Below, piece by piece: positions 1 through 50,026 of a stretch of DNA of 50,026 nucleotides (position 1 is the stretch's first letter; the number at the start of each line of letters is the position of its first letter). The translations under genes were made by a program, and so were the position numbers. The notes beneath the pieces were generated by a model that had not been told where the DNA came from, did not search any database, and saw only the letters and a list, made by a program, of their open reading frames with translations. Source of the DNA: Octopus sinensis (Eukaryota). The stretch spans positions 1 to 50,026 of the forward strand of contig NW_021834287.1 in the NCBI RefSeq assembly GCF_006345805.1. The letters run 5' to 3'.

Positions 1-110
1 GTAAGCATGAGTACTAGGTTTACAAAGAATAAGTGCCGAGGCCGATTAGTTCGACTAAGGGCAGTGCTCCAGCCTGGCCACAGACAAATGACTGAAGCGA
101 ATAAAAGAAC
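1..110 (+). mobile_element. 3' end of SINE family A (cut by window edge)
   Basis: Matches the 3' half of the fuller copies at 10507, 12424 and 40390 (agtactaggtttacaaagaataag...ccagc-tggcc-cag-caaatgactgaa). Confidence 0.8.
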
Positions 111-405
111 ACACACACAGTCACGTTCGCATTTGTGTTTACTTTCTCAAACCATTTACGATCAAAAATGTCTCACGTTTCATTTATTTTCACGGAAGAG
201 ACGAAAGATTTCCCCTCATTATTGTTCTCCTTCCTCCTCCTCAACTTCTCCTTTCTTTCTCTCTTGGCAGGGGCTACGCATGTAGAGAAAAGGGATCTTC
301 CTGATTTAAAACGCCCTAAACACACACTATGTCCCATGGATACTCTTTCAACTCCATTAGTTGTTCAGAGCCCCAAGAAAGGGTATTAAATATATACAAG
401 CGCTT

Positions 406-620
406 AAGGCGGCGAGCTGGCAGAATCGTTAGCGCACCGGGCGAAATGCTTAGTGGTATTTCGTCTGCGTTACGTTGTGAGTTCGAATTCCGCCGAGGTC
501 GACTTTACTTTCATCCTTTCGGGGTCGATAAATTAAGTACCTGTTACGCACTGGGGTCGATGTAATCAACTTAATCCGTTTGTCCCCTCCATGTTTAGCC
601 CCTTGTGGGTAATAAAGAAA
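406..620 (+). mobile_element. SINE family B copy
   Basis: aaggcggcgagctggcagaatcgttagc...gagttcgaattccgccgaggtcgac...gccccttgtggg; GTTCRAATTCC B-box-like motif; similar copies at 950, 12856 and 42220. Confidence 0.75.
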
Positions 621-853
621 CATATATACACCGTTTTTAAGGGTCAGTTTTTCTCTGCTTCCATGGGTCAACTGAGACTTCATTTGAGGCAGCTTTTCTC
701 GGGTTAGATGCTCTATTTCCAAGCAGGCTAATATTTTCTCTACCCTAACAAACTACAGACAGCCAAACTATGCTTTTTTATCTATCACTGGAGATAAGGC
801 AAGACGACTACACACACACACACATTCAAATATTTGTGTGTATATGCATGCAC

Positions 854-893
<40 letters not shown>

Positions 894-949
894 ACTCACT
901 CACACGCACACATGACAGCGGTGGGTGAAGGTTGTGTTATGGGACGGGA

Positions 950-1150
950 AGGCGGCGAGCTGGCAGAAACGTTAGCACGACGGGTGAAATGCGTTCCGAG
1001 TTCAAATTCCGCCGAGGTCGACTTTACCTTTCATCCTTGCGGGTCGATAAATAAGTACCAGTTACGCACTGGGGTCGAGTAATCGACTTAATCCGTTGTC
1101 TGTCCTTGTTTGTCCCCTCAATGTTAGGCCCCTTGTGGGTAATAAAGAAT
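950..1150 (+). mobile_element. SINE family B copy
   Basis: Same head and tail as 406-620. A further degenerate copy follows at about 1210-1420. Confidence 0.75.
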
Positions 1151-1433
1151 TAAAAATTATTATTATTATTATTATTATTGTTGTTGTTGTTATTATTGTT
1201 ATCATTATTGAGGTGGCCAACTGGCAGAATTATTAACACACTGCACAAAATATTTATCGGTATTTTGTCTGTCTTTACATTCTGAGTTCAAATGCTGCTG
1301 ATGTCGACTTTCTCTTTCATACAAGGGCCCATAAACTAAGTACCAGTCACACACTGCGGGGAGGGATCAATGTAATCAACTTATCCACTCCCCTAAAATG
1401 GCTGCCTTTGTGGAAAATTTTGAAACATTATTA

Positions 1434-1465
<32 letters not shown>

Positions 1466-1472
1466 TATTACT

Positions 1473-2048
1473 ATTGAGTGAGAGAGCAGTGCATGCCATC
1501 AAAGTGACACTGGAGTAAAATATATGAAGCCCAATATACCCATCATGACTACCCGTCTGATAAGGTACACCAGGCACATGCATCACACCATATGTGGCGC
1601 GACATATGATCTCATATCAAGTAAACAGCACATGACCTTGCAGGTGAGGCCAGTTAGAATTTTCTTCTTGTCGAGTAACCCATCCAGCTGAAAAGGTCCC
1701 TGAATAAGGTTTGTTTAAGGATGTTGAATGAACCACCCAGGTTTCCAGATGTGAATTATTCAAACCCCAAAGAATCCCTCTCAACACATGGCTATGATGC
1801 TCCCCCACTACTTCTGCTCGTGATCAGAGATGCACATATCGTCAGCCACTAAGGGACATGCTCAACTGGTTATTGTCAAACAACGGACAAGCAAATCTGT
1901 GGTATTGAGCAGAATATTTGCTGTAGCCTATCTTTTATACCAAGACAAACATGTACATGTAAACACTTCCAATCATTAAAATCAGAGCCTGAGAGCCACT
2001 GCTGGTACTGCATCAGGGAATACCTGGAACTGCATCAGGGCATACCTG
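1473..2048 (-). mobile_element. ~560-bp non-coding repeat embedded in (AAT)n tracts, copy 1
   Basis: Highly similar to 9574-10131 (same orientation) and 32871-33430 (inverted). ATT runs on both sides. Short duplication ctgcatcaggg-atacctgg at 2009-2048. Confidence 0.85.
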
Positions 2049-2049
2049 G

Positions 2050-2162
2050 TTGTTATTATTATTATTATAATTATTATTATTATTATTATTATTATTATAA
2101 TTATTATAATTATTATTATTATTATTATTATTATTGTAGTTATTATTATTATAATTATTATA

Positions 2163-2198
<36 letters not shown>

Positions 2199-2200
2199 CT
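2050..2200. repeat. (ATT)n microsatellite
   Basis: Direct inspection. Confidence 0.95.
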
Positions 2201-2214
2201 TTACTATGTTCATG

Positions 2215-3570
2215 TTCATACCATTTATCCGTATGTTTCAAATCCTAGCTTTCTACAAAGCCCCCAGTGGATTAACTCTCTTTAGATTGTCGTGTCTTTT
2301 CTAGTATTCTTTCTGTGCCAACATGCTACATTCACTTACTACATGAGTAACACTTTCCACTTTTGATTTGCATAATCTACATTGGGAATCTACTTGGTTT
2401 TTGTCTATTTTTTGCTTTTATCCAATTAGTCCTTAATGCTTGATCTTATGCAGCTACTAACAAACTTTCTGTCTCCCTCTCCAGCTTCCCTTTCTGCAGC
2501 TATAACCATGTCTTACAACTACTTTTGCTGCAACTAACTTTGGGAATCTTCTCTTGTCATTCAGATAATTTCTAGGGGTTTTTTTTTCTGGTTTTTAACT
2601 TCATTTGGGTTTTTGTTTTCCCTATGTCTTGCTGTGACTCTAGCATATTTTAGTAAATTTTCTTCCCTATTACCTACATAGGAGTCTATATCTACTTTAG
2701 CTAACTCCACGCTGCCTTCAACTGATGTTAACCTTCTTCCGCCTTCCCTTCTAGGGAGGTATAATCTTGCTTCTCTTGCCCCTGGGTGGAGTCCTCCATT
2801 CATATTAAATTCCTTCCTAGTTCTTCTGTCTAGCCTTGCTAATTCAGGTTTTGTCCAATCTACAAAAGCTGCTGAGTATCTAAGTAATGATGCTGCCCAG
2901 CTTTGATCTCATTCGCTTCCTCACCCTTCTGATGTATTCCTTCTCAATTTTCCTTTTCATTTCTATAGTTAGTACCTTGTCAGATTCTAATAAATATTCA
3001 GATACTTATAACTCTCTCCTCCTTTCAATGATTTCAATGTCTGGCTATCTGGTAATTCGATGCCTTCACTGTCGACTACCCGTCCCCTTCTCATAACTAA
3101 TATTGCACACTTATCTATACCAAATTTCATACCTATGTCTTTTCTGGAGAGTCTTGCAGTCTGTATTAAGGAATCTCTCTCTTTTTCATTCTGACTAAAA
3201 ACCTTCAGATCATCCATGTATAGTAAACGGTTAATTGTTCCCTTACTATTTCTGAGCTGATACCCTGCCTTTGCCTTCTTAATACTGAACTGAAGGGGAT
3301 CAAACATAAGACAAATATTAAAGGGGACAAGTCCCCACAGAAAATTCCTCTTTTAAACTTTTCCTAAGAGTGTGTCACCTGTGCAGAGATCTATTTTTCC
3401 ATTTCTTCATACTATAGCTTATTAATTCTCTTATGTTGTCTGCTATACTGAATATACTCAAGCATTCACTTATCCATGAGTGTGGGATCATGTCACAGGC
3501 TTTCCTGTCTTTCATCTCATTCTTTGTTTCCATCTGATGTTTCGATATGAAATATTGTAACAAGAAGTCG
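2215..3570 (-). mobile_element. Degenerate R4/Dong-type (REL endonuclease) non-LTR retrotransposon fragment
   Basis: Broken ORFs with DMIPHSWI (RT), RLLYMDDLKVF, GMKFGIDKCA, YKYL and LHP..RLYLPRREGGR motifs; several stops and frameshifts; ends at the (ATT)n tract. Confidence 0.85.
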
Positions 3571-4003
3571 TGGTTTTAATTTCTACCAATAATATCTGTA
3601 GAAGTAACCTCCACAAAATATTTATATTCTTTTTACTACAAAACTTTTCACCATCACTTATATTCAGTCAATAAAGATAATGGTGTATTTATATCTTCAA
3701 GTTTTATTTCTAATGATTATTCCATTGGAAACAGTTTAAATGTTTAACTTCACTGTCAAATAAACAATTTGTTTAATATATTTAATGAAATGTGTGTTTT
3801 CCTTGAAATTGTTTGAATGAATCAAGTAAATATTATTTTATCAAAAACCTTTCACAAAACTAATAAATTTTTCACTTTATTTCAGCTTTCATGTAAAAAT
3901 TAGTGAATTTTGAAGAGATAAATTGTATTCCAAAGGAAGAAAACAAAATCCACAGAAAAGAATATATTTAACAGAAAAAAGATAATAATTCTATATTCAT
4001 AAA

Positions 4004-7000
4004 ATGGAGAAGATTAATGCAGAAAACAAAATGTTGGCTCTCATTCCTGCCACAGTCCGTGATACAACAGCAATTCACAAGGAAACTACACCAGTTCTTC
4101 CCCAAATATTATATACACGAAACACAAAGAAATCTGAAGAGGAGGAAACGCAAAAGACAAGGAAACTTGAAGAATGGGAAAAGTCCATGTTACCAAGCTT
4201 TCTTCATATTGTGACATGTTACCGAGCAGTAATCAAAACAGACCACATCAATACGTTTATCGATTATGTAAAGGATAATTGTAAGCGCATGGATTTAGAT
4301 GGACCTTGTATTTTACATAATGTCAAACGTAAAATGCAAAGGTTTCTGGAATTTACTAAACAACATAATGATTTTGTTCACCAAAACCTTGATTGGTTTC
4401 AACAAAGACTCTTTGACATTTATGTCACCTGTAACCCATACAACCACAAGACCATTGAACCACCAAAAGTAACCACAAAATTTCGGCCTCTTCGACCAGC
4501 TGTGACCAGAGAAGCACGGATTGAGGAATCTGGAGAAGAATTGGACGAAAGCATAATATCCAATATTATTGTCATACAGGAGGGAATGGTGACATATTCC
4601 CAACATTATATGACAATATGTTGTGTGACAAGAGACGGTGACAAAAATGTGGTTCATTGCCCGTCTTCTGTCACAAACTTTACCAGAATCGGTGAAGACA
4701 TGGTTCTGGCGACTCTGCCCTTCCAAAAAAGGATTCTTATTATCAGCCCCACAAGTATTAAGTTTCAAACAATACAGTTGGGATTCTATTTGGTTTCTTA
4801 CTTGGAACATTCTACACTTATAGGCGCAGAAATGTTTGGTAAGACCATTTACCAATTTAATTGGGAGGAAAATAGAGTTGAATATGAATTTATTACGAAC
4901 GAAATACCAACAGATATTGCTGTAGGGGTCCAGAATATACTCGTAATATCATTTCTCAGTATTAACAGAGTAATCTGTTACAAACTGGATGGCCAACAGC
5001 TATGGGAGGTAGAGACTCATTCTCTGGACCTCCCTAGCAAAATCTCTCTGTACCAAAACTATTTCTATGTCCTCCAGGGACAAATTATTTATAGAATTTC
5101 GGCTAAAGGTGGTGTGACAAGGAGGGACATTGGCAGGAAATGCCGCTCTATTTCTGTTGCTAAAGATACTATTTTGGTAACAGATTATTTTGGCAAACCA
5201 CTTGCCATTGAAACAAATAAAGACTTTTGGCCCAAACTGTCATACAACCACCAGCTACATACCCCCAGTTTGAAAGACCATATTTATATTGAGGATTGCT
5301 ACAACATTACAAATATTCTACCTATGTCTACATCTTCTATATTAATAATTTACAAAAACAAGAAAGCTAAATTATTCACTGATAACGGGGAAATAATTAA
5401 CCAAAATAATTCAGTTTTCCTTGGGCTTCCTTCTTTCTGTTGTAGAATAAACGCAAACAGATTCCTGGTATTTTATCCTGAAATGAAAGGATTTCAGAAT
5501 ATCACCTGTCCTGAACTAAGAAAAGGCCTTTTAATAAAGGTTCAAACTGGTTACATGAAAATATGTCATATTGTATCAAATAAGTGTCTTGCTGTGACCA
5601 CCACTGAAAACAAAAGCGAGGTCCATATCCTCTTGATCAACGAAGATAAAGTTGACATTGCAGAAAGAATTTCTCTGGGACATCATAATGTCAGCATTGC
5701 TGCAACTCCAATTAATTTTGTAGTCGTAGATGGAAACGAAAATAAAATGGTATTTTATTCCACATGTGGTGAAGAACTTTTTCAAAAATACCTTCCATTC
5801 TATGGCTACCCTCATCACATCTACTCTGATAATGTTTATTTCTATGTCCTCTTCAAGAGACACTCTATTCTCAGATGTTACGATCTATATGGAGAAATTA
5901 AATGGCAATGGAAACTACCTTTCCCTGTTCACCCTCACATTGCTGTTTTCCAAGGAACTGTTTATGTCCCGGACACTCAACTCAACAGGGTTCTTCTTTA
6001 CAAGTATCAAGACTGGTCGTCTGGATGTTGTTTACATATGAAAAATCCTTATATCAGAAATCTAAATCTACGACTCAAAGAAAAGGAGAAAGACAAAGTT
6101 GTCATTGGTGAAATATGTAATCTGGCCGATGAACAGTTGGTGGTGTCAGACATCAACCATGATTGCTTGTTGTACATTTCTAAAGAAGGAGACATTGTGT
6201 CTAGATTATCTCTGCCGTCTACAGCCACAGATATATATCGATGGGATTCTAATCATATAGGGGTCACATTACCCCTACAGAAACAATTAAGGGTCATTGG
6301 AAACCTATCAAAGACAGTGATAAGTGTATCATTAGGGCAGCCTTATTTACGGGCATGTAAGATGGGTGAAGGTAAAATTATTTGTTATTGTGATAAACCA
6401 TCACTTTTAAATATTTTAGCCATCAATTATTATAATAGAGTTGAAGTAATTAAGACAATTAATATCCCTGTTTTTGTGAAATCGTTATCAATAGAAAAAG
6501 AAACACAAAAGCTGTTAATTGTCACTAGGGGAAAAGCATTTCAGTATAACACAACAATAGGTGGTGGTGGTCATGGCACTGGTGATCATCATCGTTGTAG
6601 TATTAAGATGGTCCCCAGTGTTTTAATGTCCCAAGTGAAACGTCCCCTCAGTCTCCAAGGTGGATCTATTGACCAAACATTTGTTTATCTTATAGACGAC
6701 AGCCGTATGTTTGCTATAAACGATCATAATTTGTTGGTTAATGATCTCGTTAAAAATAATCAACTTAATTATTATATCGATCTGGTGGATGTATTTTCCA
6801 GAAACATTTCTGTCAGTGAAATGTTGTCTTCCACTTTATATCTACAGGATCTGACAGTTTCTGATAAAGCCAGACATATTCCTCTCCGTCAACATTTGGG
6901 AGACAAAGAGCGAGTGGAGATCAAATGTTTGGTTCTGACTGGAAATAATCTGATTGCAGGATGGGACGAGAAGAATGGAAACATTAAGATATTCACATAT

Positions 7001-8299
7001 GATGGTCAACTTGTGGGTTCTATCAAATTCAGTTTTTATAAATATATTAAAATGTGTCGATGGCAGTCAAACACACTGGTCATTACGAATTGGGATGGTT
7101 TAGATATTGATTACCAAATGTTGACATTAAAGGTGGAATTTCCATTGTCATTGGTGGTTTGCCAGACAAGAAATGAATATAAATGTGTGGCTTCTTTATC
7201 AAACAATCAACTGGTTTGTAGCAAATTGGGACAGAGAGATGGACGTAGCTTATATTTTGTTGATATTGATGAAACACATTCGAATGTGAATGAAATAAAA
7301 AAAAAAAAAATACCTGAAACATTATTACTTAGAGACGAATATCATCAAATTTATATTAATGACATCAATGGTATTAAAGTTACAGCTGACGATGACATCA
7401 TTGTCTACAACACAAGATTCATCATTTTCTTCGACAGTGATGGTCAATATTTACATTCAGTTAGACACTACAGGAAGGCTGATGTTCCTACAGATGACAG
7501 GATGACAACTGCTGACAATTATTTCTACATTTATGGTGTGTGGGATAAATATGTTAATTTAACACAATATCATAACATTTTGTGTTTGACCCAGACTGGG
7601 GAATACGAGAGAATATTTTTAAATAAAAGAATTTATAAAGATAAAGTAGAGTTCTTCAATATAGACTGTAAAGGACCAAGGTTTGTTGGAAGCCACTCCA
7701 AAATTGGAAGAAGGAATGAATTGTATGTTGAAGGGTTATTTATGGCTAATCGAGACAGCTTCCCGGTTGCTCGTTTACAAACAGACAAATTTCCTGTTCA
7801 AGTAAAAGATTATGATGTCTCTGAGGAAGGAAAGACAGTTGTGTGTGAAAAAGCCAATAATGGAAATGTTAAAATATTCGATGAAGACGGCCAGTTGCTA
7901 TGTCACAGAAATGTTGCAAGTTTAGTTGGTGGTGTGTGTTTTACACAAGAATCACACATAATGGCCACGGTTCCTAAAAGGAAAGAAATATTTCAACTGA
8001 ATCGAGAAGATTTGCAGAATTATCAAGTTTGGCAAAGTCAAGTGCCTTATGGTGTAATATGGAGAAAAGTGAAGAATATTTACTTGTGTGTACATATTGA
8101 ATTGATTGAATGTCATTGCATAAAGATTGATGGGGACCAAGTGAACATTCTGGAATCAGTGTCTTTATTAAATCTTGATTCTGGTCTTCGTTTCCCTTCC
8201 ATTACATCTCAGATGAACAAGGAAATATTCACTGATGAATTGATTAGTAAATCGAAATATAGTGAAGGAGATGAAGGAAGAAGTATATCAGTGAAATAA
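4004..8299 (+). CDS. Large intronless protein (1431 aa): short helical N-terminal region plus multiple tandem NHL/6-bladed beta-propeller-like units (mollusc TRIM/NHL-like)
   Basis: 4.3-kb uninterrupted ORF in AT-rich DNA; in-frame stop at 3983-3985 upstream of the ATG. Recurrent blade motifs: LVVSDINHDCLLYISKEGDIV, GWDEKNGNIKIFTYDGQLV, NGNVKIFDEDGQLL, VICYKLDGQQLW, ATLPFQKRIL / VTLPLQKQL / ATVPKRKEI. The fold call is by motif recognition only. Confidence 0.8.
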   Translation: MEKINAENKMLALIPATVRDTTAIHKETTPVLPQILYTRNTKKSEEEETQKTRKLEEWEKSMLPSFLHIVTCYRAVIKTDHINTFIDYVKDNCKRMDLDGPCILHNVKRKMQRFLEFTKQHNDFVHQNLDWFQQRLFDIYVTCNPYNHKTIEPPKVTTKFRPLRPAVTREARIEESGEELDESIISNIIVIQEGMVTYSQHYMTICCVTRDGDKNVVHCPSSVTNFTRIGEDMVLATLPFQKRILIISPTSIKFQTIQLGFYLVSYLEHSTLIGAEMFGKTIYQFNWEENRVEYEFITNEIPTDIAVGVQNILVISFLSINRVICYKLDGQQLWEVETHSLDLPSKISLYQNYFYVLQGQIIYRISAKGGVTRRDIGRKCRSISVAKDTILVTDYFGKPLAIETNKDFWPKLSYNHQLHTPSLKDHIYIEDCYNITNILPMSTSSILIIYKNKKAKLFTDNGEIINQNNSVFLGLPSFCCRINANRFLVFYPEMKGFQNITCPELRKGLLIKVQTGYMKICHIVSNKCLAVTTTENKSEVHILLINEDKVDIAERISLGHHNVSIAATPINFVVVDGNENKMVFYSTCGEELFQKYLPFYGYPHHIYSDNVYFYVLFKRHSILRCYDLYGEIKWQWKLPFPVHPHIAVFQGTVYVPDTQLNRVLLYKYQDWSSGCCLHMKNPYIRNLNLRLKEKEKDKVVIGEICNLADEQLVVSDINHDCLLYISKEGDIVSRLSLPSTATDIYRWDSNHIGVTLPLQKQLRVIGNLSKTVISVSLGQPYLRACKMGEGKIICYCDKPSLLNILAINYYNRVEVIKTINIPVFVKSLSIEKETQKLLIVTRGKAFQYNTTIGGGGHGTGDHHRCSIKMVPSVLMSQVKRPLSLQGGSIDQTFVYLIDDSRMFAINDHNLLVNDLVKNNQLNYYIDLVDVFSRNISVSEMLSSTLYLQDLTVSDKARHIPLRQHLGDKERVEIKCLVLTGNNLIAGWDEKNGNIKIFTYDGQLVGSIKFSFYKYIKMCRWQSNTLVITNWDGLDIDYQMLTLKVEFPLSLVVCQTRNEYKCVASLSNNQLVCSKLGQRDGRSLYFVDIDETHSNVNEIKKKKIPETLLLRDEYHQIYINDINGIKVTADDDIIVYNTRFIIFFDSDGQYLHSVRHYRKADVPTDDRMTTADNYFYIYGVWDKYVNLTQYHNILCLTQTGEYERIFLNKRIYKDKVEFFNIDCKGPRFVGSHSKIGRRNELYVEGLFMANRDSFPVARLQTDKFPVQVKDYDVSEEGKTVVCEKANNGNVKIFDEDGQLLCHRNVASLVGGVCFTQESHIMATVPKRKEIFQLNREDLQNYQVWQSQVPYGVIWRKVKNIYLCVHIELIECHCIKIDGDQVNILESVSLLNLDSGLRFPSITSQMNKEIFTDELISKSKYSEGDEGRSISVK

Positions 8300-9465
8300 T
8301 TAGTAAAGGTAGATTTAAGGTGAGATGTGGTAATTACATAGCGGAGAGTAAGTCAGGAATTGATGAAATATCAGTGAGGAGACTTCCATATAGGATAGCA
8401 ATGGTCCCTCTTTCCATTCCTGCATTCGAGGAACCTGTTCATTATGATTTGTGGGACAGCAAGGACTGGAACAATAAACTAATTAAGTTAGATGAGAATG
8501 TGAGTGTGTTGATGTTTAGAAAAAGTGTCACCTTAATCAACACAACAACAGGTGACATACTGCAACATGAACAACTCCCACAACAACAACAACCAGCACT
8601 GAACATATTTCAGTGGACATTTGAATACATAAAGGCCTTCTTTTCCAAACAACAAACACAACATCAACAACAACCACAACATCAACAACCACTGGATATC
8701 TGTCGGTGGACAGATGAACATTTCATAGTCGTCTTTGGTAAAGAAATGATGGTCTTCGACAGGGATCTCCGTCGTTTAAAAACCATAAAAACTGAGAAAT
8801 ACTACAACACGATTTATAAATATAACGACAATCAACTCGTGTGTGGTGGTCATCATTTTAGAAACATACATGAAATGACAGGCTCAAGTGAGCTTTATTA
8901 CGTTTGCGAAGAGTCTGAAGCGAACGACTCTTATTATGTGGATGTGGTTGATATGAAAGATGGGAAATGTAAAGATGAAGTGTGTCGTGGAAAGAAGGGG
9001 AGGTGGAGAAGGATTGATGGAGATGCGAGGGTACTTGATGTAAGAGTCGCATCTTCTGGTGATGTGGTTGTTATGAGGAGGGAGCTGGAAATAGATAAGA
9101 CGGCAGATGATTTCTCGATTGTGGAATGGTTCAGTGAAAATTCGTTGGTCAGGAGGATAAGAATAGGAGAAAAAAACCAGAGGGGATATTATATTCAAAG
9201 ATGTCGTTTAGCCACAATTGGTGAATGTGTTTATATAACAGACAGACAGAACAATATTTTCCAAATACCTGGACATATTGAACAACAAACATCCGAAGAT
9301 ATTGAAATCCTGTCTTTGAAAAACGATGCAAAATATTTACTCCTCAGAACTGATGATAATGAAGTCTTTGAAGTTCTTGGTTTTGATGCTTCAGAAAATT
9401 CTTTCATGGTTTTTGGAATTATTCCTGGACGTCAATCTTTTGCTTTCTTTCATTATGACAAATAA
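8275..9465 (+). CDS. C-terminal continuation of the propeller protein in the -1 frame (track ORF 8320-9465, 381 aa)
   Basis: Frame is open from 8275 (after TGA 8272-8274) and overlaps the end of ORF1. Contains a further propeller-like unit (PLDICRWTDEHFIVVF...YNTIYKYNDNQLVCGG). AATAAA at 9461-9466 overlaps the stop. Confidence 0.7.
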   Translation, partial: RKKYISEIISKGRFKVRCGNYIAESKSGIDEISVRRLPYRIAMVPLSIPAFEEPVHYDLWDSKDWNNKLIKLDENVSVLMFRKSVTLINTTTGDILQHEQLPQQQQPALNIFQWTFEYIKAFFSKQQTQHQQQPQHQQPLDICRWTDEHFIVVFGKEMMVFDRDLRRLKTIKTEKYYNTIYKYNDNQLVCGGHHFRNIHEMTGSSELYYVCEESEANDSYYVDVVDMKDGKCKDEVCRGKKGRWRRIDGDARVLDVRVASSGDVVVMRRELEIDKTADDFSIVEWFSENSLVRRIRIGEKNQRGYYIQRCRLATIGECVYITDRQNNIFQIPGHIEQQTSEDIEILSLKNDAKYLLLRTDDNEVFEVLGFDASENSFMVFGIIPGRQSFAFFHYDK

Positions 9466-9573
9466 ATATCTTTAGAAATATTAAAATTTGATCTTGTTGT
9501 TATTGTTGTTGTTATTATTATCATTATAATAATTATTATTATTATTATTATTATTATCATTATTATTATTATT

Positions 9574-10131
9574 ATTGAGTGAGAGAGCAGTGCATGCCAT
9601 CAAAGTGACACTGGGGTACAAATATACGAAGCCCAGTACACCCATCATGACTACCCGTCTGATAAGGGTACACTAGGCACATGCATCACAACCATATGTG
9701 CGTGACATGGTGATCTCATATCAAGATAAACAGCACATGACCTTGCAGATGGGGCCCAGTTAGAATTTTCTTCTGGTCGAGTAACCCATCCCACTCAAAA
9801 GGCCCCTGAATAAGGGTTGTTTAAGGATGTTGAGCAAAACACCCATGTTTTCAGAGGTGAATTATTCAAACCCCAAAGAATCCCTCTCAACACATGGCTA
9901 TGATGCTCTCCCACTACTTCTGCTTGTGGTCAGAGATGCACATATCATCAGCCACCAAGGGACATGCTCAACTGGTTAAGGTCAAACAACTGACAAGCAG
10001 ATCTGTGGTTTTGAGCAGAATATTTGCTGTAGGTCATCTTTTATACCAAGACAAAGCAATGTACATGATAACACTTCCAATCAGTTAAGATCAGAAGCCA
10101 CGAGAGCCACTGCCTGGTACTGCATCAGGGC
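9574..10131 (-). mobile_element. ~560-bp (AAT)n-embedded repeat, copy 2
   Basis: attgagtgagagagcagtgcatgccatcaaagtgacac...gagagccactgcctggtactgcatcagggc; ATT/GAT runs on both sides. Confidence 0.85.
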
Positions 10132-10506
10132 ATTATTGTTATAATTATTATTATTATGATGATGATGATGAACGTTTTTTCCTTCTTTCTTCAAATGTTC
10201 TTCTTAGCACACAGCCAAGCCTGCGCCTATCTAAATGAGATTCAATTGAATTAAGTACTTCAATCAAGGCCCTTCGTAGGGTCGCAGTAATATCCACCAA
10301 CAACAATATTCTGTAAATATCCGGCTCCGTACAGAAGTAGCGGTCGAAAGCTATTCTCAGCGCTTTTGTAGCGAATCGGATCAGGTTGAGTGATGAAACC
10401 CGTTCTTCAGTTCTTCACTCAAGTATTCAATATTATACGATCAATCACATCGATGAAGGGTGGATTCCGAGACAGGAGAATAAATTATAAATGAATAAAT
10501 GAATAA

Positions 10507-10910
10507 TAGGCGCAGGTGTGGCTGTGTGGTAAGTAGCTTGTTTACCAACCACATGGTTCCGGGTTCAGTCCCGCTGCGTGGCATCTTGGGCAAGTGTCTT
10601 CTGCTATAGCCTCAGGCCGACCAAAGCCTTGAGAGTGGATTTGGTAGACGGAAACTGAAAGAAGCCCGTCGTATATATGTATATATATATATGCGTGTGT
10701 GTGTTTGTGTGTCTGTGTTTGTCCCCCTCCCCAGCATCGTTTGACAACCGATGCTGGTGTGTTTATGTCCCCGTTACTTAGTGGTTCGGCAAAAGAGCCC
10801 GATAGAATAAGTACTAGGCTTACAAAAGAATAAGTCCCGGGGTTGAGTTGCTTGATTAAAGGCGGTGCTCCAGCATGGCCACAGTCAAATGACTGAAACA
10901 AATAAAAGAG
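10507..10910 (+). mobile_element. SINE family A, full-length, with internal TA/TG microsatellite
   Basis: taggcgcagg.gtggctgtgtggtaag (A-box-like), ggttcagtccc (B-box-like), tail caaatgactgaaacaaataaaagag. Confidence 0.85.
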
Positions 10911-10959
10911 TATATATATATATAAATATATATATATTCTTTTCTTTTATTCTTTACTT

Positions 10960-11140
10960 GTTTCAGTCATTTGACTGTGGCCATGCTGGAGCACCGCCTT
11001 TAATCAAGCAAACTCAACCCCGGGACTTATTCTTTGTAAGACTAGTACTTATTCTGTCAGTCTCTCTTACCGAACCGCTAAGTGACGGGGGCATAAACAC
11101 ACCAGCATCGGTTGTCAAACGATGCTGGGGAGCAACAAGA
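10960..11140 (-). mobile_element. SINE family A, 3' half, tail-to-tail with the previous copy
   Basis: Reverse complement of about 10735-10905. Confidence 0.85.
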
Positions 11141-11149
11141 CACACAAAC

Positions 11150-11150
11150 A

Positions 11151-11231
<81 letters not shown>

Positions 11232-11276
11232 TAATATATATCTATGTATATATATATATAATATATATATATATAA

Positions 11277-11307
<31 letters not shown>

Positions 11308-11312
11308 AATAT

Positions 11313-11392
<80 letters not shown>

Positions 11393-11766
11393 GATATATA
11401 TATATATATAATATTATAATTATATACATATACATATATACGTGCATACACACACATATATATCGTTTTCGGCGTTAGAGTCTAATGAGACGTTGATGTG
11501 GTCAAGGCCTTTCTGGATGCGAGACCATTGGTCACTCTTGAAACGGTCATACTGCAACACCTCTGAATATCTTATTGTTTATTTTGATTATATATATATA
11601 CAATATAATATATATATATGTATATATATATGTATATTATATTAGTATATATATATATGTATATATATGTATGTATATATATATGTATATATATATATAT
11701 GTTATATATATATGTATAATATATATGTATATATATATATGTATATGTATATGTATATATATTATA

Positions 11767-11810
<44 letters not shown>
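11150..11810. repeat. (TA)n-rich microsatellite blocks
   Basis: Direct inspection; source of the spurious IYIY ORFs. Confidence 0.9.
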
Positions 11811-11811
<1 letters not shown>

Positions 11812-11814
11812 ACG

Positions 11815-11955
11815 TTTTACTCTTTTACTTGTTTCAGTCATTTGGCTGCGGCCATGCTGGAGCACCGCCTTTATTCGAGCAAATCGACCCCGGGACTTAT
11901 TCTTTGTAAGCCCAGTACTTATTCTATCGGTCTCTTTTGGCGAATCGCTAAGTGA
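11815..11955 (-). mobile_element. SINE family A, 3' fragment
   Basis: ttgtttcagtcatttggctgcggccatgctggagcaccgcc...cccgggacttattctttgtaagcccagtac. Confidence 0.8.
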
Positions 11956-12035
11956 CATACGACAGGCTTCTTTCAGTTATATTATTACACACACACACAC
12001 ACACACACTATATAATATATTAATATATATATATA

Positions 12036-12077
<42 letters not shown>

Positions 12078-12423
12078 ATACAGAGTATATATTTTTTTTC
12101 CGCGCCAATTTCCTGCTACTTAGTGTCCTGGGGTTCTGTCGTTTCGCCACAGTACACTAAGCAGTAACTTTTTCTTTTTTTACACAATATTAATAGGGAG
12201 ATTTAAGGGAAATAACTCTGCAAATTTACTTCTTAGTTATTTCCCTTTAACCAAATTTCAACTCATGCACACACGCGCGCGTACACACACACACACACAC
12301 ACCACACACACTCAGATAACCATTTGATGGCCTCTGGTGTTCCAAAGATTAATATTCGATGTACCTAAACCCGCTAGAAAAATCAGCCAAATCTCCCTCA
12401 ACACCCTACTGTCTTTTGTTGTA

Positions 12424-12596
12424 TAGGCGCAGGAGTGGCTGTGTGGTAAGTAGCTTGCTTACCAACCACGTGGTTCCGGGTTCAGTCCCATTGCGTGGCA
12501 TCTTGGGCAAGTGTCTTCTGCTATAGCCCCGGGCCGACCAATGCCTTGTAAGTGGATTTGGTAGACGGAAACTGAAAGAAGCCTGTCGTATATATG

Positions 12597-12635
<39 letters not shown>

Positions 12636-12837
12636 CTGTGTTTGTCCCCTAGCATTGCTTGACAACCGATGCTGGTGTGTTTACGTCCCCGTCACTTAGC
12701 GGTTCGGCAAAAGAGACTGATAGAATAAGTACTGGGCTTACAAAGAATAAGTCCCGGGGTCGATTTGCTCGACTAAAGGCGGTGCTCCAGCATGGCCGCA
12801 GTCAAATGACTGAAACAAGTAAAAGAGTAAAAGAGTA
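12424..12837 (+). mobile_element. SINE family A, full-length
   Basis: Same head and tail as 10507; tail (aaaagagt)2. Confidence 0.85.
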
Positions 12838-12855
12838 TATATACATACACATACA

Positions 12856-13088
12856 AAGGCGGCAAGCTGGCAGAGATGTTAGCACGTCGGGCGAAATGCT
12901 TAGCGGTATTTCGTCTGCCGTTACGTTGTGAGTTCAAATTCCACCGAGGTCGACTTTGCCTTTCATCCTTTCAGGGTCGATGAATTAAGTACCAGTTACG
13001 CACTGGAGTCAATGTAATCGACTTAATTCGTTTGTCTATCCCTGTTTGTCCCCTCTATGTTTAGCCCCTTGTGGGTAGTAAAGAAATA
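12856..13088 (+). mobile_element. SINE family B copy directly behind SINE A
   Basis: aaggcggcaagctggcagag...gagttcaaattcc...gccccttgtgggtagtaaagaaata. Confidence 0.8.
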
Positions 13089-13108
13089 TATATATATATA
13101 TATGTATG

Positions 13109-13163
<55 letters not shown>

Positions 13164-13529
13164 GTGGGGAGGTAGAGAATATCATTGAAATTCCTGCTAA
13201 AAATTCCCGAAAAAATGTTACGGAATGTTATTAAGACAATCCAAAATTAGTTAAATTCCAATTGAACAACGAGAGACGAGTGAAAAGCGTGTAAATATAA
13301 TCATATGATTCCACCGTATAGAAGAGGTGTGGGTTCGATTCACACTCATGCCAACACCCATTTTTTACCCAGCACACCCCACCCCCTTTTTACAACCACT
13401 ACTTCACCACGCGTTCTATTCTCTCCCTTTCTACCTCTATCTCCTTTTCAACCAAACCCACTTACATCTGCCTTCGCGACAAATCCTTCCACCATTCTCT
13501 CCCTCCACCCCTCTCTATCCCCCTGTATC

Positions 13530-14495
13530 GAAAGTAATGACAGCCTTTGAGAAAGAGGGAAAAACCTCCTTGTCGAAACGAAACTCCGGACAAAAACTAA
13601 AACTTTCAGATTGGGACCGTCGGACTCTTCGCGGATTGTTAGAAAGGATCACAAAAGTACAGCTCCCAAGATTACTGCAGAGTTTAATGACCACCTCGGG
13701 AACCTAGTTTCCACAAAAACTGTTCGCCGGGAGGTGTACAAAGCCGGATTTCACAGGAGGGCTGCAATCAGAAAACCTCTACTTTCAAAAACAACCGTTG
13801 CCAAGTGTTTAGAGTGGAGTAAAAACCCACAGAATTGGTCCCTAGAGAAGTGGAAGAATGTTATTTTCTCAGGCAAGTCATCATTTACCTTGTTTCCGAC
13901 CACCGGCCGAGTATATGTGTGGAGACAGCCAAAACATGCATTTGACCGAAACTGCCTTCTTCCAACTGTTAAACTTGGAGGAGGATCTGTGATGATCTGG
14001 AGTGGGGGCTATACCTTGGAAATCCGCCGGCCCATTGGTTTCCCTTCATGGCAGAATTAACAGTCAAGACTATTTAAGCATTTTATCTGATCAAATTCAT
14101 CCTATGGATGCGGAACTGTCTCCGGAGGGAAACACAATCTTTCAGGATGATAATGCACCAATTCACACAGCTAAATTTGTTACTGAATGGTACAAGGACC
14201 ACTCTAGTGAAGTTGAACATCTTATCTGGCCACCACAGTCCCCAGATCTCAAAATTATTGAACATTTATGGTGCATATTAGAAAAACAAGTAAGGAGTCC
14301 ATATCGTCCACCATCATCACTACAAGAACTGGAGACTGTTTTAGCTGAAGAATGGACAAAAATTCTCTTTGGAAACAATTCAAACTTTGTATGGGAATTC
14401 AAGCTATAATTACTGCCAAAGGCGGTCCTACCCCTATTATAATAAAATTGTTTGAAATTTTAAGGTGTTTCTATTATTTTGTCCACTCCCTGTAT
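13530..14495 (+). mobile_element. Tc1-like transposon (DD36E spacing), 5'-truncated, frameshifted transposase
   Basis: ORFs 13611-14060 and 14002-14409: HTH region (STKTVRRE..KAGF..R.A.RKPLLS), W.NVIFSGKSSF (first catalytic D lost), FQDDNAPIH, WPPQSPDLKIIEHLW. 3' TIR-like end ggtgtttctattattttgtccactccctg followed by TA. Confidence 0.85.
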
Positions 14496-14550
14496 TTATG
14501 CATGTATGTATGTATGTATATATGTATGTATGTATGTATGTATAAGGATT

Positions 14551-14587
<37 letters not shown>

Positions 14588-14923
14588 GCATATAAACATA
14601 AATCTTTAGTTAAATATATTCAATGAGACTATTATATACTGAATTTATATTGAGTGTTCAATTGTATCAAAGTTTTAATACTATCAAAGTATTTATATAT
14701 TTAATCCGAGCGATTATATACATATATATTTTTAAATAATATATTATTATTGATATTAGGAAATCAATATCAAAATTCCTCAGAAAGATATACACGTGTG
14801 AAAAATGATTGTTGTATTAAAAATATCATCGTTATATTTTTTATCTTATATTTAATCTTTCTATCATATGTAATTTTCTAGATGGTGTAATTTAATTTTC
14901 ATTTTGAATTGATAAAAGGTGGG

Positions 14924-14960
<37 letters not shown>

Positions 14961-15056
14961 GAGGGAGATAAATTAATATTAATTTTAATATCAATTTAAA
15001 ACCAGTAGTCTAGCATACAAAAAATCTGAGAAGTCAGAGAAAATTCTAATATATGT

Positions 15057-15534
15057 GTATATTGGCAGGGCTGGACTGCTAGGTAGTCGGCCAAATGCTA
15101 GAAACAGATCATCAACGATCAAACTACAAAGGAAATTCTCTAGAGGAAAAATTCAGCGAACACCAGAACCAAATTTGGCGGGCAGGACAGATGAAAAATT
15201 TATATAAAAAAAAAACAGAATTAAATGCATACCTCGGTTTCGGCCTTTAACAAAAGAATTACTTACATAATTCAAATGTCCGTGGCTTCATCAGTGCATT
15301 CGTTCCGTGTGAATGCAAACTACAAAAGTAACCCCAGCTTTCTGTGCCAAGACAGACACGTGCTTAGTTTTACCGATTACATTAGGGATAAAATTTCAAA
15401 TGTCTTGGTTCGCCAAATTTGGTTCTGGTGTTCGCTGAATTTTTCCTCTAGAGAATTTCCTTTGTAGTTTGATCGTTGATGATCTGTTTCTAGCATTCGG
15501 CCGACTACCTAGCAGTCCAGCCCTGCCAATATAC
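15057..15534. repeat. Fold-back inverted repeat, 124-bp arms (15057-15180 / 15411-15534), 230-bp spacer
   Basis: Arms are reverse complements with one mismatch seen (ggccaaatgc vs ggccgaatgc). A diverged single copy of the arm lies at about 46740-46850. Confidence 0.9.
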
Positions 15535-15708
15535 ATATATATATATATATATAAATATATATATATATATGATATATGATCTCACTACCCATATAAGTTA
15601 ATAAGTTAATAAGGTAATAAGTATTCTGGAATGGTGCCCAAGAAACGGACAAATTGAGAAACAGACAGACAGACAAACAGACAAGTTATGGTCTTCATTA
15701 AAACATCT

Positions 15709-15714
15709 TTTATT
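15709..15714 (-). terminator. Putative poly(A) signal of the EMI-EGF gene
   Basis: AATAAA on - followed by a TG-rich downstream tract (tctgtttgtctgtctgtctgt), about 345 nt after the stop at 16057. Confidence 0.5.
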
Positions 15715-16056
15715 TAATTGATAACGTGTGAAAATATACAAAAACACTTCATATATTAAGATGTACGTGTGTGCGCATGTGTGTATGGTTGTCTGATGTA
15801 AGGTGGGACATCAGTGACTAACAGACAAGCAGAGAGACGAACTAGTAATAAAGTTTATGTCTGAAATCTGGAGAGGAGCTGAGATGACCCGGTGAGGAGG
15901 TCATGTGGAAAGGAGAAGACTACCCAGGAATAATGTCCTGGTGTGATTATATGTTTGAGAGGGTTTTGACTATGTGTATCTAGGAGTATATTTTTGAATG
16001 TTTACTATAACAGTAATTGTGGCAGTAGTTGTTGTTGTTGATGTTTAGCTGTTGTT

Positions 16057-16274
16057 TTATTTTTTCGATTGTTTCCGTAGCGATGGCGAAAACTTTGGTA
16101 TGACTTCTCTGTTGTTTCGCGGTTTGCTTTTCGGGTTTCCTCTGTACATCCCGTAGCACCAGTTTCCATGAGGATGAAACCCACCGGGGCAAGCGCAGTA
16201 GTAGGATCCATATGTGTTAACACACCTGTAAGGATGAGGACAGTAATGGATTCCGCACTCGCATTCATTAACGT
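16057..16274 (-). CDS. Exon 4 of secreted EMI-like/cbEGF gene: calcium-binding EGF domain plus basic tail
   Basis: Acceptor ttttattttcag|AC (phase 1). D-VNECECGIHYCPHPYRCVNTYGSYYCACPGGFHPHGNWCY fits the cbEGF consensus D-V-N-E-C...C-x-N-x-x-G-S-Y-x-C-x-C-x-x-G-F. Confidence 0.85.
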
Positions 16275-16386
16275 CTGAAAATAAAAATAGGTAAAAATAC
16301 ATGAGTAAAAATATTTAAAAAATTAGAAATATTAAAAGAAAAAACCCATAGCCCTTTCCGTAAAGGGTTCAAATAAAAGCCTAGGG

Positions 16387-16587
16387 CAGTGGTTTTCAAC
16401 CAGGGTTCCACCAGTACAGTTCAGGGGTTCCGCAAGAAGTTACAAAAATGCTAAAATCGACAGTAATTTTTAATTCTCCTGTGCAGATATGTGTGCATAA
16501 GACTATTAAATTATTGCACAGGGGTTCCTCGAGCCAGTGGAATGTTTCCTTGGGGTTCCGCTCTAGTAAAAAGGTTGAAAAGCACTG
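16387..16587. mobile_element. hAT (Charlie-like) MITE, 201 bp, in intron 3
   Basis: 15-bp TIRs CAGTGGTTTTCAACC / GGTTGAAAAGCACTG (14 of 15 match); perfect 8-bp TSD GCCTAGGG at 16379-16386 and 16588-16595. Confidence 0.9.
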
Positions 16588-17579
16588 GCCTAGGGAGTAT
16601 CTGAGGTGAAAGCTGTTGGTTGGCATCAGGTCAGTTTTTGCACAACCGGCCAAAGTTTTCTATCATGAACTCCTGATGAAACACATATTCATGAATACAC
16701 CACTACCATAAACAAAGAAATATATATATATATATATATATATATACCATCATCGTCATCATCATCATTATCGTCATCGTCATCATCACCACTACCATTC
16801 TCAATATCATTTAACGACCGTCACTGAACAATTGACCGATTTGTTGAGATAACTGGTGCATCTTGGAGCTGCTTCCAATGAGTTTTCAGCGACGAATATC
16901 GATGAAAAAAGTTGCCACCAAGATTTGTGCCTTCCTTGCTCAGGGAAGTTCAAAGCAGTCATGACTGAAAGGACAGTTGTAAATTGATCCGGACCTCTTT
17001 TTCAAAGGTCATCACTGGTGAAGAAAGCTGATGCTACGGAATGTGGAAGAGGTGAGAAAAACAAAAGCACGACTGCTAAGAATAGGGGAAAACAACTCCT
17101 TGACTCGTGTTTTGCTTCAAATGGAGAATACTTTGAAACTGCAAACATATAAAACTAAGTGAAGATAATATTTTGCACAATTCCGGCTTCTTTGGGTTCC
17201 CCTTGTATGAAAATATGCAAAACAATAGGGAGCAAAAACTGGAACCCTTAAGATGATGGCTTTTTTAAAAGTATAAATATATAGAGATTTACATTAAAAG
17301 GTCCAACTTATACAGAATACAAGCAACAGGGAAAATTAAAGGGGTGGGAGAAGGGCATTATAAGTCCAACAGCTGTTTCTAGGGGTTCAGAAATCCATAA
17401 TAATGTTGGCTGGATCACCGATTGCCCAGAAACGGTTGTTTGTCTCATGACACCTTTAACTTTCTCTGTCCTTTTCATTCTCCGGATGTTGCATCTGTTA
17501 ATAGAAATATCCAGAGATTTATGCATCAAACTTGGTAACCGGAAACTTTCCACCTTTTGCTTTCTCCTGTTTTGCATTT

Positions 17580-18170
17580 ATCATCATCATCATCATCATC
17601 GTTTAACGTCCGCTTTCCATGCTAGCATGGGTTGGACGATTTGACTGAGGTCTGGCGAACCAGATGGCAGCACCAGGCTCCAGTCTTGATCTGGCAGAGT
17701 TTCTACAGCTGGATGCCCTTCCTAACACCAACCACTCCGCGACTGTAGTGGGTGCTTTTTACATGCCACCGGCAAGGGGGCCAGTCAGGCGGCACTGGCA
17801 ACGACCTCACTTGAATCCTTTTACACATGCCACCAGCACAGGTGCCAGTAAGGCAACGCTGGTAACGATCACGCTCAAATGGTGCCCTTTTACATGTCAC
17901 TGGCACGGAAGCCAGTTAGCCACTCTGGCAATGATCACGCTTGGATTTTGCTCTTAGCACCCTACTAGCACAGGGCACAAGTGCCAGTAAGGCGACGCTG
18001 GTAACGATCACACTCGAATGGTGCCTTTTAAGTGCCACCGGAACGGACGCCGGTCAGTTGCTCTGGCAACGATCACACTCATATGGTGCTCTTAGCACTC
18101 CACTAGCACGGATGCCAGTCGTCGAATTTGATTTCGATTTCCCTTGACTCAACAGGTCTTCACAAGCAGA
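17580..18170 (-). mobile_element. SINE-like family D with (GAT)n tail and internal tandem subrepeats
   Basis: catcatcatcgtttaacgtccgctttccatgctagcatgggttggacg shared with 18940-18990 and 19395-19660; repeated gccacc.gcac...gccagt...ggtaacgatcac units. Confidence 0.7.
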
Positions 18171-18241
18171 GTTTAGTGTCCAAAGAAGGAAAATATACAT
18201 ATATGTATATTTCGTATTTGCTGTATTTACTATATTTAATG

Positions 18242-18540
18242 TGTGGAGGCACAATGGCCTAGTGTTAGGGCAGCGGACTCGCGGTCGTAGGATCGCGGTT
18301 TCGATTCCCAGACCGGGCGTTGTGAGTGTTTATTGAGCAAAAACACCTAAAAGCTCCACGACGCTCCGCAGGGGGGGGGGTGATCCCTGCTGTACTCTTT
18401 CACCACTCTTTCTTCTGTTGGCCTGCTCGCTTAGCCAGCGGGGTGGCATCATTCGAAGGTTAAAACAATGCGAACGCATTGTGACCAGCGATGTGTAACT
18501 ACATCTGATGGACTGGTCGGTCACGTGATGACGTGATGAC
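18242..18540 (+). mobile_element. tRNA-derived SINE family C
   Basis: ggaggcacaatggcctagtgttagggcagcggactcgcggtcgtaggatcgcggtttcgattccc (tRNA-like head); head shared with 26975-27350. Confidence 0.8.
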
Positions 18541-18768
18541 TATATTTAATGTATGTGATGTGTCTAATTTGTTTTGTCTGTATTATTTGCTTTGTACCCA
18601 CTCAACCCGATCCATCTGATTGCCTTCCTTCACTTTGTAGAAAGATGTTCTGCATAGACATTGTCGGTGTCCAAGTTTGAATCTTTTAAGAACGATTGTC
18701 TTCTATTCGGAGAACATCTGGATTTCATTTGTGGACTATATATCTGTGTGTATATGTATGTACTGATA

Positions 18769-18804
<36 letters not shown>

Positions 18805-18986
18805 TATATGTATGTATAAATATCCATATAGACGTCTTCTATATCGTAGGGCTGACCAAAGCCCTGTGAGTAGAAGTGGCCGCCAATAGCAACTGAAAGA
18901 AGACCTCTATATATGTATGGCTATGGCTATGTATATATATAGTCCAACCCATGCTAGCATGGAAAGTGGACGTTAAACGATGATGA

Positions 18987-19026
<40 letters not shown>

Positions 19027-19092
19027 GGCTATTACTTATATATTGTTTATTCATTTTTGTACTTTTTCTGATTTGTGTTTTAAAATATACTT

Positions 19093-19664
19093 TACAAGCA
19101 GTAATGCCTAGCATTGCTCGGGTTTGTTTCGACCCTTTAGAATTGGAATTTTTGAAAAGTAAATATTTTGCATTATGTAGCTTGTTATTCTCTTCAAGTG
19201 AACATTTTTCTGGTTGAAATACACCGAAAAATGGCGGCACAGCAGTCAAAACATCGTAAAAAATAGGGATTTTCATAGAAAAAAGGCACCTTTTTGATGT
19301 AAATAATTTTTGGTGTTAACATGGTCAGATTTGAATGTTTTCTTCTACGGAAGGAAGAGCAAGCCTTCTTCTATCATACTCTCATATATATAAATGTTTG
19401 TGCCGGTGACACGTAAAAGCACCGTCCGTTCGTGGCCGTTTGCCAGCTCTGTCTGGCCCCGTGTCGGTGGCACGTAAAAAACACCCACTACACTCGCAGA
19501 GTGGTTGGCGTTAGGAAGGGCATCCAGCCGTAGAAACACTGCCAGATCTGACTGGGCCTGACGAAGCCTTCCAGCTTCACAGACCCCAGTTGACCCGTCC
19601 AACCCATGCTAGCATGGAAAGCGGACGCTAAATGATGATGATGATGATGATGATGATATGATGA

Positions 19665-19745
<81 letters not shown>

Positions 19746-19772
19746 ATATATATACATACAATATATACGATG

Positions 19773-19813
<41 letters not shown>

Positions 19814-20202
19814 TTAATAAGAAAAAACCCTCCAGCCTACATCCCAAAAATTCATTTCTTTGCCGAATTTCTACAATGTTTACGGCGATTCGTTTTTATA
19901 TCTTGATTTTTTTATTTTTCATGCAATTTACGCATGCTTGCACGCGTGGTGAACACAGTTCACGTCAAACAGCTGACTGAGTAAAGTTCACTATTCAATG
20001 CATGGGATAAGGCCTAAACAAACACATTATCGATATTTGCACTTGCGAGATGAATTTCGGAACAGAAATATCGCAGTTCAATTTTCATTCGCCTAAACTT
20101 TAAGTGACCCATTTTTGGTGGTTCTACGATTTGTTGGCTAGGAGGAGATGTGCCGGGAAGTTAAACACACAGACACACAAGTTGAGTTTTATATATATAG
20201 AT
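19093..20202 (+). mobile_element. Helentron/HINE-like non-autonomous element with nested SINE D and TA tracts
   Basis: 5' acaagcagtaatgcctagcattgctcgggtttg and 3' cacacagacacacaagttgagttttatatatatagat followed by T-run resemble HINE termini. That the two halves are one copy is inferred. Confidence 0.45.
19395..19660 (+). mobile_element. SINE-like family D copy
   Basis: Ends ccaacccatgctagcatggaaagcggacgctaaatgatgatgat. Confidence 0.75.
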
Positions 20203-20342
20203 TTTTTATTTATAATTTGGTTTATATCTATCATTGTTTGAATTACATAATAGTTGTTTTTCTCTAATTTATATATATTATATACATGTATATATATATA
20301 TATGTACGTATGTATGTATATACATATATATATGTATGTATG

Positions 20343-20465
<123 letters not shown>

Positions 20466-20510
20466 ATATATATATACATATATATATACATATATACATA
20501 TATATATATG

Positions 20511-20565
<55 letters not shown>

Positions 20566-21179
20566 GTGTGTGTGTGTGTGTTTTAGTGGAGTAAAGTATA
20601 GTGAAATGACAAACTTACCATGGCAGTGATTTCCATGTTCGTAGAAACCGTGATGACAGAAGCAGAAGTATGATCCGGGTGTGTTGACACAGTGATGTTG
20701 ACAGGGTCTTCTTAGACATTCGTTTATATCTATTTAATAAAACAAATTTTAAAAAATACGTTTTTGATTTCGGCAGAAAGAGAGAAATATTAAGGAGAGG
20801 AATTTAATCAATGATTTTATTGACCCCCGTAAAGATGAAGATTAGAATTCACCTTGGCGGATTTTGAAATCAGAATCGAAACAAATAAATATTCGATGAA
20901 AAACTGCAAAGCAGCTTCTTTCCCAACGCTCCACTGATTATGTCATCTCTCAGCAAAGGACTGATGATGTCTGCTCAAAGCCAGTCACTGCGGACGAATA
21001 TCGTTCAGGTAAAAATAGACCAAACCGCAGGAAACGCAAAGTGTAGACTTCTATAACGGGAAAGTGGAATCCGTTATGCATATAATAATAATTTCCTTTA
21101 TTCTTTTGGCACAGAAGAAATATATGCAGAGGCGTGACTGTGTGGCCAAAGCAGTACACTCGGACATGGAAAAGAGGAA

Positions 21180-21860
21180 TAAACAGCTGAAGGTTCGGAC
21201 ACGAACCAAAGTGTGTAATAGAGAGCAACCAGTGCAAGGGTCTATGGGATTTTTATCGAGAGACAGATCGCGAAATTTCTGGTCAAGGAGAATAACAGAG
21301 GGCATCATCATAGATGTGGCTATATCTGCAGACATGAATGTAGTGGTGAAAGAAGAGGAATAAATTGGAAAATAGGAGGATTTGGTGACCACTGTCCCAA
21401 TCGATATAAACGTATCTGTGAAGACCTACCAAAAACTGAGCAAGTATAAAGATCTTGAAATAGAAATTGGCAAAATGTGGAACCTCAAGACTATGACCTG
21501 TTGTCATAGGTGCCCTGGGAATGATAGCAAAAGGGACTGATTGCTACCTAACAGGAAACCCAAAAATGGCAGAAATTCAAAAGATAGTGCTCAGGGGAAC
21601 TGCCCATATCCTACGTAAAATACTGTCTATATAATGTCAAATTTTAAAACAAACAATTTTCTCGTGGTTTGTTAAACATTCTCTAGAACAACAATATGTA
21701 CAAAACCAAATATATGGCCCCTTAGGAATAACACCAACACGAACTTCCAACTTGTTGTCTCTTGAGGTCTCTGGGTGAGACTAGGAGCCAACTTGTACAA
21801 ATACAAAGCAAATGTCTGACATTGTGAAAACTGAATTTTGTATATAGACATAGTGGACAA
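21180..21860 (+). mobile_element. Chimeric R4/Dong-type LINE 3' fragments in intron 3
   Basis: Degraded REL region (IDVAISADMNVVVKEEE) joined near 21392 to sequence nearly identical to 35959-36420 (including 3'UTR ctctgggtgagact.ggagccaacttgtaca). Confidence 0.8.
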
Positions 21861-22199
21861 ACTGTATTACTGTTGTTGTTGTTGGTGGTGGTGGTGCTGT
21901 CATGCCCCAGTCTCTACATCCTCAAAACTTATCCCGTTTCATCATTCTCCAGCTGACCCCAAATCTTCCGACCTCCCCCCCCTGTCTTATTTATTTCTCT
22001 TTATTGAAAATATTCACCCCCTCCTCCTATTCCCCATTTCTTCCTCTTCCGTACACTATAGTAACCCCGACCCACAAACCTCTTACCACTCAGCCGTGCC
22101 TGGTGCGTGTCTATCGAGATATATCAAATCCAATACGGAATAAACGAGAGATCGATGTCTACATATAATATCACAAACGTATTAAATCCATGTTCTTAC

Positions 22200-22282
22200 C
22201 TATACATCTCCTACGTCTGCGATCGTACCGGTATCCTGGACAACATCTGCGACACATACGATAAACTAGTTTGTAAGCTATC
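22200..22282 (-). CDS. Exon 3 of secreted EMI-like/cbEGF gene
   Basis: Acceptor cattctttcactttgcag|G, donor ATA G|gtaaga; 83 nt, phase 2 to phase 1; encodes (R)IAYKLVYRMCRRCCPGYRYDRRRRRCI(D). Confidence 0.85.
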
Positions 22283-22361
22283 CTGCAAAGTGAAAGAATG
22301 AGAGTTAAAAGGAATTTATGAGAAGAGTGGCTACAGCTACAGAGCTGCATACATACATACC

Positions 22362-22403
<42 letters not shown>

Positions 22404-22721
22404 TAAATTAGAGATAAAACCACTATTAGGCAAATCAAACAGTGAAAATCATTAGCCAATACATCGAAATAAAATTAATTAAAAAAATATAAAATATAAA
22501 TATAAAAAATATAAAATTCCAAATTAAAATATTTAAATTAAAGTTAAAATTTAAAATTATTTAAATTTAAACTTATAAAAAGGGGTTACAAAATGGTGGA
22601 AGGGGACAAAACTGCCATTCGTTTGGGTTTTACATTATTGTGAATACCTTTGTACCATTCTTGCAAACATTTACTCTGTTTTGTTAGTAGTAAGAACTAA
22701 AAGAAGTGGCTTCGTATTTAC

Positions 22722-22787
22722 CTGCACCTTCCACTTTTACAGGGTCTATAGGTTACTTTTTTGGAGCATCTGTAATAACACCATCCG
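22722..22787 (-). CDS. Exon 2 of secreted EMI-like/cbEGF gene
   Basis: Acceptor cccatttttctttacag|C, donor AG|gtaaat; 66 nt, phase 2-2; encodes (N)GWCYYRCSKKVTYRPCKSGRC(R). Confidence 0.8.
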
Positions 22788-22926
22788 CTGTAAAGAAAAA
22801 TGGGACATGAGATATATAAAAATTAGATAGATAGATTGATAGACAGACAGACAGATAGAGAGGGAGACAGATAGATAGATAGATGGACGGACGGATGATA
22901 TATATATATATATATAATATTAATTA

Positions 22927-23006
22927 GAGACAAAACCACTATTTTGCAAATCAAACAAGGAAAGACTTAATCAATACATAAAAAAATTTTAATATAAAGT
23001 AAATAT

Positions 23007-23041
<35 letters not shown>

Positions 23042-23127
23042 TTTTATTTATTTACTTTATATTAAAATTTTTTTATGTATTGATTAAGTCTTTCCTTGTT
23101 TGATTTGCAAAATAGTGGTTTTGTCTC
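22927..23127. repeat. Perfect fold-back inverted repeat, 79-bp arms around a (TATT)n spacer, in intron 1
   Basis: 22927-23005 is the exact reverse complement of 23049-23127. A diverged single copy lies at about 22408-22470. Confidence 0.9.
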
Positions 23128-23972
23128 GAATTATATTATATAATATTTTACTTTAAAATTGGATTTAATCCTAAATCTGATTTTTCCCTGTAAATTTGGA
23201 TTTATTCCCTAATATTTATTATTATATATATATATATATATATGTACATATATATGTAGTTGTTGTTGTAGTAGTAGTAGTAGTAGTAATAATCATGAAG
23301 ATTGTTGATTGAATCGGGTACTTAAAATAAAGATATGCACCAGGTAGTGTTGAATAAACCTGTGGTCACCACCTATGGTCGATTAAATATACAACAGGAT
23401 ATTCCACTTGTGCACAAACAGAAAACCGTTGCTATGTAGGTTTAGCACCTAGGGGCTGGTTCAAATCGCACGTTGCGATGATCATAAGCTGTTAGTACAC
23501 ATCAGGGTTTCCGATGTATCATAAACCTCTATGGTGTATTATAATCAAATGAATGGTAACAGACAACGGATAACTGTCAGCTCTTTACAGCTGTTTCTAA
23601 TACACTTTTTTAAATAGAAGAATTAATGAATTAATCATTACAAAAACCGTAATCATCAAATGAAACATAATTTCAAAACAATCTTTCTTCTTGTATTTCA
23701 AAAATGGGTAAGAAACACCTGTAATTAGCTGACTTTTATCCATCACCTGTCATTATTCATTTCTTTGTGTGTATAAACACAAACAGACAGACAGAACTGG
23801 CGTGTCTTGAAGGAACTTTAAAATGGTCAGACCCTTCTGAGTGCAGGAGCCATCATGGCCACATCAGCACCAGAAACTTGGAACAGATGCTCGATAAGAG
23901 GCTAAGCACAATTCCAGGTACCTATGGAGTGGGGGAACAATGGTAATATGCGTTGGATGTAACAATACTTAC

Positions 23973-24217
23973 TTAGGCCACTGGAATGGTATGCGCTTTT
24001 CAGCAGAACTTCCATCTCCTTCCTCTTCTGTCCCACTAACTGACAGCCCTTCTATTATTTCCTTGGCTTCATATTCATCAACAGGCGTCAACTCTGTCGT
24101 TGTTGTAACATTATCTGATGCGACTGTTGTTTCTGTCGTTGTTGCAACATTATCTGATGCGACTGTTGTCACCCACAGACACAAAACGAAAGTCGTTAAG
24201 AGCACAAGATTCTTCAT
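23973..24217 (-). CDS. Exon 1 of secreted EMI-like/cbEGF gene: signal peptide, acidic propeptide, KR site
   Basis: Kozak-like acagccATG; MKNLVLLTTFVLCLWVTTVA hydrophobic leader; ...SSAEKR-IPFQWP; donor CCT AA|gtaagt (phase 2); 39-bp internal tandem duplication at about 24093-24169. Confidence 0.85.
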
Positions 24218-24432
24218 GGCTGTTGTTTCTTTCGTTTAGTTTTCAGTGCTCCCCCTGATTACTGACACACAAACGGCTTGGGAAAAATGCCTAAGTCTTC
24301 GTGTTGGATTTGTCTTCTGGTGGTTCCTCTAACACTCAAAAGTTTTCAACAATTGTAGCAGTAGTGGCAGCAGTAGCAGCAGTCTTGTTGCACCAACGGC
24401 CAGGTCATGTTACAACTGTCCACAAACAGTCT

Positions 24433-24476
24433 TATTTATAATAAAACAGCAACATTCTCCCCCGTAATTTGATTGG
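24433..24476 (-). promoter_or_regulatory. TATA box and CCAAT box of the EMI-EGF gene
   Basis: TATAAATA on - at 24433-24440 and AACCAATC containing CCAAT at 24472-24476, about 215 nt upstream of the ATG. Confidence 0.6.
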
Positions 24477-24489
24477 TTGAAATCAAGTT

Positions 24490-24745
24490 TTGTTGTCCTG
24501 CAACCCGGACCTTGAAGACAAAAGCAACTGTGCACATTACCTCTTCCACCTCCAAACAATGTTTTGACCAATTATCAAACATGGGAATTAGACATCTTTT
24601 CAAAAACTCAACCAACAAGATCGAACTGAGATGGCATTCTCACACGCGTTTTAGCATGTGAAACTTGTGTGTGTGTGTGTATATATATATATATACTTAT
24701 GTTTATGCATATCTGCATGTCAGTATGAATGTATGCATGCATGTA
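24490..24745. repeat. Segment duplicated in inverted orientation at 36985-37200
   Basis: gaagacaaaagcaactgtgcaca...gacatcttttcaaaaactcaaccaacaagatcgaactgagatggcattctcaca...catatctgcatgtcagtatgaatgtatgcatg occurs as reverse complement at 36985-37200. Confidence 0.85.
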
Positions 24746-24754
24746 TATATATAT

Positions 24755-24870
<116 letters not shown>

Positions 24871-24935
24871 TATATATATATAATATATATATATATCTAT
24901 ATATATATATATTATATATATATGTATATATATAT

Positions 24936-25021
<86 letters not shown>

Positions 25022-25169
25022 GTGTGTGTGTATGTTTCTGTTTCTCAACACCCACCCACCCACCGCTTGATAACCAGTGTTGGCGTGTTTACATCTTCGT
25101 AACGTACCGGTTCAACAAAAGATAATTATCATCATCATAATCATCATCATCATCATCGTCATCATCATC

Positions 25170-25860
25170 ATCTCTTTATCACAAATTTTATTAGAACCCC
25201 TGGAGTCTTGCATGCATGGTGGGTTTACTACCTGCAGCCTACGGTACCATGCTATCCGTTCTTTTCAGCTTTCTAATACTCTCCTTTATTATTCTGGCCA
25301 TGTGCCAATGAGACAAACCTTTTGTAACAGTTCTACTGGGCATTCTATTCCAATTTCCTTTATATTCCCTGTGATCCCTTCTGATACTGTCCCCAAAGAC
25401 CCAACAATAATTGGCACTATCTTCACCTGCTCCATTTTCCATAACCACGCTATTTCGTACTTAAGAGGGTTGTTTCTATTTTTCTTTTCGCCTTCCTTCT
25501 TGACTGTTCGTGGGTCAAAGAAGAATGCAACATCAACTATATCGCACATGTGGTGCACCTTGTCCACCACCCCAAGGTCCGGTCTGTTGTGCTCCACCAC
25601 CACAAGGTCCGGTCTGTTGTGCTCCAGCACCTGATCTGTTTGGATGGCGAAATCCCAGAGGACTTTACCAGTCTCAGACTTGGCCACTCTCCGCGGTTTG
25701 TGCTCACACCACGTCTTGCCTCTCCCTAGCCCCCACTTTTCATACAGTTTCCAATGCAGCACTTTCGCTACTTGGACATGTGGCCACAATTTGTCGAGGG
25801 CATTCGTTTGCGATATGAGCTGTTGTTTATCGTAGACATTTAAGACATTTGGAACGATAT
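25170..25860 (-). mobile_element. R4/Dong-type LINE 3' fragment (REL domain) with (GAT)n tail
   Basis: CPRQIVA / HWKLYEK / LWDFAIQTDQVLEHNRPDL / VPIIVGSLG; 30-bp internal duplication of HNRPDL; (ATC)n at 25123-25170. Confidence 0.85.
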
Positions 25861-25861
25861 C

Positions 25862-26300
25862 ATCAACATCGTCTTAGAAAAATTGTCAGGATAAATGGTA
25901 AAATGGCCATCAATGATATGGAGGTACTTGAGAGAAGTGGTAGTAAAAGGGTAGAATCAATGATTCTGGAAAGTCGTTTGAGGTGAGGTGGGCATCTGGA
26001 AAGAATAAACGATGAAAGATTTCCCAAGTAACTTTTATTATGGTGAACTGGAAGAGGGTAGGAGACCAGCACATAAAGCCAAAATGAGGTTCAGGGACTG
26101 CCTTAGAATTGCTCTGACACAGACAGGGGTTTCAGTTGTTTATTGGGAGAGGGAGGCACGAGACGGAGGTGGACGGAGGAAGGGGCCGCATAGTGGTCGT
26201 TCGAAGCTTGAGGGAGAAAGAATGAAGCCCGAGGAAATTAGGAGAAAGCTTAGAAGGAACGAACCTGAGGAGGAGGATGGAGGGTTGCTTTGTGTGTGTG
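25862..26300 (+). mobile_element. RTE-clade LINE 3' fragment
   Basis: Degraded RL-W-GHL-R...R-PK-L-YGELEEGRRPAHKAKMRFRDCL, typical of RTE C-termini. Confidence 0.65.
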
Positions 26301-26620
26301 TGTGTGGTTTGTTGGAGGAGGTGTTCACTGACAAAATTCCGTGCTGAATGTTTTTCAGTGAAGAGGTCGCGGATTCAAAGCGACGAAAATATTTTGGCAA
26401 ATTAAATTTAAATGTTGAAGTGAATCTAATGGTTTTCGTGTGTTTCTTAAATGGCTTATAAACACCTTCCACGCTGCAATTGTTTTCGTTGCAGCACACG
26501 ATCTCAGATCAAGTCACTTACATCACCGTAATGTATATATATATATATATATAAGCTTGCTTGGAGAAGAAGAAACAAAACGAACGAATCGAATCGAATA
26601 TATATATATATATATATGTT

Positions 26621-26656
<36 letters not shown>

Positions 26657-26694
26657 ACATATACATATATATATACATATACATATATATGTAC

Positions 26695-26731
<37 letters not shown>

Positions 26732-26974
26732 ATGTATATATATATATATATAAAATTTATGTATGTATATATATATATACACATACATACAGAAAGATGA
26801 AGGAAATGGAGAAATAAAATTGACATATTAAAAAAAGTTATTTACACCATAATATAATTATACTATAAAAAGATACAAAATAATACAACAACTAAATTCC
26901 AACAATTTGCTTCGACTCATTTGTAATGGTGGATTAACAAGTTTCATATTAACAAGTCTCTTCGTGCATATGGA

Positions 26975-27350
26975 AGCACTCCGTCGGTTACGACGACGAG
27001 GGTTCCGGTTGATCCGATCAACGGAACAGCCTGCTCGTGAAATTAACGTGTAAGTGGCTGAGCACTCCACAGACACGTGTACCCTTAACGCAGTTCTCGG
27101 GGATATTCAGCGTGGCACAGAGAGTGACAAGGCCGGCCCTTTGAAATACAGGTACAACAGAAACAGGAAGTAAGAGTAAGTTGTGGTGAAAGAGTACAGC
27201 AGGGATCACCACCATCCCCTGCCGGAGCCCCGTGGAGCTTTTAGGTGTTTTCGCTCAATAAACACTCACAACGCCCGGTCTGGGAATCGAAACCGCGATC
27301 CTACGACCGTGAGTCCGCTGCCCTAACCACTGGGCCATTGCGCCTCCACT
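26975..27350 (-). mobile_element. tRNA-derived SINE family C
   Basis: Reverse complement carries gtggaggcgcaatggcccagtggttagggcagcggactcacggtcgtaggatcgcggtttcgattccc. Confidence 0.8.
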
Positions 27351-27767
27351 CGTGCATATATATACTCGTTCAAAAAGCTGGCGAAAATTCCATGTCAGGA
27401 ATGTTAAAGGATAAAGTAAACTGATTTAAAATATATCCACGTTTACAAGCGTGAGCGTTAATTATTCATATACATATACATACACAAGCGTATATATATG
27501 TGTGTGTGTGTGTGTTTAGCATAAACAGAGTTAGCGGTTAAAATAACCAACAAGGGGATAAAACATCCCTATATACCATCGTTATCCGTTAGCCGTATTA
27601 CCCCCGGGTGAAACGTGGAAGAGAGATACCAGCTGGTCTGAGTGCTCTCTACCCACAATGACTGACACTGAAAAAAAAACTAAAAAAACTACAGCAACTC
27701 AGGGAAACTAAACCTGAACAACCTGCCATCCTCTACACACCATCATAAACTGCGAGCAGGGTACAAA

Positions 27768-30610
27768 TTGTTGTCCTTAAATGCTCGCAGTTTGTGCAAC
27801 AAAATTCATTTGTTCAACGCCTACGTCGGAAGTATTGACCCTGACTTCATCACTGTCACGGAAACATGGGCGCATTCCTTACTCTGTGATGGGGTTTTCA
27901 ACATCACTGGGTACAACCTCTTCCACAAGGACCGCATTAACTGCCGTGGTGGTGGTGTGATGGTCTACGTTCGTTCAAATTTTTCAGTAATTCCTTGTGC
28001 CGATTTGAACGAATCACAAGAAGAAGTTTTTTTCTGTGATGTACGTATGACCATGTCAACACTCCTGCTTGGTGTTGTTTATCATCCCCCAAATTACCAT
28101 CGGGACACACAGCTTTGCAATGTCCTCCGAGCTGCTGCCAGGAAAACAGCCACTTATGTTTTCATTGCAGGCGATTTCAATCATCCTGAGATCAATTGGG
28201 AAACCTTCCATTGGCCACAGAGTGCAAACGATTTTGTTGAGCCTGTGCTGGACTCAAACTGGTCACAAGTAGTCACCTCTCCAACAAGAGGCGACAACAC
28301 CTTGGACCTGCTCTTCACCACAACTCCTGAAGCGGTTATCAATTGCACTACGGAGGAACCTCTAGGTGACTCTGATCATGCTATGATCATCGCCAATCTG
28401 GCTCTTGCGGGCAACAAAAACCTGAACCATCTCCAATCTGCTTCCTTCGATTGGAAGAGAGCAGATTGGAACCTGTACCACACTGAACTACAGCACCCAA
28501 ACTGGCGTGAATTCTACAACTCTGGAGATGTGAATACTATACTCCAGAGTATCCTGGACTCAATATGGGCAGCATGTGCAGCATCAGTGCCACGTAAACA
28601 AAAAAAGAAGAACCGCCCCAAAAGGGCAATTTGGGAAACTTCAGCGGTCCGACTTGCCAGGAAGGAACGTCGAACTGCTGAACGGGAATTCAAGTTGCAT
28701 AAATCAGACACCAACAGGAAGAAGCGGAATAAATCTTCCAACCATCTCAAGCAAGTGACAAAAAAAGCAGTGCTTGAATTTGAACAGTGCATAGCAGCCA
28801 ATCCTGACAGCAAGGTTTTCTGGAAATATGTGCACTCAAAGCAGAGACCTCACTCTCCAGTGGGCCCTCTTCGCAACCCTCACACAAACCAGATCACTGA
28901 CGACCCCAAGGAATGCGCAGAACTCATTGCCGAGTGCTATGCAAACATATTCACTGTTGAAAGTCAAAATGTACCATCTTCACCATCTCTAACAGCAAAT
29001 TCCATAACAACTATGGAATTTACACCTGCAATGCTGCGACGTCACCTTCAAAATAAGCACAACTATGCCTCCCCTGGTCTTGATGGAGTTACATACCTGC
29101 TTCTCAAACATGGCAGGTACTTCTTTTTACACCAGCTCTCTACTTTCTTCCAGTACTGTCTCAACAATGGTGCTACTCCGGAGCAGTGGAAAACTGCCAG
29201 TGTCATTCCTCTATTCAAGAAGGGCGACCGCACATCACCTGTCAACTATCGCCCAGTCAGTCTCACTAGCTGTATTGCAAAACTGATGGAATCGTGTGTC
29301 AGAGAAACACTCTGGAACTTCTGGAGCTCTTACAGTCTCATCCGACCCTCACAATATGGATTTGTCCCTAACTCCAGCTGCAGTGATCAGCTTGTCGAGT
29401 TCCTTGAGGACATTACTTAGATCACTGACAGTGGCTCATGGGTGGATGTTGTCTACCTTGACTTTGCTAAGGCTTTCAACTCTGTGCCACACAAAAGGCT
29501 TATGGTGAAACTCTTTGCAATGGGTGTGGGGGATGACCTTTTTAACTGGTTGAAATCCTTCATTCTCAACCGAAAGGAGGTAGTCACAGTTCTAGGACAG
29601 CATTCTACACCATATGAGATGTCATCGGGTGTACCACAGGGATCTGTCCTTGGTCCCCTCTTGTTTGTGGCATACATTAATGACATAGATGCAAATTTAA
29701 AGAATGCCACAGTATTAAAATATGCAGACGACATCAAGCTGTACCTTGAAATCAAGAGGACAGATCCTGTTGTCTACAGCTCTTTCCTGCAATCAGACCT
29801 GGACACAATGCAGCAATGGATCACAGACTGGCAACTGAAACTGGCTGTGGACAAGTGTACCACCATGCATTTTGGGAGAAAAAACCCTGTGTCCACATAC
29901 TCCCTCCACAACACTGATATCAAGAAATCCTCTTGCGAGCGTGACCCAGGCATCACTGTCAGCAGTGATTTGCGTTGGACAAAGCATATCTCTAAAATTG
30001 TCAAGAAGGCCGAGGGTGTCTTGGCATCACTCAGCAAGACTTTTGTTAGCCGCTCTGCAGCCATCTATTTAAAACTGTATACAGCTATGGTACGACCACA
30101 CTTGGAATTCGCATCATCAGTTTGGAACCCCTATCTTGCTCAGAACATTGACCTCCTGGAATCTGTTCAGAGACGTGCAACCAAACGCATACCCTCCATC
30201 AGACACATACCATATTCTGAGCGCCTTGTTTCCCTGGGCATGGATTCACTGAAGCTCCGGCGTCTGGCGACGGACTTGGTAAACGCCCACAAAGTTGTCA
30301 ACCACCTCACCAATAACAACACTGAACACCTTTTTGATCTCCATGTGTCTAACACACGTGGACATGCCTACAAAGTCAGAAAACAACACAGCTCCCATGA
30401 CTTTCGGAAACATTTCTTCACACTCAGAGTTGCTGAAGCATGGAATAAACTGCCTGCGTCAGTTGTTGACTGCCATGACACTGCATCCTTTAAGGCCCTC
30501 ATGCTTTCCGAAATCCGTCGAAACTACACCTGATTATATATACACTTTCGATGAGTTGTAGTGCACCTGAGCACTGTACACAATGTTTATTATTATTATT
30601 ATTATTATGA
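27768..30610 (+). mobile_element. CR1/L2-superfamily LINE: APE endonuclease plus RT ORF2 broken by one in-frame stop
   Basis: LNARSL..K, ITVTETW, GGGV, AGDFNHP, PTRGDNTLDLL, SDH; NYRPVSLTS, YLDFAKAFNSVPH, GVPQGSVLGPLLF, YADD. ORFs 27768-29420 and 29442-30533 share a frame, separated by TAG 29418-29420. (ATT)n tail at about 30590. Confidence 0.92.
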
Positions 30611-30702
30611 AACAATTTAAAAGGTTACTTCGCACTAAATGGGTAAAATTAACACCGGGTCCACAGGTAGATTAATACTATGAGAAAAGTTACCTTATAT
30701 GA

Positions 30703-30738
<36 letters not shown>

Positions 30739-30762
30739 ATGTATATGTATAATATATATATA

Positions 30763-30809
<47 letters not shown>

Positions 30810-30817
30810 GATATATC

Positions 30818-32084
30818 TCAGGTCATCCCATAAGTTCTGTCTGAATTTTGAATAAAGACAACAAGTGATCAAATGTTATATTTAATTGAAATTTAATCAT
30901 CAATGTACTTTCCCTGATTATCTATGACTTCCTTCCATCTATTTACAAGCTTTTTAATCCCATCAATGTAAAACTCTTTTGGTTTCAAAGTAAAGAATTC
31001 TGAAATGTCAGTTTCGACCTCCTCCTGGCTTGCGAAAGTTATGTCCCCCAAATGATTCTGTAAACTACGAAACAAATGGTAGTCTGAAGGAGCAAGGTCG
31101 GGAGAATAAGGTGGATGAGGAATTTTTTCCCAACCAAGCTCTTCGATCTTCTATGATGTGATCTTTGCTGTGTGGGGGGTCACGCATTGTCCAGATGAAA
31201 CATCACTCCTTTTCAATTCACTAAAGCGGGTCTTTTTTTATTCAAAGATCGGTTCAAATACTCTTATAGCTGACAGTAGACATTGATTGTTGCATTTGGT
31301 GGTAACAATTCAAAGTGAATTACTCCTTTGCAATCCCGCCAGATAGAGAGAAGAACCTTTTTCTTATGAAGTTCTCTTCTCAGTTGTGGTTGAGCGTTTT
31401 CCTTTTTACCAAGCCACTGTTTACGATGTTCAACATTTTGATAGAAGATCCATTTTTCGTCACCAGTCACAAGTCTATCCAAAAAGGGTGAAATGAGTTC
31501 GAGAGAATGGAGAGAAGAGCAGATATCAACTCGGGATTTGCGGTTATTTCAGACAATTCATGAGGCACCCATTTTCCAAGTTGTTGAAGATGACAATGAA
31601 CAGTTGTATGGTTTGAACTAAGCTTTATTACCAATTCTTCAACTGATAATGCAGAATTTTCTTCAAGTAATGCCTCAAGGAGCTTATCATGAAACTCCAC
31701 TTTACGTCCTGTTCGATCTTCATCTTCAAAGCTGAAATCTCCACTCCTGAATTTTGCAAACCATCTTCTGCAAGTTCTTCCATTCAAGCATTCTTTCCCA
31801 TAAACTGAGTGTTATGTTTCGAGTCGCTTCGGCTGCAGAGTTTCCTTTTTTGTACTCATAAAGCATTATGTGCCTCAAATGCTCTTTGGATACTTCCATG
31901 TTAGAAAGGGTTTTAATCAAATAAATTTTAAGTCTATTATTCTGTAAAATAATACTTAATTAGTTTAAATGTACACAAATGCATAAAAATAATTTTTAAT
32001 TCCATCAGACATTCTAAAATACTATTAAATTTCATTCAATTTTTAAAAAAGGTAAAATCGGACAGAACTTATGGGATGACCTGA
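30818..32084 (-). mobile_element. Mariner (DD34D-type) transposon, full length with both TIRs, degenerate transposase
   Basis: TIRs tcaggtcatcccataagttctgtc (24 bp identical). Fragments MEVSKEHLRHIMLYEYKKGNSAAEA, RRWFAKFRSGDFS, WVPHELS, VTGDEKWIFY, GIKKLVNRWKEVIDNQGKYID; several frameshifts; TA TSD not intact. Confidence 0.9.
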
Positions 32085-32257
32085 TGTATACAAAAGGAAA
32101 GTTGCTAAAAATGTTCTGGGGTCGAATTGTTAACTTCGCAATTAAAATGCGGTACCCCAGCATGGCCACATGTCAATGACAAGTAAAGGATAAAAGAAAA
32201 ATTACATTTTGGACGTATATGTCTGTCTGTCTGTCTGTATGTATGTACGTATGTACG

Positions 32258-32291
<34 letters not shown>

Positions 32292-32419
32292 AGTATAAAA
32301 ATGTTGCATGATGAAGTGACGTACAAATCCACACAGACAAAGCGTCCTCAATCTTTAAGTTTAAAATGTCAAAGTACAATGGTAAAAAGTCTCCCATTAT
32401 GAAGTCAGAGATGTTAAAA

Positions 32420-32810
32420 TGGAAATGCAAAGATCCTATGGGATTTGATGATTCAGTGCAACCATGAGATTGAGATTAGGAAGCAGGACATAGTCTTAAT
32501 TGAGAAAGAAAGCAAACGATGCTGGATCATAGATATAGTATGCCCAACTGACAACAATGTATGTGATAAGGAAGAAAAGTCGATAGATATAACAGGTTAG
32601 CTTGGGAGGTTAAACAGTTGTGGTCGATGACAAAGGTGGTAGTAGTACCAAACATTGTCGGAGCCCTGGGAACAGTGAGCAATAATCTGGAGAAGTGCGT
32701 GGAACAAATAGGGGCTGCAATAAGGGTGGAGGACTTGCAGAAAACAGCAATACTCCGGAAGGTGCTCGGAAAATAAGGGGTGTTACCTTAGCTCACTGGT
32801 AGTGATCAGA
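32420..32810 (+). mobile_element. Degraded R4/Dong-type LINE 3' fragment
   Basis: WDLMIQCNHEI...DIVLIEKESKRCWIIDIVCP; ends before the (AAT)n at 32831. Confidence 0.7.
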
Positions 32811-32830
32811 GATAGAAGCTGTGCAAAGGC

Positions 32831-32862
<32 letters not shown>

Positions 32863-32870
32863 CAACAACA

Positions 32871-33430
32871 TGCCGTGATGCAGTACCAGACAGTGGCTCT
32901 CATGGCTCCTGATCTTAACTGATTGGAAGTGTTATCATGTACATTGTTTTGTCTTGATATAAAAGATGAACTTACAGCAAATATTCTGCTCAATACCACA
33001 GATTTGCTTGTCAGTTGTTTGACCTTCACCAGTTGACCATGTCCCTTTGTGGCTGACAATATGTGCATCTCTGATCACGAGCAGAAGTAGTGGGGGAGCA
33101 TCATAGCCATGTGTTGAGAGGGATTCTTTGGGGTTTGAATAATTCACCTCTGAAAACATGGGTGTTTTGCTCAACATCCTTAAACAACCCTTATTCAGGG
33201 ACGTTTTGAGCGGGATGGGTTACTCGACCAGAAGAAAATTCTAACTGGGCCCAACCTGCAAGGTCATGTGCTGTTTATCTTGATATGAGATAACCATGTT
33301 GCACACATATGGTTGTGATGCTTGTGCCTGGTGTACCCTTATCAGACAGGTAGTCATGATGGGTGTACTGGGCTTTGTATATTTGTATCCCAGTGTCACT
33401 TTGATGGAATGCACTGCTCTCTCACTCAAT
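32871..33430 (+). mobile_element. ~560-bp (AAT)n-embedded repeat, copy 3
   Basis: Reverse complement of copies 1 and 2; ends ctctctcactcaat followed by (AAT)n. Confidence 0.85.
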
Positions 33431-33446
33431 AATAATAATAATAATG

Positions 33447-33483
<37 letters not shown>

Positions 33484-33486
<3 letters not shown>

Positions 33487-36425
33487 CCGAAAATTGAACC
33501 AAATTCTGATTGAAAAATCAGCTACTGGATCAAAACTTCCCAACACACAGGAGCTAGACGTACCCCACAACCGGAATATTCCAACAGATGGCCATCCATG
33601 CTCGTCACCAAATAATCAAAAGAAAAAGAAAGAAAAATGGTCTAGGGAAGATAATAAAGAATTTCTTGAGGCCTTCTACGATGCCATATATTTCCCCACA
33701 AATAAATCTAACACTGTACAAACATACTTAAACTGGAGACAGAAACACCCTGAAGTAAGACCCTCCATAGACAGTAACAAACTTGCCAACGTCAGAAGAA
33801 GCATTATAAAAAAAAATTACTGACTGAAGTAGAGATTGATCAAGTTAGACAAGCAATATCGGATAAAATGAACGAAGCTGCAGCTAAAGAAGATAATTAT
33901 AGACCAGCCCAGGGCTGATAAAAACGAAGTAAGGATTGAAAGAGTTAGTATAAGTGATAGGCAAAGTGAAATACTCCCTGAACCAATCATAAACACTAAG
34001 ACAGATGAACATCAAATAGATGAAGAAACTCACACAAATATTGACCCAACAGAACTACATGAGCTAAAAAATCAAATCATGATTGAATGGCTGAAAATTA
34101 AAGAAACCAGTATGGATGAACGTGATACACTCCCTAAAATCCGCAACTCTAACCAAAACATGAAAATAATTGGTAAAATCTGGCTTGCACTTAAGGATAT
34201 AATTTCAGCTAATGATGTTGATATCACAGATCTCAACCACCTGTACTATGCATCTGCGAAAATCTCAACGATTCTATGTGGTGTAAAGATTAGAAAATGG
34301 CAACATTCCCACAAAAAGCCTTCTTGGCAAGAGCGTATGCAACAACAAATTAAACCATTTAGATCTGACATTGAATATTTGAAAAACTTTAAGGTTCACA
34401 AGACTACCAAACCTACAAAAACCCCAAAATTGCTGAAAAAATACAATATGAAAACTATACTTGATATTGATGCCACCATAGAAACCATCAAACAAAAGGT
34501 ATCTGCCAAAGCTGCCTGCATAGTGAGGTATGAAAAGCGTGTTAGATTTTTCAAGGACAACAACATGTTAAAAAATAACCCCAAGAATACCTCTCTCAAA
34601 ACTGCTCAATAAGTACGGGTATAAAATGTTTGATAAAAATATAAATCATCTCATTTACATGGATGATTTAAAGCTTTTTGCAAAAAATGATCAACAACTC
34701 AAGGGCTTACTAGCGATAGTCAAACAATTCAATGACGACATCAGAATGCAATTCGGCCTCGATAAATGTGCAAAAGCTACCTTTATCAAAGGAAAAATGA
34801 CAGAAACATCTAACGTTAACCTTGACCAACAGAATGTCATAAAAGAACTAGACCCAGCGGAGAGCTACAAGTACTTAGGGGTAATTGAAGGGAATGGAAT
34901 AAGGCATTCAGAGATGAAGGAAAGGATCAGGAGAGAATGCTATCGAAGAGTGAGAGCAATAATCAAGACAGAGCTGAATGCAAGAAACAGGATCGAAGCG
35001 ATCAATGCATTAGCCATACCAGTCGTGACTTACAGTTTCAATATCGTTAACTGATCAATTACTGAAATATGTAATCTTGACAGAAAAATAAGGAAACTGT
35101 TGACAATGCATAGAATGCACCACCCTAAGGCAGATACAGAACGACTTTATCTGCCAAGAAAAGAGGGAGGCCGTGGTCTTTTGCAACTGGCAATAACAAT
35201 GAAGATTGCTACAATTGGCCTAGACACCTACCTGAAAAAGTCTGAGGACTGGATGTTAAAACTTGTCTCAAAACACGAAAACAAGAAAGCATCATACTCA
35301 GTAACAAAACAGGCAAAGGAATATCTAAGTGAATTCCGAATACAACAAATTTCGGAATTAGAGATAGTCATACAAGAAACAAGCACAGAAAAAGCTAGGC
35401 ACATGAAAACCCGTGCCAAAACTGCGGCCTTAGATACTCTGAATAATAAATGGCAAGAAAACCCTCTCTATGGCAAATACTCAAAGAGAGCGAATAATGC
35501 AGATATTGACAAAGCCCTGACCCATCAATGGCTAATGGCCTCTGGCTTAAAATCTGAAACAGAAGGGTTTATCATAGCAGCTCAAGATCAATGCCTACCA
35601 ACAAGAAACTACCAGGCCAACATATTAAAGAACGGCAGTAGCCCAACATGTCGTGTATGCCGACAACAAAATGAAACCATTGATCATGTTGTCTCCAAAT
35701 GCAGTCTTCTAGCGCCTACAGAGTACCTCAACAGACATGATAGAGCAGCACAATATATTCACTGGGTAATTTGCAAAAACCTGGATTTGCCCCATGAAAA
35801 CAACTGGTGGGAACACAATCCACCTCCAGTGCTTGAAAATGACCACATCTCACTCCTCTGGAACTTCACCATTCAAACTGACAGAAAGATAGATGCAAAT
35901 AGGCCAGACATCATATTGAAAGACTTCAGACAAAGAACATGCCTCCTCATTGATATGACTGTCCCAATCGATATAAACGTATCTGTCAAGACCTACCAAA
36001 AACTGAGCAAATATAAAGATCTTGAAATAGAAATCAGCAAAATGTGGAACCTGAAGACTAAAACAATACCTGTTGTCATAGGTGCCCTGGGAATGATAGC
36101 GAAAGGGGCTGATTGCTACCTAACTCAGATACCAGGAAACCCCAAAATGGCAGAAATTCAAAAGATAGTGCTCATGGGAACTGCTCATATCCTACGCAAA
36201 ATACTCTCTATGTAATCCCAAGGTTTAAAACAAACTTTTAAAAAAACATAAAAAAAAAAAAATTCTATTTATTAGACATTCATTAGTTCAACACAAAAAA
36301 ACCTGAAATATATGGTACACTAGGCATAACAACAATGTGAACTTCCAACCTGTTGTCTCTTGAGGTCTCTGGGTGAGACTTGGAGCCAACTTGTACAGAC
36401 ATAAAGCAAAAGTCAAACATAGAAT
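33484..36425 (+). mobile_element. R4/Dong-type REL LINE, internally deleted, flanked by (AAT)n at both ends
   Basis: N-terminal ORF (KWSREDNKE..), then junction near 34586 into INHLIYMDDLKLF; HPKAD..RLYLPRKEGGRGL; CCHC finger CRVC...ETIDHVVSKC; RHD; REL RPDII...IDMTVP...K..KY; 3'UTR then aataataatgatgat. Confidence 0.92.
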
Positions 36426-36432
36426 AATAATA

Positions 36433-36465
<33 letters not shown>

Positions 36466-36739
36466 GTGGGATGATGATGATTGATAATAATGAAGATAAT
36501 AATAATAACAATAATAATAATGATAATAATAATATAAGTTGCAGTATATAAAAGTAAAAATATATAATGAATGAAATAAAATAAAAGTGAAATAAAATTT
36601 ATGCTATTTAAATACACATATCCATGTGTACTTTCATACAAAAGAACCTGTGTGTGTGTGTGTGTGTGTTTCTCTTTACACCTTATAGAATCTTTGTTAA
36701 TAAAGTTAAAAGGCTCTGGGAATGAGTTCAATTAAATGC

Positions 36740-36770
<31 letters not shown>

Positions 36771-36928
36771 TGTATGTATGTATGTATGTATGTATGTATG
36801 TATGTGTGCCTGTATATTTATTTAGCTCATATATATTTATTTATATATTGTATAGATAGATATATATGTATATCTATCTATCTATCTATCTATATATATG
36901 TATATATATTTAAGTAGCTACATACATA

Positions 36929-36984
<56 letters not shown>

Positions 36985-36988
<4 letters not shown>

Positions 36989-37030
36989 TGCATACATTCA
37001 TACTGACATGCAGATATGCATAAACATAAG

Positions 37031-37062
<32 letters not shown>

Positions 37063-37415
37063 AAGTTTCACATGCTAAAACGCATGTGAGAATGCCATCT
37101 CAGTTCGATCTTGTTGGTTGAGTTTTTGAAAAGATGTCTAATTCCCATGTGCACAGTTGCTTTTGTCTTCAAGGCCTGGTTTGCAGGACAACAAAACACG
37201 CATGTATGTATGTATGTATGTATGTATGTATGTGTATGTATGTATGCATGCATGCATGCATGCATGTATCTATGTACGTATGTATGTATGTACGTACATA
37301 AGTATATATATGTGTACGTATAAAAATGTCTCATGATGAATTGACGTAGAAATCCAGACGGACAAAGCGTCCTCAATCTTTAAGTTTAAAAAGTCTCCCA
37401 TTATGAAGTCAGAGT
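36985..37415. repeat. Composite of two locally duplicated segments
   Basis: 36985-37200 = inverted 24490-24745 with 45-bp deletion; 37315-37415 = direct copy of about 32290-32415 with ~21-bp deletion. Confidence 0.75.
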
Positions 37416-37717
37416 TAAAGTTGTTTGTTTTCTTATCACACCCTTTCGTTCATTGAGTCCCACACGTCAATCTATTGTTTCTCACGACACACCTGAGTTT
37501 TTGCTTTTGTATTCCCATCCAGTGTTCACCTGAGGTTAAAAATTATTTGTTTTTAAAGTCTTTGTGTGCCTTTTTGGGAAAATATGTTTATATTTGTGTA
37601 AAAAATTCTAAATTTAACTTGCTTTTTACATATTTGATCCTATACTGAAACACATGCACACACACACACACACGCACGTGCGCGCATATACACATACATA
37701 CACACACACGCAGACAC

Positions 37718-38340
37718 ATGTAACTGCAGAATATGTGGAAATGGACAAGAAACAATAAATCTTATTATCTCTGGCTGTCCAGTCCTGGCTAAGAAGGAAT
37801 ATATTCACAGACACGACAGAGTTGGAACCTACATACACTGGAAGCTATGCCAACATTATGGAATAACAACAGAAAAAAGATGGTATAGGCACACGCCAGA
37901 AAAAGGTCACAGAAAACGAGAAAGCAACCATACTCTGGGATATGTGGATACACACAGATAGAGAAATTAAAGCCAAGAGACCAGATATAGTTGTCAGAGA
38001 TCATGAAGAAAAAAAATGCTTTCTAATTGATGTATCAATACCGGCAGATGACAACGTGTCTCTAAAAGAAATGGAGAAACTTTCAAAATACAAAGACCTG
38101 GAAATAGAGGTAACTCGAATGCGGAATCTGAAAACAGAAACAATCCCTATCATAGTAGGTGCATTAGGCATGATAAAAAAATATTCAGACAAATACATAA
38201 TAAAAATACCAAGACTTACAAGTATATATAACGTACAGAAAATTGCACTACTAGGCACTGCACACATCCTACGCAGAACACTTTCAATACAGTGAAAATA
38301 AGAGCACCACAACAAAACACAGCATCAGACAAACAAATAA
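37718..38340 (+). mobile_element. R4/Dong-type LINE 3' fragment (second subfamily)
   Basis: GCPVLAKKEYIHRHDRVG; ORF 37942-38295 TDREIKAKRPDIV...LIDVSIP...EKLSKYKDL...GTAHILRRTL. Confidence 0.85.
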
Positions 38341-38344
38341 TCTT

Positions 38345-39150
38345 ATGAAGACTTCTAGAAGGATTGTGGTGGAAACAATGGGATTGAGGACTACTGAGAA
38401 TAGAACAGGATGGATAGAAGAGGAAATAAGCAACCGTAGTGGAAAATGAGAATTTCGGAAGATATAAACTCCTTGAACAATGTAGGGTGAATACTTCTGA
38501 GGAAAAGAAATGGAGAATTTAAGAATGAATGGAAATTCGAAAAAGTTGGGAAGAAGTAAGGTGTAGATAGAAAAGGCTTCAATGTTGTAATTGAAGAACT
38601 GAAGCAGCAGCGAATACGGGCAAAAATAGCAAAGCTAACTCGGTTTGAACAACGAATTAAGCAATACCATCAAAACAAATTGTTTAGAGCCGACCAAAGA
38701 AAGATTTTAGAAAGAGATACTAATAACGATAAAAAAAAAGTGAAAGATTGGTCCCTGATGCTGGTGAAAATCGACTTTTGCGGGGTCAGATATGGAGTAA
38801 GCAAGGACAACATAATACAACAGCTGAATAAATGCAGCTTGAAGCAAAGAGCTTCTTATCCCCAGCAAGAGGCTATCCACTTCACAGAAGACAGTGTCAG
38901 AAATACGAGTAGAAAGATAAGCAATTTGGAAAGCAACAGGACCTGGTGGTGTTCAGGGATTTTGGATAAAAAAAAAAGGCTCAGTAGTTACCATAAATTG
39001 ATCGCAGAACAATTGAATGCATTGATCAATGGAGAAGAGGAAACCCCGAGCTGGATGAGAAAAGGACGAACGGTTTTGTGCCTGAAAGATACATCAAAGG
39101 GAAATGTTGCTGACAATTACAGACCAATATCCTGTGGAAATTACTGTCCT
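38345..39150 (+). mobile_element. Degraded R4-type LINE fragment, pre-RT and RT start
   Basis: KLFRADQRK; LSSYHKLIAEQLN; TPSWM.KGRTVLC.KD..KGNVADNYRPISC. Confidence 0.7.
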
Positions 39151-39169
39151 TAGTGGTTTAACGGGCACA

Positions 39170-39545
39170 AAATGGAGCTCGCATGTCCGAGACCATCATT
39201 TATGAAGCTACCGTGGACTCTATATCCACTAAGGATACGGTTCCGACGAAGAAATACGTGGGCCTTGCAGAGGGTAATTTCAAGGCCAGATTCAATGATC
39301 ACACCTTGAGCTTTCCATCACTGGGATTAAAAGAAAGCAACCAAATTATCCAGTTATATATGGTCCTTAAAAGATAGAGGTGTCAGTTACAACATCCATT
39401 GGATGATCTGAGCCAAGGGCAATGGAAAGTGCGGTCTTTGTGATATGAAAAGATAGCTCATCTGGAAAAGCAGCTTAGACCCCTAAATTCAAGAACTGAA
39501 CTTTTCGGATCATGTCCATACGTGGCTAAATATTTGTTACGTTTT
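39170..39545 (+). mobile_element. Penelope-like element fragment (GIY-YIG endonuclease)
   Basis: IIYEATV...KKYVGLAEGNFKARFNDHTLSF, then in a shifted frame ATKLSSYIWSLKDRGVSYNIHW, a Penelope-type GIY-YIG pattern. Confidence 0.7.
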
Positions 39546-40389
39546 AGGTCCTCCGGAGATTACAGATAGGACTTGCTTTCTGTATTGTGTTCACATACAA
39601 GCTTTTATCTCTCTATACTTTTTACTTATATTTCTTATATATTTTTCATATATTATTTTACATATTTATAGAGATATTTTTTTATAGTTTTATTGCTCAT
39701 ATATTTTTTACAAATATTTTTTCTGTATTCAACCTTCCACCCCGCATTTGTTCTGTGCGCATATAGATGTGTATATGGCATTTTTTTGTGCGCACGTGTG
39801 GATGTGTGCGTGTGTACGAGTATGTGCGTATATAAACGAGTGTGTGTGCGCGTGCATGCGAATATGTGCGTATATAGACGTGGTTTACTCTTTTTGCACT
39901 TTTTTATAGACATTTTCCTGTATTTTGCCTTTTGCCCTGTTTTTCCTTATGCCTGTGCGTATTTAGACGTGTGTATGAACATTTTTTGTGCGCGTGTGTG
40001 AGTGTGTACGAGCGTGTATGCGGGTATGTATATATTTTTGTATATATAATTGATTAATAACGGATTATTACTGTTTTAAAATACTCACGGACAGAAATAT
40101 AAATTGATATTCCTAAATATACACACACTTATTTAATAACCGTTATATTAGTTTTTATTTTTAATTTCATTTTATTTCTTTATTTAAATTTTTAAAAATT
40201 AAATTGTTGACGCTCTCATTTACAAACATTAACATATATCAATTCAGTCTATTTTAATCTGTGGTTTTACCCTGATGAGACTCTTACCCAAAATATTTCC
40301 ATAAGTTTTATAATATGAAGTTATATAAATTTGTGGTTGGCTTTAGGGGTTGAACAATTGTAGGGATTATATTTATAATTATATTATAA

Positions 40390-40562
40390 TAGGCGCAGGA
40401 GTGGCTGTGTGGTAAGTAGCTTGCTAAACAACCACATGGTTCCGGGTTCAGTCCCACTGCGTGGCATCTTGGGCAAGTGCCTTCTGCTATAGCCCCGTGC
40501 CGACCAATACCTTGTGTGTGGATTTGGTAGACGGAAACTGAAAGAAGCCTGTCGTATATATG

Positions 40563-40595
<33 letters not shown>

Positions 40596-40815
40596 TTGTG
40601 TGTCTGTGTTTGTCCCCCTAGCATTGCTTGACAACTGATGCTGGTGTGTTTACGTCCCCGTCACTTAGCGGTTCGGCAAAAAAAGACCGATAGAATAAGT
40701 ACTGGGCTTATAAAAAGAATAAGTCCCGGGGTCGAGTTGCTCGACTAAAAAAGGCGGTGCTCCAGCATGGCCGCAGTCAAATGACTGAAACAAGTAAAAG
40801 AGTAAAAGAGTAAAA
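40390..40815 (+). mobile_element. SINE family A, full-length
   Basis: Same head and tail as 10507 and 12424; tail (aaaagagt) repeats. Confidence 0.85.
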
Positions 40816-40963
40816 GAATAACAATATAATATTATGTTAATAAATTAAACTATGTCAATACATTTTCCTTTTGTTATCGTACATATATATCTATATATAT
40901 ATGTATATATATACATATGTGTGTGTGTATGTCTATATATATACCCATACAGATGTATGCATG

Positions 40964-40995
<32 letters not shown>

Positions 40996-41068
40996 TTAGG
41001 GTATAAATTGATATTTATCAATTAGAACCAGTGGTCTAGCATATTAAAAAAAGAATCCGAAGATTAAA

Positions 41069-41240
41069 ATATTTATATATACCAATTAAGGACTGAACAC
41101 GAAAAGTGGACAGTCAACATGCTAGATATGTTGAGTTTGATCTGAGAACATAATCTTTTGTGGAGAATGGCGATTTGACGTCTATATCTAGCATGTTGAC
41201 TGTCCACTTTTCGTGTTCAGTCCTTAATTGGTATATATAA

Positions 41241-41244
<4 letters not shown>
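41069..41244. repeat. Perfect fold-back inverted repeat, 61-bp arms, 54-bp spacer
   Basis: 41069-41129 is the exact reverse complement of 41184-41244. Confidence 0.9.
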
Positions 41245-41303
<59 letters not shown>

Positions 41304-41464
41304 GGTACACACACACACGCATACACATGTATGCATAAATATCTTTGTGCGTAAGCATAGTTCTGTAGGTGACAATCCTTCTGCCCAACCAGACTGATCA
41401 AAGCGTTGTGAATTGATTTGGGACACGAAACCTGAAAGACGCCCATCGTGTATATATATATATG

Positions 41465-41507
<43 letters not shown>

Positions 41508-41692
41508 ATAGTCATGTATATTTCGTGTCTGTGTGTTTGCGTTTGTCTCTTGCCTCAGCCTGGGAACTGGTGATTGTTGGTTTGTTTATGGCCTTGTCAT
41601 TTGGCAGCTCAAGGAGAGAGTGTTATAATTAGTACTACGTTTAAACAAAAACATTTACTGAGGTTAAAAGATAAAAGATGCCATATAACACA

Positions 41693-41815
41693 TGGTGTTG
41701 GTGGTGGTGGTAGTGGTGGTGGTGGTGGTGTTGGTGGTAGTGGTGGTAGTGGTTGTAGTGGTGGTGGTAGTGGTGGTAGTGGTGGTGGTGGTGGTGGTGG
41801 TGGTGGTGGTGGGGT
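41693..41815. repeat. (GGT)n microsatellite
   Basis: Direct inspection. Confidence 0.9.
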
Positions 41816-42219
41816 AAGTGAAGGGCACAAAAAGAGACAAAATAAAAGTCACAATGCAAAGAGGCCCCATGGAAGATGGAGCGAAACCCCTCTGTTTACA
41901 ACAGACAATGCTGAACCTCCCGGATCCAGTAACTGAATGAGAAAGGGACAGAGAATGTGATATGAGACGAATGGAGGAGGATTAGGATATAGTCTTACCT
42001 ACCAAAGAACAATAAAGGCAAATGACTCAGTGTGGTTAGAGCGTCAGGCTCACAATCATGAGGTAGTGAGTTCAATTCTCGGACCCCACAGTGTGATGCG
42101 CTCTTTCTGACAAAACCTCGTCTCTTTTGACTGCAAGAAACCTAAACGCTGCCCTTTTTTTATGAAACCATCACCACACCAACGGTATTTGTTGGAAACC
42201 ACATCCTGTGACAGTCGAG

Positions 42220-42430
42220 ATTCACGCCGGACGAAATGCTTATCGAAATTTCGGCTGCCATTACGTTCTGAGTTCAAATTCCACCGAGGTCGATTTTTGT
42301 CATTCATCCTTTCGGTGTTGATTAAATAAATACGAGTTACGCACTAGGGTCAATGTAATTGACTTAATCCCTTTGTTTGTCCCTTCTATGTTTAGACCGC
42401 CCCCCCCCCACGTGGGCTATAAAGAAATAA
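42220..42430 (+). mobile_element. SINE family B copy
   Basis: gccggacgaaatgctta...gagttcaaattccaccgaggtcga...tgggctataaagaaata. Confidence 0.75.
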
Positions 42431-42524
42431 ATGTTCCAAGGGAAGCAAATGTTATTAAATTAGAACGAATTCTGCAGGGAGATAATTCAGTGCATTGTAT
42501 ACATTAGCGATGTAAGAGAAAACC

Positions 42525-42885
42525 AGTTACTCCCCTTACTTTTGAGGACATAAAATTGTGTTAATTCCCTTTTCGAGATATTATACAAAGCCTGTTACTT
42601 CCCTTTGTGTTGAGGCGATGAAATGAGTTACTTCCCTTCCAAGGCATTATACAAATGAGTTACTTCCCTTCATATTGAGGAGTTAAAATGAGTTACTTCC
42701 CTTTCAAAAATTTATGCATGGCAATTTACTTCCGTTTGTCACGTGGACATAAAATGAGCTACTTCCCTTAGAAGTTATACAATAGCAATCACTTCCCTTT
42801 GTATTCAGGACATGAACTGAATTAGTTCCCTTTCGAGACGTTATACAAAAGCAGTTACTTGCCCTTGAATTGAGTTACTTCCCTT
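42525..42885. repeat. Degenerate minisatellite: about 12 copies of core AGTTACTTCCCTT at ~33-bp spacing
   Basis: Cores near 42525, 42560, 42593, 42626, 42658, 42691, 42724, 42757, 42787, 42821, 42853 and 42873. Confidence 0.8.
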
Positions 42886-43064
42886 CCGTATCCACTTCCA
42901 GTTTTAATACAAACTGTCAAAGGATCGTTGGCAGAGAGACAGTGCAGACCCCTGGCGTTCCCCACTGACCCCATCCCAGCTGACCCCATTTGGATCAGAG
43001 ACGGGAATCCACAAGTGATCCAGTCTGGCTTTTCCAACACATCTCCTAATAAGAAGATTGCTTC

Positions 43065-43199
43065 CGAACCACATGGTTCCGGGTTCAGTCCCACTGCGGG
43101 TCATACTGGGCAACTGTCTTCTACTATAGCCCTCGGTCGACCAAAGCCATGTCAATGCATTTGGTTGACAGAACCTGAAGGAAGTCTGTCGTGTATGTA

Positions 43200-43235
<36 letters not shown>

Positions 43236-43512
43236 TGTGTGTGTGTATGTGTGTGTGTATGTATGTATGTATGTGTGTGTGTGTATGTATGTATGTATGT
43301 ATGTATGTGTGTGTGTATGTGTGTGTGTATGTGGTGTGTGTATGTATGTATGTATGTATGTATGTATGATGTATTTATGTATGTGTTGTGTGTATGTGTG
43401 TGTGTATGTATGTATGTATGTATGATGTATGTATGTGTATGATGTATGTATGTATGTGTGTGTGTATGTATGTATGTGTGTGTGTATGTATGTATTATGT
43501 ATGTATGTATGA

Positions 43513-43543
<31 letters not shown>

Positions 43544-45765
43544 GTGTGTGTGTGTGTATGTATGAATGTATGTATGTATGTATGTATGTGTGTGTGTATG
43601 TATGTATTGTGTTGTGTGTATGTGTGGGTGTATGTATGAATGTATGTATGTATGTATGTATGAATGTATGTATGAGTGTGTGTATGTATGTATGTATGTG
43701 TGGTGATGTATGTATGTATTGTAGGTGTGTGTGTGTATGTAGTATGTATGTATGTATGTATGTATGTATGTATGTGTGTGTGTATGTGTGTGTGTATGTA
43801 TGAATGTATGTATGTATGTATGTATGAATGTATGTATGAATGTATGTATGTATGTATGTATGTATGTATGTATGTATGTATGTATGTATGTACGTATGTA
43901 TGTATGTATGTATGTGTGTGTGTATGTATGTATGTATGTATGTATGTATGTATGTATGTATGTGTGTGTGTGTATGTGTGTGTGTATGTATGAATGTATG
44001 TATGTATGTATGAATGAATGTATGTGTGTATGTATGTATGTATGTATGTATGTATGTATGTATGTATGAATGAATGTATGTGTGTATGTATGTATGTATG
44101 TATGTATGTGTGTGTATGTGTGTGTGTATGTATGAATGTATGTATGTATGTATGTATGAATGAATGTATGTGTGTATGTATGTATGTACGTATGTATGTA
44201 TGTGTGTGTATGTGTGTGTGTATGTATGAATGTATGTATGTATGTATGTATGAATGAATGTATGTGTGTATGTATGTATGTATGTATGTATGTATGTATG
44301 TATGTATGTATGTATGTGTGTGTGTATGTGTGTGTGTATGTATGAATGTATGTATGTATGTATGTATGAATGAATGTATGTGTGTATGTATGTATGTATG
44401 TGTGTGTGTATGTATGTATGTATGTATGTATGTATGTATGTATGTACGTATGTATGTATGTATGTATGTATGTGTGTGTGTATGTATGTATGTATGTATG
44501 TATGTATGTATGTGTGAAAGTATGTATGTATGTGTGAATGTATGTATGTATGTATGTATGTATGTATGTATGTATGTATGTATGTATGTATGTATGTGTG
44601 TGAAAGTATGTATGTATGTGTGAATGTATGTATGTATGTATGTATGTATGTATGTATGTACGTACGTATGTATGTATGTATGTATGTGTGTGTGTATGTA
44701 TGTATGTATGTATGTATGTATGTATGTATGTATGTATGTATGTACGTATGTATGTATGTATGTATGTATGTATGTATGTGTGTGTGTATGTATGTATGTA
44801 TGTGTGTGTATGTGTGTGTGTATGTATGAATGTATGTATGTATGTATGAAGTATGTATGAGTGTGTGTATGTATGTAGGTGGTATGTATGTATGTATGTA
44901 TGTGTGTTGTTATGTATGTATGTATGTATGTATGTATGTATGTATGTATGTATGTATGTATGTGTGTGTATGTGTGTGTGTATGTATGAATGTATGTATG
45001 TAAGTATGTATGAATGTATGTATGTATGAATGTACGTATGTATGTATGTATGTATGTGTTGTGTGTGTATGTATGTATGTATGTATGTATGAATGTACGT
45101 ATGTATGTATGTATGTATGTGTGTGTGTATGTATGTATGTATGTATGTATGTATGTATGTATGTGTGTGTGTATGTGTGTGTGTATGTATGAATGTATGT
45201 ATGTATGTATGTATGTATGAATGAATGTATGTGTGTATGTATGTATGATGTATGTATGTATGTATGTATGTATGTATGATGTATGTATGTAAGTATGAAT
45301 GAATGTATGTGGTATGTACGTATGTATGTATGTATGTATGTGTGTGTGTATGTATGTATGTATGTAGTATGATGTATGTATGTGTGTGTATGTGTGTGTG
45401 TATGTATGATGTATGTATGTATGTATGTATGTATGTATGATGAATGTATGTTGTGTATGTTATGTATGTATGTATGTATGTATGTATGTATGTATGTGTG
45501 TGTGTATGTGTGTGTGTATGTATGAATGTATGTATGTATGCATGTATTTGCGTGTGCATATGTGTGTGTCTGCCATTGCTTGACAACCGATGTTAGTGTA
45601 TTTATGTCCTGTACCTTAGCGATTTTGCAAAGAGAGAGATAGAATAAGTATTGAGATTGCATTGCAAAGACTGAGTCCTGGGGTCGATTTATTCGGCCAC
45701 CAACCTTTAAGACGGTGTTCCAGCATGGCCGCAGTCAAACGACTAAAACAAGTAAAACAAAAGAA
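43065..45765 (+). mobile_element. SINE family A copy split by a ~2.35-kb (TATG)n/(TG)n array (43190-45545)
   Basis: 5' half ccacatggttccgggttcagtcccactgcg...gaaggaagtctgtcg at 43068-43190; 3' half cattgcttgacaaccgatg...ccagcatggccgcagtcaaacgactaaaacaagtaaaa at 45574-45757. Confidence 0.85.
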
Positions 45766-46234
45766 AAAATTTGAAATAAAAACAGTTTAAATCTGTTTCT
45801 TCCCTTACAATATTTCGAAAGTTACTTCCCCTTCACCGTTGTCTTCTCGAATCGTCTTCCGAACACATTCACTTCAGTTGCCTCCATTGAAAAGCAAAAA
45901 TCAAATTAATTTACAATTCATATCTTCTAATGAGTTCCTCTTTCGTCTTTTTTTCCAATCAATCCCCATAATTCTCTGTTGAGGTTCAACGTGAAATCTT
46001 TCTCTCGCTTTTACCTCTTTCTCTCTCTCACACACTCACACAGATATATATATATATACATATATATATACACATTTTTTTCTCTCTCTAGTTTCAACTC
46101 AGAGTTGCGGCCAAGCTGGTGCACCGCCGTTTTATGTCCCCTAACATTGTAGAACATTTTGCATTTCAATATGTTTATCATTTGTTTGGGTTATTATAAA
46201 AGTACGGAGTGCATTATGTTTATATATATATATA

Positions 46235-46615
46235 CTCTTTTACTCTTTTACTTGTTTCAGTCATTTGACTGCGGCCATGCTGGAGCACCGCCTTTAGTCG
46301 AGCAAATCGACCCCGGGACTTATTCTTTGTAAGCCCAGTACTTATTCTATCGGTCTGTTTTGCCGAACCGCTAAGTTACGGGGACGTAAATACACCAGCA
46401 TCGGTTGTCAAGCAATGCTAGGGGGACAAACAGACATACACACACATATATATATACACATATATACGACAGGCTTCTTTCAGTTTCCGTCTACCAAATC
46501 CACTCACAAGGCATTGGTCGGCCCGGGGCTATAGCAGAAGACACTTGCCCAAGATGCCACGCAGTGGGACAGAACCCGGTTGGTAAGCAAGCTACTTACC
46601 ACACTCCTGCGCCTT
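46235..46615 (-). mobile_element. SINE family A, near full-length
   Basis: Reverse complement of 12424-12837 with a short deletion in the head. Confidence 0.85.
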
Positions 46616-46628
46616 ATATATATATATT

Positions 46629-46689
<61 letters not shown>

Positions 46690-46907
46690 CAATACATGTG
46701 TATATGTAGGGCTAAAAAACCACTAGGGGACAGCCATATGCTAGAAGAAGATCACTAACGATCTAACTACAAAGAATGTTCTCCAGAGAAAATTCAGCGA
46801 ACACCAGAACATAGACGGGCAAGACAGATGAAAATTAGATAAAAATCAAGAATTAATTGTATACCGGAATGCTTCTCCCTCGGATATATGTTTTTCTACA
46901 GACGATT

Positions 46908-46969
<62 letters not shown>

Positions 46970-47154
46970 TTGATACTTTGATAGGTTTCGGGCATTATTG
47001 GCCCGGCCATGTCTAACTTAATAGCACCACCTGGTGAAGTCTTTCAAGTCAGAATTTGGGCACTATGGCCCACTAAGTAGATGAGTTATTGTTTACACAG
47101 AGACATATCCGGGTGTAGGGGGTTTATCCGGGATTTCTTGAAGGAATCTGTCCA

Positions 47155-47281
47155 AAGACTTCTTGAACCCTATAGGGTCAGTTTCTGTTTTAAGACTTCT
47201 TGAACCCTATAGGGTCAGTTTCTGTTTTAAGACTTCTTGAACCCTATAGGGTCAGTTTCTGTTTTAGACTTCTTGAACCCT

Positions 47282-47284
<3 letters not shown>
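47155..47284. repeat. 37-bp tandem repeat, 3.5 copies
   Basis: aagacttcttgaaccctatagggtcagtttctgtttt at 47155, 47192 and 47229, partial at 47266; each unit has the palindrome accctatagggt. Confidence 0.95.
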
Positions 47285-47313
<29 letters not shown>

Positions 47314-47930
47314 GTCCCTACTCCACCTTCCCTATCCTTCCCATTCCCCATATATATATATATACTTTTGCTCAATGCAATGGGCGGAGAATTGAGTAAC
47401 CATTAACCAAATTAATAGTCATAATTTACTTTAAAGTGTGGATGAAATAAATTTAACTCCAGCTTCCCCATTGTTATAAACACACAGTATGAATTTGATT
47501 CGATATGTGAGCGTATGTGCGCCAAAGTACGATGTGTGTATGCTTGTAGTCTACGTGCGCCATGCAACCCGCGCGAGGGCGTTTATATATCCATATCTGT
47601 AAACGATTATGCTTAACTCTTTTCTCGCTATCTTATGTATTCGTTACTTTTTGCATCTGTTATTTATTATTGATCCTATATTAAAATGAAGCTGTTATTC
47701 GAACGAGATACGTGTTGTAATCGCCTGATGAGACACATCCACACCGACGGATACTCCTAAATCAGTTGTTAAGTATCCCAACGTGAGAGATCGATGCTAG
47801 ATGTGTCGATACTATTGAAGTAATTAATAAAAATTCTCGTATCTTCCATCATCCGTTTCTGTCATTAATCGAATACATATGTACAGTAGAACCTCGGTTT
47901 TTGAACAACTCTGATCACGAATGAATCGTG

Positions 47931-47968
<38 letters not shown>

Positions 47969-47991
47969 CATGCATGTATGTATATACACAC

Positions 47992-48047
<56 letters not shown>

Positions 48048-48069
48048 CATATATATATATATACATAGA

Positions 48070-48164
<95 letters not shown>

Positions 48165-48899
48165 TTTATAAAGCACTATTTATTTACTATCACATATATA
48201 TAATTTTCGTGGTCATCTATAATATAAATTGGACATGGGCAATCGTTGTATTCTTTCTTGTCTTGAGGTTCAAAGCCAAACACCTGGGTGGATTCGCGTG
48301 AGAAATGACACACATGTGGAGACAGGTGCATAGATTGGAATGCAGTTTGTATTTTTTTTCTAGCCCTCCAGCTGTATGAACATTTCCTGACCCCCACTGC
48401 CCCTTGTCAGAAAACAGCTTTAGGAGTTGTGAAGAACAAATTTGTACGTAGTCTGTTTCTGAGAGCTATTCTATTGGACCTCTGTCTAATCATTAAAACA
48501 TTGATTTAATTATGAACATAGAAAGAAATTATACATTAATCCCTATTTTTGTAAGCAATTGTGTCCGTAAAAATGTTATTTGCAGAGAGCAGAAATTGAA
48601 AGAAGATATATGAAATGGACGTGTGTGCGTATTTTTACGATAGTTGATTTATGGAAAAGATTATGTTAAATTTTTGAAATGCAAATATGTGAATGAAAAT
48701 TAAGTTCAGACCTGTAAATGGTAGCTAGATCTGGTAGAAATAGCAGCCAAACTCCCTGAAAACACCCTACTGTCTTAATCCGACAATTCTGCCTATTGTC
48801 TAGTTTGAATGAGAAACTGTAACTAAAGATTAAGATTATTAATCTCACAAAGAGGTGAAAGAAGAGGGACAGCATAGCGAAAGTTTTGGCTGACTGTTA

Positions 48900-50026
48900 T
48901 CCTGTACTCCCCTTGTTGCTAGCGAAATGGTATATGCCGGCTGTGTTTTAATGGCGGAACGACACTGGAAAGGTCGTTTATGCAGATTATGAAGAGTAGC
49001 GGACCCAAGACAGTCCCCTGGGGGACACCGCTTGTGACTTTTGCTGGGCTTGAGTGGACTCCATCAACTACAACATGTTGTGTTTTATTAGCCAGGAAAT
49101 ACTTGATCCAGTGTAGAACTTTTCCGCGGATTCCAACATTTGCCAATTTTGAGAGTAGGATTGTTATGGTCTACCCCTGTCGAAACGCTTTACTGAAGTC
49201 AAGATATATGACATCAGAGTTCGAACCTGTTCCCAGGCTTTGAGTACATCTTCAATTGTGTGTGTAAGAGCTGTGTTAGACAGTCCCTGCCACAGCGAAA
49301 GCCATGCTGATTTGCATTTAGGAGTTTGTGGGTCTCCAGGAAGTCAGCTATCCTTGATCTTAACACTTTCAAACACTTTGATGATGTGGGAGGTGAGTGA
49401 GATTGGGCGATAGTTGAGTGCGAGGGATCTGTTTCCCTGTTTGAAAACCGGGATGACTGACTGGGATAGAAACTGTTTCGGTATATAACCTGCGTCTAAC
49501 AAATTTCTCCAGAAGTTGGTCAGAGGGACTGCAAGTTGGTGTCTACATTCCTTCAGGAGACTAGCGGGGAATCTACCAGGGCCTACATCAGAGTAGTATT
49601 TGATCTCATTTATTGCTGCTGTGATGTCAGTGGCAGTGAAGGTTATGTCTGAGATTTTATGTTGAGGGTCAACTTCGTTCACTTCTCTTACGTCACTATC
49701 AGTGGGAACACTAAAGAACAGAGCCAGTATTGTTTCTGCAGTATTTCTGCCATTTCTTAGCATCGTGTTGGGGAATGCCGTTATCATCAATCAATGGCCC
49801 AATGGGTGAGACAGTGGTTCTATGCTTATTTGCATAAGAATAGAACACTTTTGGGTTCTGTTTGATGTTTTTGATTACCCACTGTTCCTCCACAGCTCTT
49901 GATTTTCAATGGAGGTTTTCATGTCGTACTTTAGATGAAGTTTTTCCAGCTCTAGCCTTTTCATTGTTGTTAATTTGGATGTTGTATGTGGGAATATTTT
50001 AATTGGTTTATTTTTTTGTTGAGTCT
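48900..50026 (-). mobile_element. Degenerate CR1-type LINE fragment running off the window
   Basis: KQNPKVFYSY, GPGRFPASLLKEC, NYRPISLTSHIIKVFE, DFSKAFRQ, SGVPQGTVLGPLLF; many frameshifts. Confidence 0.85.

What the first reader, a model, noticed from the sequence alone, without database searches (positions are those of the whole stretch)
4004..9465. Giant single-exon tandem beta-propeller protein (about five to six NHL-like units)
Seen: 5.4 kb of coding sequence with no intron in an otherwise microsatellite-littered region. After a ~170-aa helical N-terminus come repeated ~230-280-aa units that start with recurring blade motifs (e.g. SNIIVIQEGMV..., TNILPMSTSSIL..., GEICNLADEQLVVSD..., KCLVLTGNNLIAGWD..., KDYDVSEEGKTVVCEK..., PLDICRWTDEHFIV). 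No signal peptide, TM segment, RING or B-box is visible. Known: molluscs carry expanded TRIM-like (B-box/coiled-coil/NHL) families, usually with one propeller, often linked to innate immunity or RNA binding. Inference: a multi-propeller array built by internal duplication and strongly diverged, possibly a cephalopod-specific intracellular recognition scaffold or a retro-copied or shuffled TRIM-NHL derivative.
Basis: partly seen in the sequence, partly recalled or inferred. Interest (0 to 1): 0.75.

Follow-up and report, generated by a model that had tools for sequence, protein, structure and literature searches.

The report
Octopus giant six-propeller NHL-like protein gene
The window holds one copy, interrupted by a single missing base, of an uncharacterised octopus-only gene family whose intronless 5.4-kb genes encode a helical head followed by six NHL-type beta-propeller units related to mollusc TRIM-NHL proteins. 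The architecture is unusual and the function is untested.

Summary
The 5.4 kb is two ORFs, 4004-8299 and 8284/8320-9465, in different frames. A single G is missing at 8291/8292 relative to intact paralogs. The paralogs are continuous single-exon ORFs of 1662-1913 codons in Octopus vulgaris, O. bimaculoides and Argonauta hians (O. sinensis members not checked for introns).

AlphaFold2 predicts a helical N-terminus followed by all-beta domains. Units 1, 2 and 4 are confident, with 23-24 strands each, which fits six blades. Foldseek returns only generic multi-propeller proteins.

Pfam finds nothing above threshold. A family profile searched against 1.84 billion proteins hits only octopods, plus a weak tail of RING/B-box + NHL proteins from cuttlefish and mussel. 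Profile-profile comparison matches all six units in register to those NHL propellers (94-98% probability; reversed control E at least 0.03).

No RING, B-box, transmembrane segment, terminal repeats or poly(A) were found. About 500-700 bp upstream is co-duplicated, so recent copies arose by DNA duplication, not retroposition. Pairwise dN/dS is 0.5-0.85, with stretches at or above 1.

Verdict: a new variant of a known kind, a TRIM-NHL-derived six-unit propeller array restricted to octopods in the data searched. This copy is either recently disabled or mis-assembled. Function is inferred only (a non-catalytic multivalent binder).

The parts
3508..4003 (+). Upstream non-coding region duplicated together with the gene. 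It probably holds the promoter or 5' UTR. A possible splice acceptor (tttcag) lies at about 3880-3886.
   Evidence: Nucleotide homology to O. vulgaris paralog loci begins about 500 bp upstream of the ATG, and 660-1390 bp upstream between some paralog pairs. In-frame stops lie 8 codons upstream of the ATG. The promoter and acceptor roles are inferred, not tested.
4004..4543 (+). N-terminal region, aa 1-180. Long helices span aa 52-143 (nt 4157-4432), followed by a disordered linker.
   Evidence: AF2 secondary structure gives helices at 52-94, 100-121 and 129-143, with low pLDDT. There is no match to NHL propellers or to the coiled coil of TRIM-like relatives. This region varies between paralogs: homology to O. 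bimaculoides P0010 starts only at +441 nt. dN/dS is 0.74-0.98.
4544..5287 (+). Propeller unit 1 (aa 181-428), a six-bladed beta-propeller.
   Evidence: AF2 pLDDT is about 80-88, with 23 strands in groups of four. hhalign against the mollusc B-box/NHL propeller profile gives 96% probability, E 3e-9, in register. This unit has the lowest dN/dS, about 0.2.
5288..6097 (+). Propeller unit 2 (aa 429-698), a six-bladed beta-propeller.
   Evidence: AF2 pLDDT is about 80-86, with about 24 strands. hhalign against the NHL-type profile gives 96%, E 2e-9.
6098..6907 (+). Unit 3 (aa 699-968). The first half is NHL-like and is the most conserved stretch of the family. The second half has diverged and carries a GGGGHG low-complexity insert and short helices.
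   Evidence: hhalign gives 98% probability, E 8e-15, but only over columns 3-148, about three blades. The invariant columns cluster at aa 713-804. AF2 confidence is low, pLDDT 30-55.
6908..7789 (+). Propeller unit 4 (aa 969-1262), a six-bladed beta-propeller with a fast-evolving second half.
   Evidence: AF2 pLDDT is about 75-90, with 23 strands. hhalign gives 98%, E 5e-15, over 209 columns. Pooled dN/dS is 1.1-1.3 at aa 1069-1187.
7790..8296 (+). Unit 5 (aa 1263 to about 1400), a partial NHL-like unit, followed by a purine-rich low-complexity linker. This is the end of ORF1.
   Evidence: hhalign gives 96%, E 2e-9, over columns 5-147 only. AF2 confidence is low. The linker varies in length between paralogs.
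8289..8299 (+). Frameshift site. One G is present at 8291 where paralogs have GG, which gives an immediate TAA stop at 8297-8299.
   Evidence: DNA alignment with four intact paralog genes. The protein consensus of the paralogs reads straight through this point.
8335..9465 (+). Unit 6 (fused aa 1441-1816) plus the stop codon, read in the +1-shifted frame. Blade 1 is at about aa 1486-1517 and blade 2 starts at PLDICRW (nt 8689).
   Evidence: AF2 shows beta cores with pLDDT up to 94, separated by disordered inserts. hhalign gives 94%, E 1e-7, over 191 columns. tblastn confirms the frame.
8593..8685 (+). A 31-codon Gln-rich insertion found only in the window copy, in the loop between blades 1 and 2 of unit 6. 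Part of it is a CAA/CAC-type short tandem repeat.
   Evidence: The insertion is absent from all 15 aligned paralogs. Tandem and direct repeats lie at 8570-8691.

Best explanation
The window carries one member of an octopod-restricted multigene family of genes with an intronless coding region. The proteins are about 1,660-1,910 aa.

Shown here:
- The protein has a variable helical N-terminal region and then six tandem units. Each unit is homologous to the single six-bladed NHL-type beta-propeller of mollusc RING/B-box-NHL (TRIM-NHL-like) proteins.
- The six-unit layout predates the Argonauta-Octopus split.
- One subfamily has multiplied by DNA-level duplication, mostly along one small chromosome, with many fragmentary copies.
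- The window copy differs from intact paralogs by a 1-nt deletion that splits it into ORFs of 1431 and 393 codons.

Inferred:
- With no signal peptide, transmembrane segment, RING or B-box, the product is an intracellular protein without E3 ligase activity.
- It would work as a multivalent binding scaffold. Each propeller would offer a ligand-binding face, as NHL domains do for RNA or protein partners, and the helical head may mediate self-association.
- The fast-evolving parts of units 4-6 would supply ligand diversity.

Which ligands it binds, and whether the role is immune or antiviral, is not known.
For: - ORFs and frameshift.
- Family membership: 36-39 clusters, all Octopus, with E = 0. 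Searching 1.84 billion representatives found only 32 hits, namely octopods including Argonauta hians plus a weak NHL tail.
- Single coding exon in every member looked up: 5406, 5397, 5613, 4989, 5025, 4989 and 5742 nt for 1801, 1798, 1870, 1662, 1674, 1662 and 1913 aa.
- Collinear end-to-end homology to distant members: P0038 40%, Argonauta P0041 36%, P0044 28% identity.
- P0038 and P0044 are conserved at 90% identity or more across three Octopus species.
- Fold: AF2 models show confident all-beta domains of 23-24 strands. Foldseek top hits are tandem-propeller proteins, E 1e-21 to 1e-10.
- NHL link: the weak hits P0060-P0065 carry RING, B-box and NHL domains. Relatives of P0061 carry RING + B-box + filamin + NHL. 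hhalign of all six units against their propellers gives 94-98% probability, E 1e-7 to 5e-15, against reversed-control E of 0.03 or more. The shared blade 1/2 motif is visible.
- Selection: dN/dS is 0.50-0.85 overall, about 0.2 in unit 1 and 1.1-1.3 in parts of units 4, 5 and 6.
- No terminal inverted or long terminal repeats. The upstream 0.5-0.7 kb is co-duplicated.
Against: - No Pfam model, NHL included, reaches threshold on the window protein. The PDB sequence search gives TRIM71 NHL only at E = 1.1.
- Units 3 and 5 match only about half a propeller and are poorly modelled, so 'six propellers' may overstate the count.
- The alignment used for AF2 was shallow, with 36 closely related sequences.
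- No expression, localisation or binding data were available.
- dN/dS of 0.5-0.85 is also compatible with relaxed constraint rather than diversifying selection, and no formal site test was run.
- The window copy itself may be a dead gene.
Confidence: 0.72

Rival explanations
1. The window copy is a genuine pseudogene or a truncated allele. The missing G is real, so only the 1431-aa product ending after unit 5 could be made, and unit 6 is decaying.
For: - There is a 1-nt deletion relative to four intact paralogs.
- A 31-codon insertion in unit 6 is seen in no other paralog.
- The family has many fragmentary copies of 150-1000 aa on the same O. vulgaris chromosome, which fits birth-and-death turnover.
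- No gene with the ORF1 product is on record.
Against: - The downstream frame stays open for 393 codons (chance about 5e-13) and still aligns to paralogs. Any lesion is therefore very recent.
- A one-base miscount in a GG run is a plausible assembly error.
- No reads were available to check.
Confidence: 0.5
2. The ORF belongs to a transposable element or an endogenous virus, which would explain why it is intronless, multicopy and surrounded by repeats.
For: - There are dozens of copies and fragments, and the coding region is intronless.
- LINE fragments lie nearby.
- Some gene models are fused to a DUF4371 or C2H2 zinc-finger part.
Against: - No terminal inverted or direct repeats flank the unit.
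- No transposase, reverse transcriptase, integrase or capsid domain is present in the protein.
- Homology between copies ends 50-300 bp after the stop codon, without a poly(A) tail.
- Stable 1:1:1 orthologues on large chromosomes are 90% identical or more across species.
- dN/dS is below 1.
- Hits to viral structures are only generic propellers at 15% identity or less.
Confidence: 0.04
3. It is a divergent orthologue of a conserved WD40-type multi-propeller scaffold such as IFT-A subunits, Utp21/WDR36, EML/CFAP-type axonemal proteins or DDB1.
For: These are the best Foldseek matches, E 1e-21 to 1e-10. There are sub-threshold Pfam hits to WDR90 and ANAPC4 WD40 domains in a few members.
Against: - Sequence identity is 7-12% and TM-scores are 0.1-0.3.
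- The confident units have about 23-24 strands, which fits six blades, not seven.
- No WD40 Pfam hit reaches threshold.
- The family is absent outside octopods.
- The sequence-level affinity is to NHL propellers.
Confidence: 0.03
4. The family began as a retrocopy of a spliced TRIM-NHL-type mRNA. This would explain the intronless coding region, and the propeller would then have been multiplied internally.
For: All members are intronless, including the most divergent ones and the Argonauta member. The nearest relatives are TRIM-NHL-like proteins.
Against: - The recent copies spread by DNA duplication that includes upstream sequence, and they lack a poly(A) tail.
- Any founding retroposition is too old to leave marks.
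- The intron structure of the mollusc relatives was not examined.
Confidence: 0.15

Closest known systems
TRIM-NHL proteins (RING, B-box, coiled coil, optional filamin, one NHL propeller; e.g. TRIM71/LIN-41, Brat, TRIM2/3/32)
   Same: The propeller units are homologous to the NHL-type six-bladed propeller of cephalopod and bivalve RING/B-box-NHL proteins. Both are intracellular, with no signal peptide or transmembrane segment.
   Different: The octopod protein has no RING and no B-box, so E3 ligase activity is not expected. It has six tandem units instead of one C-terminal propeller. The Pfam NHL model does not reach threshold. The N-terminal helices show no detectable similarity to a TRIM coiled coil.
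Mollusc B-box/NHL-like expansions (P0060, P0062, P0064; a B-box orthogroup expanded in bivalves is listed in PMC8382680)
   Same: They share the blade 1/2 sequence motif (hydrophobic-x-D-x-N-x-x-I-K ... P-x-D-I ... T-L-P-x-x-K-Q-L). Both are lineage-specific expansions. P0062 already has two tandem propellers.
   Different: Those proteins are 280-660 aa with one or two propellers and usually B-boxes. The octopod family has a fixed six-unit layout of 1.7-1.9 kaa that is conserved from Argonauta to Octopus.
Multi-propeller scaffolds (LRP4/LRP6/megalin YWTD arrays, DDB1, IFT-A subunits, Utp21, COPI beta')
   Same: Several beta-propellers sit on one chain. These are the best structural matches. 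By analogy, the protein could act as a multivalent docking platform.
   Different: There is no sequence relationship (7-12% identity). YWTD arrays are extracellular and separated by EGF domains. The WD40 scaffolds have seven blades and are ancient 1:1 orthologues. This family is young, multicopy and fast-evolving.

Membership tests
NHL-repeat six-bladed beta-propeller (Pfam PF01436, beta-propeller clan) | Six blades of four antiparallel strands, about 40-45 aa each | tested here: met
   The AF2 secondary structure shows 23-24 strands in groups of four for units 1, 2 and 4 at pLDDT 75-90. Units 3 and 5 are uncertain. Blades were counted from the strand list, not from coordinates.
NHL-repeat six-bladed beta-propeller (Pfam PF01436, beta-propeller clan) | Pfam NHL model scores above its gathering cut-off (20 bits) | tested here: not met
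   No NHL hit on the window protein even at E up to 10. The divergent member P0044 reaches 18.5 bits.
NHL-repeat six-bladed beta-propeller (Pfam PF01436, beta-propeller clan) | Significant profile-level homology to proteins that do pass the NHL model | tested here: met
   The only non-family hits of the family profile are NHL proteins, E 1e-5 to 5e-4 library-wide. hhalign of all six units gives 94-98% probability, E 1e-7 to 5e-15, in register, against reversed-control E of 0.03 or more.
TRIM / RBCC-NHL E3 ligases | N-terminal RING finger | tested here: not met
   No RING family hit in the window protein or in 16 paralogs.
TRIM / RBCC-NHL E3 ligases | One or two B-box zinc fingers | tested here: not met
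   No B-box hit. The relatives P0060 and P0061 do have them.
TRIM / RBCC-NHL E3 ligases | Coiled coil between the B-box and the C-terminal domain | tested here: inconclusive
   Long helices at aa 52-143 are predicted with low confidence. There is no profile similarity to the coiled coil of P0061. PDB sequence hits are only to coiled-coil-like helices at E 0.3 or more.
WD40-repeat propeller proteins | WD40 repeat signature and, typically, seven blades | tested here: not met
   No WD40 Pfam hit at threshold. The strand counts fit six blades. Foldseek similarity is generic, at 7-12% identity.
Processed retrocopy | Homology starts at the transcript start, with a 3' poly(A) tract and target-site duplications | tested here: not met
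   Paralogs share 0.5-1.4 kb of upstream sequence. Homology ends 50-300 bp after the stop at a (TTA)n microsatellite, with no poly(A) tract and no flanking direct repeats.
Transposable-element or viral gene | Terminal repeats and an enzyme or capsid domain typical of mobile elements | tested here: not met
   No TIR or LTR. No such Pfam domain. Only generic propellers among viral structures.

The most novel reading that the evidence does not exclude
The family would be an octopod-specific intracellular recognition system. It would be a birth-and-death array of ligase-less, six-propeller NHL proteins. Their fast-evolving propeller faces (units 4-6) would bind diverse RNAs or proteins of viruses or transposons. 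This would parallel TRIM-based restriction but work by multivalent sequestration or by recruiting separate effectors. The slowly evolving founder genes (P0038 and P0044 types) would keep a housekeeping role.
Probability: 0.2. Interest if true: 0.7.

Novelty: new variant of a known kind. Interest (0 to 1): 0.45.

Why it matters
Cephalopod genomes are known for a few large lineage-specific expansions, notably protocadherins, C2H2 zinc fingers and GPCRs. This family would be a further expansion, and the literature searches here found no description of it. All database entries are labelled 'uncharacterized' or 'hypothetical' and carry no Pfam domain.

The work here assigns the family a fold and an origin, the TRIM-NHL-type propeller multiplied six-fold with the ligase module lost. 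It also shows two evolutionary modes: conserved founder genes and a fast-turnover cluster on one small chromosome.

A chain of six NHL-type propellers is, to my knowledge, not a described architecture. If the units bind RNA or pathogen components, as other NHL domains do, the family would be a tractable entry point into octopus innate immunity or RNA regulation. For this particular window the practical message is modest: an unannotated, frameshifted copy.

Tried and rejected
- Pfam on both ORFs and on 16 paralogs found nothing at threshold. The only sub-threshold hits were DUF4934, WDR90 and ANAPC4 propeller hints. The precomputed PF23381 hit on P0026 was not reproduced.
- A PDB sequence search with the family profile found nothing significant. 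TRIM71 NHL scored E = 1.1.
- Reading 8291-8319 as a 29-nt GT..AG intron that would restore the frame was rejected, because those bases encode residues conserved in paralogs.
- A search for a second copy in the window found none.
- A search for TIRs, LTRs or target-site duplications around the gene found none.
- Foldseek against viral structures returned only generic propellers.
- A search with a broader family profile (A6) added no new taxa.
- An exact-product look-up of ORF1, meant to identify the source assembly, found nothing on record. The species of the window is therefore undetermined. dS is 0.19-0.21 to three O. vulgaris copies and 0.34 to O. bimaculoides P0010.
- Comparing the N-terminal helices with the coiled coil of a TRIM-like relative gave no signal.
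- Literature searches by LOC identifiers, by octopus + NHL repeat, by octopus + beta-propeller + expansion, and by TRIM/NHL/B-box + mollusc + expansion found no paper on this family.
Full report
**1. What is in the sequence**

On the + strand an ATG at 4004 opens a reading frame that runs to a TAA at 8297-8299 (1431 codons). A second frame, shifted by one base, is open from 8284 to a stop at 9463-9465 (393 codons). At the local 36% GC these lengths have chance probabilities of about 1e-45 and 5e-13, so both are coding sequence. In-frame stops lie 8 codons upstream of the ATG.

A DNA alignment with four intact paralog genes locates the cause. The paralogs read ATCAGGTGAAATAA and the window reads ATCAGTGAAATAA. 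One G is missing at 8291/8292, and this brings TAA into frame.

The GT..AG-bounded 29 nt (8291-8319) that would also restore the frame encode residues conserved in the paralogs (GEIIGKGRLKV), so they are not an intron. The window copy also carries a unique 31-codon Gln-rich insertion (8593-8685) that none of 15 paralogs has.

**2. Relatives**

The fused 1816-aa product finds 36 protein clusters, all from Octopus vulgaris, O. sinensis and O. bimaculoides. Identities are 47-83%, and all are labelled hypothetical or uncharacterised with no Pfam domain. The window's own product is not on record, so the source species remains open.

A profile of aa 1-1190 was scored against 1.84 billion representative proteins and gave only 32 hits. 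The strong hits are Octopus proteins and two Argonauta hians proteins of 1913 and 1925 aa. Two divergent members, the P0038 and P0044 clusters, are 1:1:1 orthologues in the three Octopus species. They share at least 90% identity and sit on large chromosomes. They are collinear with the window protein over its whole length, at 40% and 28% identity; Argonauta P0041 is at 36%. The six-unit layout is therefore older than the Argonauta-Octopus split.

Every member whose locus was fetched is a single coding exon.

Most copies of the close subfamily, together with many fragments of 150-1000 aa, lie on one 29.2-Mb O. vulgaris chromosome (OX597841.1). They sit at scattered positions, for example 9.57, 10.30 and 22.66 Mb.

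Between copies, nucleotide homology covers the ORF, 0.5-1.4 kb upstream and 50-300 bp downstream. There is no poly(A) tract and no terminal repeats. The recent spread was therefore by DNA duplication, not by retroposition or transposition.

**3. Fold**

AlphaFold2 was run on aa 1-974 and on aa 961-1816, each with a 36-sequence alignment.

- Aa 52-143: long helices at low confidence.
- Aa 144-182: a disordered linker.
- Unit 1 (183-410): all-beta, pLDDT 75-90, 23-24 strands in groups of four.
- Unit 2 (425-668): all-beta, pLDDT 75-90, 23-24 strands in groups of four.
- Unit 4 (973-1243): all-beta, pLDDT 75-90, 23-24 strands in groups of four.
- Unit 6: confident beta cores (pLDDT up to 94) interrupted by disordered inserts.
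- Units 3 and 5: low confidence.

The strand counts for units 1, 2 and 4 fit six four-stranded blades.

Foldseek against the PDB returns tandem-propeller proteins as best matches: IFT-A subunits, Utp21, axonemal WD proteins, LRP4/megalin, DDB1, COPI beta' and AIP1. E-values are 1e-21 to 1e-10, but identity is 7-12% and TM-scores are low. This confirms the fold class and nothing more specific. Viral structures give only generic propellers.

**4. Which propeller class**

Pfam finds nothing at threshold. However, the six weakest hits of the exhaustive profile search (E 1e-5 to 5e-4) are not random.

- P0061 (Acanthosepion pharaonis) has RING + B-box + NHL.
- P0060 has B-boxes + NHL.
- P0062, P0063, P0064 (Mytilus edulis) and P0065 carry NHL-repeat matches: P0062 and P0063 above Pfam's 20-bit cut-off, P0064 (19.2 bits) and P0065 (17.1 bits) just below it.
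- Relatives of P0061 have the canonical RING + B-box + filamin + NHL set.

Three different units (1, 3 and 4) produced these hits independently.

Profile-profile comparison of each unit with an alignment of those propeller domains gives the following matches, each starting at the same position of the propeller:

| Unit | Probability | E-value |
|---|---|---|
| 1 | 96% | 3e-9 |
| 2 | 96% | 2e-9 |
| 3 | 98% | 8e-15 |
| 4 | 98% | 5e-15 |
| 5 | 96% | 2e-9 |
| 6 | 94% | 1e-7 |

The reversed-sequence control gives E of 0.03 or more, and the N-terminal region does not match.

A multiple alignment shows the shared motif. Blade 1 reads like x-G-Q-L-V-V-x-D-x-N-x-x-x-I-K-x-F-x-x-D-G. Blade 2 reads like P-x-D-I-C-x-W ... 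V-T-L-P-x-x-K-Q-L-x-x-I.

The units also match one another (best E 2e-8 to 1e-5), as expected from internal duplication. Units 3 and 5 align to the NHL profile only over about the first 145 columns, roughly three blades, and unit 5 is only about 140-180 aa. I therefore count four well-supported full propellers and two partial or uncertain ones.

**5. Constraint**

Pairwise Nei-Gojobori dN/dS between the window copy and four paralogs is 0.50-0.64, and it reaches 0.85 between the two youngest O. vulgaris copies. Pooled 60-codon windows range widely:

- About 0.2 in the core of unit 1.
- 0.3-0.7 over units 2-3.
- 1.1-1.3 at aa 1069-1187 (unit 4), 1308-1367 (unit 5) and 1645-1759 (unit 6).

This shows that the sequence has been under protein-level constraint, with relaxed or diversifying stretches. 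It is not a formal test of positive selection. The uneven dS along the gene also suggests gene conversion.

**6. Explanation**

Shown: this is an intracellular-type protein, with no signal peptide or transmembrane segment (maximum hydropathy 1.62, inside a beta strand). It is built from a helical head and six NHL-type propeller units. It belongs to a family limited to octopods in the data available. It descends from the propeller of TRIM-NHL-like mollusc proteins and lacks the RING and B-box.

Inferred from what NHL propellers do elsewhere (RNA binding in Brat and TRIM71/LIN-41, protein binding in TRIM2/3/32; my knowledge, not tested here): it is a non-catalytic multivalent binding scaffold. 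The helical head may drive self-association, and the fast-evolving units may diversify ligand choice. An immune or antiviral role is possible by analogy with expanded B-box families in bivalves; a B-box orthogroup with an interferon-related annotation is listed as expanded in PMC8382680. There is no direct evidence for that role here.

The window copy is either a very recent pseudogene or truncated allele, or an assembly miscount of a GG run. I cannot tell which without reads.

**7. Rivals**

- A mobile-element or viral origin is contradicted by the lack of terminal repeats and element-type domains, by stable conserved orthologues, and by dN/dS below 1.
- A divergent WD40 housekeeping scaffold is contradicted by the blade number, the lineage restriction and the sequence affinity to NHL.
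- A founding retroposition of a TRIM-NHL mRNA cannot be excluded, because all members are intronless. It is not needed for the recent copies.

**8. Novelty**

I found no paper on this family. The fold is known. The six-unit, ligase-less NHL architecture and its octopod-specific expansion are a new variant of a known kind.

**Rest of the window**

The rest of the window is repeat-rich. It holds LINE fragments, a 2.4-kb (TGTA)n array and several copies of a roughly 430-bp interspersed repeat.

Noticed in passing
window 43192-45547: A 2.36-kb (TGTA)n microsatellite of about 594 copies. It accounts for the 820-aa 'ORF' on the minus strand (43124-45586, no Pfam hit) and for the extreme GC skew of 0.67 at 44-46 kb.
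   Followed up: yes
window 27768-30533 (+), 35100-36215 (+), 2987-3307 (-): Non-LTR retrotransposon remains. One is an APE endonuclease plus reverse transcriptase split over two ORFs by a frame break. Another is a zf-RVT ORF. A third is a short RT fragment carrying YMDD, 0.7 kb upstream of the propeller gene on the opposite strand.
   Followed up: partly
window 10506-10937, 12420-12853, 40380-40809, 46215-46627 (-); partial copies at 43047-43240, 45516-45770, 10911-11174 and 11772-11956: A roughly 430-bp interspersed (SINE-like) repeat in at least four full copies. It is 90-94% identical to copies flanking the O. vulgaris paralog locus L001 (for example L001 18983-19420).
   Followed up: no
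window 11151-11812; 41693-41812; 2053-2197; 9500-9576: Long simple repeats: (AT)n of 660 bp, (TGG)40, and (TTA)n both upstream and directly downstream of the gene. Homology between paralogs ends at the downstream (TTA)n.
   Followed up: no
L004 (O. bimaculoides CM046605.1, positions 1-18809): The paralog P0010 lies within the first 19 kb of a 127-Mb chromosome record, at the very end of the chromosome. Its N-terminal region is not alignable with the window's: nucleotide homology starts only 441 nt into the ORF. The family therefore has at least two or three different N-terminal heads.
   Followed up: partly
L003 19390-22767; proteins P0006, P0098: C2H2 zinc-finger genes sit next to family members on O. 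vulgaris OX597841.1. Some database gene models fuse a family member to a zinc-finger array (P0006, 2053 aa) or to a DUF4371 part (P0098, 2120 aa). These are probably annotation chimeras.
   Followed up: partly
window about 8262-8283 versus paralogs (alignment A5, columns 98-112): The purine-rich (GGA/GAA/GAG) stretch just before the frameshift encodes a Gly/Asp/Arg linker. It varies in length by multiples of 3 nt between paralogs, and the window has the shortest version. It behaves like a coding microsatellite.
   Followed up: partly
whole gene: Synonymous divergence between paralogs varies about ten-fold along the gene: dS is 0.08 at aa 537-596 and 0.76 at aa 237-296. This suggests mosaic gene conversion between copies.
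   Followed up: no
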